DNA of 64,000 nt from the NCBI GenBank assembly GCA_051294905.1, contig CM119378.1, positions 9,424,001-9,488,000 of the forward strand, in the 5' to 3' direction. Made by a program: the position numbers and the translations under genes. Of this stretch, positions 1 to 64,000 are shown one piece after another. The notes beneath the pieces were generated by a model. The model was not told the DNA's origin and did no database searches. It was given only the letters and a program-made list of their open reading frames with translations. Source of the stretch: Botryllus schlosseri (taxonomy: Eukaryota). Each line of letters begins with the position of its first letter. The stretch's first letter is position 1.

Positions 1-2
1 GG

Positions 3-953
3 ACCAGTTTTCTCATGCAGGTCTTTATTTTCGCCAGAGGACATTTCGCTCTGGATGTCAGTTGTAGTAGTCGCCATGCAACTATGGGCCGGATTCCTAT
101 CGTCATCCGGATAAGTGCATCCGCGAGAGTGTTCTGGACCAGTTTTCTCGTGCAGGTCCATCTTTACGCCAGCGGGGATTCCACGCTCGACGTCTTCCTT
201 AACGGTGTCAGCAGGCATTCCTGTCTCAACACCTATAGTTTCCCATGGGTTCTGTGTGACGTAAGTTGCTAATTTCAACTCGTCGCTCGCACCAGTGGTT
301 ATTTCCATCTCGGTACTCGCGCCAACGGCCATTTTCCGCTCCACGCTAAATTGGTTTGCAGCATCCATCAACCCATCGTTGGTTACAGTGTAGCTAGTAC
401 TGCTTCCAACTTCGGTTCCGTTACCTTGGTCATAATGATTCCCTTCGAGTAATGATGCTAAAGACAGCTCCTCATTTGCGTTAGACGGGGTTTTGAATTC
501 CGTAGTTACGCCTGGTAATTGTTGGACTTCCTCAATCCATTTCAGCCCTACGATATTAAGTGGGACTCCTGGTCCGGTTACAAATGGAACGGGCAGTCCA
601 CCAATATCAATCACTACAAAAGAGTCCACTTGGGACGAGCCACCTATTCCAGTTAATTCCATGTCTATTGGTTGACGTTTTTCCCAGCTTCGTGGATATT
701 TAGTTATAACGACCTTTTTCATTATCAAATTGGGGATGCTCCCCGTGTCAGCTAGGAATTTTGTACCAGTTGCTGTATCAATTAAATACAACAACTGGCC
801 TCCAAACAATTCCGTAAAGTCGGGCTGTAGGGGGTCATCCGGCATATCAAGAAATGTAAATAAGGGTAATGATGAGTTATGTACAGTTTTTGTATGTTGA
901 ATTATTAAATTGTCTGGGAGCTGATTCACCGGATCAATCAGCACCCCAAGGCG
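3..953 (-). CDS. pol: Retropepsin-type aspartic protease and start of Pol, in the -1 frame relative to gag; open to the window edge and missed by the ORF track
   Basis: Manual translation gives 317 codons without a stop: FLADTGSIPNLI (D-T-G at 749-741), flap-like LTGIGG, C-terminal NIVGLKWI. An acidic linker follows, with DLHEKTGP repeated at 45-aa spacing. Confidence 0.9.
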
Positions 954-959
954 TTTTTT
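916..959 (-). promoter_or_regulatory. -1 programmed ribosomal frameshift signal: slippery heptamer A AAA AAC (959-953), 6-nt spacer, hairpin (946-916)
   Basis: The heptamer is in the gag frame, 4 sense codons before the gag TGA, and a -1 slip lands in the protease frame. Hairpin GGG-U-GCUGAUU / AAUCAGC-U-CCC has 10 pairs, one U-U mismatch and a 9-nt loop. The same heptamer is used at MMTV and HTLV-1 gag-pro. Confidence 0.88.
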
Positions 960-3778
960 GAAAGTCGTATACCTTGATTCAGTTCCTCGTCCGTCCAATA
1001 TGAAGCATCATATTGACGCGGCCGATCATGATATTGAGGTTTCGTCCAGGCCACTTGGGTATTTCCCCCAGATGGACGTGCAGGTGGTCCATGAGGACCC
1101 CATTGATCCCTATCATGCCAGTGGGTTCTATCTCGGTTTTTTGGCCTGGTATCATAATAGGCTTCGCACAGAGCGGTCCTCTGTGTAAACGAGGGTGAAC
1201 CTTGAGCAGCCAGATATCGATCAAGTCCTTCAATTGTTAGTATGTTATTTCTCGCAAGGAACGGTTTCCAGTTTCGTTCTGCAGATTCTTTAACATGAGG
1301 GGGTACAGGTCGTGCTCGCCCACGAATTACCCATCCTAATTCCTCATCCCTAGCAAGAACCTTATCGTTTAGCCACAGTATGAACTTAGCCACGCAATTT
1401 CGGGATTGATGTCCCGGTGCCTTACAGTAGTAACAGACGGACAGGGATTGTCCCTGAGTGGGATTTAGATACAATCCTAGAGGAGCGAAAATATTCGGGT
1501 TTCCAAGAAAATTGTATCTCTCACCTTGACTATCCGCAATGTTGCGGGCTTCCTGGCTGCTGGACGGCGTAATTTGTGAGTTGTCTGCACCCATCCCGGA
1601 ATCTTGCGTATTCGCCACTCGCGGACTTCGGTTTGCGGTTTCCGGTCCTGGACTAGCGCGTGAAGATCTTGTTGTTCTTGTTGGCTGTCCGTTAGGTCTC
1701 GATGATGCGTTACGCCCATCCTGTTGGTGTACTGGCCTGGCCCTCGGGCCTTGTCCACGCCTACCAAATCCATTACCATTCATGATGCGGGTGGGGAATC
1801 GATTGTTGCGTGCTTTACGTTGAGGATTCCGACGTTGTAACGGTACCTGGTCTGCATTAGCAAGCTGACGCGGTGAGATCCCCCTAGGTGATCCAGGAGG
1901 TGTTGCCCCCCCAAAGTTATTCAGTGGTTGTAGGGGCGAGGGTGATTGTACCACCGGCGGTGGGGTGTCACCAGGTGGAGGAGGAGTGTTGAGCTGACTG
2001 TCCTCTCTTCCATGAGTGGGATAACTGTGCACTATTTGTCCTGCAGGTTGAACATTATAAATGTGTACTGGCGGCAATGACGGTTTTGTATCAAGGACTT
2101 CCTTTGTTTCCTGATACCTGGGGCGTGTCTCTTGTTCATCCAGGAACTCGGAGTTCCAAACAAGTTGTAGTTCCTCCGCAACGTCCCGCCAAGTTTTATC
2201 CTCTTCCCAGCCTCGCAACATCAGTCTGAGCGCTTCTGGAAGGCGTTGTCGTAAATTTCGGAAAAGACGTAATCCATCTGGATTATCCTCAATAAGACTA
2301 TCCATGTCTATTTCTAGTTGCTTCAAGGCGCTATTCAGCCGAGGTAGCGGCTCATCCTCCCAACGATAATTTCTGCGGAATTCTCCAATGATCTTTTCGT
2401 CATTTACCAAACCCTGGGGATTGGATAAGGAAAGAGATCGCATCACCGATTCCCACTCTGCTTCTCCCGAATTGGTATTAAAAAAATTTCCCAGTTGGGT
2501 AGCCTGTTTGTGTCGACCAGCAGCCCTCAATTTCTTCTGCAGTGCATTAGCCAAAATAACATCCACATCCGTATTTCCAGGACCGTGGCGTATTCTTCGC
2601 ATCGAATTCTCCATCCATTTTAGCAGTGGCATGTCACCAGGGTCCATCATTAGCTGAAGCATTTCTTTTTCTGATTGGATTTTAGCAGACACATTCAGCA
2701 ATGGGTCCGTAATACCGGAATAGCGGTGCGGCTGTTGTCGCCCTGACCTTTGGTTACGATCGTTAGGAGTAGAGGTAAAACGAGGCATATTTGGATAAGT
2801 TAGTTTGTTAGGTTGGCCCTCATTCGTATCTTCATCCGACAAATCTTCGGAACTTCGTGGCGACTTCCAAATTTCCCTTATTTCTCGAGCCAATACTCGC
2901 ATACGATCATCGTAATCGTCGTCTTTGGTGTCTTCCGCATCTTCTGTAGCATCACTCTGTTCTCTGAAGTTCACCCGTCGGGATTCGCCATCCGCACTTC
3001 CAGCTCGTCTTCGAGAATCCTTCTCCTTGTTACGACGTTCCTGCCATCCTCGATACCCCATATACTTATCTAAGGGGCTCTTTTTTGGTTTTGTCTCTAT
3101 TTGAGGCTCCCCATTTCTGAGGTCAATCAAGAAGGGATTAGTAGGTGTATATTTCTTTTGTTTGGCGCGTGCACCACTACCCACATGGAAACAAGGCGCC
3201 GTTCCCCTGTCGGTATCTGACAACGCGGTCGAGCCGGAAAGTGGTAGCTTAGGATAGACAGCCGTTACAGTATGACAATCCAAACCTTTGCGAACCGTCA
3301 TGGTTGGCCCTGGTGTTACGTCCCGTATTCGCTGCTCAGAGAGAGGAACGTAAGCTGGTGGGTCATCTTCCGGTGCATTTGGAGATACTGTCAAAACGGG
3401 AGATTGAATGCTATCTCGTGTAGCCTGTGCATGTGACTTTCCGAGCTCAAATTCTGAAGTAAGGATGTCATTCAGCGCGTCGGTGGAGACCTTCCCGCTG
3501 ACTTTTGTTGTGGCATCACAAACAGCTTTGAGGTCTGCTTGAGCTTTTCGAACCTCTTTCTTTGCCTTTTCTAACCCTTTCATGGTTTCCGGCAGAGCTG
3601 TCTTTACCTCTTTCAATAGCTCTGTTTGTTCAGCCACGTCCTTAGCCAGTTGTCTTTCTTGTCGCCGGACATCTTCATGGCGTTTTTGTGTAGCTTTAAG
3701 CAAGGTAATCCCTTGTTTGAGTTCGTCTGTTGCTTCTGACGGCTTTTTCCTTTTGAATGCTTTCAACATCCTTCGCAT
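938..3778 (-). CDS. gag: Gag polyprotein, 946 aa
   Basis: Basic N-terminus and coiled coil; PPAY (3350-3361) and YPKL (3245-3256) motifs; helical capsid-like region (LRQRLPEALRLML...TWRDVAEELQLVW); Pro/Arg-rich linker; CX2CX4HX4C knuckle CYYCKAPGHQSRNC (1394-1435). Lies downstream of a PBS and upstream of a protease. Confidence 0.92.
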   Translation of the reverse strand: MRRMLKAFKRKKPSEATDELKQGITLLKATQKRHEDVRRQERQLAKDVAEQTELLKEVKTALPETMKGLEKAKKEVRKAQADLKAVCDATTKVSGKVSTDALNDILTSEFELGKSHAQATRDSIQSPVLTVSPNAPEDDPPAYVPLSEQRIRDVTPGPTMTVRKGLDCHTVTAVYPKLPLSGSTALSDTDRGTAPCFHVGSGARAKQKKYTPTNPFLIDLRNGEPQIETKPKKSPLDKYMGYRGWQERRNKEKDSRRRAGSADGESRRVNFREQSDATEDAEDTKDDDYDDRMRVLAREIREIWKSPRSSEDLSDEDTNEGQPNKLTYPNMPRFTSTPNDRNQRSGRQQPHRYSGITDPLLNVSAKIQSEKEMLQLMMDPGDMPLLKWMENSMRRIRHGPGNTDVDVILANALQKKLRAAGRHKQATQLGNFFNTNSGEAEWESVMRSLSLSNPQGLVNDEKIIGEFRRNYRWEDEPLPRLNSALKQLEIDMDSLIEDNPDGLRLFRNLRQRLPEALRLMLRGWEEDKTWRDVAEELQLVWNSEFLDEQETRPRYQETKEVLDTKPSLPPVHIYNVQPAGQIVHSYPTHGREDSQLNTPPPPGDTPPPVVQSPSPLQPLNNFGGATPPGSPRGISPRQLANADQVPLQRRNPQRKARNNRFPTRIMNGNGFGRRGQGPRARPVHQQDGRNASSRPNGQPTRTTRSSRASPGPETANRSPRVANTQDSGMGADNSQITPSSSQEARNIADSQGERYNFLGNPNIFAPLGLYLNPTQGQSLSVCYYCKAPGHQSRNCVAKFILWLNDKVLARDEELGWVIRGRARPVPPHVKESAERNWKPFLARNNILTIEGLDRYLAAQGSPSFTQRTALCEAYYDTRPKNRDRTHWHDRDQWGPHGPPARPSGGNTQVAWTKPQYHDRPRQYDASYWTDEELNQGIRLSKNALGC

Positions 3779-3786
3779 CGTCCTTC

Positions 3787-4056
3787 CTATTGACTGGAGA
3801 AGGTACTGTTGACAGAAGTTATTAGATCAGGTGAAGATATGTTAAAATGGATTGTAGATCCTTGCGGCGTAATCGTGGGAGGAACGTAAGCAGTAGATGC
3901 GCTGCTGTTGGATCCCAAAAATACGTTCAATAGATTAGAAAGCGCTCCAGGCGATACGTGCAGATAGATTGCTGCCAATATAATCAGGAGAGATATAGAA
4001 GATGAAAGCAAGGATACGACAAGTACAAGTTTTACGATGGTCGTCTTAGAAAGCAT
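3787..4056 (-). CDS. 89-aa upstream ORF between PBS and gag; predicted signal-anchored glycopeptide
   Basis: ATG start, ~25-aa hydrophobic N-terminal stretch, three N-X-S/T sequons (NSS, NIS, NST). It is the first AUG after the SL copy and stops 8 nt before the gag ATG. Confidence 0.65.
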   Translation of the reverse strand: MLSKTTIVKLVLVVSLLSSSISLLIILAAIYLHVSPGALSNLLNVFLGSNSSASTAYVPPTITPQGSTIHFNISSPDLITSVNSTFSSQ

Positions 4057-4086
4057 CGATTGGTCAACGTCTGAACACCGGAAGTA

Positions 4087-4104
4087 TCCCCGTACTGGCC
4101 ACCA
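4087..4104 (-). promoter_or_regulatory. Primer-binding site complementary to the 3' end of tRNA-Ile(AAU)
   Basis: Minus strand reads TGGTGGCCAGTACGGGGA(T). This is complementary to ...ATCCCCGTACTGGCCA+CCA of metazoan cytoplasmic tRNA-Ile as I recall it, and includes the non-templated CCA. Located 30 nt upstream of the first ORF. Confidence 0.9.
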
Positions 4105-4354
4105 ATTTTGTTTTTATAGTGCAGCTCCACAACGATTGTTATGCGAGTAGTCCACACTTGTTCGGGTTACTTCCTAGTAAAGCGTTGCCTTTCGTTTGCT
4201 TTAGTATCCTGACGACGTCTGTAAATGGTGATTGGAGCAACAACAGTTGTAGGATTGTTTCTTCTCAAGTTGACAATGACCCTGGGGTCCAGAATTTTAA
4301 TCTACCTTTATCTACTGATAATCTATAAGCTTTAATACAACCAAATACTCCAAT
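4105..4354 (-). other. Putative R/U5 part of the 5' LTR
   Basis: 250 nt between the SL copy and the PBS, with no AUG, two ATTAAA hexamers, and an end of ...AAAACAAAAT abutting the PBS. Boundaries cannot be confirmed without the second LTR. Confidence 0.5.
4330..4354 (-). other. Genome-encoded copy of the stolidobranch ascidian spliced leader
   Basis: ATTGGAGTATTTGGTTGTATTAAAG versus the 24-nt Halocynthia-type SL ATTGGAGTATTTGGTTGTATTAAG (recalled from memory), differing by one inserted A. Not followed by a GT donor. Confidence 0.8.
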
Positions 4355-4365
4355 CAGTTAATTGC

Positions 4366-4427
4366 GCAGACGGAAATGTGGTAACTCCATGCAAAACTTG
4401 GTTAAAATTGGCATACACATCATCCAT
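4366..4427 (-). promoter_or_regulatory. Promoter-like block, copy 1 (upstream of SL/PBS/gag)
   Basis: ~62-bp block duplicated at 5750-5810 (gcagacggaaatg.ggtaactc.atg.aaaact...ttaaa.ttggcatacac.tcat.cat); contains an ETS-like CGGAAAT. Confidence 0.55.
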
Positions 4428-5244
4428 CAATTATAACACAAGGCATGGTTTAACCTATACATCATCATACACAATTAACAAACATTTTCAATACTCCAAG
4501 GTTTGTTTTCGCATATAATTGATGCGACGGCCTTTCCTGCCGTAAATATCAATACATTTCAAATATCAATTCCTATTCATCATAATATTCTTCAGTATAC
4601 TTGCGATTATAATGTTTCAATCAATTATAACATATCAACATTAAGGACGTCATGTCTTCAGTGCAATTAAAATCACTATGATCCTCTTAATCGGACCGCA
4701 TGATACTACCCTTAACTAAGATGCCACTTAATACAGGCATTGCAGATTGTTCAAACAGGTTTTAGTGTTCATTATTTAGTTAATTTAATGGTTTAGTTGT
4801 TCAAGATTTTATAAGATTTTATATTGTTTTTCATTAATTATTTATTTAGCCTATAATAAGGGTTCGCACCGTAAACTTCGGATTTTGTTTCCCTAAAACT
4901 AGGGCTTCAATCCCTAGGGTCCTGCTTAAAAATAAGGGCGTAGCAGTGTATAACGCCTTATATACATACTGTAGGGATGACGAGGCCCCACAGTATTAAA
5001 TTCATTCGCAGTTAGCAAAACAGCAATAATCCGTACAAACTGTAAAACATTTCTGAATATAGGTTGACCAAACCATTCAATAAACCGTGAACGTGACGGA
5101 ATCAATTTTCTGTGCAACAAAATACAATAAAATGACTCTATGCAAGACGCAATAGAGATTCTTGACCATTCTATATTCCGTAGGTCAGTTATAACACTTT
5201 ATATACATACATGAAAACAATAGCATTCCTGGGCTTAATATTTC

Positions 5245-5694
5245 TCATTGAACTAAGACATCTATAGTATCCTCAGGATAAAAGGGTTCCGTAGATTCGG
5301 CTTGTTCCTTCACCCATTCATCCGTGATCAAATTTTCCATAGGATGCATTCGAGCCATATAGTTGAACCACAAAAGTTTAGCCTTTTCATAATTTCCAGA
5401 GGCCATGTCTCTTATCATTTTATGGTTTTCTAGTATTCCTTGGTAGTCAATAACAAGGGGCTTCTCATCAGAAAGAGTTTCTTTAATTCGTTTGAAAAAA
5501 CATTTCAATCCAAGTTTGATATATTTGGGCGGGGTCCTTGACCATTCGTACCATCTATGAGAGGGGGGCATTCTTGCTTCATATCGTTCTTTGAATAACC
5601 AAAAATAAAAGATCAAATCTTGTTCCGCCACATTAGATCCAACTAGTTTGGTGACATCAACATCACCTTTATCATTTACTTCAGCGTTATTCAT
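5245..5694 (-). CDS. Accessory protein, family A (149 aa), unknown function
   Basis: Intact ATG ORF; motif H..I......NYEKAKLLW....RMHP.....DEW shared with three neighbours; closest to 7652-8047. Confidence 0.8.
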   Translation of the reverse strand: MNNAEVNDKGDVDVTKLVGSNVAEQDLIFYFWLFKERYEARMPPSHRWYEWSRTPPKYIKLGLKCFFKRIKETLSDEKPLVIDYQGILENHKMIRDMASGNYEKAKLLWFNYMARMHPMENLITDEWVKEQAESTEPFYPEDTIDVLVQ

Positions 5695-5749
5695 ACTTTT
5701 AATTTTTCTGAAAGCAATTAATCATCCAGTTAAGGTTCTATTTGGTCAT

Positions 5750-5810
5750 GCAGACGGAAATGGGGTAACTCAATGTAAAACTCAATTAAATTGGCATACA
5801 CGTCATACAT
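5750..5810 (-). promoter_or_regulatory. Promoter-like block, copy 2 (upstream of a family A gene)
   Basis: Aligns with 4366-4427; contains CGGAAAT and a CRE-like TGACGT. Confidence 0.55.
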
Positions 5811-5860
5811 GATTAATAGACATTCAACCTAGCAAAAAATACAATATACAATCCAGGCAT

Positions 5861-6316
5861 TCATTGTTCATAATCACATCCATTATATTTCATTTTATGT
5901 ATCAGTATAGCAGCTCTAACATCAGAGGGAAAAGTATCATTAAAGAGTTTATCATTGGTATAAATACAAAATCCGTTTCTATCAGAACAAGGCATTCTTT
6001 CTAGTACCCATTCTTCAGGTACAACATCCGAAGCAGGATGTAATCCAACACAGAAGACAAACCAACAAAACTTTGCATGTTCGTAATTTTCAAACAGTAT
6101 CATGCGGGCGATGGCTAAATGCTTTTTGTATAGCGCATCAAACAGTTTGTCGGATACTCTCAGGTTGCAAATCCTCAAGTAAGGTGTCATAAATATCTCC
6201 AGTTCATCCCGTGTGGTTGCAGCCCATCTGCTGAAGTCTTTGTGTTCATATTTCTTCTCAAAGGAATCGAAGAAAACGTCAAGTTCATGCTTTACTCTAG
6301 CAATTTTATCACCCAT
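5861..6316 (-). CDS. Accessory protein, family A (151 aa)
   Basis: HLAIARMILFENYEHAKFCW...LHPASDVVPEEW; closest to 8053-8508. Confidence 0.8.
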   Translation of the reverse strand: MGDKIARVKHELDVFFDSFEKKYEHKDFSRWAATTRDELEIFMTPYLRICNLRVSDKLFDALYKKHLAIARMILFENYEHAKFCWFVFCVGLHPASDVVPEEWVLERMPCSDRNGFCIYTNDKLFNDTFPSDVRAAILIHKMKYNGCDYEQ

Positions 6317-6452
6317 ATTTTCTTAATATAGAGAATTTTACGTTGATTATTGGACCGGAAACTTTTCTTACTGACATTTTTAACACATATAAGTATAACA
6401 ACACTTCCAAAATATTCAATAATTGTGATGAGCATACTGGATGCATAGTAAT

Positions 6453-6908
6453 TTACTTAGCATACATATCAGTCCAGTTTCTTGCCGTTCTTTGATAGCA
6501 ATCATAGTCATCCCTATACAGTCTAGCGCTCTCAACATCCATTGGATCTTCTGGATTAGGGGAAGCCAATAATGACGAAATCGAGACCAATACTTTTCCC
6601 AACGTTAAAGCGGGTGACCATTCATTTGCAAGAATGTCAATACATATGGTACCCTTACGGCTTATATTCGGATGGAAAATCTTGGTTTCAAATTTGATCT
6701 TCGGAGGCTTGAATGGATATTCCGTTGGAAATTCAATTCTAAGAAGAAATGTTCCTTTTTCATATGGTGTTTTTGGTGGTCCTCGCAAAAGTGCTTGCCA
6801 AACATAGATATCCGACTCGTCCAATGGCCCTGCTTGCAAAATTACAGGATTTGTTCGTATTTCTTGATTAATTTTTCGCCGTTCAACGTATAATCTATGT
6901 TTTGCCAT
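6453..6908 (-). CDS. Ubiquitin-conjugating enzyme E2 (UBC4/UBE2D-like), intronless
   Basis: FPTEYPFKPP, HPN motif, and catalytic Cys in FHPNISRKGTICIDIL...WSPAL. The ATG is at 6908; the ORF track start at 6932 is a TTG. Confidence 0.95.
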   Translation of the reverse strand: MAKHRLYVERRKINQEIRTNPVILQAGPLDESDIYVWQALLRGPPKTPYEKGTFLLRIEFPTEYPFKPPKIKFETKIFHPNISRKGTICIDILANEWSPALTLGKVLVSISSLLASPNPEDPMDVESARLYRDDYDCYQRTARNWTDMYAK

Positions 6909-6968
6909 TCGATGCAGACTTATACTATCCAATAAAACTTACACACATAAAAGAAAAGGGGAACATCA

Positions 6969-7493
6969 CTAATTCAATCGTTTATCCATAGCGTACATGT
7001 CACGTGAAAATCCGGCAATAGTTCTGCTAGTAATGTTCCAATCTTCATCAACATTAGCTATAGCCAATACATATCGTAGAAATAAGTACAAATAGTACGC
7101 AGGACTTTCTCCAAAGTTTTCTTCCACAATGCGCTCCAGTACTTTTTTTGCGCATTCCAATTGTTCCGCCACCTCATGGTCCCGGTATAACCAGACAAGA
7201 AAATCTTTCAATACATACTCCATGTCATTGGCTGTCAACTTCGGAAAGTTTTCTATTCTTTCTTTTATTCGTTCATGTACAACTCCCATCTTTAGCCAAG
7301 CAACTCTGCTGTCAGGTATCGTAGGGTATAGACACTGTCTGAACTTGTTCCGATTCAATTCCTTCTTCTGGGGATCTTTAGGCACATACTCATACTTTTC
7401 ATGATTAACTTCCAACATGTCACAATCAAAGATCAAATAAATTATTAGTGTCTTAAAATTCCTTACACAAAAAACCCAAACATTATTAAACAT
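6969..7493 (-). CDS. Accessory protein (174 aa), unknown
   Basis: Intact ATG ORF inside the array with an SL-like relic 9 nt upstream; no recognised domain. Confidence 0.7.
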   Translation of the reverse strand: MFNNVWVFCVRNFKTLIIYLIFDCDMLEVNHEKYEYVPKDPQKKELNRNKFRQCLYPTIPDSRVAWLKMGVVHERIKERIENFPKLTANDMEYVLKDFLVWLYRDHEVAEQLECAKKVLERIVEENFGESPAYYLYLFLRYVLAIANVDEDWNITSRTIAGFSRDMYAMDKRLN

Positions 7494-7651
7494 TCAACGA
7501 ATCTTAATCAGCAAACCAACTTAATTACACACATAAAAGTTTTTAATTCTAGTTGTTATATTAGATATAGTACATGGTTTTTGAAATCACAAAGTTCTTT
7601 ATATCCAATTGATATAGTGGAAAATTTGATGCATTATATGTATCATTTCAG

Positions 7652-8047
7652 TTAATCATCTTTCAAACATCCTTTTATCCATTGTTCTGAAAAGTTCTCC
7701 TTCATGGGATGCATACGAACAATATGTTGGTACCAAAGAAATTTGGCTTCCTTATAGTTTCCCAGTGTAATAATTGCAATCCTATTATGTTCTTTGATAG
7801 CAGCATGATAACCCAGAGCCTTGCCTTGCGGAGATAATGCACTCCCGTAAACTTTGTCAACATACAGCTTCAGCATTCCAACAATGTCATTGGGTCTTGT
7901 CATAGCCCATCTTTGCCATCTGTCGGAAATTTCCACATCTTCTTCATAATATTTACAGAACATGTCAAAATAATATTTCAAGTCGCACACTGCAGATTCA
8001 TATCCCATTCGCAATGATTCCTGGTTACTTCTATTTCTTTGAGACAT
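7652..8047 (-). CDS. Accessory protein, family A (131 aa)
   Basis: HNRIAIITLGNYKEAKFLW...RMHPMKENFSEQW. Confidence 0.8.
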   Translation of the reverse strand: MSQRNRSNQESLRMGYESAVCDLKYYFDMFCKYYEEDVEISDRWQRWAMTRPNDIVGMLKLYVDKVYGSALSPQGKALGYHAAIKEHNRIAIITLGNYKEAKFLWYQHIVRMHPMKENFSEQWIKGCLKDD

Positions 8048-8052
8048 TCTTC

Positions 8053-8508
8053 TTAATCGTGTAATATAACAATTTTCGAACAGGCGTCTTCTAAAATCGG
8101 AATAGCAACAGTTTCAAATTCTCGAGCATTCAGAAGTAATGTTGCAGAATCTTTTAATTCCATTTGTGGTAATCTTTCATCCAGAAATTCTTCTGGTAGA
8201 TACTTATGAGCCGGATGTAATTTTAGAACAAGTCCAAACCATGTATATTGGGCCAGATCAAAATCTTTTGTAACAAAAACGCGAGCAATATCACTATGTG
8301 CGTCATAAAGCTTATCAAAAAGCTTTTCTGTCACATTCGCAAAACAATGATGAAGGTATTTCTTTATTAATTTTTTGAATTTTTCCTTTGGGGTATTTTT
8401 CCATATCTCAAAATTTTGATGATGGTATTCCTGTTCAAACTCATCATAGTATTCATTAATTTGTTTCTTGGCTAGCGTAATTTCCCAATTCTCTAATACT
8501 CTAGTCAT
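8053..8508 (-). CDS. Accessory protein, family A (151 aa)
   Basis: HSDIARVFVTKDFDLAQYTW...LHPAHKYLPEEF; an SL-like relic directly abuts the ATG. Confidence 0.8.
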   Translation of the reverse strand: MTRVLENWEITLAKKQINEYYDEFEQEYHHQNFEIWKNTPKEKFKKLIKKYLHHCFANVTEKLFDKLYDAHSDIARVFVTKDFDLAQYTWFGLVLKLHPAHKYLPEEFLDERLPQMELKDSATLLLNAREFETVAIPILEDACSKIVILHD

Positions 8509-8637
8509 CTTAATACAGAATAAAATACTTTAAAATCATATGTTCAATTTTACGCGCAAAAGTAACTAGTAACGTTATGCATTATACATATGCATCAAGA
8601 GCATTCATGCCACAAAATAATAGTCCTGCCTGCTCCA

Positions 8638-10329
8638 TCAAGCTCTATACACCTTTATCTTTTCCAGTATTGTTTCACCACAAATGTTGCATCTTTCGGT
8701 ATTTGTTGCACATTTTTCACAACTACATAAATGTCCACAAGGTATGAAAGTAATTTCACTTTTGTTTCTCTTGCAATTTTTGCAAAGCACAACCTCTTGT
8801 ATTTCTTTCAAACTTTGCGCGATCTCATCCACCGACATTGTTTCTGCAACTGCTGCTTCTTTCGTTTCTTTGTTGTTGTTTACTTCGTGATTATTTTCAG
8901 ATATACTATCGCCTTGTTGTGTTGTTTTCGTTGGACTGGCGGTAATTGTATTTACTGTCTCTAGTAAATCCTGAATTATATCACCAGTAGAGAAAGGATC
9001 ATTAATCTGTCTATTTATAGTTCCTTCTATTTGATCTCTCGTAAATCCCATGTCTTCCAGTTGCATCCTGTTTATGTATTGTCTAGATAACCTTGGTCGA
9101 TTATGGTTCCTTCGTATCTCCTCTCGTGGTGCATCAAGACATATTGCATTCCTTATCGATGGTCGATTGAGATTGGGATGTTCATCTCTTAGTCGTAAAA
9201 CGAAATCAATACCTTTCATTTGCAAAACATATTCACAACCAGGAAACCACTTTGCATGTTCTGTCCACGGCTCATCATTGTAGTTCCAGTTTTGTAATCC
9301 TCCATTGCAGTAAAAGCATTTCGCCCTGTCCGAATCCCCTAAATAATACATACCCGCTTTAGCCAATTGTTCCGTTGTTGCGAGGATCCTGGGCCATTTT
9401 TCATTAAACGAAGATATTCTTTGCTGTAACGATGTCATATGCAAATTTATCGGGTAAAGGCAAGGGAATCTTTCCACCAACTGGAGTTGTTCTTCTGGCG
9501 ATGGATCCGGAGGTTCTCCCCTATTAGTAGTTAACCTTTCAATTTTTATTTTAAGTTCATTATCTGCCTGATTTCTCTCGGAGTCTGTCAAGGGCATATT
9601 TCCTGCATACTCGTTATTTGCCATTTTGCATTTTGTAAAATGTCTTTTATGTTGTTCAAGGACATTATCAGTGGGTGCCCAATTTCTCAGTACTCCTGAG
9701 CATGAAAAACATTGCGCTCTGTCAAGGTTTCCCAGGTAAAAAAATCCCTGTTTTGCCAATTCCCCTACCAAGTATGGAGTAGGATAGGAAGGCCATTTGT
9801 CAAAGGTTCTTCTTCTCTCTAGTTCACTCCTCAAATTTGCTGATCGCAATGAAGTCTCATGTTCTTGGTCACAAATGTTCGCAAACACGGTTTGTGGTAA
9901 GGGACATTTTTCCTCTTTGATAGTCGGTCTTTGCACATTCCGATTAGTTTGCTGACTTCTTGTAGTAAGGTTAAGGTGGCACCTCATTTGTTCAAAAAGG
10001 AGCCTCCTTAAGTAATTTGAAATAGGCAAGTTATAACCATGTTGTATGGTCACCATGTCACAAGTAGATTTATGCCACTTGTCATCAAAAGGATCATCTC
10101 CAGTGACCCATTTTTCCACAGATACGCCACAGCAGTAACATCTTACTCTATCTTGAAATCCTGTCCAATAGAAACCAGCAGCGGCTAGATAGCTCGGTAT
10201 CACAGGAGTTTCTTTCGAAAAATGTTTGAACGTTGCAAGTCTGTAATACTCAACCCGGTGATCTCCAGGTGGAATATAAACGCAATTATGTCCAGGAGGA
10301 TCACGATCTCTTTTCATCAGAATGCCCAT
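8638..10329 (-). CDS. iap: Inhibitor of apoptosis protein (3 BIR, UBA-like segment, RING), 563 aa, intronless
   Basis: Three BIR repeats (LAAAGFY...C..C...W...D...H...C pattern), LEDMGF UBA-like segment, C-terminal RING CKNC...PCGHLCSCEKC...CNIC ending IKVYRA. Confidence 0.96.
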   Translation of the reverse strand: MGILMKRDRDPPGHNCVYIPPGDHRVEYYRLATFKHFSKETPVIPSYLAAAGFYWTGFQDRVRCYCCGVSVEKWVTGDDPFDDKWHKSTCDMVTIQHGYNLPISNYLRRLLFEQMRCHLNLTTRSQQTNRNVQRPTIKEEKCPLPQTVFANICDQEHETSLRSANLRSELERRRTFDKWPSYPTPYLVGELAKQGFFYLGNLDRAQCFSCSGVLRNWAPTDNVLEQHKRHFTKCKMANNEYAGNMPLTDSERNQADNELKIKIERLTTNRGEPPDPSPEEQLQLVERFPCLYPINLHMTSLQQRISSFNEKWPRILATTEQLAKAGMYYLGDSDRAKCFYCNGGLQNWNYNDEPWTEHAKWFPGCEYVLQMKGIDFVLRLRDEHPNLNRPSIRNAICLDAPREEIRRNHNRPRLSRQYINRMQLEDMGFTRDQIEGTINRQINDPFSTGDIIQDLLETVNTITASPTKTTQQGDSISENNHEVNNNKETKEAAVAETMSVDEIAQSLKEIQEVVLCKNCKRNKSEITFIPCGHLCSCEKCATNTERCNICGETILEKIKVYRA

Positions 10330-10569
10330 AGTTTCAATTCGGTCATTTCTCGGTGTAATTGCTTTCGATGGAACAGGCGTTCAATAATACAGATCAAAAT
10401 GTCTAAATATAACCATACCAATCCAACATTCTAGTAATAATACATAAACATTCTGTTAAAAAAAAATATCATTATATAAGATTTCTCGAGGTTCCAAATT
10501 AGCATTGGTTCGATAAATTCCATGGATTGGGTGTAAAGTCATTATTTAATTGTCAATATGTGACAACAG

Positions 10570-11229
10570 TTAATGGAGATGTATGTCCAAAATATAGGAA
10601 TTTTCCAGATATTGATTCATTGACTGGGCTTTCTTATCTACTTTCTTCGAGTATATGTATATATATGCATCCATAACGGAGGTATCAGAACTCAACGACA
10701 TATAACCTTTTACTCCTAGGTTGGTTTGGCTGTGCCAAGTCCATTTGCAATTCGCATCTGTAACATAAGCCAGACTATTTGCACATACTAACAATCTTGT
10801 ATGGCCCATTATTACTCCTCGTATCACTTCATATATTACTCGTCTCATACATAGGGGAGGTATTCTTCGGACAACTCCCATCAAAGTTTCCGTAATTATA
10901 GTCCATGTGTCGTCATCGGGTCGTATTGTCTGTTTACTCCATACTATGAGTCGTTGTCGTGAGGAATCTTTCACAATGGCAGAATCCTGGGAGTCGTCAG
11001 AGTCCGTATTACTAGAAATTTCGTCCTCCGGCGTTTCTCCATGGGGTTTCCTGTCGCCACATGGAAGTTGTCTTTTGTACCAATTATGTTCTTGTTCAAA
11101 AAAGTTTTTCAACATATCCATCAGCAACTTTAGACATCCAGTATTTTTTCGCACGTCGATTTTATCTAGTTGATTTATTAATTTACAAAAAATAGCAGTA
11201 TTATGATCCTGTACTTCAGATAGATACAT
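10570..11229 (-). CDS. Accessory protein, family B (219 aa)
   Basis: YEVIRGVIM...WHSQTNLGVKGYMS shared with 14247-14813. Confidence 0.8.
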   Translation of the reverse strand: MYLSEVQDHNTAIFCKLINQLDKIDVRKNTGCLKLLMDMLKNFFEQEHNWYKRQLPCGDRKPHGETPEDEISSNTDSDDSQDSAIVKDSSRQRLIVWSKQTIRPDDDTWTIITETLMGVVRRIPPLCMRRVIYEVIRGVIMGHTRLLVCANSLAYVTDANCKWTWHSQTNLGVKGYMSLSSDTSVMDAYIYIYSKKVDKKAQSMNQYLENSYILDIHLH

Positions 11230-11482
11230 TTTATCCCTGCGAATATAACAATAATGTGCAATAACAATAAAAGATCCTGATTCAAGATTTCAATGCATCA
11301 AATCTCGATATTAGATATCATATAACATACATGTAATACATTCACTCACTATGACACAACAATAATAGAAACATTTCATAGGTTTTCTAAACATGTAGAT
11401 TATCATACATGCCTCTATTGCTTCCCTAAAGATTCAAATCTCTCATCTCTAATGATATTGCACATAGTGACCAACATTGTTT

Positions 11483-12430
11483 TCAATGTTCCAGTGTCCT
11501 AAAATTAGGATCAAGAGCAATTATCTCTAAAAATAGTTGAAACCTTTCCTCCAAGGCCACCCTTCTTTTCCAGAGCCACTCCTGTAAGTAATGAGGAATA
11601 AGTGATCTTGATACCCCATTCAGCCTTCTAATAGCAGCTTTAAAAAAATTCCAAGACACCTCGATCAATTGTGTATTTATGCCTTCTGTAGTGACAAATT
11701 CGCGATCATGATTAACTACTGAATGTTTATAATTCATTCCCAGGCTTTCCAACTTGCGGTAACTGGCAAATGAATCAGTCCATATAGTGGATCCCTCTTT
11801 TACGTGTTTCATAATTATTTCTGATAATACAGAGGTTTTTCTCCCTTCTTCAGGTACCAATTCTGCAAACATTTCTCGCGTTTTCATATCTATTCCAGCC
11901 AAAACCCAGCGTTGGCGTATTATTCTTCCACGATTAAATTTTCTTTTGGCCACAAACGTCTCATCAATTTGAATTACATGTGATTTACCTTGTGATATTC
12001 CCCCTATTAGGGTACCTCTTCTTTCCATTTCCACAGAGCATATCTTACGAAGTTTCTTGGTCCAATTCACCATTGTTCTCTTGCTGACGTGTGCTTCAAA
12101 AGCTATTTGTCGTTGAGATACATCTATGGTCCAAAGATAAATCATCATTACAAGTTGGGTGAGTCTTATTTTACTTCCTTCAAATAGTGATCCTTTCCTT
12201 ATGGACGTGGTAGTCCTGCACTTTGAAACCGGACACCTCCATCTATATCCATCCATAGTTCTTTTGCATTTTTCTTCATTCATTTGTTGTCCACAATTAA
12301 AACATGTTGCCTTTTGAACAAGGAGTTGCCGTGATCGCAGAAACTTTATACATTTTCGTTCACTTGATATTATACCACATCGAGCAAGATTGAATAGATT
12401 TTTTCTTTTTCTGGATTCTTTAGTCTTCAT
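11483..12430 (-). CDS. IS1595/ISXO2-like (Merlin-type) DDE transposase, 315 aa
   Basis: N-terminal Zn ribbon (CFNC...WRCPVSKC), HTH-like region, catalytic QIDET / WTDSFASY / TQLIEVSW, C-terminal YLQEWLWKR. No TIRs seen. Confidence 0.9.
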   Translation of the reverse strand: MKTKESRKRKNLFNLARCGIISSERKCIKFLRSRQLLVQKATCFNCGQQMNEEKCKRTMDGYRWRCPVSKCRTTTSIRKGSLFEGSKIRLTQLVMMIYLWTIDVSQRQIAFEAHVSKRTMVNWTKKLRKICSVEMERRGTLIGGISQGKSHVIQIDETFVAKRKFNRGRIIRQRWVLAGIDMKTREMFAELVPEEGRKTSVLSEIIMKHVKEGSTIWTDSFASYRKLESLGMNYKHSVVNHDREFVTTEGINTQLIEVSWNFFKAAIRRLNGVSRSLIPHYLQEWLWKRRVALEERFQLFLEIIALDPNFRTLEH

Positions 12431-12499
12431 ATTTATTTAAAACTTTATTGTCTTTTCAAAAGTAGTTTTCTGTATATACAAACATTGGAAAGTTAAATT

Positions 12500-13006
12500 T
12501 CATGCAGGCACTTTCAAAGTCATAAATTGACAATCGGCTTCTTTTAATGATATTCCCTGCGTCTTTGCCCATGCGTAGATCTGAACTTCCGGAAAGATTA
12601 TCCACATTATGAGATCTCTTTCAGAATCTCCCCTTTTTATAAATTCCCTCATTTCAGGATTTACCCTTTTCAAAATTGTTACCCAGTTTATGCAAATTTC
12701 TGCAAAAGCCATTTGTATAGGTTTTTCAGGGTAAATGCTTCCTGTATAAATTTCTTCCCACTCATTTTCAACCAGATGTTTCCCAGGCCAATGATTGTTG
12801 TATGTGGTGACACCATACTTTTGTTTCCAATATAGTAGTCGTGGATTTGATTCGTCATACATTATATCACATAAGTGATCCGTCAATGTATATGTTGTTA
12901 ACAGAAACTTCAGCGACTTTAATCCATTGTCTATTAGTGTTTCTTTTTGGGGTATCCATGTCGTATGTTGTATTTCTGGATCATCACAACGTAATCCCAA
13001 ACACAT
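12500..13006 (-). CDS. Accessory protein, family C (168 aa)
   Basis: MCLGLRCD, NPRLLYWKQ and ERDLIMWIIFPEVQIYAWA are shared with 16238-17098. Confidence 0.8.
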   Translation of the reverse strand: MCLGLRCDDPEIQHTTWIPQKETLIDNGLKSLKFLLTTYTLTDHLCDIMYDESNPRLLYWKQKYGVTTYNNHWPGKHLVENEWEEIYTGSIYPEKPIQMAFAEICINWVTILKRVNPEMREFIKRGDSERDLIMWIIFPEVQIYAWAKTQGISLKEADCQFMTLKVPA

Positions 13007-13110
13007 TTTTATAATTTAAGTAAATCCTTTATACAACATATTTAAATTCAGTTACATAGTACCATATTACAATTATTACACCAATTTTCAATTTATATAC
13101 TTAATCATTT

Positions 13111-14160
13111 TTACATTAGTTTAATAATAACTAGCCAAACAATAACGGTAAATGTACACTTTGAATGTATAGTCACACGATTGGAAAGACTTTTCATTTC
13201 GTCATCATATAGTCTTGATTGTTTACGTACATAGGGTCTTCTGGTAGGTGTTTCATTATTATATCTATTTAATTTTAAAACTTCCAGATCTGGTAATTTT
13301 CTCAATAGGGAGTCATTAAGAAATTGAACATGATTATAACTAAGATCAATTGTATGCAGATATCTGAACGATATGTTGGAGGACAGAGAAAAATATTGCA
13401 AGTTATTATAGTACAACGTTAATCTCTCTAAATTACATAAAGATTCAAGTATTGTCATATCAAATTCCACCAGTTTATTTTCATCCAAGTTCAAAGTTTC
13501 CAGTTTCCTCAGTCCTTTGAACGCCCCTTCTTCTATAGCGCTTATTGCGTTTCTTGATAAGTCTAGTATTCTTAAATGACGTAAATGAATGAATGTTCCA
13601 TTCTTTAGTTTCTTTATGACATTGTTGTCCAAATATAGTCTTTTTAACTTTTCCATGCTTGCAAATTTCGATCCTTCTATTTCCGCCAGCAAATTACTGC
13701 TTAAGTACAAACTTTCCAGTTGGTGTAAGCCTGCAAAGCTTTCTTTTTCAATTCGTGTGATGTAGTTTCGCATCAAATTTATCTCCCTAAGCTTTTCATT
13801 TTTGCAGAAGACCCCTCCTGGTATGGTTTGGATTTTATTCCAACCACAATGCAACACCTCTACGTCTTTATACTTTTCCAATTGTCCTTTGGTTATTTCC
13901 CGTAGGCAGCTGTCGTTGATGAATATCTTTATTGTGTTCCGACAAGATTTTGCCAGGTATATCTTGTCAGGATCCGGAATTCTTGTATAACTCGAATGGT
14001 CACACCAAAGTACCAAATTGCTTCCTTGCATGCATTCCGGGTATAACATGGTTCGTCTTTCATCCATTGTACACTTCTTTTGTTCTATTGTTTCCGGATA
14101 AATAGCATAACACATGCCTAGCCATAATACTAGTAGTTCCACTCGGTTCATTTTACTCAT
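13111..14160 (-). CDS. Signal-peptide-bearing leucine-rich-repeat protein (349 aa) with a hydrophobic C-terminus
   Basis: Signal peptide (VELLVLWLGMCYA), Cys-rich N-cap, about 9 24-aa extracellular-type LRRs (LxxLxLxxNxL), terminal CTFTVIVWLVIIKLM; no TIR domain. Confidence 0.92.
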   Translation of the reverse strand: MSKMNRVELLVLWLGMCYAIYPETIEQKKCTMDERRTMLYPECMQGSNLVLWCDHSSYTRIPDPDKIYLAKSCRNTIKIFINDSCLREITKGQLEKYKDVEVLHCGWNKIQTIPGGVFCKNEKLREINLMRNYITRIEKESFAGLHQLESLYLSSNLLAEIEGSKFASMEKLKRLYLDNNVIKKLKNGTFIHLRHLRILDLSRNAISAIEEGAFKGLRKLETLNLDENKLVEFDMTILESLCNLERLTLYYNNLQYFSLSSNISFRYLHTIDLSYNHVQFLNDSLLRKLPDLEVLKLNRYNNETPTRRPYVRKQSRLYDDEMKSLSNRVTIHSKCTFTVIVWLVIIKLM

Positions 14161-14246
14161 GAATTAGATAACCCACTTTGTTACTCTATACCTTCGAAAA
14201 AGTGTCCTTTGTAAGTCAAAATCTTATTTACAGTCGTTGTCATTAC

Positions 14247-14813
14247 TCATGATTGTTCCGGTATTATAGAGTCAATGTTCACACTTTCCCCTTCGTAGGG
14301 GTAAGGATGTATTTCTATACGTCTTATCCTTTTTGTTCGCCAATGTATTGAACTTGAATAGCCTTTTAGGCCCAAATTATTCTGGCAATTCCATTGTTCC
14401 ATATGTGGCGGATCTTTACAAATTTCTCTCTCCTGGTACACGTCCTTTGTTATATTAGTGTTTGTAAGTTTCATCACAAGTCCTCTAATTAATTCATACA
14501 ACATGACTCTTCTTCCCAAAGAGGTGTATTCCTTTGCTCTTATTTCAAATATCTCTTCTGCCACATGGTTGAATTTATCAAGAATTTCTTCGGTTAATTC
14601 CTCATCTAGGGCTACCTCTTCTAGGCCATCGTCTGTTTGTTTAACCCAATCGGCTTGGTCCGTAAGCAATTCCCATACTTTTTCTTTAAACTGGTATCTC
14701 TCATATTCGCTGTTATATTCTTTAAGATTCAATAGATCCAACTCGTCATATACATCGTACAAATGACACCAATTTGTTGAATCGTAACCTTCAATATAAT
14801 CAAAATCTAGCAT
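14247..14813 (-). CDS. Accessory protein, family B (~188 aa)
   Basis: YELIRGLVM...WNCQNNLGLKGYSS. First in-frame ATG is at 14813; the ORF track start at 14870 is a TTG. Confidence 0.78.
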   Translation of the reverse strand: MLDFDYIEGYDSTNWCHLYDVYDELDLLNLKEYNSEYERYQFKEKVWELLTDQADWVKQTDDGLEEVALDEELTEEILDKFNHVAEEIFEIRAKEYTSLGRRVMLYELIRGLVMKLTNTNITKDVYQEREICKDPPHMEQWNCQNNLGLKGYSSSIHWRTKRIRRIEIHPYPYEGESVNIDSIIPEQS

Positions 14814-15888
14814 TCTTTTTTCAAACAAAATAGCAATTTCGCACAATTTACCGTTTTCAGGATATGACAATTCTCAAGACTCATGTTATTACTTTTACTT
14901 TTCACTCATAACTTATCAAGTATACTCCATTTATTAATTTATTAATCACCCAATACTTATTAGGCAATAAATCTCTCCCCCCCACAAGGGATTTAATTAT
15001 TTTATAATTTTCTATTTTCTGGTTTTTATTTATATAATTTTTTTTTCTCATTAAGATTTTATCTCTTATATAGCTTTTATCATTCGGTATTAGCAATAAT
15101 TTTATCATTTTTATGATCTATAAACACAATCTGACATTTTATTTTTTTGAAGATTTTTTTAGTGGGGAAAATAATACGACATATCAATTTAAACATTATT
15201 AAAAGATAATATTACTCATCATCCTTGCCTTCCCTTCCATAAGAAATGTTTTGACCCGAGTTTCTCTGAATGGCGAAACTAATTTATTCAAGGATCATTT
15301 ATACAAGTATTACACAATTACGTCTCATAGAGACTATTGTAGGAAGGGTGCCATGAGACAAGAATGTGAGCAATTTGCAATATGTTACTTTACTAAACTA
15401 TTACCTAATTAAATATTGGGTAAAAGACTAGAAGCTAAGCTAATTTTTTACGCATCTTATGTATAGTACCATAAAGAATTTACATAATCAGAAAAAATTT
15501 TAATAACAGCAATAACTCAAATAGCAGCAAATTAGTGTGAGGCTCACACAAAGAGATCTTGGCAGAGCGCAAAGCGTGGGCAAAACGGAAAAAATTACGC
15601 TCACGTCATTCTTTATAAAATATAAAATAATTCGATTAGCATAACATATAAGTATGAACACGAGGTGATTTGTGATAGGGTAGGTTGTCTGGGGCCGTTA
15701 CAGACTAAATTTTAACACAAAAATTGCAGCCGAAAATTCATATATAACATTCAATATTATAGAAAACAACACCGTACAATTCTTCATAATTTACAATAAC
15801 AAGTTCTTCTCGAATTTAAAAAAGTTTTTGCAATAAAGATAGGTCGATCTTGCATTCAAGTACTCAAGTTCTCATAGTCCCCGGGATG

Positions 15889-16155
15889 TCATTCTAGGGG
15901 AGGTGATAGCGGGAACAATCCCAGCGATTGATCAATGTATCGGAATCTTTTAGTAAAAAGGGAAACTGTATTAATAACTCTGAGTAAATATATATCGTAA
16001 AATACAGGTATATAGTTTCCACTTTTGCTAATCTCAAGTTTCACTATACCCGGCTTCTATACTTTTTCCGTTAAGTTTGACCTTTTGGTAGTGGTGCCGA
16101 ATTGATAAATTGTCCTAAACCACCACCGGTCAGCCCTAAATAATTCAGTTATCAT
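15889..16155 (-). pseudogene. Possible disrupted accessory gene (89 codons with one internal TAG at 16057-16059)
   Basis: ATAAG-ccATG start resembles the neighbours; MITELFRADRWWFRTIYQFG...EKV*KPGIVKLEISKSGNYIPVF continues in frame. Confidence 0.35.
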
Positions 16156-16237
16156 GGCTTATCTAATAGGCTATCCCTAAAAGTCCAGATCAATCAAGAT
16201 AATTTCTAGATCAAACTAATAGTAGTTTATTTTAAAA

Positions 16238-17098
16238 TCAGCCCATATTACCACTAGAGGCAGCATGTGATCCATCTACACTGGGTCTCCGTAAAACTAC
16301 CATTCGGGTCGGAGCCTCTGGTCTGTTTGGAAACCTACTGTCTCTACTGGTTGAAGATTCAATATCAAACATCAATGTAGTTTCCGAATTGGTGTTTTTG
16401 ACTAATTGTTTGTCTCCCTCTTTTTTTAACGAGCTTTTAAAGGTTGAATCCGACACTTGGTCAATCGGTAGAATAAAAACGCCTCCCAAATAACCAAACG
16501 TGCTCGTGGACCCGTATGTAAATCTCCATTGTTCTAGATTTCCCCCAAATAGGAACTCAAATTCTGCATCCATCCTACATCTCGTAAAACAAACTGTTCG
16601 CATGTTTTTTGCCCCCCGATATTGTTGTAACAGGAGAGCTATGGCGGTTATTATCGCTTCTGGATATAACACATAAAGCACGATATGTCCTTTATCTCTT
16701 TCAGTGTTTTGGTCTAGTCCTTTGTGCATACTACAAGCCTCTTTCAAATAGTCATGGCATAATGTCATGAGTTCAAAAATCTGCCCGGTATTCTTGAAAT
16801 ACGGTTTTACGTGTCTCATAAGGTAACATTGTTTACATTCACCGACCCCTACCGGGTGAAAAGGCTTTCCTATTTTTATCCAGTCCTCCTTGGTGTACAT
16901 ACTTTGTTGCCAATATTGTACCCTTGGATTGTCCCGCTCACAAGTGCCGAACAAGAGGCCCATCAAACGATCCCGAACCGGCGCAGTTTTTATAGTTTCC
17001 ATTACCATCTGCTGCCTTTGCGTAAGATCGAAATGCATTGCCCACTCGTAGACAACCTTGTGATCCGTATTAGGGTCGCACAACAGCCCGTAGCACAT
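16238..17098 (-). CDS. Accessory protein, family C (~286 aa)
   Basis: MCYGLLCD, NPRVQYWQQ, ERDKGHIVLYVLYPEAIITAIA. ATG at 17098; the ORF track start at 17110 is a TTG. Confidence 0.8.
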   Translation of the reverse strand: MCYGLLCDPNTDHKVVYEWAMHFDLTQRQQMVMETIKTAPVRDRLMGLLFGTCERDNPRVQYWQQSMYTKEDWIKIGKPFHPVGVGECKQCYLMRHVKPYFKNTGQIFELMTLCHDYLKEACSMHKGLDQNTERDKGHIVLYVLYPEAIITAIALLLQQYRGAKNMRTVCFTRCRMDAEFEFLFGGNLEQWRFTYGSTSTFGYLGGVFILPIDQVSDSTFKSSLKKEGDKQLVKNTNSETTLMFDIESSTSRDSRFPNRPEAPTRMVVLRRPSVDGSHAASSGNMG

Positions 17099-17283
17099 TT
17101 CTTTCTTCAATTAGTTCCCTATTTATAACTCTTAAATACAGAAGGTTTCCTCTTTTATTCATACAACTCTCAGTAAATTGTTTCATATTGTAAATCAATG
17201 TGAAACAGAAAATATACATTGGTTAAATTTTTAATCATACAACCTTACCAATCATGTGAGTCCAACAATATGCTAGAATTTAT

Positions 17284-17802
17284 CTAACCATCATCAGGAT
17301 ATGATGTTGTAGGTTGAATTTGAGCGGTAGGTGGCTGTTGCCGAAACATGATACTGCCAAAAGATGTATACGTCCCATCTGACATAACATTGCTATTATG
17401 CGGCAAGTCGTGGCTCGTTGAAAGTGGCGTCAGTAAGGACGTCAAGAAAGGACTACTTGTTGATGTTGAGGAGCTGGTCTCTATTTCTTCCCTTCTATTC
17501 TGTTTGTTTGAGGCAGATTTTCTTTGTGAATATGGTTTTACTTTTGCTACCTCTCGATTTTTTACGTGTTTTCTACGATAGTCATTTCGCCATGGCCACT
17601 CTTTAACTTTTTCATTACTTGCTTTCATCCCTTCGAAGAAGGACTCCGCATAATGTCTAGTTTGATTCTTAATGTCCTTGAAAAAATCATTCCATCTTTG
17701 TAATCTCTCTGTCTTTTTAACCCATCGAAGTTCCTCATACCATAGTTCGATATTCTCAATAGATAGCTCCCATAATTGTTCTTTAGTTATTGAGGCAGAC
17801 AT
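17284..17802 (-). CDS. Accessory protein (172 aa): Trp-rich helical N-half, Ser/Thr-rich disordered C-half
   Basis: Intact ATG ORF in the array; KEQLWEL...WVKKTE weakly resembles family B KEKVWELL...WVKQTD. Confidence 0.7.
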   Translation of the reverse strand: MSASITKEQLWELSIENIELWYEELRWVKKTERLQRWNDFFKDIKNQTRHYAESFFEGMKASNEKVKEWPWRNDYRRKHVKNREVAKVKPYSQRKSASNKQNRREEIETSSSTSTSSPFLTSLLTPLSTSHDLPHNSNVMSDGTYTSFGSIMFRQQPPTAQIQPTTSYPDDG

Positions 17803-18944
17803 TCTTTAATTTACGACACCGTGTTATTTTTACACCTTAAAAATAATAATGTTTCTTTAAGTCGAGATTATTGTAAGATATCGTTAATGATATTCAAAAC
17901 ACTGAATCGTGCTAACTCTTTATTAATCTTACTTGGGGTTAATTATTCCTTTACCGGGTGAAGAAAAGTGTTATCTTTGGCCATTTGTCAGCCTATCAAT
18001 TCTTGATTTCCTCAACTCAGGGCCGGCCAATTCGTGGCCCCCGAGGTAATTTCCGAAATTGCCAATATCTAGAATGGATTGCACTGATTGGGAACTTGCA
18101 AGGTCGAGCAAAATTTATATTTGTTTGGATGTGATGACTAAAATATCTATTCCTACGTATTGGCAGATCCATCAGCCAGTCGCATAATGGTATATTTTTA
18201 TACACTACCATCAAGCAGAATAATTTGCACCAGATACATCAAAAACAAAATTTTCACAAGCTAAACACAATATTTTGCCACACGATTCCTTGTTTTTAAT
18301 ACTGTTGCCCATCTTATGACCATGGAAAAACGGCCAATTTATTCAGACTGAGCCTAACTATACTCGCGATTTCGGACCAAGGTGTCGTTGAACATGTGTG
18401 ACCGTGCGGTTGCGTTTGCGGTAATATTGCTGACTATGAAACCTAGATACGGAAAGATTGACGCATGTTGGCTTTTGTTATTACTATGGCCATGCGCCAC
18501 ATAGCCTGGTCCGCGTAAACTCAGCCTAACGGTGTACGGTAAGCCCGCCACAATGCCAAGTTATAATATCATTGTTCTATGAACTTCAAAAGCTTTTCGC
18601 GCTTCGCGCGGTAGTGGCATGCACAGTATTTCGTCAATCGAATGTGACCTTCGGGCTGAAAAAGATTGCCCAGCCTTGACTAATTCAAACTTTTATTTTG
18701 TATCACATACCATCCTAATTGTTCTCTCTCTCTTAACATCTGCTAAATAACCTGTCATTATTCCATGGTTACACAAAAATTCCCTTTTTCAAACGACAAC
18801 ACAGTCGTCCTCAGTATTTAATTGTTTCACTATGAGGCACAGAAAACACAACATCTCTTGTAACAGTCGCAACGTAATTAATGTACATTTACGATTTTGT
18901 TGATCACATCAATTTGTACATTTTGATCACATAGTTTTCCAATT

Positions 18945-19466
18945 TTACTCGTTATTCCAGGGGCGCCAAAACATTCTATCAAGGCGCCTGAGAGTTGCCT
19001 CGTCAAGAGGTCGTAACTGTTCATGATCTGAGGATGGATCGGAATCGCTACTACTAACACCAGAATCAGTATCGGGTAGAGTATTCAAACTTTCATTCGA
19101 ATCTGTCAAATCACTAGATTCGGAATTCGGATAAGTTCTCAACTCGTGGTCTGGGAAAAGATAGGACTCTATCCAATCATGTCCAGAATCACATCCGGAG
19201 CCAGACAAAATACTCGAACTTTCATCTGAGTCAGTGAGATCTAATTCCGAGTCCGTATCATCTCCCCAGATCGAAGGGTTTCTTTCAAAATAGCTTTCCA
19301 AAGTGGCCTCGTCAATTTCTTGTTCATTTTCCTCATTTTCATCTGCTTCAGGCGATGTTTGGCATGATTTGAGAATTTCATCTATATTTTTTAATACAAC
19401 AATCCACCTTCCAGTCCAGATTTGTTCATCCAGAACAGAGGCTTCCATGGCATCAGAACTTGTCAT
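18945..19466 (-). CDS. Acidic Ser/Asp/Glu-rich accessory protein (173 aa)
   Basis: Intact ATG ORF, same strand as the array; internal repeat ELDLTDSDES / SSDLTDSNES. Confidence 0.7.
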   Translation of the reverse strand: MTSSDAMEASVLDEQIWTGRWIVVLKNIDEILKSCQTSPEADENEENEQEIDEATLESYFERNPSIWGDDTDSELDLTDSDESSSILSGSGCDSGHDWIESYLFPDHELRTYPNSESSDLTDSNESLNTLPDTDSGVSSSDSDPSSDHEQLRPLDEATLRRLDRMFWRPWNNE

Positions 19467-20041
19467 GGCTACAGTTATACCAGCAAAGAGATGTATTGCT
19501 GTTTTTTGACCCTATATATACCAAGTCTGTGGAAATGTAATAGGTCTATGTGTCATAAATTTTCCAAGAATGCCACAGGAATCTTTCTTTTTTCTTAGCG
19601 AGTTCACACCACAATACGCAGTGATCATGCTATTCGTCTTATTTTGATTCATCACCCTTTTTTACATGCGCCACACTAGGATATAACCATGATATCCATT
19701 ATCCTAAATCAATCTCGATGTTCATCTTTACTGCTACATTATCCGTATTTTATATGAGGCCTCGCTCAAAGTGAGAACTTACTATCAATTATAATCAGGT
19801 GAATTAAAATTGTAGGTGATTGTACCAATTTTGTGTCCTGTTTCTTCATCTAGCACAGGGGTCTCAAACTCAAACGTGCTTGCGGGCCATTTTCCTAGTT
19901 GGGACGACGCCGCGGGCCGCAGCATTTATAGGGGTATTCTATGTCTTTCCAAGTAGGCCTTATTTGGCGGGAATGAATTTTTCTATTGAGAGTGAGTCGA
20001 TCCAGCAGACTGACAGTAACCACACATCGCCAAAATATGAT

Positions 20042-20317
20042 TTAGATTTGTATAAATTTAGGCCTGGCACGAAAAGAATCATCATATTTATAACTATTTG
20101 AATAGAATTGTTGTTGTACTTGACATAAATTAACTATAAGATATAGACACCATATGGGCGGACAAACGTATGATGCCATCATAAAAGCCATTACATTATA
20201 ATTTTCAGCTACTATGAATATTTTGGATCCAACAGACCGATAACAGAGTCTGATCTGATCATTGTAATTCCAATCACGATTCGGGTATACTTTTGAGAAG
20301 TAGGCTATTAATCTCAT
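20042..20317 (-). CDS. Possible small ORF at the edge of the array
   Basis: ~91 codons from the ATG at 20317; no recognisable motif or paralog. Confidence 0.25.
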   Translation of the reverse strand: MRLIAYFSKVYPNRDWNYNDQIRLCYRSVGSKIFIVAENYNVMAFMMASYVCPPIWCLYLIVNLCQVQQQFYSNSYKYDDSFRARPKFIQI

Positions 20318-20399
20318 GGCCAAATATCTTCAAATATAGGAGCAGAAAAAAATATAAATATAATATAAATATATTAATGAATGTGTCCTAGTGATTGAA

Positions 20400-23211
20400 A
20401 TGTGGGAACGCCGGACGTCCTATTGCTGTTACATCGTTGGAGCGTACCACTACAGTACTCGGTACCTTTAAGTGGCCCTAATAACATGATTTAGCGACCA
20501 AAGATGTAACTAACAGAATGCCAATGGTTTTCATAACCATACTTGCTTGGTTAGCGAAATACCAAGCTGCGACCTTCTGATCTATTACAAGTTCTTTTAT
20601 TGTCAAACAATTGTACCAATTGGCCATTAAATACCAGATCTTTGTGACGGGTCATCGCTTACCTAACGCACCTATCTTTCGGTTTTAATATCAAATTATA
20701 GGGATCTATGCCTTTATTGCTCAGTTCATAGCCCTCATTCAGTACCGTTATTACTATGTCCAACACTTCATCACCAAGTTCGTGCTATCTTACCCCAACT
20801 CTAATTTTCTTAAATACATACATGGAGTATGACTATGTTATTTTAATTGTCGTATGGCCTGTATTCCATCTCTAATACACCCTTAATGAAACTATAACTC
20901 ATGCCTCCTTCAGATACCAAGTCATCAACCTACATTCTAAACTCGGTTTACTTCCTTATAATCATGAACCGCCGGTATGTGAGATATAGCCTCAGTGCAT
21001 GGGGCATGCCATTCTTTTTTTGTTATCAATTCCGAATTTGCGTAATAAATCATAATCAGATTCAGATGGACATGTTTGATCATTGTTAACGCGAAAAATT
21101 CTAAAAATCAGGCCTAATTTTTGGTTCGTGATCCTCTGTGTGGCACGCAAATCAAGAAAGTACTAACTAGATATGCGCTTACTACTTAGCTAATTAGTTA
21201 CTGTATAATTCTGGATATTTAGCTGTCTGAATCTTCTAATCAATGAGTTACGTCAGTCATACATCAACAATTCTTGTTCTTGGTCCATTGCCAACATGAG
21301 CACTGCGTAAAAAGCTACGGGCTGTACCACAATTTCTCTCACGTTTACTGATTCAATCTAACTTGGATATTACCTTAAGCGCTCATTCATTTACCAACCT
21401 TGATATCGAGGCTAAAAGCGACATAAATTAAGTGGTAGCAGGTCATGCGCCATTTTCCAAGCACGATTTTACGCCATTTTGGTTACATACATTCTTGCTT
21501 GGCTCAAACCAGCCGCGTGGTGGCGCCTACAATCCACTAATTCAATATCACTCCTTTACTTACTTTAATTTGTAAACTTATTTCCCAATTCGCATAGTCT
21601 TGCTGCCAAATGCAACAATTCAAATTATCCTGTAGTCACTCAAATTGGCAAGGTCCCACCGACCATTCTCAGCCTTATTCATAGAAAATGCAAAAACCAA
21701 CACGCGCTGCTTCATACTACACCACTGTGTATTGTTATGTAATTGTACTCTAGATTACTAGGTCACTATTGTTGGTACATTATCAATAAACTATCTTTTC
21801 GCACCCAATCTGTCCCAAATAATTACTTCTGCAAACTATAATCCCAAAATGCAAATCTTGCTACCCTCAGAAATCAATGGACTTCCTTAATTATCATATC
21901 TTTTGTTTGTTCTTTGATACTACAAACTTCGCACTATTGCTCAACACTAACAAACTAGCGTTTACGCTGCTGAATTATCTATAATTCATGCGCCGTCTCC
22001 AATACGCAAAACTTACTTTTGTAAATGCAGACTCGCAACAATAGTTACTTTTAAATAAAATACCTGTGCTACATACATGCTAATGGCTATTATCGAAAAC
22101 AAACATCTATTACTACCCAAGTTTCTCGTAGTAATGTTTTGTAATCTACCTACTCGCTTGGGTATTTTTAAATCTGGCCAAAATTACATTTATTTTTAAG
22201 ACTACCTAATTAGTTTGACCACCACTATTACTGGCACAAACCCGATACCTTGCTCTTAATTTCACTTACTTGTAACTACCTGACATTTGAGGCGTGATAT
22301 GAGAAAATAACATTCTCATCTATTTCAGCTTAGTGCTCCTAGATTAATTTAATCACAAGGTGGCTAGCGCAAAAAGTCCTATAACTGTCTCAAGCAATTG
22401 TTCCATCGTTTCAAATATTTTGGAGAGACCGGTTGGCGGAGGCAGCTATCATTACACAAATTACCATACCCGCACGACAATTTCTAGTGAATTTTAATCA
22501 TGTCCAAACAATTAGAACACACTTGTAGTAGAAGAGATATTGTAGAGATCTCCAACACACTAGTTTTGAAATGGACATCTCCAATAGGGCACGAGCAAGC
22601 ACATTTTTTCCTGTTTTAGTAATCCAGTACGCAAGAAGGTTTTGAAAACAGTGCGATCTATCAAAGCCGAAGTTTGTCATGGCTTACAGTAGATTTACAA
22701 TTTTATAGCCCTTTTGTGTTATGACGTACACAATTGTTAGTAATCAATAATATTCGCCTCGCACTGCAATGGGAGTTAGTCCATTTCAGGAAGTCACTCT
22801 ATACGGCTAGGCATTGCTCCACTGCATGCTTGGCGTCGTATTGTTGCATCAGGTTTTAGCTAGGACGACCTGAGTTGTCCGCAACAGCACAATTTAGTTT
22901 TGAAATTATAGACCAGAGTTCTTCAAACGGAGTTACTGCCTAATATGAGATATATCAAAACTTGCAATATAGTGTAACCTTCGAACGGTATTTACAGGGA
23001 TGTACCAAATCCGTAATACAATGAACTGAAGACCAGCTTTCGCAAATGTAGGTTTATGGTTCAGCGTGAGCTAGGACATAGGAGAGCGAGCAACGTGGTA
23101 TTATGTTATTTTAGTGTGATAATTTATACCCTTTGATCGAGAGAGATATTTCACCTGTTTATTTACTCGTCGGCGATAAACCAACGGTTTTGTTTGGTTT
23201 TCAAAAATATA

Positions 23212-23245
<34 letters not shown>

Positions 23246-24900
23246 GGAACATACTGCTTCAGCACAGGCCTTTTTGAGACAATACCTTGCACCCATGTTG
23301 GGTTCAATTCAATTCAACCGGATTTCAGCATCTATATTGAATTAGCTGACAAATATGCAAATAACTATACATGCACCCAGATACTGTATCAGTCACGCGC
23401 AAGTAGAATACGTGAGTAATTGTAAAGCTAAATACTACAGTCAGGCATTGTCAACCAAAATATAGAAAGATACGCCCTGCACAACGTAAATATTGAGTCG
23501 TCTAATGAGACAGAAAAATGTTGTTATTCACAATAGTCCTCTATAATTACCACGGCAGCGTCAGCCATGATCGTTTCATTTGCGGTTAATTTATTTATGA
23601 CTTAACACAACAATTCGAGTATACGCAAGCTACAGTGATTTATTTGACACCGTTTATTTTGTGACGTGATATTTACTTATAAATTCCTCTTCGAGACACG
23701 AGTCAATACATATTTCCCAATCGACTCGAGTCCTCCCAACACTGTTTCTTTCCTTACATTAGTAATACGCAATGTATCAGTCATAGTAAATTAGAACCGC
23801 AGTACCAAAAGGGGTGCGCGAAAGATTAAACTAGCTTTCATATCGAAATTGATCGATTTTATTCAGACTATCTATTTCTTAATCCAGTCTCACCTATGCA
23901 TTTGAGATGACAATAGAATGTGCACGGCGGCCTACGATTTAAGGTTCTTGATCATTCTTGAAGCCTATACACCAAGATGAACTTGCTCGCTTTGCAATGT
24001 AAATCTGATTGTCAGAATTGTTAAGTACGAATAGTGTTGTCGAGCATATGCGGATGGGTTATTTTGTAAATAGCAACAATAATATTGGTCTTTTAAAATT
24101 CCATATCCAGTCGCCGCTCTTATAATCAGCGTTTGTGCTAGCCCCAGTTACAAAAAACATCAGGTAATGTTCAGTATATAGGTCATCATTGTCAATCTAG
24201 AATATACTATGACTCGGGCTACCCTTGATTTTATTATATTCCTTTATTCTTCATATATACGAATGCGCATGACTAGATTCACCCCAAATAACGTTCCATC
24301 CTGTCAGGTATTCTAGAAGGAACCATTAATTGGGATGGCTCCTGTCACACAATTTTAGCTACCATGTCCATATTAGCAATACTTTACCTAAGAAAACTTC
24401 GAGAACAATTCCAATATTTTAGCCTTAGTAGCTTAAAAGCTTTGAAGGGAATCAATCACTTTGCGTCTTGAGTAGAATTGTTATTATTCAGTATTATACG
24501 GCTCGTAGCTTAATATAATTTTGACAGTACAGGAAGCTATCCATGCTACTCGTCTTCGTTGCGGCAAACGCTTGTTGGATTACTTTGCCACATGGTTTAA
24601 GTTTGGATCGGCGAGGCCAGTTGTGTGTATAAGTACAGTTAATTTCTGGAACTTGTAGGTTAGTGTCCCTCAACCGGGATATATGTAATTCTTGAGATAT
24701 ACCAGAGGTTGCAAAGCGCGTACCTTTCCCATGGAATATACATATGGATGTACCAGAATGGGATCACCCCAAGCCTACAATCCGTTATCACCGAGGTAGG
24801 TATATGTATAATGTTGTCTCATATATAATACTGTACTCCGCCTAGTCACAATATCGCGATTTATTTATTTTCGTCGTAAACTCAACTTACTGGTCTAGTT
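20400..24900 (-). pseudogene. Decayed long coding relic in two blocks (~20.4-22.5 kb and ~23.9-24.9 kb), identity unknown
   Basis: Manual translation gives protein-like runs broken by stops and frameshifts, e.g. HELGDEVLDIVITVLNEGYELSNKGIDPYNLILKPKD and LPPPTGLSKIFETMEQLLETVIGLFAL. Confidence 0.3.
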
Positions 24901-27900
24901 AGTTGTTATAAAGTACCTACAGTTGGAAGACATGTTTTACGTTAGCCATTTATGCGATAGATCAGATTTCCTGAAGCGGTATTCCCTGCTTGACGTAAAT
25001 AAATGCCACAATGTAGTGAATGCAACAATCGGAGCGACTCAGCCGGCCCGGGTCGAAACACTTTCCATATTAGAAATCAAAAAACTTTTTGATTCAAAAT
25101 ACCGATCGGTCGCGTCTCGATCCCAGCACTGCAACATTCGAGTCACGAGTCACTTCGAGTCACCGCATCCTTCGATCGAGCCGAGTCAAGTCAACTGATT
25201 AGTGAAAGTGACTCAAATCAAGCTAAGGTTGGAATTGAATTGATTTTATTAGTCACAAGACGTGATTATATCATTATACTTTACTAGTCTTCCGCAATAC
25301 ATATCGGGCGGTCATCGGTATCTAACCGATGAAGATATATTGAGTTAAATAAGTCCACAAATAATGCGCTGTATTGCTTGCATACAAGTAACTTAAGTCA
25401 TTTAAGCAAACGCACCGTTCTTAATTTATCATATCCGCCAAAAATAAATAAAACACTTATAGCTTATGATGGCATTGGCTGCAAACTTCGACTTCTTAAC
25501 CCGCGACCAGGATATTTGTGACATGTCAGATGGATGCCCAATAAAATGCATTATCATTGAAAGATTGGTCGCTTTTTATGTATCCCATAAACTTTGCGTG
25601 AAAAATCCAAACATATGCTATATACCACAATCTTTGTCTGCATTTGATTATTTGATGACTTGAAATTGGCTCACTAATTTTACTCCGAATTAAATTCAAT
25701 TCATAAACAGGTATACCGAATCAATTCAGATATTATCCAGTTGCTCAAGGCCAATGACTCGAGAGACCATGGACTCATGCACAGTAGCGCCCAATACAAA
25801 GATAATCGGCATTTCTTGTAGTCTAACTGCTATTGTCAACCCTGCGCAGTGCACAGTACACAATGTGAGGCAGCTCTGATACTTAATAGGTTGGTGATTG
25901 TGCTATTGCTGATTGAAATTACCACTTTTTACGAGGCGGCGAATTCTTGTGACGTCATAATTGCTGTAATCGTCGCACGAAATCGCAATTTACTGCATAC
26001 CGCTGGTGTACGTGCAGAGTTGAACCATTCGCGTGACGTTTCAATATCGGCTCTGCACTTATTAATATCAAACCATGCAGTCGAGTTATTAAATGGAATC
26101 TCAAAACGGTACGATCATTTGAAGTGTAACCGCGGCCTGCGCTACCAGTCCGTCCGACGAATCTCCAGTTACATCAACGCTGTTCACGCGCAATGCCCCG
26201 TGTGAGTAACGAAATACACTACGCATGGCTCTGCAGGCAACACACGACAACGCTATAATACTTCCAGCTGACAATAATGATGATTACAAACGCGAAATCG
26301 CGCAGCCGTGCAATCAGTCATTGTCTCTGCATCGTTTTGACCTACTCGCATCGCGGCAATTGTTTGATGATTAAAACATTGGTGCATTTCCCAATTTAAG
26401 TTCACGAGGCATTTCGAGAGTACATCGGTCAATTCGCAAATTCCATCTGCGTGTCGATGGCCGGGTTGGCCGCCAACGCATACCAATTGAACTACGTGTT
26501 GACGGCCGCACAAATCTCTTTCTACGGTCGCGTGTTAGCCACCCCTGGGCTAGGATTGATTCCACTCCCAGCCGCATGTCGCGATCTTACCAATAGAAAT
26601 CCATTGTCTATTTAATCTCTAATGGGTAAATATTCGATAATATTATTCTGGAAACGAGTTCATCCAGCAATCAATTTTATCGGAATGTAGAAGGTTCCCT
26701 GTTCGAACGAATCGAATAATATCAGAATTTGTGCTACTATGACCAATAATCCTGTGCTGCATCACGTTAATAATGAAAGGAACACTCAAAAAATGACTTT
26801 GTGCGACAATTTCGGAGTACGAATGTATCTAGTAGCTAGTTTTGTAAACGAATATGGGCGCACATAATTTAGATTTCAGAAAAGCATAACGTATATTAGC
26901 GCTCCTGGTCGGGAGAGGAGATCTAGGATGGTGCTTCTCAGCCCACGCTGGGTGCGTAGTCAGTGGAAAAATTCGGGGAATGTCCTAACTTGATGGATTT
27001 CAAACCTTTGCCGTATTCCAGAACTCGAGACATGGTACTGACACACATCTTTTGATCATTACGCTCCAATATTAGTGGATATCAATTTCTCATGTTAATG
27101 TTTGCCTCCATTCGAATCATTCGATGTTATTCAGTTTCGCGATGTCGCCTTTTAAGCAATATGAGATAAGACCATCACTAATTAGCGTACACCCGACCGC
27201 ATTGTCGCCAGACCCGCGAGAGATAGGAGCCGAAGCATGTTAGGCTCGAGACGCTATAGTCAGGCCATAGGCCAGCAATAATCTCTTTCACTCCAGGCCT
27301 ATTGCAGATGCTATTGTGTGAGTCAGCGATGAAATCGTGCACACCAGGCCGAAGCCGCCAATGCATATGTGATTGCGCAGTCAAACGATGATATAGTGTG
27401 AACTGGGCCCATTGCAGATGTGATTGTTAGGCCTGCGAAACCAGGCTTTATCTAGACGCGATAAATCAGGCTTGCGAAGTTTTCCACGCGCACAGAAATG
27501 AATGACCTAATTTCGCGACCATCTCAGCGGGAGATAATCACAGCTTCCTCTCGCTAATTGACAACTCGTTTCTCGCAAACCCGCCGCGCGGAACACTGAT
27601 TACACAATTATTGAATTGTAGCTAAATATTAGATTTCCAATGATCATTTCAAAATGACGGGGTTTCGCGTTTCAAATAGGCAAGTTCGACCCCCAAAATC
27701 CCCGTGGTTACGCGCCTGGCACACGCGCGTATCAAAATCGAAGACGTCTCTAACGAGGTCGCATCGATTCGCCTGATTACTAATTACTAATTACAAATCA
27801 CTTCAGCGTTTGAGCATTTTGTACGAGGTGGCCGCCACCTTGTAATCTCATAAATTGGCGCTTATGTTACCCAATACTGTTATATTTAAGTTATGTAAAG

Positions 27901-29152
27901 AACAGCTACAGTATCAAAACGCGTCGACAGCAGGCTGATACTATAAACCTTAAAATTCCAGATCTACTATCATTATTTACTTCAAATGATTGTATTTTCA
28001 AACGTCCTTAACAGGGATTATCTTGGCGTGTCGTGATTCTATTTCGTAGTATACTTTACGCCTATACCCGTATGTCATGCTATCCCATGCAATCCTAATC
28101 ATTCTAACCGTTGGACCCCAGCGTTTATATTGAATTAGTACCGAGTGTTTAGAATTTATTTTGTATAGTAAGAATATCAATGTCGCGAGTGATTATAATA
28201 TAAGTCTCATATCATAGCTATAAGTACCACGTTGATTCTCTCTCTCTCTTTATAGAAAGATGAGCATCAGTTTCGTTTTATATTATCGAAATTTCCCTAG
28301 GTGCCATGACAAGTAATAGTCCACACATTGTAATAATAGCTTTCCACTTTTAGTAACATTTGGTATAACTGATACCGTTTCCACGCGACAATATTAGATT
28401 GGCAGTCTGTTCCGTGATGACCCAAGTTATATTCAGGTCTATTATCTTGACATACCAAAACTTGTTGAGTGTCAACTAGTGCTGGAACAAAAGCACGACC
28501 TTCGATACCCCAGTCATTACCAGTTAACACACATTCTGACTCGAGTCAAGTCCAAGTCAATCGACTCCCAATGCGACCCGAGTCAAACCAAGTCACTCGT
28601 TCCCTATAAGCGAATCGCTCCAGGTCAAACCACTCGAAGAAGTCGACCCGAGTCACCTCAATACTGGTGTCAACCTATATATGGATAAGCTGACTACCAG
28701 CACTCAACTCCCTTAACACCTTACAGTCTGGTATGGAGTCAACTGATTTTTCCATTCCTGCGCTCCGCGTTTTATCCAGTTTTGAGCGGAAGAACGTTAA
28801 CGCGCATGCACCTCCCATCACCACGAGCAATTTGCTATTTTCGTAAAGTGGGGTTTTGGCATCCTTCCGAACATTCATCAAGCAAATTTTTGTCGCTATC
28901 CTTTGTACTCCGGCATGATTAAGCCCCCCATTACAGACAAATTTCACCATTTTGCTGCAGTTAAATATTTCCTGTTCGTCAATTACCCACTGTAGCGCTT
29001 CCTTTCCCACCATTAGTTGTGGCCTTATTGTGCAAGAGTTTTGCAATGGCGTGATCAACCCCTCAATTGGGGTCGTATTTTGCCGTTTCTACTAAATTAA
29101 ATTTTCTTGTTCGTCAATATGCCATCGCAACATGTACAAAAATTACGCCATC

Positions 29153-29288
29153 CTGCTTCCATATTTACTTACTACTACATTACTTAATCCTTCCATTTTT
29201 AACGCTTCCATATTTACTTACTACTGCATTACTTAATCCTTCCATTTTTACTGCTTCCATATTTACTCACTACTGCATTACTTAATCC
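29153..29288. repeat. 49-bp minisatellite, ~2.7 copies
   Basis: The unit gcttccatatttacttactact.cattacttaatccttccattttt starts at 29155, 29204 and 29253. Confidence 0.85.
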
Positions 29289-29592
29289 CGATTTGGCTTA
29301 GCAATACCATCCGAAAATTTCGCAATTATGTATTTCGCAATAATAGTCATTGTATAATCATCGTTAATACCGCAAATTTGCCTCGTACATTCTCAAATTC
29401 CGTACAATTTTAGGCTTCCATAAACAAATACAGCATGATTTTTTTAAACTATGTTATTTCAACGGAGTTAAATTTAGGTTAATAGTTAATTTCACATGGA
29501 CTCTAATCCGTGAAAACGGGCCGAACACAACACAACACATAACAACCCTAGCTTCTACCTTTACAATAATTCAGTAATTATTTTCACAATAT

Positions 29593-31935
29593 CTATCTCA
29601 GTTTTTCATGCAATGTTACTGCTGTAATATACGTCTTTTGGTTATTCCGCCGAACAACCTTTTTAAGATAATTTTTTGCTGCAACTCTCCCGCATTTCGC
29701 ATAACAAAAATACATACATCCTACCATTGTTGTTACGCTAACCGCAAAAATCAAGACATAATTGTTAAGTGATTCTTCTAAATCCTTTCTATTGTTAATA
29801 TCCACAATAATTTTACCTGATGCATATCCTTGTTCTATTTCGTGTAGTTTGTGCAATCGTCCATAGAAGTCAAATGTAATTCGGTCCAATCTGTCATATC
29901 TGGCCGTAGGTAAGGTATGCGGTATACTGAGTGTAGTTTTTCCTTCTTCTTCGATAGAGGGTGTAATTGAAGAAAGTGCACTATTGGAAGTACTCTTCCA
30001 ACTTCTGATCACATCATTTTTACTTACTGATGTGGGATCGCTCTGATAGTCACCTGATGAAAGCATTGACGTTGATTTAGTTCTTACCTGTAGATCTTGC
30101 TTTTTGTTTAAATTATCTGGTTCTGTATTAGAGCGGGACTTGCTGGTGACGAAGTATTGGTGCGTTTCAACTGTCGTTGCTACTTGTGATGTATCAAACA
30201 ACATATTGAAATGCGCTCTTGGCGGTGTCGTGTCCTTGATTTGATTTGCGTGATGACTTAATTGTATGTAAGACTCAGGTATCTGCGTAATTTGGGATGT
30301 TTTCCTTATTGGCACGGATAAGGAGCCTAACATTTCACCATTTTTTGAGGGTATTTGATAGGTCATGGTATTCCATTGTAACCTTGCTTTTACACTTCTC
30401 GCCATTGGTACACGTGTTGTTAACCCACTTTCAGAAAAGGTGACTCCTGTCGTAGCAATACCAATGCTTTTCTGAGTGTCCATCTCTGTTGATATAGCCA
30501 TAGATGGTTCCACAGTTGTGAAAATATCAGTGGGACTCGTCCTGCGTCTTTCTTGCTCACTAACAGTTTTCACTGTAGTTAAGAATGTAATAATAGATGT
30601 AGTTGGTCTTGGGCCGGTGTTATCTTCGCGTGAGGAATGCACAGTAGTCAATATGGCTGGGAGCGATGTCGATGAAGTCGTTTCGGAAATAGCAATAGCC
30701 GATGTCAACCCTCCAGTATCTGGTGTGATTGCAGCAGTGGATAAAGTGGTCGTAATACTATCTGACGTATGTGCAGATGTTTTTGGCGTGGAAATTGTCG
30801 TATCTGTTGTTAACTCAGTCGTATATTGAGTATTTTTAATTGATGTTGGAGTTTCAATCATTGGTAATGCCATTGTAGTTTCAATAATATTTGTAGAATC
30901 CGTAGTATAAGCTATCTGTATGGGCCTATGTTTTAATAAAACATTATATTCTCCGTCTTTGTCATAATAATCGTAGTAGTAATTTCCAGCGTCTTGAAAA
31001 CTAGTATTATCGTCATAACCGGCATAGCTAATTCCTTCGTCGTAACCTTCTATATAATCGTAGTTATAGTGGTTAGTGTCGTATTGATTCGTCATTCTTA
31101 CATTTTCCTCAGTAATTGTTATGGTTTTTACCCGTGTCACAGCGGGTTCTGGAGTCGCTACAACAGAAGTGATATCAACCCATATACCAGTCTCGCTACT
31201 AGGAGGCACTTCTCGAGTGATTCCTTCGTAACTTACAGTCCTTGTCGTTATTGCTTCCGCGTTACTTCGTGGCATTACGGAGCTAGAAGGTACTTTTCGA
31301 GTGGTTCCTTCATAATTTACAGCCTTTGTCGTTATTGATTCCGCGGTACTTAATGGCATTTCAGAGTTAGTTCTGATTTTGTTATTGTCCTTATAGGCAT
31401 AAGGCGTATACACCAATATTCCAGCACATATTGCGGCTGTGTAGGCCACACTTGGTCGGAATATCCGGATATCATGAAACTGCACCTCTATGAGCTTGCG
31501 TGTTGACATATAGCTCAGTAATTCTTCATTTATCCTACTCAATTTCTGAGGTGTCAAGGCTGACCGTAGCGCCTGACTTAGAGACTCCATCTCTTTACCA
31601 GTTATGGACCTGTCCAATCTCCCCAGTTTTCTCCGCATTTTATATATGGGCAAAGATAACTGGCGTAACCGCCGTTTTGTTGCTTCTACGTAATACATTC
31701 CTAGGCGAGCTAGATAATAGTCCATATTCCTTGTATTTTGCCCATAGCTTTTAAATGATGCAGTCAGGATAAAGTCGCCTAATCTACCGGGTTGTTTACA
31801 CTTGGGTAGACTCTTAGGCCATGCTTTGAGGGGAGATTCCTGACCTGCAGGTTTTGGAGATGCAATTCGTAAACGACCATTGCTATGATCTGCATACACG
31901 GGTTGATTTGTATATGGATCACCCAGCAAACACAA
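29593..31935 (-). CDS. Mucin-like membrane glycoprotein (780-codon frame; first ATG at 31725 gives 710 aa)
   Basis: Long Thr/Ser-rich stalk, Tyr/Asp-rich patch, duplicated AE.ITT..V.YEG.TR.VP.SS unit, C-terminal TM (YVLIFAVSVTTMVGCMYFCY) with a basic tail, possible second TM (VAYTAAICAGILVY). The ORF track start is a TTG, so the true 5' end is uncertain. Confidence 0.8.
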   Translation of the reverse strand: MCLLGDPYTNQPVYADHSNGRLRIASPKPAGQESPLKAWPKSLPKCKQPGRLGDFILTASFKSYGQNTRNMDYYLARLGMYYVEATKRRLRQLSLPIYKMRRKLGRLDRSITGKEMESLSQALRSALTPQKLSRINEELLSYMSTRKLIEVQFHDIRIFRPSVAYTAAICAGILVYTPYAYKDNNKIRTNSEMPLSTAESITTKAVNYEGTTRKVPSSSVMPRSNAEAITTRTVSYEGITREVPPSSETGIWVDITSVVATPEPAVTRVKTITITEENVRMTNQYDTNHYNYDYIEGYDEGISYAGYDDNTSFQDAGNYYYDYYDKDGEYNVLLKHRPIQIAYTTDSTNIIETTMALPMIETPTSIKNTQYTTELTTDTTISTPKTSAHTSDSITTTLSTAAITPDTGGLTSAIAISETTSSTSLPAILTTVHSSREDNTGPRPTTSIITFLTTVKTVSEQERRRTSPTDIFTTVEPSMAISTEMDTQKSIGIATTGVTFSESGLTTRVPMARSVKARLQWNTMTYQIPSKNGEMLGSLSVPIRKTSQITQIPESYIQLSHHANQIKDTTPPRAHFNMLFDTSQVATTVETHQYFVTSKSRSNTEPDNLNKKQDLQVRTKSTSMLSSGDYQSDPTSVSKNDVIRSWKSTSNSALSSITPSIEEEGKTTLSIPHTLPTARYDRLDRITFDFYGRLHKLHEIEQGYASGKIIVDINNRKDLEESLNNYVLIFAVSVTTMVGCMYFCYAKCGRVAAKNYLKKVVRRNNQKTYITAVTLHEKLR

Positions 31936-32039
31936 AACTTATTAAAGATATTTTTTAAACATCTTCCATGAGTTCAAAAGATGTCCTTCAATGAAGTGCA
32001 AAATATATACATTTGTCGACAGAAATGGATATATATAAG

Positions 32040-32170
32040 ATGTCCTGTAGGACATCCTCAAAGATATCCTGATAGACATCCTCAAAGATATCCTGATAAT
32101 CATCCTCAAAAATATCCTGATGGAGATCCTCAAAGATATCCTGATAAACATCCTCAACGACATCCTATAA
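32040..32170. repeat. 24-bp tandem repeat (gacatcctcaaagatatcctgata-like), ~5-6 copies
   Basis: Directly visible, just upstream of the mucin-like ORF. Confidence 0.85.
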
Positions 32171-33618
32171 GATATTTTTTGTACAATTCGACCCTGTGTG
32201 ACCCTGAACCCTGGTAGGCTAAACCTGCTATATGCTGCACTTCACACATGAACGAATACGAATCATCAATTTTACAAATCATGTATGGCTTTTTGTTCTG
32301 TATTGTACCAGTTCAAAATACAAAAAAAAAATGCACTGGACTAGACCTCGACGAAGACAGTTCAAAATACAAAAAAAATGCACTTGACTAGACCTCGACA
32401 AAAAATTGGAATAAAAATGGATGAAGAACGAAGGTAAAATAATAGTCCCTGACATAACATACGTTAGCAAGAAATAGGCAGCAAGAGGTAGGCCTTTTTG
32501 TTCAGAAGGAAAACTAATTGCCAATTTTAAAAATCAGCATGTATATGGCTTTTTGTTCTGTATGAAATCAGTACAAAACACTAAAAAATACATGGATGAA
32601 GAAAATACGTTAGCAAGAATTGGGCCTTGATACAGAACTGTGCAATCACTTCAGCCAATACTTCTGCCTCCTCGATAACAGTCTTGCTCCTGTTTTCTCC
32701 TTTATCGTCGTCCTATAACAGAAATGAATTGATTACTTTGATTGATTAGCAGTAGAGCAATAGTCATTATATGTGTTTGTTCGTGAGTAATGTGGGACGG
32801 TCATGTCAAGTCACATTCATCCAAGGATTCCGATCCGTCTTTAGGAAGTCACGACGAACTTGGTGGAGTGCGACAGCCAAGTCAAACTTTACCATCTACT
32901 TCGACAAAATTGTCGATTCAACTCTGCGCGCCAAATTTGGCTTAATTCCAACATATAGAAGCTGATAAACCAGGGGTTCTCAGCCATCTATTGGCCGTGC
33001 CCCATTTTCGGGTTTGAAAATGTTCTTGAGACCAATCTCTTACCACAGAGTAGAGTCGTAGTCCTTTTCAATGTGTGGTAATCGCCACCACCAATTTGCA
33101 TATTTCTCTATTATAAGCACCTTTTTATCTTACTAATCATATTTAAATGTAGACCTACAGGGACAAAAAATCGCGCAAAGCACGACAAAAATCTACTTCA
33201 ACAAACGACAAACAAAGTAATTTTGGGTTCAGTCGAGCTCCCCTAATTGGGCGTTTGAAGATGGCCCTGGAAGATCGTATAACTCATCGTTATCGCTCTG
33301 GGCCAGCTTCAAACATTTCTTTGGTGAACGGGATACTATAGCTAGCTGTAAAATGTACCTAATATATATACCAGCGAAGTTTCAAATCCCTAATTTTGTA
33401 TCTCAATTTGACATCTACACGTTGGAATTGAGCCATATTTGCCATGCATCTTGTTCGCCACCGAAATAGCCGACCCAATGCTCCCTCTAATTTTTGTCAA
33501 GTCTGCACACACTCACCAACTCACAGTAGTGCATAACGACTAAAAAAATGACATCACTTCAGATTTGTTCTGTGCGCAGAGACCAACTAAGCACTGCGCA
33601 ATTGCGCACATGCGTAGT

Positions 33619-34271
33619 AGGGCTCTTCAAAAATGACTTTTTTTCTCAAATCGTACTGGCTACTTGATAAAATTGTTAGGTTACCTAATTTAAGCCTACA
33701 CACAAAATTTGGTTCAATTCCAGCCAGTAACCGCTTTGCTACAGGAGAAGTAAGTTTCTATTTATTATGTAAAAATAAATAATAAAAAATTTGAAAATTT
33801 TCTGTTCACCCCATGAAAGTGTTGGGCTGTCTATAGAAACGATGCTCACCAAATTTGGTTCAATTCAAACCAGTGGAAGCGGAGTTATTGCTGTCGAAAA
33901 ATTTGGATTTGAATAAAATAGTATTTACGGTGACCGATTCTTTGTTCATTTATTAAAGTTGTGCTCACCGTAAATACTATTTTATTCAAATGAGAATTTT
34001 CCGACGGCAATAACTCCGCTTCCACTGGTTGGAGTTGAACCAAATTTAGCGAGGGTCGTTTCTATAGACAGACCAACACCTTCATGGGGTGAACAGAAAT
34101 TTTTTTATTATTTATTTTTACATAATAAATAGAATCTTACTTCTCCTGTAGCAAAGCGGTTACTGGCTGGAATTGAACCAAATTTTGTGTGTAGGCTTAA
34201 ATTGGGTAAAATAACAATTTTATCAAGTACCCAGTACGATTTGAGAAAAAAAGTCATTTTTGAAGAGCCCT
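33619..34271. mobile_element. Foldback/palindromic MITE, ~650 bp
   Basis: Arms of ~310 bp are near-perfect reverse complements (agggctcttcaaaaatgac...gtcatttttgaagagccct). Confidence 0.85.
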
Positions 34272-37200
34272 AGTGCGCAGTGCAGCTTAGAGTGAACATG
34301 GGTCAGGCAATAGTAATCTGAGCCCCCCACGCGGTACGAATACGACCAGTTGAGGATGAACTTGCTTCCCGTGTAGAAATGTGAATTGAAAGGAGTTTGA
34401 AATGAGTGATGGATTATTGGCAAAAAAGTTTTGGAGACATTGGTTCCACCGCTAAAGCTGAGCAAGTGTAAAGAGATGATCAAAAATTTATGTAAGCAAG
34501 ACCAACAATTTTGACAAAATTAAATGACTATAACTTTTTTTTTAAATTACATCACGTCAAAGTTTGGGAACCACTGGTATAGTGTTCTGAAGATGAATGG
34601 TAGCGGCCCTTGAGGTAGCAACGATTCACTTACTGTCAAATGATATGATAAAGAACGCAGCTGTCACACAGACGTCAGATTCATAAACAAAATTACCTTG
34701 CAAGCTCCAAGAACAGTTAGAAATCGTCCCACTTTGGTTGTAATTGTTGTACTCTCGGCCGTAGGATTAGCCACTTTACATGCTCCTTCAAAGATAATAT
34801 AAGTAGATCAGGGGCTGCATTACAAAACAATGCGGCAAATCGGAATCTCCGCCAGTGGTAACAATCTTTCTCGAATGTGATCACCCCATAGTGTCAAAAT
34901 TGGCATTTCAAAACATTCCCGACTCAACACCGAGTTGCGCAATTAACGCACTTGCTTGTGATTTTGCCATGTCGGCAATGTCAGTAGAAAATGATTTCAA
35001 ATGAGGGCTTATAAGGCTGTGTGGTCAGCAACGATTTGCAATTTAGCTGTGATCTTTCACAAGAAGGGAAAGCAAAATACTTTAACTCTGTAAAAATGCT
35101 CCCGAAGGCATTGTTATCGAGGGTTTTGTAATCTCGACTGTAATATCAGTAACAACTTACGTGTAATAGTCTTGTAAAGATTAAAATTTTGAAAACTTCT
35201 TTTTTGTCCATTTTTGCTTCTTTGACCTTTTAGGCTGAACAATTGCCACACATCTTTTACAGCTATGCTTGTCATGATATTTCTGACCGTTGAAGCCAAT
35301 TGTTCACCGTAAAGTCCTTTCAGAGCAGATACCTGTAGTACAAAATACAAATGGCTCTGCCTTACGATAGTGGTGTGTACCAGAATGAAAAATAACTAGA
35401 TCAGCCCAAAAATAAGTAGGGTTTCGATATTTTTCGAATTCACTAATATAGCATTAATTCATCATGGTAAAGTACATGCAAAAATGACGATTATACCCCC
35501 AAACCCCCCTCTGGCTACGCGCCTGCATAAACATCAAATAACTTGATGGAACGTTGATCTTGACGAGAGGTTAGATCAGGGTGGGCAACTTCTCCAGTCG
35601 GCAGGCCGGATATAGGAAAATTAAGTACTTGGGCACCGGATTGCTGAATCGATGCATTATTCGTCCATTTATCCACAAGGAATATATCGTATTTAATGAA
35701 TGTCTTTCAACGACAGCAATGTCACTTCGAAGCCATTTCTCGCCGATAATGGCGAATACAATGTGGATTTGAGAATAACATTGTCATGTAGGCAATCTCG
35801 ATACAGAATTCATGCGGCCTGCGTCCTCTACCAAATTCGAAAAGTGGCCTGCAACCCATTTTGAGTTGGCGCCCCTGGCATAAGCGGTGCCTTACAAAAA
35901 CCTAGAAGTGTGCCGTGCTCCAAGTCGGCGGTTACGGAATCAAAAATAGGAAATATCAGCCTGCTGACCATTGTAGTCGACAAAAATCATGATTACTACA
36001 GACCACATTAGGTTTGATTGCATCGTTAATGCCGATAATGCAAGTCTTCTCGCTTCAACGAACTTACGCATAAGCTCCACTCTCGCAACGCTGCGCATAC
36101 ACGTATAATATAATAACATAGTCACTAAAATTTGACGTAGTAAGGAATTAGTGGGGAATCTCGGCAAACTGGGGCGGGGCATTATCATGTAGGACAGAGA
36201 ACTGCCGGCGGGCCGGACAAAATCACTTCGCGGGCTGTATGCTGCCTGCCCCTGGGTTAGATACTCCACCTAAGTTTGCTCTAATCGACAAAATCATACC
36301 AGTTCAGATTTCTTGCAATCGCCGTCAGTCAAGTTCTTTTCCAGTTGTTCCAGCTGAGATACGGTTTGACAGGGGTTTTCAATAAGATCTTCAGCAAGAT
36401 TGGGGCTGTTGTACTGTGTTTATTTTTTTTTCGTTGATGATGTGACCTTTAATTAGATCCATCATCTGTTTCATCTGCTTGGAGCTGAGGTCCATCATCT
36501 GGTTCATCTGCAACTTGATGTCTTTACGCATCAGAGAAATATACAGAGTGGTCATTGTGTGCAGATGTTGGAGTTGATGAAGAACATGGAGGAGCTTAAA
36601 AAATTATTTGAATTCAAGAAAACTGGATTGATCATATGCGATAAACTTACCATTACTTTGTGATAGGCCTTGTTGTTGACAGTCAGAATTTTGCAGTTCA
36701 ACATTGCTTACAAATGAAGGATCGTCTGGAAAATAGAGCGACTCTATTGCTTAAATTCGAGAATGAATCAAAGTGTTGGGAGCTTACTGCATTAGTTGAT
36801 TCCCTGCAACTGGCCGCTACATTCAATGTTGGGATCATGCTGTTCTTGAACACTCTCCTCACTTGATGATGGCAAACTTGCATTTGAAGCATCATTAACA
36901 AGAGCACTCTTGCTTGTCACACTTTCATCGCCAGAATCAGGAGGTGACCGCACTCTTGGAGTTGGTGTAGGCATGCCTTGTGTCTGAATACTTGGATTAC
37001 GTTTTTTCTTTGAAGGAACAGCATCATCTACAAAGTATGAAAGTTATACATATATCACTTCTGCGTATAACATATTAGGCAGAATAACAGTGTACGCTAT
37101 ATACCTTGATTATCAGATGACATGGACTTGTAAAAAATCTTTTGGCGGCTGACGTTTTCGGTTAGGGCAGGCTATTATTGTCTGCAACTGCCCTCATATC

Positions 37201-37419
37201 ACGAAAGGCCTTGACCCATAAATCTAAAACAGATGGATAATATAGATGGTAAGTTTCCAGATTTATCAAACTACTGGATTTGTAAACAGCGCAACTAGAT
37301 CTAGAATTACTCAAATTTGAAAACTCGCACAAACTTGAAAAAACGATATTGTATCGCACACGCAAACATAGAACTGCTAGGTAATGAACCACTGTACGCA
37401 AGTAACGGTATATATAGCT

Positions 37420-37812
37420 TAGTGGTTCCCAACCTTTTTCGGTGTCAGGGCCAAATTTAGAATTTCAGAGTATATTGTTGGGGCCGCACGAATTCGTGAC
37501 TGCTTTAGATCAATAAAAAGTTCACAAAATAGAGTAAAATCGAGGAGAACTGCTGCTGGGTTTTGCCTCAGGGGGCTCAGCGTATTCAACCGTGAGTCAC
37601 GTGTTGTACATCTATTCGTAGATTAGTTATCAATACCTATATACAGTAGTTAGCACTCTACTCAGAACTTTTCTGCAATCCTAATTAACAACTCCAAGCT
37701 AAGCAAGAGAATTTTATAAATATAAATTTTATTTTATATCATAAATCGATTTCTTTAAATTTTTGTGGGGGACGCAAGACGGCTAGCTCAAGGCCGCGGT
37801 TGGGAATCACTG
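37420..37812. mobile_element. hAT-type MITE
   Basis: Ends tagtggttcccaacc / ggttgggaatcactg; 8-bp TSD atatagct / gtatagct. Confidence 0.75.
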
Positions 37813-39041
37813 GTATAGCTACATGCTACAGTCTCATTTTTGTCATGATTCAAGCCATCCCAACACTGGTACTAATGAGTAACGGTAAACCTTCACAAAT
37901 TATGAGTTGACTTACCGGATGAGCATTTGATACGTATTTTGTACAGAGTCCAATTGCCCGTGTCATATTTCACTTGATGATGATGAAGCGACCCGTCCCG
38001 CCAAATCGGCGGTTCTAGCTCGCTTGAACCGTAGCCACTCTTTATGGTACTGCCTACGTCTGTGCTTCCCCGTCTTATTTTATATCTGGGCATTACGGTA
38101 CCACGTTGTAGCTGAGCTCCCACTACACTATTATAGACAAAAGTACAAGAACATTCGATCACAATGAATGATTTTAGCGACCAACATCTGATGATATTAT
38201 ATAATCCAGCACTGTCACAATAGCTTATAAGATATTCGCAAAAGTGCAAACCAAGTTCTATACTTTGTGACATTATACCATACACTATACCTATGATTCG
38301 TATCAAGCATATATAAATTACCATCTACAGCTCAGTTTTCAGTAATCCTCTTAAGGAATATGGTTGTTTGAGCCTTAATTTACCACGATCAATTCCAGAA
38401 CGCAACTAAACCTAACATACGACTGCGTAGCTGTAAGCCTCCATTACTCCATTACGAGAGCGCTTTATCTGTCAGTATTTCGCGCCGAAACTTATGTGAA
38501 CTCGCAAGGGAGAAATGGCCTCTCGTTTACACTCCGGATCAGAAGCCGGAGTCGTAGCAGGATTTCAGCCGGACTGGATGCGGATTCTGAATTAATTTCG
38601 ACAGTCGGATTTTGGCAACATTCTTAATTATAATCTTAAATACGATATCATTATTTTAGCAGAAGTTTTTTGGACGCAGAACCGGAAATTCTCCAGCCGG
38701 ATTCTGTGGACTTTCAAATTTCCTTCCAAAATTTGGGAACCGACCAATTCCAATCAAATACAACCCAACCACCGAAAGCAGCGGAGGTGGCGGAGCGCGA
38801 GGATGCGGGCTAATATGACATTTAATTTTAGTCTGCAAAATTGCAAGAAAGAGCGTGACACTAGGTGGAACATACGGTAGTGACACAGGTGATTAATCGC
38901 CCCATGAGAGTAAAAGTTCAATAAAATCTACTGTACATTTATAAACACCACTCTACCATAATAGGAAGCAATAATCGAATTTGATATTCCTAACAAATAT
39001 ATTTTCAGCATTCGACAAAATTTGGCCAAGAAAAGTTGTGG

Positions 39042-39585
39042 TTCAGCACAAGGTATGCACATAGCAATTTACAACGTAGCTACGTTGCAAATTGCTATGG
39101 TATGCACAGGATATGATTTGGACTTGACTGGACAAGAACAAGATATATTTAAGCCGTGCTTCAGCACAAGGTATGGACAAGATATGATTTGGACTTGACT
39201 GGACAAGAACAAGATATATTTAAGCCGTGCTTCAGCACAAGGTATGGACAAGATATGATTTGGACTTGACTGGACAAGAACAAGATATATTGATGTCGTG
39301 CTTCAGCACACAAGGTATGGACAAGATATGATTCAGACTTGACTGGACAAGAAAAAGATATAGGTAATTCGTGCTTCAGCACAAGGTATGGACAAGATAC
39401 GATTTGGACTTGACTGGACAAGAACAAGATATATTTAAGTCGTGCTTCAGCACAAGGTTTGCACAAAGATATGATTTGAACATGACTGGAGATGAAAAAG
39501 ATATATTTAAGTCGTGCTTCAGCACAAAGCATGCACAAGATATGATTTGAACCTGGCTGGACAAGAAAAAGATATCCTGACAGGT
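39042..39585. repeat. ~71-bp minisatellite, ~7 copies, directly after the stop codon of the secreted SU-like gene
   Basis: gtgcttcagc recurs at 39156, 39227, 39298, 39371, 39442 and 39514. Confidence 0.9.
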
Positions 39586-40767
39586 TCAAAAGACATCTAG
39601 TGTTTGCTGGGCATATAACACTTCCTTAAAGGCCAATGCCGTCTTTAAATTTCCTATTGAATTTCGACAAACCTTTTGATTTTTTTTACGTTCACATTCT
39701 ATGCTGCCTTGCAACATAGTCGGAAAATTTCTCTTCCCCATTATCCGTTGAGTATCATTATTCAGATGTTCGCGGAGGGCGTAAATCCTCAATCTAAACC
39801 AAGTATGACCATCAAAGTTTGCTGGCCTCTCCCTGGGGCCCGTCTCATTTCGAGCCTTCAACCACACGATGTCGTGATGTAATCTGGGTAATTTGACTCC
39901 CGCTGGCCATTGACTGTAGGAATAAGTTTCTTGCATTCTCGTCCCTAATCCTCTTATGCTATTATCTATTTCCATGACCACAAAGTCTCTGGACAGTATA
40001 TTTACTGCCAGATCATCTGTATAAAATGAGCATCCTATGCATTGCATCTGGTTGTCTTCTCCGTGCACACATACGTTAAATTCGCCTTTATTGACTCTCC
40101 ATCCCGCGATTTCTTCGAAACGCTGCTGACACCTTGCTGTCACTGTTGCATATTGTGCCAAGATATTCATCACTGATAACTTGTACACCGTCAACAGTTG
40201 ATGTATAGTAACTTGTGGAGTAGCATTAGGAGATATCATCCGAAGGATCGGACCTGGCACAGCCATAGTGCCATGTTCTTCCCTTCCTACCACATACTTC
40301 CATGTATGTACTAAGCCAAAGTTATTCTTTCGACGATATGTTGTGGTTCTGGTAAAGGCTGCCAAAGTAATATCGGGAGATATTCTTGATAGTTTCCGAT
40401 TGCACCCGCACTCTCTTTCGTATTGTCTAACATTGTTCCAATACCTCTTGTCAGACCCCGAGGGTGCAAATAACTTGTACAATTGATCTTGGCTAGCTCG
40501 TGTTGGACCAAATTTGGGCGTCTCTTTGTATATTGGAAAATTATTTTCCGTTTCACCTATTGGCCAACTCTCGTTCAATTTGAATAGTCGATTAAGGCGG
40601 ATGTATCTGAGACCTTGATACCGGAACGTTGTCCATCCTGTAAGATTAAATGTTAACCTCACACTCATAGCAGACAGGGGCAATAATTGGCCATGAGTTT
40701 GAAGATATCCTCGGTGTAGTGTTAAGGCTACTGCCAGCACAATCCATAATTTAAGGTAACGATTCAT
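39586..40767 (-). CDS. Secreted paralog of the Env surface subunit (393 aa)
   Basis: Signal peptide, no TM. RYWNNVRQYERECGCNRKLSRISPDIT matches Env RYWTSVQDFERTCLCQRRLGQITPNIS, and KLSVMNILAQYATVTARCQQ matches KLIMIRLFESYSAVEASCLQ. Confidence 0.85.
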   Translation of the reverse strand: MNRYLKLWIVLAVALTLHRGYLQTHGQLLPLSAMSVRLTFNLTGWTTFRYQGLRYIRLNRLFKLNESWPIGETENNFPIYKETPKFGPTRASQDQLYKLFAPSGSDKRYWNNVRQYERECGCNRKLSRISPDITLAAFTRTTTYRRKNNFGLVHTWKYVVGREEHGTMAVPGPILRMISPNATPQVTIHQLLTVYKLSVMNILAQYATVTARCQQRFEEIAGWRVNKGEFNVCVHGEDNQMQCIGCSFYTDDLAVNILSRDFVVMEIDNSIRGLGTRMQETYSYSQWPAGVKLPRLHHDIVWLKARNETGPRERPANFDGHTWFRLRIYALREHLNNDTQRIMGKRNFPTMLQGSIECERKKNQKVCRNSIGNLKTALAFKEVLYAQQTLDVF

Positions 40768-40854
40768 ATTATTATAAATTAGTTAGTATATCTGTGGACT
40801 TATGAAAAATTTTTAATTAATAAAAGTAAAATCCTTTGAGTACATATGCGTGCA

Positions 40855-43371
40855 CTACATTCTTGTCGATTTGGCTGTTTTAACGGGGGTCGATACCGAT
40901 GATATGTGCATTGTCAACTGAGTATTCGTGTTTCGCCGTTGTACCTCAGTTTTTAACTTAGGACAGCAAAGACTGCTATAACGACAGCCACAAAACAAGA
41001 CGATCCCGGCCCCCAATATCAAAATTACTGGAATTAGAACAGACCCCAGGCCGGAAAAAATTCCGCTCACTCCCTTATTGAATATTCCTCCGACCGCACC
41101 TAATCCATCTTGTAGAAGATCTCCTGTGCTATCTCCTACTGATTTTATCAAGCTTCCTACACCGTGTGTCATGTCTTCTATCGTTTGGCCCAAGTTATTC
41201 ATAAATTCTTCTCCTCCAACAAATTCGAAAGGCTTAATTGTAATATTCTCATATCGCCAATCAGAAATATTCATGTACACACTCTTATTTAGATCTTTTC
41301 TCCAAACTTGTAAACCCAAATCCACACTCTGTTGGGCTTGATCTAGACTGATTCGGTTAGCACGTAGCTCTACCCCAATGTCATTCGTCTCATTGATGTA
41401 AGCGTCTCTATAGGCTATTAATTGCTGAGCGTGTTCTTTTATCCGCAGCGTTCCTTGTCGGATTTTTGTGAGATATACTTTGCTGGAGTCGAATATTAAC
41501 TTGCCAGTTAAATTAGCCAACTCGTCCAAAACCAATCGATCAAGGGCCAGTTCAGCTTCGCTCATTTCCTTATAGTTTTGAAAAGAGGTCAGGGATGCTG
41601 TGGCTTGTCGTACTATCATTTGTCGGTTTCTTTCTATGTACTTTTCCATTAGTACAAGTCGTTTATTTGTTAACGTTGTCCTCATTTCCATGGTAGCGAT
41701 CGTTTGATCCAGTTTCTGTTGTTGGGCTATTTGCAGAAGAGAGAGTTCGTTAATCTTTCTCCCTAGTGCAGTGGACCTCTGCGTGGCCTGTATCATTCTA
41801 TTATTGATTTGTCGGCTAAGATCCAATGTTTCTTCATGTAACTGGGATGAAACTGTCGCAACGACGGCGATCGCTGATATCGCAGCAAAAACGAGACATA
41901 TCAGTCCTGACAGGAACCTTTTACGCCTTCTACGCGTACCCCGTGGGGCGGTATTACTTGATACCAATTCACCTTTAATTTCTATTGGTCCCCCTGGGAA
42001 GCGTGGTCGGTTTAGCTCCGGATCAAAATGAACATGGTCCCAAAAGGCTGCCTTCAAAATGCGTCCTCCTACAGGGTCGCGGCACAAATCCTGGTTATGT
42101 GATATTCTATTTTTACATGCTTCATCCGATGCAGTAAGAGAGGGGAAGAATTTCCACATAGGCCTGGGAAAAGGTACCCATGTTGATGTAGACGCCTTAA
42201 ACCTAGTCGGCGCACCATCAAAAAGGTTATTCCACCTCATGCCCTGATTGCCACGATTAGCATACACACTGTGATCCAAATTTGGAAAAGACGGTTGTAT
42301 CCATTTTACTCTGGGAGGAAAATTTGTCGTTGGTAGATCACCCCATATAGTGGTATTCATTCCTGGCCAGAAATTGCACGAATGGGCTATTACACCACCA
42401 TCAGGCCAGAAGTGCTCAAACCAGTACTGATTAATCCATCCCCCCTGGGCCCGGCATGGAATGAACTTATTGCGCATATACGGCCATGTACTTATTGTAG
42501 TCATTACTATTTCTTGGATGATTATATCTGCCTTATTTGGTTCCAGAGCAGAAATCACTCCTCTAAAATTACACCTTGTACAGATTCCTTTTCTGACCCC
42601 TTTTACCCTCCAAGAGTGGTATTGTTGCCAAAAAACACTATGGGAGGCATAATCTTTATCCACTAGATGCCAGCATTGTGTAAAACTATTGCTACTGGCA
42701 TTATACTTATTTAATTCACTTAATTTTTCTTTGTCCCCGTCTCTCATTGGCTCTTGAAGACATGAGGCTTCAACAGCTGAATAACTTTCGAATAGTCGTA
42801 TCATAATCAATTTAAATTTGGTTAGAGCAAACATGGAGTAATTCCTGCCAAGGTCATGATACCAGTAATAGTCCCCACTCCAGAACCAGCGAATCCTATA
42901 ATACCCTATTGGACGTATGAACATGTTTGTTTGTTTAAGAACATCATAGGAAATATTGGGCGTGATTTGGCCCAGGCGCCGTTGACAGAGACAGGTGCGT
43001 TCAAAATCTTGTACACTTGTCCAATATCTTCCATGTGGAAACGCCATTTGTTGTAATGAAAAACGCTCAGCTACTACGTAACCAAATGACTTGCTGTAAA
43101 ATAGTTCAGGCCGTCTATATACATGTCGCTCCGCCGTTTTGTTGAAAATGCTCATCAAGTGATAGTCCTCCCATTGTGTATCATTTAGAGTGATCCATTC
43201 TTCAGGCAGGGGTCCCCGTAGTTCCCCTAGCGTCCCCTGAGTGAAAGACCGTGCCCTACTTGTTACAGGATCTGCAAGTCCGTGCATGCCTTTCGCCGCC
43301 GTATGCAGCACCAAATCAGACGTACAAATGATACCAACAAGGATAGACAGAGAATAAGGAAGGATGTCCAT
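40855..43371 (-). CDS. env: Envelope glycoprotein, class I fusion type (838 aa from the Kozak ATG at 43371)
   Basis: Signal peptide, Cys/Trp-rich surface subunit with many sequons, furin site RRRRKR (41934-41917) followed by fusion peptide FLSGLICLVFAAISAIAVVA, heptad-repeat helices, Gly-rich membrane-proximal helix, TM and a Cys-containing tail. Confidence 0.88.
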   Translation of the reverse strand: MDILPYSLSILVGIICTSDLVLHTAAKGMHGLADPVTSRARSFTQGTLGELRGPLPEEWITLNDTQWEDYHLMSIFNKTAERHVYRRPELFYSKSFGYVVAERFSLQQMAFPHGRYWTSVQDFERTCLCQRRLGQITPNISYDVLKQTNMFIRPIGYYRIRWFWSGDYYWYHDLGRNYSMFALTKFKLIMIRLFESYSAVEASCLQEPMRDGDKEKLSELNKYNASSNSFTQCWHLVDKDYASHSVFWQQYHSWRVKGVRKGICTRCNFRGVISALEPNKADIIIQEIVMTTISTWPYMRNKFIPCRAQGGWINQYWFEHFWPDGGVIAHSCNFWPGMNTTIWGDLPTTNFPPRVKWIQPSFPNLDHSVYANRGNQGMRWNNLFDGAPTRFKASTSTWVPFPRPMWKFFPSLTASDEACKNRISHNQDLCRDPVGGRILKAAFWDHVHFDPELNRPRFPGGPIEIKGELVSSNTAPRGTRRRRKRFLSGLICLVFAAISAIAVVATVSSQLHEETLDLSRQINNRMIQATQRSTALGRKINELSLLQIAQQQKLDQTIATMEMRTTLTNKRLVLMEKYIERNRQMIVRQATASLTSFQNYKEMSEAELALDRLVLDELANLTGKLIFDSSKVYLTKIRQGTLRIKEHAQQLIAYRDAYINETNDIGVELRANRISLDQAQQSVDLGLQVWRKDLNKSVYMNISDWRYENITIKPFEFVGGEEFMNNLGQTIEDMTHGVGSLIKSVGDSTGDLLQDGLGAVGGIFNKGVSGIFSGLGSVLIPVILILGAGIVLFCGCRYSSLCCPKLKTEVQRRNTNTQLTMHISSVSTPVKTAKSTRM

Positions 43372-43403
43372 GGTACAGACAGTGGTGGTTCTCGCCACGT
43401 CAT
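43263..43403 (-). CDS. 46-aa single-pass membrane uORF overlapping the env start in another frame (not in the ORF track)
   Basis: MTWREPPLSVPWTSFLILCLSLLVSFVRLIWCCIRRRKACTDLQIL; weak-context AUG (gtttATGa) lies upstream of the strong-context env AUG (accATGg). Confidence 0.5.
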   Translation of the reverse strand: MTWREPPLSVPWTSFLILCLSLLVSFVRLIWCCIRRRKACTDLQIL

Positions 43404-43441
43404 AAACTAAATATAATCGCGCACTAGACCTAGACTACCGT

Positions 43442-43465
43442 CTGTAAAAACACAAAACAACAGAT
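43442..43465 (-). promoter_or_regulatory. Strong 3' splice acceptor upstream of uORF/env
   Basis: tgttgttttgtgtttttacAG, ~40 nt before the uORF AUG. Confidence 0.6.
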
Positions 43466-43500
43466 GTCGTCATTTCCGTCCTGGAACCTTAAAACGGGGT

Positions 43501-44427
43501 TTACAAATGTGGTAATACAGGGGACCCCTCAAATTTGTCAAAATTATACCGTGGATCATTGTGTATGGTGCGCAGGAGTGCCAAGAATCGGTCAGTCTTT
43601 TGATGTTGACGTTTCCACAAAAACTCCCCTACGTAATCGGCTAAAAGGTGACGTGCTAAACCACGAGACCTATGTAAGTGATATTTAAGCTGTCCCCAGG
43701 CCCCCTCGATTTCATTAGTACAAAAAGCTGTCCGGGGATCTTTAAACCATCGGGAGTGGTCCACTACGCCGTGTATATAACCCTTCCCCCAGCTCTCTAT
43801 GCCCTTGTAGGAAGGATAAGCATCGGTTAGAATTGTGGACCCCTCTGTCACATTTTCTACTATGAGTTTTCGAAATACTTCAGCAGTTCTGTCAGAAGTT
43901 ATTTCAATGAACATTTCTCCGGTGGCTTTGTCTATTCCTCCAAACCCCCAAATGGCTTTAACAGCTGGTCCTTTACCAGAGGCAGCCCGGCGCTTGGCTA
44001 AGTGCGTTTCATCAATAATTACGCAACCGCCTTCCTTTCCCAAACGTCGCTTGTTCCTGTGAAATTCGGCCGTACAAAGCTTTCGCAATTTGCCGCACCA
44101 GGTAACCGTTGAACGTGGGCTAATCTCAGCTTCATGCGAAATTTGGGTTTGCAACGCGTCATGGGACCAAAAGTAGAACAATATTAATAATTTGGGAAGT
44201 TCTACCTTGCTTCCCGCGAATATCGAGTGTTTCCGTATAGTCGCCGTAGTGTCACAGGGGTTGCATCGCCACCTAAATCCATCATCGCCTGTTGACGTAA
44301 TTTCCTCTTTCATTATTTTTTTACATCGCTTGCATTTCATCCTTCGCACCAACAACCCGTGATTTCTCAGAAATATCACACAATCCCGTGTGTTTAGCAA
44401 TGCACCCGATTCGACCAAACTCAACAC
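43501..44427 (-). CDS. Second IS1595/ISXO2-like (Merlin-type) DDE transposase (~308 aa)
   Basis: CKRC...WRCNPC, IIDETHL / LTDAYPSY / TNEIEGAW, YVGEFLWKR. GTG start; similarity to 11483-12430 extends upstream (DTRKRT versus ESRKRK), so the true start is uncertain. No TIRs seen. Confidence 0.88.
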   Translation of the reverse strand: MLSLVESGALLNTRDCVIFLRNHGLLVRRMKCKRCKKIMKEEITSTGDDGFRWRCNPCDTTATIRKHSIFAGSKVELPKLLILFYFWSHDALQTQISHEAEISPRSTVTWCGKLRKLCTAEFHRNKRRLGKEGGCVIIDETHLAKRRAASGKGPAVKAIWGFGGIDKATGEMFIEITSDRTAEVFRKLIVENVTEGSTILTDAYPSYKGIESWGKGYIHGVVDHSRWFKDPRTAFCTNEIEGAWGQLKYHLHRSRGLARHLLADYVGEFLWKRQHQKTDRFLALLRTIHNDPRYNFDKFEGSPVLPHL

Positions 44428-44719
44428 ATTGTATGTTCTTTTCCGCGTATCTGCGCAAGTAAATAATACGACATGTGGCGTCGATCAACTCCCCATCGTC
44501 TTTGGCGGATCAAACCCCCCTTTTTCTTGGCGTTTCATGTGTACTGACTCTCTCCTATTTTAATCCCGTGTTATTCCTATGACAGGGTTATTTTTTTCAC
44601 TTGTTCCTTACCAGGCCTAATGATTTTTTCACCCTCATTTCAATGTACATGCAAAACACTTACTATCCCACTACACACCCATTTTATGGTGCAACAACTA
44701 TTGCCGCCTAGACCTCCGG

Positions 44720-45450
44720 GCACTTATTTCACAAGTACCAAAAGAAGATTATGTTCACTTTCCTGGTGGAGAGTAAACCTCTAGTACCAGCACTATACCT
44801 TTGTAACTGTGATACGAAATTTAATCACTGAATTTCCGTGCTTTTCCGACATTCGTTCTGTACAAAATAAATTCTGACTACTCAGTACTCGGTTTAATGT
44901 GAGCGCCAATACCGTTGCCTGAAAATTTCAAATGGGCCCTTTTGAAATGCGATGCAGTTGAATTGAAAGACAAATTTCATACAAAGAGCATATCGCTGCA
45001 TGACTTTGACAAAGAGTACGTTCTTGAAATAGGTCTTTATCCCAGCTTGACCAACAATGCAACAGAAATGGCATCGACTTTTGATAGCACGTACGCATGT
45101 GAAAAATAGTTTAAAACAATGGAATTCACAAAGAGCAAGCTAAGATCACGTATTCTAATGCCCATTTAGAATGTGATGGTCTGATTGTTGCTTCATCTGA
45201 CTCGCTATTAGAAGTTGAAATTCTTTCATAAAGCATGTTGCGACAAGTGTCACATTTATGCTGCGTTGTTGAAGTGTAAATAAAATATATGTGTTTTGCC
45301 CTTTTTGTGATTTGTATGATTGAGATTGCAGCAATGTAGGGTACTAAACCGACGTGAGCGTTAAATATAGTATCAAGAAAAAATCCGGCCCGCCAAAAAG
45401 TTGTGCACTCGGAATTTGGCCCGCGACTAGCAAAAGGTTGCCGACCCCTG
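44720..45450 (+). mobile_element. 5'-truncated hAT (Charlie/SPIN-like) transposon remnant
   Basis: Decayed transposase C-terminus (HFP...NLITEF...STFDSTYACE..FKTMEFTKSKLRSR) and a right end ggttgccgacccctg. Confidence 0.75.
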
Positions 45451-46450
45451 TTGTACAACAACGAAAGATTCTTCCCTACATTCTCAGGTAGAACGTGTCT
45501 GTCTTAACTAAGTAGCTTGCCAAGAATGGAGAAAGAACGTCCAACAGCAGCGGTTGCTGGCTGGAAACACTGAAGTTGTGCGTACCCTGCTGGTGACACA
45601 CCGTGTTGCTTCATTCTGACAATGTTGTCAATATCAGTGGTTCTCAACCACCGGTCCGCGACGACTTTGCTGCAGGTCCGCCAGGTATACTACACTTTTA
45701 ACCCTAATTTCAAGATGCAATATGTTGAAGTACAAGCCGTTGATAAAATGAATAAAACATCAAATTTTAAACTGATTCAGAACTTCGTGAGGTAACATCA
45801 GTTCTGGAAACATGTTCGATTTGACTTGAAGTTCGAGCCGCGTCATTTGGCGACATGCAAGCGACTAGTATAAGCTGATTCACTAAACTGCTCACTGCGC
45901 AGTTTTTCGCGATCATTCGTTTTCGATTAATTCACTTTGTGCGGGATAGCATCTGCCGAACCCCAAACCCCCCAATTGGAGCGGGACCGAGCTTGAAGGG
46001 GTACAAAATTATTTCGTGAATAAACATAAATTATAGTAATTTTTGAAACTTTATCCGACTTTTTCCAAAAAAAAATCGCACTTTGCGTCATTTAGTATCA
46101 CAAAATGTCTTCATTATTGGGTGCGTTGATCTCAAGAAATACACACGATTAATAGGAATACACATTTAGGCGTCAGCCATTACCGCCCCACGACGCGCCA
46201 ACACAGAATGAAGTTTAGACAAACATAGCACTCCCAAACGTGTGCCAAAAATTTGACAGCGAGATAACCTTGGCCGACTGCGCTTTGTTGATCGAAAACT
46301 TCGATATATATATATATATATCAGAGAGGAGCATGGATTAGGAATAGGATTTGAAAAAACAGGATTTGTGAAATTTTGTCGGATTTGGATTGGATTAGGA
46401 TTAGAGATTTTTTCTGAACGGATTAGGATTTGGATTGGATTTACCTATTT

Positions 46451-48860
46451 TCATCATCATCATTGGTTTATTAGCAATTTTATCAGTTCAATACACCACA
46501 AAAAATGCGATACAATGAAAAGACAGGAAGATGTCGAAGCGACAAGGAGTAGTCTATGGAATCTGACACCCACCTTGGCCTAGGCCAGTGGTTCTCAACC
46601 GCCGGTCCGCGGACCGGTGCCGGTCCGCGACGACATTCATGCCGGTCCGCGAGGTATATTACAATTTTATACTTTAATTTCAAGATGCAATGTTGAAGGC
46701 TTGTCCTTTGATAAAATAAATAAAACATCTAATTTTAAACTGATTCAAAACTTCGTGAGGTAACATTAGGGCTGGAATCATGTTCGATTTGACTTCAAGT
46801 TCAAGACGTTTCATTTGACGACATGCGAGCGACAAATACAGAACAGATACGAGCCGACTCATCGCTAAACAGCGCAGTTTGATCATTGGTTTTCGATTCA
46901 TTTATTTTGTGCAGGACCGTAACTGGGGCACCCCAAACCGCCCAATTGGAGAGGGGCCGAGCTTGAAAAGGGCCCTAAATTATTTCGCAAATGAACATAA
47001 ATCATAGCGTTTTATTTGAAACTTTTTCCAACATTTTTCAATTTATTTTCGGGCTTTGCACGATTTAGTGTCCCTAATTGTCTTGCTTATTATGTGCCCT
47101 TCTCCGAGAAATACGCATAATTTGTAGGCATTTCGGCGTCAGCCATTACCGCACCACGACGTATCCACACATAATGAAGTTTAGGTTAACATATGGGACT
47201 CCGAAATTTGGACCAAAAATTCGACCGCAGGTAAACCGCTTCAGTCGTGAATGATCGAAAATTTTCGCTATTGTCGCGATAAGCTATAGGCAAACTCTCT
47301 GCTTACGCTGAGTAGAATGGATGTGATCACAAGTAGCCTACAGGTGAAAACAACCACCCAAGTGTAGGGTCTTGGGGCGAAGCCCCCGGAAGTTTGGCTT
47401 ATCGCCCTGTGAAGCCCCCAAGACCAACGTTTTTTGGGGTGGGCTGACGAAGTGCTTTTTCGGCCCGGATTTGCGGATGGGCGGTATAGCTGCTGTAATG
47501 TGTTTTCTTGCGGCACGCATTGTATTCGTAGTTGCTAGAGTAGCCGGCGTCTGGTGGCAGTGAGCAATGAGCAAGGTAGCACGACAAGGTGCTTGGTTCG
47601 ACTCCGATACGCTTCTTCTCTTGATATTGTCAAAGAGAAGAATATTATTGGAGTTGGCGTGGGCGTTTAAACCCACGGCCTTCGGCGCGAAAGACTGTAA
47701 AGGACTCTCGGCGGTAGCACGTTTATCTGGACAAGGCAATTTTACCTGACTCGGCAGACTCACTACCATAAAATCACATGTTTGCCATCATGAATATAAT
47801 TAAACGCGATCAAAACCCTCGAAATGTCACTCTCTAGCATCATATAATTGCAAAAAAACGGTTGCATACTGTACATTTTGGCTTCTTTTCAATTATGACA
47901 GTTCACCGGTCCGCCAGACATTTTTTGGAATTTTACCGGTCCGCGAGGCGAAAAAGGTTGAGAACCACTGGCCTAGGCGATGTAAAGAGGAGGCATGCAC
48001 ACTGAATGAAAGTAAAGAAGATAGTATAGAAAAAGAAAGCGACAAGAAATAGGGCGGCATGTCATGGGAAGCGAGATCGATAGGTCAGTCGTGGTCCGGT
48101 AATCTTGAGGATGGACTGTATTCATTTAGTAGTAATTCCTTGTACTTCGATTTGAATGTGGACATGCTCGTCGACTGTCGGATGGCCGGCGGGATACTGT
48201 TCCACACATCAGGTCCGTCATATTTGATAGAGCGATGATCTTTTCGGTCGATCATATGATATTTGGACGACGTGGACGCGCGTGTGTTGTACTTGTGCGC
48301 TTTTGATTCCGAGGTAAAGAAGTCATTGAAATATTCGGGGCAACGACCGCGGTGGAACTGATACATAAACTTGGCGATTTCTAGTTTCCGCATATCTTCT
48401 ATGTTTATGACGCCGAATCTCTTCAGCAGCGACTTGTTGGATGGGCAGCCCGGCCCCTTTGGGGCCCTAGCTATGATTCGGAGTACTTTATGTTGTAGTT
48501 TTTGCAGTGGCCTGAGTGCAGTTTTACTGGCAGCCCCCCAACAGAGGATGCCATAATGTAACTTCGATTGGATTAAGGATTTGAAGAGTATGAGAAGAAC
48601 CCATGCTGGCATGAAGCGCCTAAGGCTGTAGAACAGGCCGCACTTCGGTGATAATTTAGTTTCTAGGGACTGAATATGACTCTTCCAGGACATGTTCGAG
48701 TCCAGTAAAACCCCGAGATATTTGGCATTATCTGTGTTGGAAACGGGCTGACCAGCGATATTAACGGTTAGGTTATTTTTTGAATTTACTGTCAGCAATT
48801 GCGAATTCGAGGCGTTTATGCAAAGGTTGTTCTGGGCCGTCCACTCATGGACTTTTTGGG
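46451..48860 (-). mobile_element. 5'-truncated CR1/L2-group LINE, split in its 3' UTR by a hAT MITE
   Basis: RT thumb and C-terminus (KVHEW...KYLGVLLDSNMSWKSHI...YGILCWG) within ORF 48085-49047; 3' end has AATAAA and an (ATG)n tail at 46451-46472. Confidence 0.8.
46586..47970. mobile_element. hAT MITE, 1385 bp
   Basis: TIR cagtggttctcaacc / ggttgagaaccactg; perfect 8-bp TSD gcctaggc. Confidence 0.9.
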
Positions 48861-50961
48861 AGATTGGTTTGTCGTGTGGCGAATGGCAGCAAACTTTTTT
48901 CAGATCAGTTATAAATTTACTTATGGTTACTAAGTTATCTTGAATGAAGGCAATTGTTGGTTGTGAAAGAAATTTTTCCAATCCCTTTCTTGCAAAACTT
49001 GGCAGTTTTTTTGAATTTCCAGTTGGAATCGGATTAGGATTGGACATGGACTTGAATATGAAAAAGTTATGGATTAGGATTTGGATTTGAAGATTCGGAT
49101 TTGGATTGGATTAGGACATGAAAATTCCAAATCCGCTCATCTGTGATATATATGTCTATAATTGTCCATCGGCCGCTAAATGGCTGACGCTGAATCCCGC
49201 CATTCTAGCAATCTGTGCCCCTTAGGACAACTGCTATACCACACCACAGAGAAAAAATATTTTCTCGTGAAGAAATGGCAATTTGGAATCACGTGTGTCT
49301 AGATCGCCATGGCCAAGTTTGCCGACCTAAGGGGATTGGGGTGTGTTAGTTGACTTGTTTTAAGGTAGGGGGTTATCGCTATGCTGTTTGGCTTTTTTGG
49401 GACAATTATTCCCGCATTTCGTAATTTCCTTGCTGTGTACAGGAAAAATATATAATTTTTGGCGGTCTCGCCAGAATGTCTGTGAAATGGCAAAGTAACA
49501 AATTTGACAGCTCTGCAGAACCTAGGCTTCACAATGGAACCTTTCGAGTATCTCATATCCTTCTAATTCAACAAAAATTATAAATGCAACTTTTTACTGC
49601 AACTTTTGTCAAAATTAAGTGCAACTTACTCTCAATTTTAGTGCAACAAAAACTGGCCCTACTTATGACTGTTGATGAGAGAATTCAAAAATATGAAATT
49701 CGGTCTATATATAGATGAACACGAGTGAATTGGAGGTAAATCAATTTCAATTGACCACTTCTTCGCGCCCCCCTTCAGATGCTTTCACGCCCACCAGGTT
49801 GAGAACCACTGCTCTAGCCGTAGGCTATCTGGCCTGCGAATACAATGCAGTGCACGCAACACCTGACAACAGCTATACCTGGCCCTCCATAAATTTCAGG
49901 GCTGAAAAAGCACTTTGTCAGCCCTCCCCCCCAAAAAAAAACACGTTGATCTGGGGCCTCCCATATGAGGATAAACAAAATTTCTGGGGTCAATCCCTTA
50001 AGACCCCACACTCTCACAGTTGCATGGATCTTTACATCAATATTTGTGAACACATTCATTCTACTCAGTGTAGGCAGAGAGTTTAGGTCACCGAGTCGCA
50101 TCTAGCGTGAAGATTTTCTATAATTCGTGAGTGAATCGGTCAATATTATTGGTAATTGCATATATATTGCTATAATTGTTTTATCCTCTCCGAAGTATGA
50201 GATTTGCCGGTAGAGCTGAGTGAGGTGCCGCCTTGGAAAATTTAGGCATGTAATTAATAATTAAACATATTCGGACGGGCCTGTTATTATTTCGTGACCT
50301 ACTGTCTGTTATATAATGAATAGATATTGAGATCGCGTTCCAGACACACGCGATTCGAAATTGCCATTTCTTCACGAGAAAATATTTTTTTTCTGTGGTG
50401 TGGTATGGCATTTGTCCTGTGGGTACAGATTGCCAGGATAGCGAGATTCAACGTCAGCCATTTAGCCGCCGATGGACAATTATAGATATATATATATATA
50501 TATATCAAAGTTTTCGGTCAACGAAGGGCAGTCGTTTTCGTCCAAGGTTATCTCGCTGCCAAATTTTTGGCACACGTTTCGAAGTGCTATATGTTAGTCC
50601 AAACTTCATTATGTGTTGTCGCGTCGTGGGGCGGTAATGGCTAACGCCTAAATGTCTATTTCTATTAATCGCGAGTATTTCTTGAGGGAAGCGCACCCAA
50701 TAATGAAGACATTTTGTAATACTAAATGACGCAAAGCGCTTGAATGAAAGTCGTCCAATGATCAAGATCATGATTCTTAACTGTACAAGTGTACAAAGTC
50801 AATGCATCTGAACTGCACAATATCTGTGTTGTGACGCACAAGGCCTAATCGGCGATGAGCGTCACTGTGATACCGTGCGTGTAATAATAATAATAATATA
50901 GTAGAATATGTTGCGGTAGATTTATCTTAAATAAAAATTTTCTTCACGCTTCGCCCTATAT

Positions 50962-52090
50962 CAGTGGTTCCCAACGTGGGCGATATCGCCCCCCAGGGGG
51001 CGATTTGGCGGTCTAGGGGGGGGCGAAAATAACGAAGGGGCGATAGGGGGGCGAAAACAGACAAAGGGGGCGATAGGGGGGCGATGGCGCGTTAAAGCGG
51101 CTATATTGGAGTCGGGACCGTAACTACCGCATCCCAAACTCCCCAATTGGGGGGGGGGGCTCGAACTCGAGGGGGGCCAAAATTATTTCGTGAATTAACA
51201 TTAATTATAGAGTAATCTTTTATATATATATATAAATTTTCGCGCTGTGCGCGATTTAATAATATCATATTCTTTGATTTTGGGGTATCCGTCAAAAATA
51301 CGCATGATTTATGGAAATGGGAGACTTCGGCGTCAGCCATTACTGCGCCACGACACACCAAGACATATGAAGGTAGAGGCCATGTAACATGCGACTCCGA
51401 GAAGTGTACCAGAACCCTAGCGAGAAGGCCTTGGCCGAAAAGGAATGCCCTTGTGCTGACCGAAAACTTCGGTATATATATAATGTATCTTTAATTGTCC
51501 TCAATGGCTGGCGTCGAATGTTCCTGTCCTGGCGACCTTAACCCTATAGGACAAATGCCATCCCGCAATCATGTGCGTCTTTTAGTTTGGTACGTTTTGA
51601 CGATTTCCATATCTCTGACATACCAGATATAGGAGGTCACGAAATAGCATCATGTAACGAAGTCAATATAACAACGATTCCGCCCGAAGATGTTTAATTA
51701 ATATTTAGGGGTCCTACCTTTTCCAGCACACCACACTCAGCTTTACCGGTAGCCTACCTCTGATTACGCGAGCAGAAAGAAGATAAAAAATTGATAGCAA
51801 TGAATATGCAATTCCCGACCATATTGACCGATTCAAACATGAATTATATAAATTTGGCGCGTTTCGGGCGTTTAGGCGAAATACGGTATAGGGTATAGCT
51901 GATATGTAGCGACAAAAGGCCCACTGGCTGGGGGGTCTGGGGTTTGGTTTATCACCATATGGTGCCAAAGACCAACGTTGGGGGGGGGGGCTGACGAAGT
52001 GCTGTTTTTAGTTTCCCAATATTTGGGGGGCGATGATCGGTGTGGAGCTCCAAAAGGGGGCGATGAGTCGAAAAAGGTTGGGAACCACTG
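50962..52090. mobile_element. hAT MITE, 1129 bp
   Basis: TIR cagtggttcccaac / gttgggaaccactg; TSD ccctatat / ctctatat. Confidence 0.85.
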
Positions 52091-52133
52091 CTCTATATGT
52101 TGTCACTAGATGTCCTGCTTTCAATATTGTTAC

Positions 52134-52648
52134 TAGGGCTGGATACATTGATTCGAGTACTCGAATCTGAATCGAGTATTAATTTGATGATTCGAGTCGA
52201 GTATAGTAAAAGACGATTTTTTCGAATACTGAAATTATACGCTCCTTGCAACTGAAAGTTAATTTACTAACGAGAATTATAGTTTTGATACTATTTGCCA
52301 CTGAGGAAGCCTTGAAATCTGGATTGGCCGTGTTGCGGCATGCGATACATAGCACAAAGCTACAAGCATTACTGGAAATAGCACATTTCCGAAGTCATGA
52401 TCATCCCACAACATTGTCAAGAAGTGCAATGAAATCGGTATGGTTGAGAAAATACCAAAGTATCTTTTTGTGACGGATAACAGGCAATATGTTTTTTGTT
52501 GTTGCATAAAAGGCACATAAATGAACTTTGACATGGTACATTCTGTTGTGGCGTCATAATAAGTGATACTCGAATACTTGACTCGACTCGAAGCGTAATA
52601 CGTGATTCAGAATCGAATCACTCAGGTACTCGATTTTACCCGGCCCTA
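52134..52648. mobile_element. hAT-type MITE, 515 bp
   Basis: Ends tagggc... / ...gcccta with subterminal gagtactcgaatc motifs; perfect TSD attgttac. Confidence 0.85.
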
Positions 52649-53574
52649 ATTGTTACCCCCCCCCCTTGAAAATGACAAAAAAACGCCGAATGTGCCAGAT
52701 TGAGTTTAACTATACTCGCCATTACGAGAGAAAGTGTCGTCCAACATGCCACCTTGCGTTTGCAGAAAGAACGTTGACGATGAAACTGAGGCACATGCAA
52801 AATGATTGACGCATGATGGCAGAAGCTTTCAATGTCGATATGCCCAGGCGCCGAATAGTCCTGTCCTTGCAAACTGAGTTCAGCGATACACAGTAGACCC
52901 GCAATATACTCAAGTAACAATATTATTGACCTATGAACTAAAACAAAATCGCGCTTCTTGCGGCCAGTGGCCCGCGCAATGGTTCGTCAATTGCATGTGG
53001 CCCTTTGGCCGAAAAGATTGGTCACACCTGCTGTAAGATGTCAAATGATAAGTTCAGCGACAGTAAAAACATTTACAAACAAACATTTACATACAAACGA
53101 AATGCAGGTTGCAAAAAATTTTGACTTTGTAAACAATTTTGACACTTTTAGACCTAACGCTACAATTTTGACAAATTATGAATAATTTTGATATGTCAAA
53201 AGAGCGCCCTACTAATGACATCACAATCCCAGCAAAATGATCTGCCAATAGGTTAATACAATGAGATGTCCCGTAATTGGCTTTGGATTCGAACTTCAGT
53301 TCAGAAATCATTTCCAAATGACAAAGAATTCGACCTACAGACTGAACTACCCGAGCTAGTGCGGAGTGGATCGACAAATTCTCTGGTACGACTCCGATCC
53401 TGTTTGAGTCCTCATTGAGTTTACCCAGGTGATCTAAACTCACAGTAAAGAATTTTTACATCTAGTTAGCGCATTGAAATTAGTACGACAAGGATATGCG
53501 AGTATATAATTTGGAATATTAAGTATTCACAGAAGAGACATAAATAAACGCGTACACAATTACTGCACGGCATG

Positions 53575-55607
53575 CAGACATGGGGTGATTACTTCATGAA
53601 TGTAATCGATTGCGATTACGATTACTTCTGAATCACGCGATTACGATTACGATTACGATTACAGCAAAATCAGGAAGTAGTCGATTACGATTACGATTAC
53701 ATTGGAAAAGTAATCACGATTACTCACGATTACATTTATTTTGCATCGTAGTAGTTATATTGGAAGACAATACATGGATTGCGCTGAAAAGGCCTAATAA
53801 TATAGCAACTATCTTTACAAAAGATGGGTCATTTACTTGTTACGTCATAATGCACCCATTGCCCATTTTATAGAGGACGGTTTATCGCACACAACGTTTT
53901 GCATTCTTGCAAGGTCCATAACTGCCGCACCCCAAATTCCCCAATAGGGTGGGGAGCGTGGTTGGAGGGTACTCAAAAGTATTTCGTAAACCAACATAAA
54001 TTATAAGAGTATTTTCGATAGATTTCATTACCTTGGGAATTCTCTTTGAGCTTTGCGATTTAAATGTCTCTAGATAGCTTGATTTCAAAGTGCATATACG
54101 TCTCCCCCTCAAGAAATAAGGCTTGTATAATTCATAGTAATAGGCATTTAGGTGCCAGTCAATACAGCTCCTCGACACATCAAAGGACATGTGCAGTTTC
54201 GGCCAACATGAGACTCCACGAAGTGTGCTAGTAAAGAAAGACGTTGGCCGAAATTTGGATAATATGTCCATGTCAATAGCCGCGCTGGGTGGGCGTGACT
54301 AACAGTCTACTCCTTTCAATCTGAGCCAACGATGCAAATGCCACCCGAGCACCCACAGAGCATTAGACATGACAATTTGTGTGTGCGTCTCACGCAAGTT
54401 TTTCTTTTATTCTGCTATGTTTGGGCCACTACAATCACTATCTTTTGGCTATATAACAGACCGGAGGTCACGAATTAACAACATACAATAAAGTAATTAT
54501 TCCAAGATACCAGATGTTATAATTATGAATTACGCGCCCCCTGCTCTTCAGGTAAATCTGGCCATCGGGTGCTTAGATAGGATTAAAACGCAATATAATG
54601 CAATTACCAATATTATTGATTAAATTCAATCTTCAACTTCAAAATTGACTACTCTATGGGGGCCCAAGACCAATATTTGGGTGGGGGAAACTTTTGCTGT
54701 TTTGATCCTGATATTAGCCACAACCCACGCTAACATGGTATATAAGCCGATGGCTATGGCGGCAGGTCCAAATGTTCAATAAAGAATTGTGAAATAGCGA
54801 TTGGCGCCCGTTTTGAGTAGAATAATATGAGAATACGAGAAAGTGAACATAAAATTCTGCCTTCAACTTGATGCAGATAATGTAATGCAAGCTTCCATTA
54901 CGAAAACGGCAAAACAACGGCTCGGTTATGATATATATCAGCAGCTGTTGATTTTAATGCTTCGTTGTGGAAACCGTAATGTTTTATTTGACGAGTACAA
55001 AATTTCAAACCTCTGTCTGGTGTACGTTCGTACCATATAGGCCTACTGCTCGCCAAGCAGCACGGTGAAACTGCATTTAACTATAGAATTAGAACTATTA
55101 CATTCTATAGTTTAACTAAGCAAAACCAAACATCAATACAAAAGTTTCTATTTTAACTTATGCTGAGAGGTGATTAAATATCCTGTTGCGAGGTAGTGGT
55201 GTCTGAAATGTATTGATAACCCGATATACAGCACGGTGGTTTTTTTACAATCACACTAATGTACATCGAATATCTATTTACTATGTGTGGACACTTCTTA
55301 CGCAAAGACGAACAAAGCTAATAGGCTACCTCTGACGTAATCATGACCAATGGCATTTGAAAATCAGACGTTTACGCTCTCAATAACTGGTATAGTATCT
55401 CTTCCTTTTTAACGTGTGTTCAGTTTATGTCACAGTCCTTGAACAAATAAAAAGTAATCGTTCATTCACAAAGAAATCGATTAAATATGGGAAGTAGTCG
55501 ATTACGATTACTTCGCGATATTTTCGAATGTAATCGATTGCGATTACTTGAAAATGCTGTAATCGTCGTAATCGATTACGATACTAATCGCGATTACCCC
55601 ATGTCTG
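53575..55607. mobile_element. Non-autonomous hAT-type element, 2033 bp
   Basis: TIR cagacatgggg / ccccatgtctg, subterminal (cgatta)n arrays, perfect TSD acggcatg. Confidence 0.88.
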
Positions 55608-56278
55608 ACGGCATGTCTATTATATTGTAATTTCGAATTACACTCTTGCTCGAAATCTATGCGAGGCCGTTTCACGAATATGAGGCTATTAATCCAGATA
55701 CTACATATACCTCGTAGGAGTAACGCGGTAACAGAATGTCCTTGCTGGCATACTCTACTCAACTCCTGGGAAACTTTATATGATTATCCCAACATTGTTA
55801 CGCGATTAACGATATGTTGCAGATGTTGATACTGACGACCCATATTATGGTATCGTAAAACAAGACAATTAGCCTTAAAACAAACTATAACTGTACTCGA
55901 ATCAGTGAACGAGATATAATCTTGTGGCTTCTCCCGCGTGTGGGGTTGTCACTGCGGATTAGTGCCAGCTGATGAGTCATCCGTCCCGTGATTTGGTTGA
56001 AGTTTTACACCTGATGCTCGTCCTGTCGCAACCCTAGCCTTTTAACCGGAAACGCCAAAGGATTTGTTTTCCAGTAATAGCTGACTTCCAAGAGACAGCC
56101 AGCGAGAATCGAGCCGGGATGCCCAGTCTGCGAGTGTCTTCTGCAGTGCAAGCGAATCAGAAAAAAAACGCAATAAGAGAACCATTATAGCACCCTTATG
56201 TTCCATATTTGAGGTAGCTTTTTGCCTTGTTCTTCAATTACCATCATGACTTCTGTCTGATGGTTAAGCTATATCTAT

Positions 56279-57173
56279 CAGTGTTGGGATGACTCGAGTC
56301 ACCTTTTTCGCATGACTTGACTTGACTCGAGTCACTTTGCTAAAATGACTTGACTTGACTTGACTCGGCGTATCAGAAATGTGGATTGACTCGTGACTCG
56401 GACCAAAATTCACGAGTCAATTTCAAGTCATCAAGTAATCGGTGTGGATAAAAATCACTTTATCTTGCATATATTCGGATTGTTCGCGAAACGCTGGTGT
56501 CATCCGTGAGAGCGAATAATCATTCAAATATTGTGCGTTTCACTGAGTCTCGATTGTTCCCTCATAAATAAATTGACCGCAAACGAAGTGATCGAAGCTT
56601 ACAGCTTACGTTGTCGTAACTCGAGTAGCAAAGTAATAAAATAGCGAAATGTCCATTTCTGTTCTCTGTTCTTACCTTAACCAAACCTTTTGTCTTATTG
56701 AAATCGAATATAGTTTATATAGTTCTCAACCATCATCAATTTGTAAATTGGTAATGTGTTGCATCTTATCAATTCGTTTGTCTATTCTCTATTTCGGCTG
56801 GTAACTTTAAACTGAGGCTATGCAAATACGAGGTTCAACAGTTCTACGTATATGTGAGCGATACAGCATCTTCTTGCGAGTATATTCAACTCTATATTCG
56901 TTCATCGGTTAGGAATTATTGACCACTCAATCTGTATTTCAGACAGCTGGCAAATTGCAATGACGTAACATGCCTCATACTTCGAAAAGGCAACTTGACT
57001 TGAAATGTGACTTGACTCGTGACTTGACTTGACTTCACTCGCCATGACTCGAGTCACCTCCAAAAATCGAGTGACTTGACTTGACTCGAGTCACCTTTGA
57101 AAATCGATTGACTTGACTTGACTCGAGTCAAAATGTGCAATGACTCGAATGTAGTGACTTCATCCCAACACTG
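56279..57173. mobile_element. hAT-type MITE, 895 bp
   Basis: TIR cagtgttgggatga / tcatcccaacactg, subterminal gacttgactcgagtc repeats, perfect TSD atatctat. Related fragments occur near 25.1 and 28.55 kb. Confidence 0.9.
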
Positions 57174-57961
57174 ATATCTATAGAACAGCAAAGATGTTCC
57201 TAACAGTCAGCCACTGTCGGAACTGCATGTAGAATTTAGATCTAAAATGTAAACGAAAACCGTGTATTCCGCCAATTTTCACGATATAACGCAGGTTGCA
57301 AATCCTGAACGAGTCAAACACACAATTCATATTGAGATATATCTTTGAAATGGAGTGGATTCTATTTGGGTTTGTACTTGCGCAATGCGCATTCAGGGCT
57401 TGGTTCACGAATACATAACCAACTACATCCCTCGGATGGCATATATAGTAATGAAATGGCCCATTCTGCTCATTTACACCAGTGTGAACAGCTGCGAAAG
57501 CAAACTATTTTACCGTAAAGTGCTGAGACTTTATTTGCATCCTACGGTAGCGTGGAAACCCGGTAGACACGATTTTATAGTGAGGAGAAAATAAATCTGA
57601 CCGACCGAATAACTGACTTAGCCGCAATCGTGACAAAAATATGACAATTGTGTATATTATTTATATTATTCATCAACATAACTTCTTGCAGTCCACATGT
57701 ATGATTTCATACACCGTTTTCGCCATACACCATCATATTTCGATACATGAGTAGGAAGGCCTGTATAATGGAGAAGTTTGTGTTAAGAGGTCACGGGAGG
57801 GCCGCTACAGTTTGCACGTTTAGCTCTCATTGCTGACAGGAGAATTTTCGGGTTTGAAATGTTATGACGTTCGCCAACACGCTCCATGACAGATGTATTG
57901 AGATGAAGTTACGTGAACGTTACGCGAACTGTCGCAAAACCAATCTCCCTATAGCCAACCG

Positions 57962-58213
57962 ATGGTACTGTCATTTGCCTCGGATGCATCTGTTATATTG
58001 CACACGGAAGATAGGCGTTTTGGCGAGCCAATTTATTATGAGGTCATACCTTTCCTAGTTAAACCTGTAATGTGTTCCGCCCCTATAGAACAGGGTGTAT
58101 ATTTCAATCAAACTCTTCATAATTTACTTACAGCATCGGTGGGCTTTTGCACCACGATAACACTGGTCAACACAGTTTTTGTTGACTTTGATCAGGCAAT
58201 TGATTTTGGCTAA
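57962..58213 (+). pseudogene. Decayed LINE reverse transcriptase fragment
   Basis: VFVDFDQAIDF resembles the F.D..KAFD motif and is preceded by Q.G....T..NL. Confidence 0.45.
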
Positions 58214-59232
58214 CTTTTGGGCGATGAATTCAAAAATGACTTCCGTGTTTTTCTATCACGTCAAGTTTTTTGGTTAGGCACCCCCCACATTGCCTCAAAA
58301 TCGTTTCAAAAACTAAAACCAGTCGAAAGTAAATCATTAGACTTCAAATAAACATTTGCACTGCTTTATATGGTTGATTTAAACTGATATTGCTTCTGCA
58401 GGACAAATAAAGTGCGAGTTTCAGGGTCCAAATTCACGCTAATAACCCATAATTCTGTAGGTTGTCTAGTTTGATACTCGAGCAATGGTCAGCTAATATA
58501 TGTAAGCTCCAATCTACTCTGGTATCTTATCCCCATCATCTTCAGATGTTGGGGGACATTTTCTCCTTGGCCATCTCTGACTATGTCGAGGTTTTTAGGG
58601 AAATTATTAAGATATTTTTAGTATTTTTTTTTAATGTCTGCTGTCCGACATAAACATATGGCAGTGGCACATGTGCATCAGGGTTGCTTGCGCTGTGCAT
58701 CCTTATTGTCTGAAAAACAAAGAAAACACAATATTTCAAAGCTGACACATACGATCCAATCGTGCTCGAGATATTGCAACAATTCTATGTTTCTGTATTG
58801 TTCTCAATGTTTCTGTATTATTCACGAAGACTAACTGAATGTGCAATTGTTACTGCACCTAAGACGTTGCCATTTTGGAGAATGCCACACTTAAGGATCC
58901 TTTTTGAGCTACCTATAGGCATTTGTCATTCACTCGAGTTCTAAATGGGGATTCCTAACTCCTCCAGTTATCCATGGTGACAGTATCATGCCAATACCGG
59001 TATCACAGCAATACAAAAAGCTACCGAAAGTAGGCCGACAAAGAAAAGGCTGATTCTCCTGATTGAAAGTGAGATACCTTCTTTACCTTGCCAAGTAATC
59101 TTTTCTCACTTCGTAAGGATGTTAAAAGTTCCAAAAATTTCTATTCCAAGTCCCAAAGCCTATGTCAGATCAATAACTTGTGTTGATGGACTACTCTACA
59201 TTCTGAATCATCTTCAATTTCAAAATCTACAT

Positions 59233-60593
59233 CAGTGGTTCCCAACGTGGGCGATTTGGCGGTCTAGGTGGCGAAAATAACGAAAGGGGCGATAGGGGGG
59301 AGAAAACTGACGAAGGGGGCGATAGGGGGCGAAAACAACGAAGGGGGCGATAGGGAGCGATGGCGAGTTAAAACGGCTATATTGGAGTCAGGACCATAAC
59401 TGCCGCACCTCAAACCCCCAATTGGGGGCCGAACTCGAATGGGGCCCAAAATTATTTCGCGAATTAACATAAATTATGGAGTTTTTTTTTAGAAATTCAT
59501 GCAACTTTTTTAAAAAAATTTCGCGCTGCGCGCGATTTAATATTGTCATATATCTTGATTTTGGGGTACCATTCCGCCAACAAAAATACGCACGATTTAT
59601 GGGAATGGAGACTTCGGCGTCGGCCATTACTGCGCCACGACGCACCAATACATATATAGGCCATGTTATGGGCCATGTAACATGCAACTCCGAGAAGTGT
59701 GCCAGAACGATCAGCAGCGAGAAGACCTTGGACGAAAAGGAATGCCCTTGTGCTGATCGAAAACTTCGATATGCATATATGTTTAATTGTCCTTAGGCGC
59801 CTCAATAGCTGGTGTCGAATGTTCCTATCCTGGCGATCTGAACCCGACAAGACAAATGCCACCCCGCAGGGAAAATTATATGCCACTAAAGAAATACCCA
59901 TTTGAATCAATATGCGTCTTTTAGTTTGGTACGTTTTGGCGATATCCATATCTTTTGACATAGCAGATATAGGAGGTCACGAAATAGCATCATGTAACGA
60001 AGTCAATATAACAAAGGGTCCGCCCGAAGATGTTTAATTATTATTTAGGGGTCCTACCTTTTCCAACACACCACACTCAGCTCTACCGATAAATCTTATT
60101 ACATGAGCAGAGAGAGGATAAAAAATTGATAGCAATATATATGCAATTCCCGACCAAATTGACCGATTCAAGCATGAAATATATAAATTTTTCGCGTTTA
60201 GCGCGTTTAGGCGAAGTACGGTGACTCACCAAACAGCACATGAAATAGAGTATAGCTGATATGTAACGACTGGTTGAGGGGGGCTGGGGTTTGGTTTATC
60301 ACCCTATCGGGGCCCAAGACCAACGTTTTTTTTAGGGGGTTCTGACGAAGTGCAGTTACGGTCCTGATGGGAGTCAAGTCAGAGAAATGACCTCTTTTTA
60401 GTCAACTCACGAACATTTAGCTGTAGAAGTGTAATTTCGAGGTCGAGTCGAAAAGTTGACCTTTTTTTTATTAGTCAACTCGCCGGTGATCCCAGTTTGT
60501 ATGCCCATTTTTTGGTTCCCAATATTTGGGGGGTGATGATCGGTGTGGAGCTTCAAAAGGGGGCGATGAGACGAAAAAGTTTGGGAACCACTG
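59233..60593. mobile_element. hAT MITE, 1361 bp, same family as 50962-52090, with an inner element bounded by caggacc(g/a)taact / agttacggtcctg
   Basis: TIR cagtggttcccaa / ttgggaaccactg; perfect TSD atctacat. Confidence 0.9.
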
Positions 60594-63500
60594 ATCTACA
60601 TCATTATAATAGGCCTGCTATCCCTAAGATCTTCATCTTGATCCAAATTATCGAGCATATAGCAGTTTAAAGTTACACTGGATAAGCTGAATGGGGCATT
60701 GGACCTACAGCTGATAGTAAATGTAATGTTTATTTTTCTTGCCATATCCTGCAGTTTGCATCAAATATGTGTGTGAAATATCCTCGGATGGTTGCATCAT
60801 CTAACCAAAAATGGAAGAAAGCATCGGCCTAGATCGATACCACTATCTTTATTCTTAATAATTCAATTGAACCCTTGGCTAGATAACTTATTATATGGTA
60901 AAAGTGTGGATTTTTATATAGTATGGAAAAGTATCATGGCTAAATTCGTGAAAATTTGCATATTTTGCGCATATGTCGTAGAGTAAAAACTTGACGTGAT
61001 AGAAGAAAACCAGTGGCATTTCTGGAATCAGCACGCCAAAATTAGCCTATAAATCAAGTGCAAAATCGAAATCAACAAATTTTTTGTTCATAATTGTTGC
61101 CCAGTGTAATCAGTCTAAACTATAAGTATAGCCTACAAATGGAGTACCGAAGAACGTAGCTAGGTCCATCGTAGGTAAGCATGTTGCACATACGCACTTA
61201 AGATTTATAACAATAATGTCTGTAATGTCTGTAATGTCTGTAGAAGTCGGATTCGGGGCCGTTGCGGAAGGAACTGGAAACGAAAATCAGGGTTCGAGGC
61301 TTCAGTCCATCCCTCGATTGTCTGCAGACCGCAAACGTTCTCTCTTTGTGACGTATCAAAAGCGAAACGCACGCGGATCACTACTCACCTGTATCTGACG
61401 GCCAAATAAATTCCTTTCCTCGAGATCAATTTGATTTTCAACTCCATGCAACACTTGTTATCATAATAAATGGGAAAAAAATGAAAATAGAAATAACTTT
61501 CAAATGGTAACATGACTGCAGTGAAGGAATACGATAAATAATGCTAAAGTATGCATTGTGTCAGTTAACAATATTTCATAAGTTCACAAAGCAGACGCAA
61601 ATGAAATTATACAATACATCAATAAGATTTATATTATTATAATAATTAGTGGAAGAGATGGATTGGTCATATATTTATCAATTCACGAAATTATGATTTG
61701 CTCCACAGTTGAAAGGTTTTCGCAGAAAAAGAAGGTATCGAGTTTTCTACATGACGTATGTCTGATGGTATGATGCGAATGTTTGTGGAACTGACTTCAG
61801 CAGTCTGCTAAAATCGGCAGGCATAACGATAGCTTACTATTTTTATTAAGTGTAGCCAAGATGGCACACAAAAATAGCTCACTTTATCCGATGTATGCTC
61901 TTGGAGGGAACTCACTCCATGGTGCATATACAAACACACATAAAAATTTCCCCACGCTTCATCTGCACTGAATCGCGTCTGGCTACCATAATAAAATCCC
62001 GCTGCCACTCGTATAACCCCTTCCATTAGGCTTCCTACAATGTACAGATCAAGTCGTCTTCTGCATTACAGGACATATAGGACATTATTTTCTTGGTAGA
62101 CAATTCATATCATAATTATAAAGACACATTTATGAAATGTTCGCGTTGTCGACGATATTAATATACAGTATACTCGTTCATAAATTATGAAGAAATCTCG
62201 AGTATCTAAGTATAGTAAGTGGTAGTTATCGCTTTCAAAACGTCATCGCGTAGGTTGGGTGCGCACTGCACAGTCGAAGATTGTAAATCATTTCAATAAG
62301 CTCGCGAAGAGCACAATGTAAGCATATTACGTTGTCCGACTGAAGCACTCTATTTACTTCTTTGTCAGAAGATAACCAAATACCAAAGCTCACTTACGCC
62401 TTATTTAATGATTGCGCAATCCCCATAATTGCAGCAGCCGTGCGTTATGTAACCAGCGTGTACTCAAGTACTTGAGTACACGCTGATGTAACAGTGATAT
62501 CGCTGGAATGTGATTGGCGCGATGCAAAAGTGATTCCATCTAGAAATTTCCAACTTGCGGCACGGTCTACAATTACCGCGCAATTTGTTTGCTAAACGTT
62601 GCACATTTGCACTGCGAAATAAAGAATATTACTATGTGCAGTGCACTTGTGCACACCCGGATCTTTAGATGGATGAAGGTGGGCGTCGCCTACGTTCAAT
62701 TGTAGACAAAAGTAACGAATAAACGAGCCTTGGACCGATGTAATGGCGCCACAGCCACAGCGCCGCAGTCACATTGCGACCACGCAACAAGCGCATTTCA
62801 CGATCTGTAATTGGCGTCAAGAGACCAGTTTGCTACTATGTCTCGGCACTGAATGGGGACTCGAAAGCGCTGAAAACCTCACACTACTTGAGGTATATGA
62901 CACTCGTACTGTTCCGATTATAGTCGAGGATCTGATGCACTTGGTAATATCAGTAAATTAGAGAAGGTGACACATTATTTCAACCAATATCCCAGACAGT
63001 TAGCAAAGTATGCTTCACTTTCACAGCTGTACGGATGATGCATGATGTAACATGTCACCCATACATTTTCTGAAACTGCAACTGACATTTTGAAATTTTC
63101 GCAATGTAGTTCGTGCTCGCGAAAGTACAATTGCAATTTGCAGCTTCAAGGTTAAATATAACTCTGGAAAGCAGTCTTGTTCACGTGACAGGGATAAATA
63201 CCGCGTGGTAGAGGCCTACTTGGAATAAACACCCTCTCTATAAAATATAATAGCAACAAATCAAAACACTCACGTAGATTTGCTTGTTAGTTTATACTTC
63301 TGACACGAAGACGACGCAATACTACTCAGCCGTTAAGTCTGAGTCTCAAATATAGAGCCTAATTGCAATAATATTTACAATGGCAAGCCGAACCCGCTGT
63401 AACACAGCGCATTGAAAAAGCTCAGACAAAGAGAGAGCCGAACTCTTGAAAGGAGGCAGCAAATGTGCCAAAAAAAGACTCAAGTTCAAGAAGACATGCC

Positions 63501-64000
63501 ATTATGAAATTTATGAAATTTACTGTGTGCATGGGCGCAAATAACCACGATGTTGCAAGCGCCAATTATATGCGTTAATAAAAACAACAACAATGGCAAG
63601 CACCTTATATTGTGACGTCCGTGCGATATACATATTTATTTGAGACCGAAGAATGTTACTCCGCTGTGATACCCACGTATGATAAACATCTCGTTGTAAT
63701 AATGAGATTATGGCCATAAAACGTGCAGATATAACATAATCGCTTGTTCGCTGATGATTTGTATTTGTCTTAGAAAATAGCGAGCGGCTGCATAAAAATT
63801 TCCGAATCACAACAAGCGACATAAAATCCAACAAATTTGAGATAATTATAGCTCGAGCCATCAAACCATTTTACGGAAGTCAAAGCAAATACGAAAGTGC
63901 AGATCTCACAGATCGATCTAACCATAAGCAAACGTCAAATGTCATCCAGTAGGTTTCATCATAAAATAGGCATCGTTCAAAATGGACACGCTCCTTTACC

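Follow-up and report, generated by a model that had tools for sequence, protein, structure and literature searches.

The window analysed here, a 64,000-nucleotide stretch of the Botryllus schlosseri genome, carries on its minus strand an 838-aa ORF, Env1, and downstream of it a 393-aa ORF that resembles the N-terminal half of Env1 (Table 1). The pair belongs to a ~40-kb element with gag-pro-RT-RNaseH-Tpt1 genes, an IS1595/Merlin-type transposase, terminal inverted repeats (TIRs) and 8-bp target-site duplications (TSDs). An earlier note on this DNA had taken the 393-aa ORF for a complete gene, created by duplication of env and dedicated to a secreted decoy, entry cofactor or receptor blocker.

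Table 1 Features of the window, in the order in which the minus strand is read
Feature	Position	Strand	Details
8-bp target duplication	44740-44747		same 8-bp flank at far end G000:C8:9421117
Left TIR, imperfect, 23 bp, starts GG	44717..44739	-	pairs with far end G000:C8:9421117
IS1595/ISXO2 (Merlin-type) DDE transposase, 279 aa from first ATG	43501..44340	-	open frame to 44484
Env1, 838 aa	40855..43371	-	hydropathy and motifs
393-aa ORF	39586-40767	-	385 Env2 codons, then 8 codons and the stop from the inserted transposon
5' piece of Env2, 385 codons	39612..40767	-	signal-peptide-like start and SU-like head, 8 Cys
Inserted DNA transposon, 7,690 bp	31922..39611	-	junctions, TIRs, TSD
3' piece of Env2	29593..31921	-	matches the 3' part of uninterrupted sister env2 genes at 97-99.5% identity
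Intronless accessory gene block	5245..19466	-	Pfam
Gag-like ORF, 946 aa, CCHC zinc knuckle	938..3778	-	PF00098, E = 5e-4
Pol start, protease-like motif by eye	1..845	-	continues left of window

Env1 comprises an N-terminal hydrophobic segment, a surface domain (SU), a polybasic furin-type site at ~480-485, a hydrophobic fusion-peptide-like segment (486-504), a helical ectodomain whose heptads were judged by eye, and a TM segment (778-796). With its cleavage site, putative fusion peptide, helical ectodomain and C-terminal TM, it has the architecture of a class I fusion protein, and the cleavage site and following hydrophobic segment recur in all full-length Env1 copies listed. Its best weak matches are foamy virus Env, spike and F: the PDB sequence search gave a TM-segment match first (E = 0.003) and foamy virus Env only at E = 0.093, while ESM feature scores to spike/F proteins were 0.89-0.90, at low recognition. 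Neither Env1 nor Env2 matched Pfam. One report describes foamy virus Env as a class Ib fusion protein and foamy viruses as having no separate attachment protein (PMC11468914).

BLASTP aligned the 393-aa ORF with Env1 at E = 6e-10 (22% identity over 172 columns, including the motifs quoted in the earlier note). A local alignment scored 115 against a shuffle mean of 38.5 and maximum of 62 (500 shuffles; z = 15), a global alignment gave z = 9.5, and 8/8 Cys of the ORF pair with SU Cys of Env1. Profile-profile comparison of the Env2 head and Env1 SU family alignments (12 + 12 copies) returned a probability of 100% and E = 1.7e-41 over 322 columns, that is, the whole SU. The proposed similarity to the N-terminal half of Env thus extends well beyond short motifs. 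The ORF also lacks, as had been said of it, a furin site and a TM: RxK/RR sites are absent, and nowhere does a 19-residue segment exceed a hydropathy of 1.5. Residues 7-17 form an 11-residue hydrophobic stretch that is signal-peptide-like, judged by hydropathy alone.

The TM is missing because a transposon was recently inserted, at this one locus only. The rest of env2 lies 7.7 kb downstream of the 385-codon piece. The inserted DNA has 12-bp perfect TIRs beginning CCC and a 2-bp TSD, together with subterminal tandem repeats and a spliced minus-strand gene, seven GT..AG introns of which are seen in RNA; its five short ORFs contain no transposase domain, and we take it from its hallmarks to be CACTA/EnSpm-like. 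BLASTN alignments break at 39612/31921 in 6/6 close sisters, and the junction pattern occurs once in the genome, at the window locus. Elsewhere in the genome there are 14 matches to the transposon end (98-99% identity), and both of the other copies checked at both ends are flanked by 2-bp TSDs. The closest sister differs from the window at 1/2,517 bases of env1 and 1/1,155 bases of the 5' env2 piece. The insertion is recent. Beyond the cut, ~10 residues are still homologous to SU; the 3' piece then continues with a conserved ~170-aa post-head segment with two more Cys, an acidic Tyr-rich stretch, a Ser/Thr-rich mucin-like stalk, and a TM helix followed by a short RRNN-containing tail. In one element copy, a DNA transposon entered env2 and left a 385-codon piece without an anchor.

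In sister copies 97-99.7% identical, Env2 is a type I protein of 1,160 aa whose mucin-like stalk leads to a TM helix near residue 1106, so the 393-aa ORF is not a complete gene. It is a broken env2 allele, the front third of a membrane-anchored protein. Nor does the census favour a gene dedicated to a secreted product: env2 is uninterrupted at 46/63 loci in the genome assembly, a TM helix ends 23/23 intact copies examined, and the 15 broken loci examined, the window locus included, stop at 15 different points. Across the 63 loci, with 23 intact and 15 broken copies examined, no complete TM-less Env2 ORF is conserved. Caution is thus advisable, as an apparent ‘soluble Env’ in one window can be a transposon-cut allele.

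Intact Env2 ranges from 713 to 1,564 aa, with a Ser/Thr-rich stalk of variable length (S+T 33%), and lies directly 3' of Env1 in every subfamily examined. The copies examined share neither a conserved cleavage site nor a fusion-peptide-like segment. These features show intact env2 to encode a type I membrane protein in which the SU-like head is complete and a TM helix precedes an Env1-like cytoplasmic RRN/RNN tail. A HMMER search yielded 36 related proteins, among them the Env2-type P0132 from another data set (722 aa), whose C terminus likewise consists of a TM-like segment and a tail. A word-index search found no long Env2 relatives among 5,606 candidates, and there were none in the viral contigs or in the metagenome contigs searched. 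For the SU family the PDB sequence search gave nothing below E = 0.4, and the ESM Atlas gave no usable match for the Env2 head. It is improbable, in our judgement, that a protease sheds the SU-like head of membrane-bound Env2 as a soluble decoy or cofactor, a process that would arrive at the function proposed in the earlier note by a different path. Several copies do have RxK/RR sites 60-100 residues past the head (L049 at 456, L055 at 475, L056 and L057 at 479), but these sites are not conserved, and there is none in the 1,160 aa of the window subfamily, in L053 or in L060.

The env genes are nearly silent in four RNA runs (3-13% of each was read), with a per-strand depth over 39971-43276 that never exceeds 0.8 in a bin. 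The env2/transposon junction is touched by none of the 15 joints shown (10 more are not shown). The four runs, from individuals that may lack the truncated allele, thus give no sign of transcription of the truncated piece at any level. The allele is probably a young, silent pseudogene.

Soluble, anchorless SU-type products do exist; Ebola sGP is one, and derives from the GP gene itself. In combining a signal peptide (by hydropathy) with SU but no anchor, the truncated allele resembles Refrex-1, FeLIX and primate truncated ERV Envs, and like the Refrex-type products it stems from damage to a proviral gene. The soluble Env restriction factors described so far are truncated proviral env genes themselves (PMC9245640). 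Their products are expressed, secreted and known to act, whereas the window piece comes from the second gene, at one locus, with almost no RNA. That this single allele has turned into such a restriction factor for the host is therefore highly improbable, even though the SU-like domain is cut only close to its end, so that none of the 8 Cys is lost and the signal-peptide-like start is spared. The locus is very young, the cut leaves homologous residues and the conserved post-head segment on its far side, no shown joint lies at the junction, and the other 14 broken loci each end at a different residue.

The proposed origin by env duplication, for its part, is supported by the profile match, by a tree and by the tails. 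In the tree, a quick version with long branches, 21 Env2 heads lie on one side of a branch and 27 Env1 SUs on the other (SH-aLRT 96). At the DNA level, BLASTN detected no similarity of the 5' env2 piece to env1, and the duplication is therefore not recent. The Env2 and Env1 tails align by hhalign with a probability of 89.7 and E = 1.9e-6. The score, 38.7, exceeds both the best of 60 column shuffles (15.0) and the value on reversal (13.1), but the match takes in the TM segment, which may align through composition. R-N is invariant in the tails of 12/12 Env2 and 12/12 Env1 copies. At the level of sequence comparison, these results show that Env2 originated by old tandem duplication of env1. Clear matches to Env1 are confined to SU and TM/tail and do not extend over the whole ectodomain. 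The idea that Env2 retains part of the Env1 TM-subunit ectodomain was considered and is unproven: the post-head segment reached a probability of 30 and a score of 17.1, under the shuffle maximum of 21.6.

dN/dS was 0.14-0.38 in the Env2 head (13/15 pairs computable), 0.35-0.88 in the stalk and 0.08-0.46 in Env1 SU, the last indicating purifying selection. No region was clearly above 1, a single tail value of 1.32 resting on dS = 0.014. As judged from these ratios and the alignments, Env2 is an ancient duplicate of env that purifying selection maintains. Between subfamilies the Env2 head diverges more than Env1 SU (identities of 0.39 v 0.56, 0.38 v 0.67, 0.51 v 0.66 and 0.50 v 0.54), whereas some comparisons within subfamilies place the greater divergence in Env1 SU (0.85 v 0.95, 0.80 v 0.92 and 0.68 v 0.83). 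In the subfamily L092/L093, Env2 and Env1 cluster with different partners in the tree, as expected if Env2 were an exchangeable host-contact module.

The element that carries the pair starts at the left TIR point in all 20 copies compared (L021-L040), and 16/16 end pairings have a duplication, exact and 8 bp long in 15 and 9 bp long in one. Its transposase matches Pfam PF12762 at E = 8.6e-10 (39.3 bits; cut-off 27), and lies upstream of env1 in divergent subfamilies too; PF12762 is above cut-off in two ORFs of the element. The second, ISXO2-like ORF belongs to the accessory block, alongside an E2 ubiquitin-conjugating enzyme, an IAP (3 BIR + RING), an LRR protein and several unassigned ORFs; the block is collinear with a sister copy on C4 at 90-98% identity. 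The Gag-like ORF scores 20.5 bits with PF00098, slightly below the cut-off of 20.8. Left of the window, Pol continues with RT (YIDD; RVT_1, E = 1e-17), RNase H (E = 1e-19) and a Tpt1/KptA domain (PF01885, E = 2e-10), followed by the right TIR; a protease is indicated by an RVP match in the relative P0004. Pol has no integrase, the Tpt1 domain being followed by the element end, and PF00665 was listed in 0/9 close Pol relatives, eight of which were rescanned without finding one. There are no LTRs, as no direct repeat links the element ends and no internal self-match exceeds 88 bp.

The element thus combines features of several groups. It resembles Merlin/IS1595 (IS1016, ISXO2) in its ISXO2-like DDE transposase, short TIRs starting GG and 8-9-bp TSDs, the last two being the Merlin hallmarks reportedly given by Feschotte in 2004. 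It differs in its ~40-kb length and in its cargo of gag, pro, RT and RNase H, a pair of env-type genes and numerous accessory ones. Like Retroviridae and Metaviridae (errantiviruses), it has gag-pro-RT-RNase H and env, and its closest named RT relatives are of Ty3/gypsy type (22-29% identity). Unlike them, it lacks LTRs and integrase, has env upstream of gag and ends Pol in Tpt1. The apparently intact RT suggests that the element does not move purely by DNA cut-and-paste without an RNA intermediate. Teratorn, a herpesvirus joined to piggyBac, sets the conceptual precedent for viral integration through a DNA transposase. Membership of the Kuafuorterviruses was rejected: those have LTRs, integrase, an I/V/LADD motif and a length of 5-6 kb (PMC11673190), and the present element has neither LTRs nor integrase, a Pol ending in Tpt1 and a length of ~40 kb. 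No description of it was found in the literature searched, a scope that left out most subscription journals and Repbase; as far as these searches reached, it stands outside described retroelement families.

We give about an even chance (roughly 50%) to the reading that Env2 is a putative attachment protein beside the fusogen Env1. Cell entry would then be divided between two proteins, as in paramyxo- and pneumoviruses. Env1 would be cleaved and would fuse membranes; Env2 would hold its SU-like head, for binding the receptor, clear of the membrane on an O-glycosylated stalk, and the common tail motif would sort it to the budding site of Env1. The proposed split recalls the furin-cleaved class I F of those viruses and its dedicated attachment protein, of which RSV G is mucin-like. 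In paramyxo- and pneumoviruses the attachment protein has type II topology and no relation to F, in contrast to Env2, a type I protein paralogous to its fusogen. The conserved head, the Env1-like tail, the mucin-like stalk and the divergence of heads between subfamilies speak for this division of entry. Against it, no particle is known and Env1 SU is sometimes the more divergent within subfamilies. Env1 keeps a full SU under purifying selection, and may therefore still bind the receptor itself.

Rhabdoviruses offer a matching arrangement. Ephemeroviruses and Ngaingan virus carry a tandem duplication of the fusion glycoprotein G, whose downstream copy, GNS, is a class I TM protein that is apparently non-fusogenic, and curiovirus U3 is a partial duplicate of the G N-terminal region (PMC4334499, PMC4624662). 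Env2 is likewise a fusogen paralogue, encoded directly downstream, with type I TM topology. Rhabdoviruses differ in being negative-strand RNA viruses with an unrelated fusogen, and GNS keeps the conserved Cys set of G, whereas Env2 keeps the SU half only and has gained a mucin-like stalk. BEFV GNS, the best-studied duplicated viral glycoprotein, is reported to be absent from virions (PMC4624662), which counts against a division of entry between Env1 and Env2. Env2 might, like GNS, be a non-virion accessory glycoprotein that occupies the receptor on the producer cell (superinfection exclusion) or whose mucin stalk shields the cell. The G-GNS-like position (PMC4334499, PMC4624662), the intact SU of Env1 and the carriage of host-control genes such as IAP and E2 fit such a role, but the Env1-like R-N tail motif retained in Env2 fits shared sorting, and the Env1-Env2 order is constant in every subfamily examined; we regard it as rather unlikely.

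Gene duplication is described as rare in RNA and reverse-transcribing viruses, and the three retroviral cases that one survey lists include none of env (PMC7967035). An env paralogue maintained without the fusion machinery and with an added mucin-like stalk would show an attachment protein evolving from the surface domain of a fusogen. Tentatively, and with less confidence than we attach to the role of Env2, we suggest that these elements may represent an undescribed lineage of enveloped reverse-transcribing animal viruses that integrate by a Merlin/IS1595-type transposase in place of integrase and LTRs and enter cells with two proteins from a duplicated env, a fusogen and an exchangeable, stalk-mounted SU. 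With dozens of natural copies in at least six subfamilies, this two-protein model is testable. If true, it would provide a direct example of a fusion-plus-attachment system derived from a single Env.

Both the flagged 393-aa ORF and the 838-aa Env1 ORF are present where the earlier note had placed them. BLASTP aligns the two over 172 columns at 22% identity (E=6e-10), and the motifs that the note had quoted in aligning the ORF with the N-terminal half of Env fall within this alignment. The local alignment score of the pair is 115, as against a mean of 38.5 and a maximum of 62 in 500 shuffles, and 28-38 for the 393-aa ORF with six other window proteins. All of its cysteines (8/8) pair with cysteines of the Env1 surface domain (SU). 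Family alignments of 12 Env1 and 12 Env2 copies correspond along the entire SU, 322 columns (probability 100%, E 1.7e-41). No DNA-level similarity was found between the two ORFs. Judged by sequence comparison, the SU homology is real and old. Env1 itself is classed as class I-like, provisionally, from sequence layout and weak leads. A motif and hydropathy check found neither a furin-type site nor a TM-length hydrophobic segment in the 393-aa ORF, as the note had stated.

What did not stand is the 393-aa ORF as a whole gene, as it is part of a 1,160-aa gene cut by a transposon. Its sequence recurs at 30 other loci of the same genome (G000, 495.5 Mb searched, in which the window occupies C8:9424001-9488000) at 77-99% identity, mostly within open frames of 1,118-1,189 aa, and env2 of the sisters examined encodes 1,160 aa with a TM helix near residue 1106, at the end. 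In BLASTN against the window, 6/6 close sisters break off at 39612 and resume at 31921. The gap corresponds to an insertion of 7,690 bp, whose inverted ends are perfect over 12 bp and which is flanked by a 2-bp target duplication. Duplications of 2 bp also flank two further copies for which both ends could be compared, and elsewhere in the genome an end of the insertion is matched 14 times at 98-99% identity. The insertion contains a spliced gene evidenced by RNA. These features are CACTA/EnSpm-like hallmarks; no transposase domain was found in five short ORFs. The final 8 residues of the 393-aa ORF, together with its stop, derive from the insertion, and the junction occurs once in the whole genome. 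The flagged ORF is a broken env2 allele. Env1 and the env2 5' piece each differ by one base from the nearest sister, so the window copy is young.

The secreted protein Refrex-1 is encoded by truncated ERV env genes (PMC9245640), and a similar exaptation of this truncated allele appears very improbable for a young copy with a single-occurrence junction. RNA reads (four runs from three studies, 3-13% of each read, mapped on 28400-44900) fall nearly all on the inserted transposon. Three of the runs have zero depth at 40522-43276, and the fourth reaches 0.34 in a single bin; depth is at most 0.8 per strand on the env2 5' piece (39971-40521) and at most 0.87 on the 3' piece, and no joint across the env2/transposon junction was found among the 15 of 25 joints listed. 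Such low depth is weak evidence of silence, since tissues are unspecified and the sampled individuals may be without this allele.

Genome-search rows for env2 (env1 rows set aside) were sorted by open frame and cross-checked with a second search, giving at least 63 loci, a lower bound, with 17 of them broken. The 15 broken loci examined each end in their own, different stop residue; a TM-coding frame follows downstream in 10, and none was seen in the other 5 within the 10-kb stretch. Besides the window copy, one broken locus, L097, retains a 374-aa SU-only piece, and env1 of the same copy is broken too. The dedicated secreted gene proposed in the earlier note is excluded by the 46 uninterrupted loci and by a single C-terminal TM helix in 23/23 intact copies checked; on the sequences at hand, no secreted gene exists across the family. 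P0132, a 722-aa protein from another data set, likewise has an Env2 head, a TM-like segment and a tail; the contig on which it is recorded equals in length that of the Env1-type P0121.

Intact Env2 copies range from 713 to 1,564 aa, with the variation residing in the stalk; the anatomy was described on the sister locus L043 (see table). The TM helix and tail resemble those of Env1 (profile probability 89.7; score 38.7, with shuffles reaching at most 15.0), with an R-N pair invariant in 12/12 Env2 and 12/12 Env1 tails. This points to duplication of the whole gene with the fusion machinery replaced; profile comparison and shuffles gave no similarity above chance to the Env1 TM-subunit ectodomain. 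Env2 is shown, at the level of predicted features, to be a membrane-anchored Env1 paralogue with a shared tail. That it is a shed decoy seems improbable. In the comparison of intact copies, neither a cleavage site that is conserved nor any segment resembling a fusion peptide was found.

Origin by env duplication was borne out by the whole-SU match and by a 48-row tree (a quick search, long branches flagged), in which 21 Env2 heads fall on one side of one branch (SH-aLRT 96), placing the duplication before all sampled subfamilies. dN/dS, calculated with our own NG86 script for 15 pairs that are not independent of one another, is 0.14-0.38 for the Env2 head and 0.35-0.88 for the stalk (13 computable pairs), and 0.08-0.46 for Env1 SU and 0.06-0.15 for the Env1 TM subunit (12 pairs). 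Together these show Env2 to be the product of an old duplication, kept as a protein under purifying selection. In 4/4 pairs drawn from different subfamilies, conservation is lower in the Env2 head than in Env1 SU; the order is mixed within subfamilies, where unequal dS between the neighbouring genes suggests recombination. The two genes of loci L092 and L093 have different partners in the tree: Env1 groups with the L056/L060 subfamily and Env2 falls on the side of L043/L049/L053, so that the second glycoprotein may have been swapped. Among distant Env1 relatives, P0127 and P0129 have long N-terminal extensions, one EGF-like by eye with a single EGF domain match; these are perhaps another route to an attachment module.

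Features in the window and at related loci
Feature	Position	Strand	Remark
Env1 ORF, 838 aa	40855-43371	minus	
Flagged ORF, 393 aa	39586-40767	minus	
Env2 signal-peptide-like hydrophobic stretch	L043, residues 7-17		
Env2 SU-like head	L043, up to ~residue 395		
Env2 conserved segment, ~170 aa	after head		two further Cys
Env2 acidic Tyr-rich stretch	between ~170-aa segment and stalk		
Env2 stalk	L043		Ser+Thr 33%
Env2 TM helix, short basic tail	C-terminal end		
Gene in inserted transposon	32711-37916	minus	multi-exon; spliced in 4/4 RNA runs
Inverted-repeat element, ~640 bp	33611-34279		in inserted transposon; absent from two other copies
Further transposon copy	L115:1008-8378		within long ORF resembling Bel/Pao-type retrotransposon gene by eye
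~40-kb element	1-44739 and L041:7117-10000		Merlin/IS1595-type transposase, TIRs, 8-bp TSDs; env upstream of gag
Tpt1/KptA RNA 2'-phosphotransferase domain	L041:7390-7900		Pol end; PF01885, E=2e-10
Second ISXO2-like transposase ORF, 315 aa	11483-12430		E=3e-17; among accessory genes; kept in C4 sister
IAP (3 BIR + RING) and E2 ubiquitin-conjugating enzyme	5245-10329		intronless
ORFs of ~130-150 aa	at 5245, 5861, 7652, 8053		mutual paralogues by eye
ORFs matching PWP3A-B_C (PF20886)	12500-13006, 16238-17098; L058:204-2622		several ORFs, two subfamilies; E 1e-2 to 1e-8
89-aa ORF	3787-4056		hydrophobic segment at N-terminus; 8 bases separate its end from gag start codon
ORF-poor ~9 kb	19500-29500		no ORF >112 aa, yet ~98% identical in C4 sister; spliced genes or RNA elements may lie here
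Two right ends	G000:C5:10285872 and 10299821		14 kb apart; 8-bp flank common with one left end; either tandem duplication or assembly duplicate

Both env genes belong to the ~40-kb element, over which similarity between copies runs from 44739 to G000:C8:9421117, left of the window. Its ends are imperfect 23-bp inverted repeats; 21 left and 19 right ends give 16 pairings by position (15 distinct left ends), with exact 8-bp target duplications in 15 and a 9-bp one in the other. Copies span 23-54 kb, most of them 37-40 kb (47,623 bp for the window copy including the insertion), and the C4 sister is collinear along the full length. The gene order is an ISXO2-like transposase, env1, env2, a ~9-kb stretch lacking long ORFs, a set of accessory genes (IAP, E2, LRR and the second ISXO2-like ORF), and then gag, pro, RT, RNase H and Tpt1. 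Neither an integrase (domain scan of Pol) nor LTRs (repeat comparison of the ends) were found. The close Pol group comprises nine database proteins at 35-50% identity, with an integrase domain listed for 0/9 and a Tpt1 match in 7/8 rescanned. Two of the nine are recorded on contigs equal in length to those of Env relatives, which makes it probable that other genomes contain the lineage too. A literature search, with most subscription journals and Repbase outside its coverage, found no description of the element, which may be of a new kind.

For the Env1/Env2 pair the nearest precedent comes from the G/GNS pair of rhabdoviruses, in which the duplicated TM glycoprotein is expressed but absent from virions (PMC4624662, PMC4334499). 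By this analogy Env2 could be a non-virion surface protein, which we regard as possible if rather unlikely. A survey of RNA-virus duplications names three retroviral cases, none of them env (PMC7967035). Foamy Env has a core in common with paramyxo- and pneumovirus F; its receptor-binding domain is part of Env itself, whereas in paramyxo- and pneumoviruses a separate protein has this role (PMC11468914). Our main reading, held at a probability of about 0.5, is that Env2 would present its SU-like head on a glycosylated stalk for attachment, and that Env1 would carry out membrane fusion beside it.
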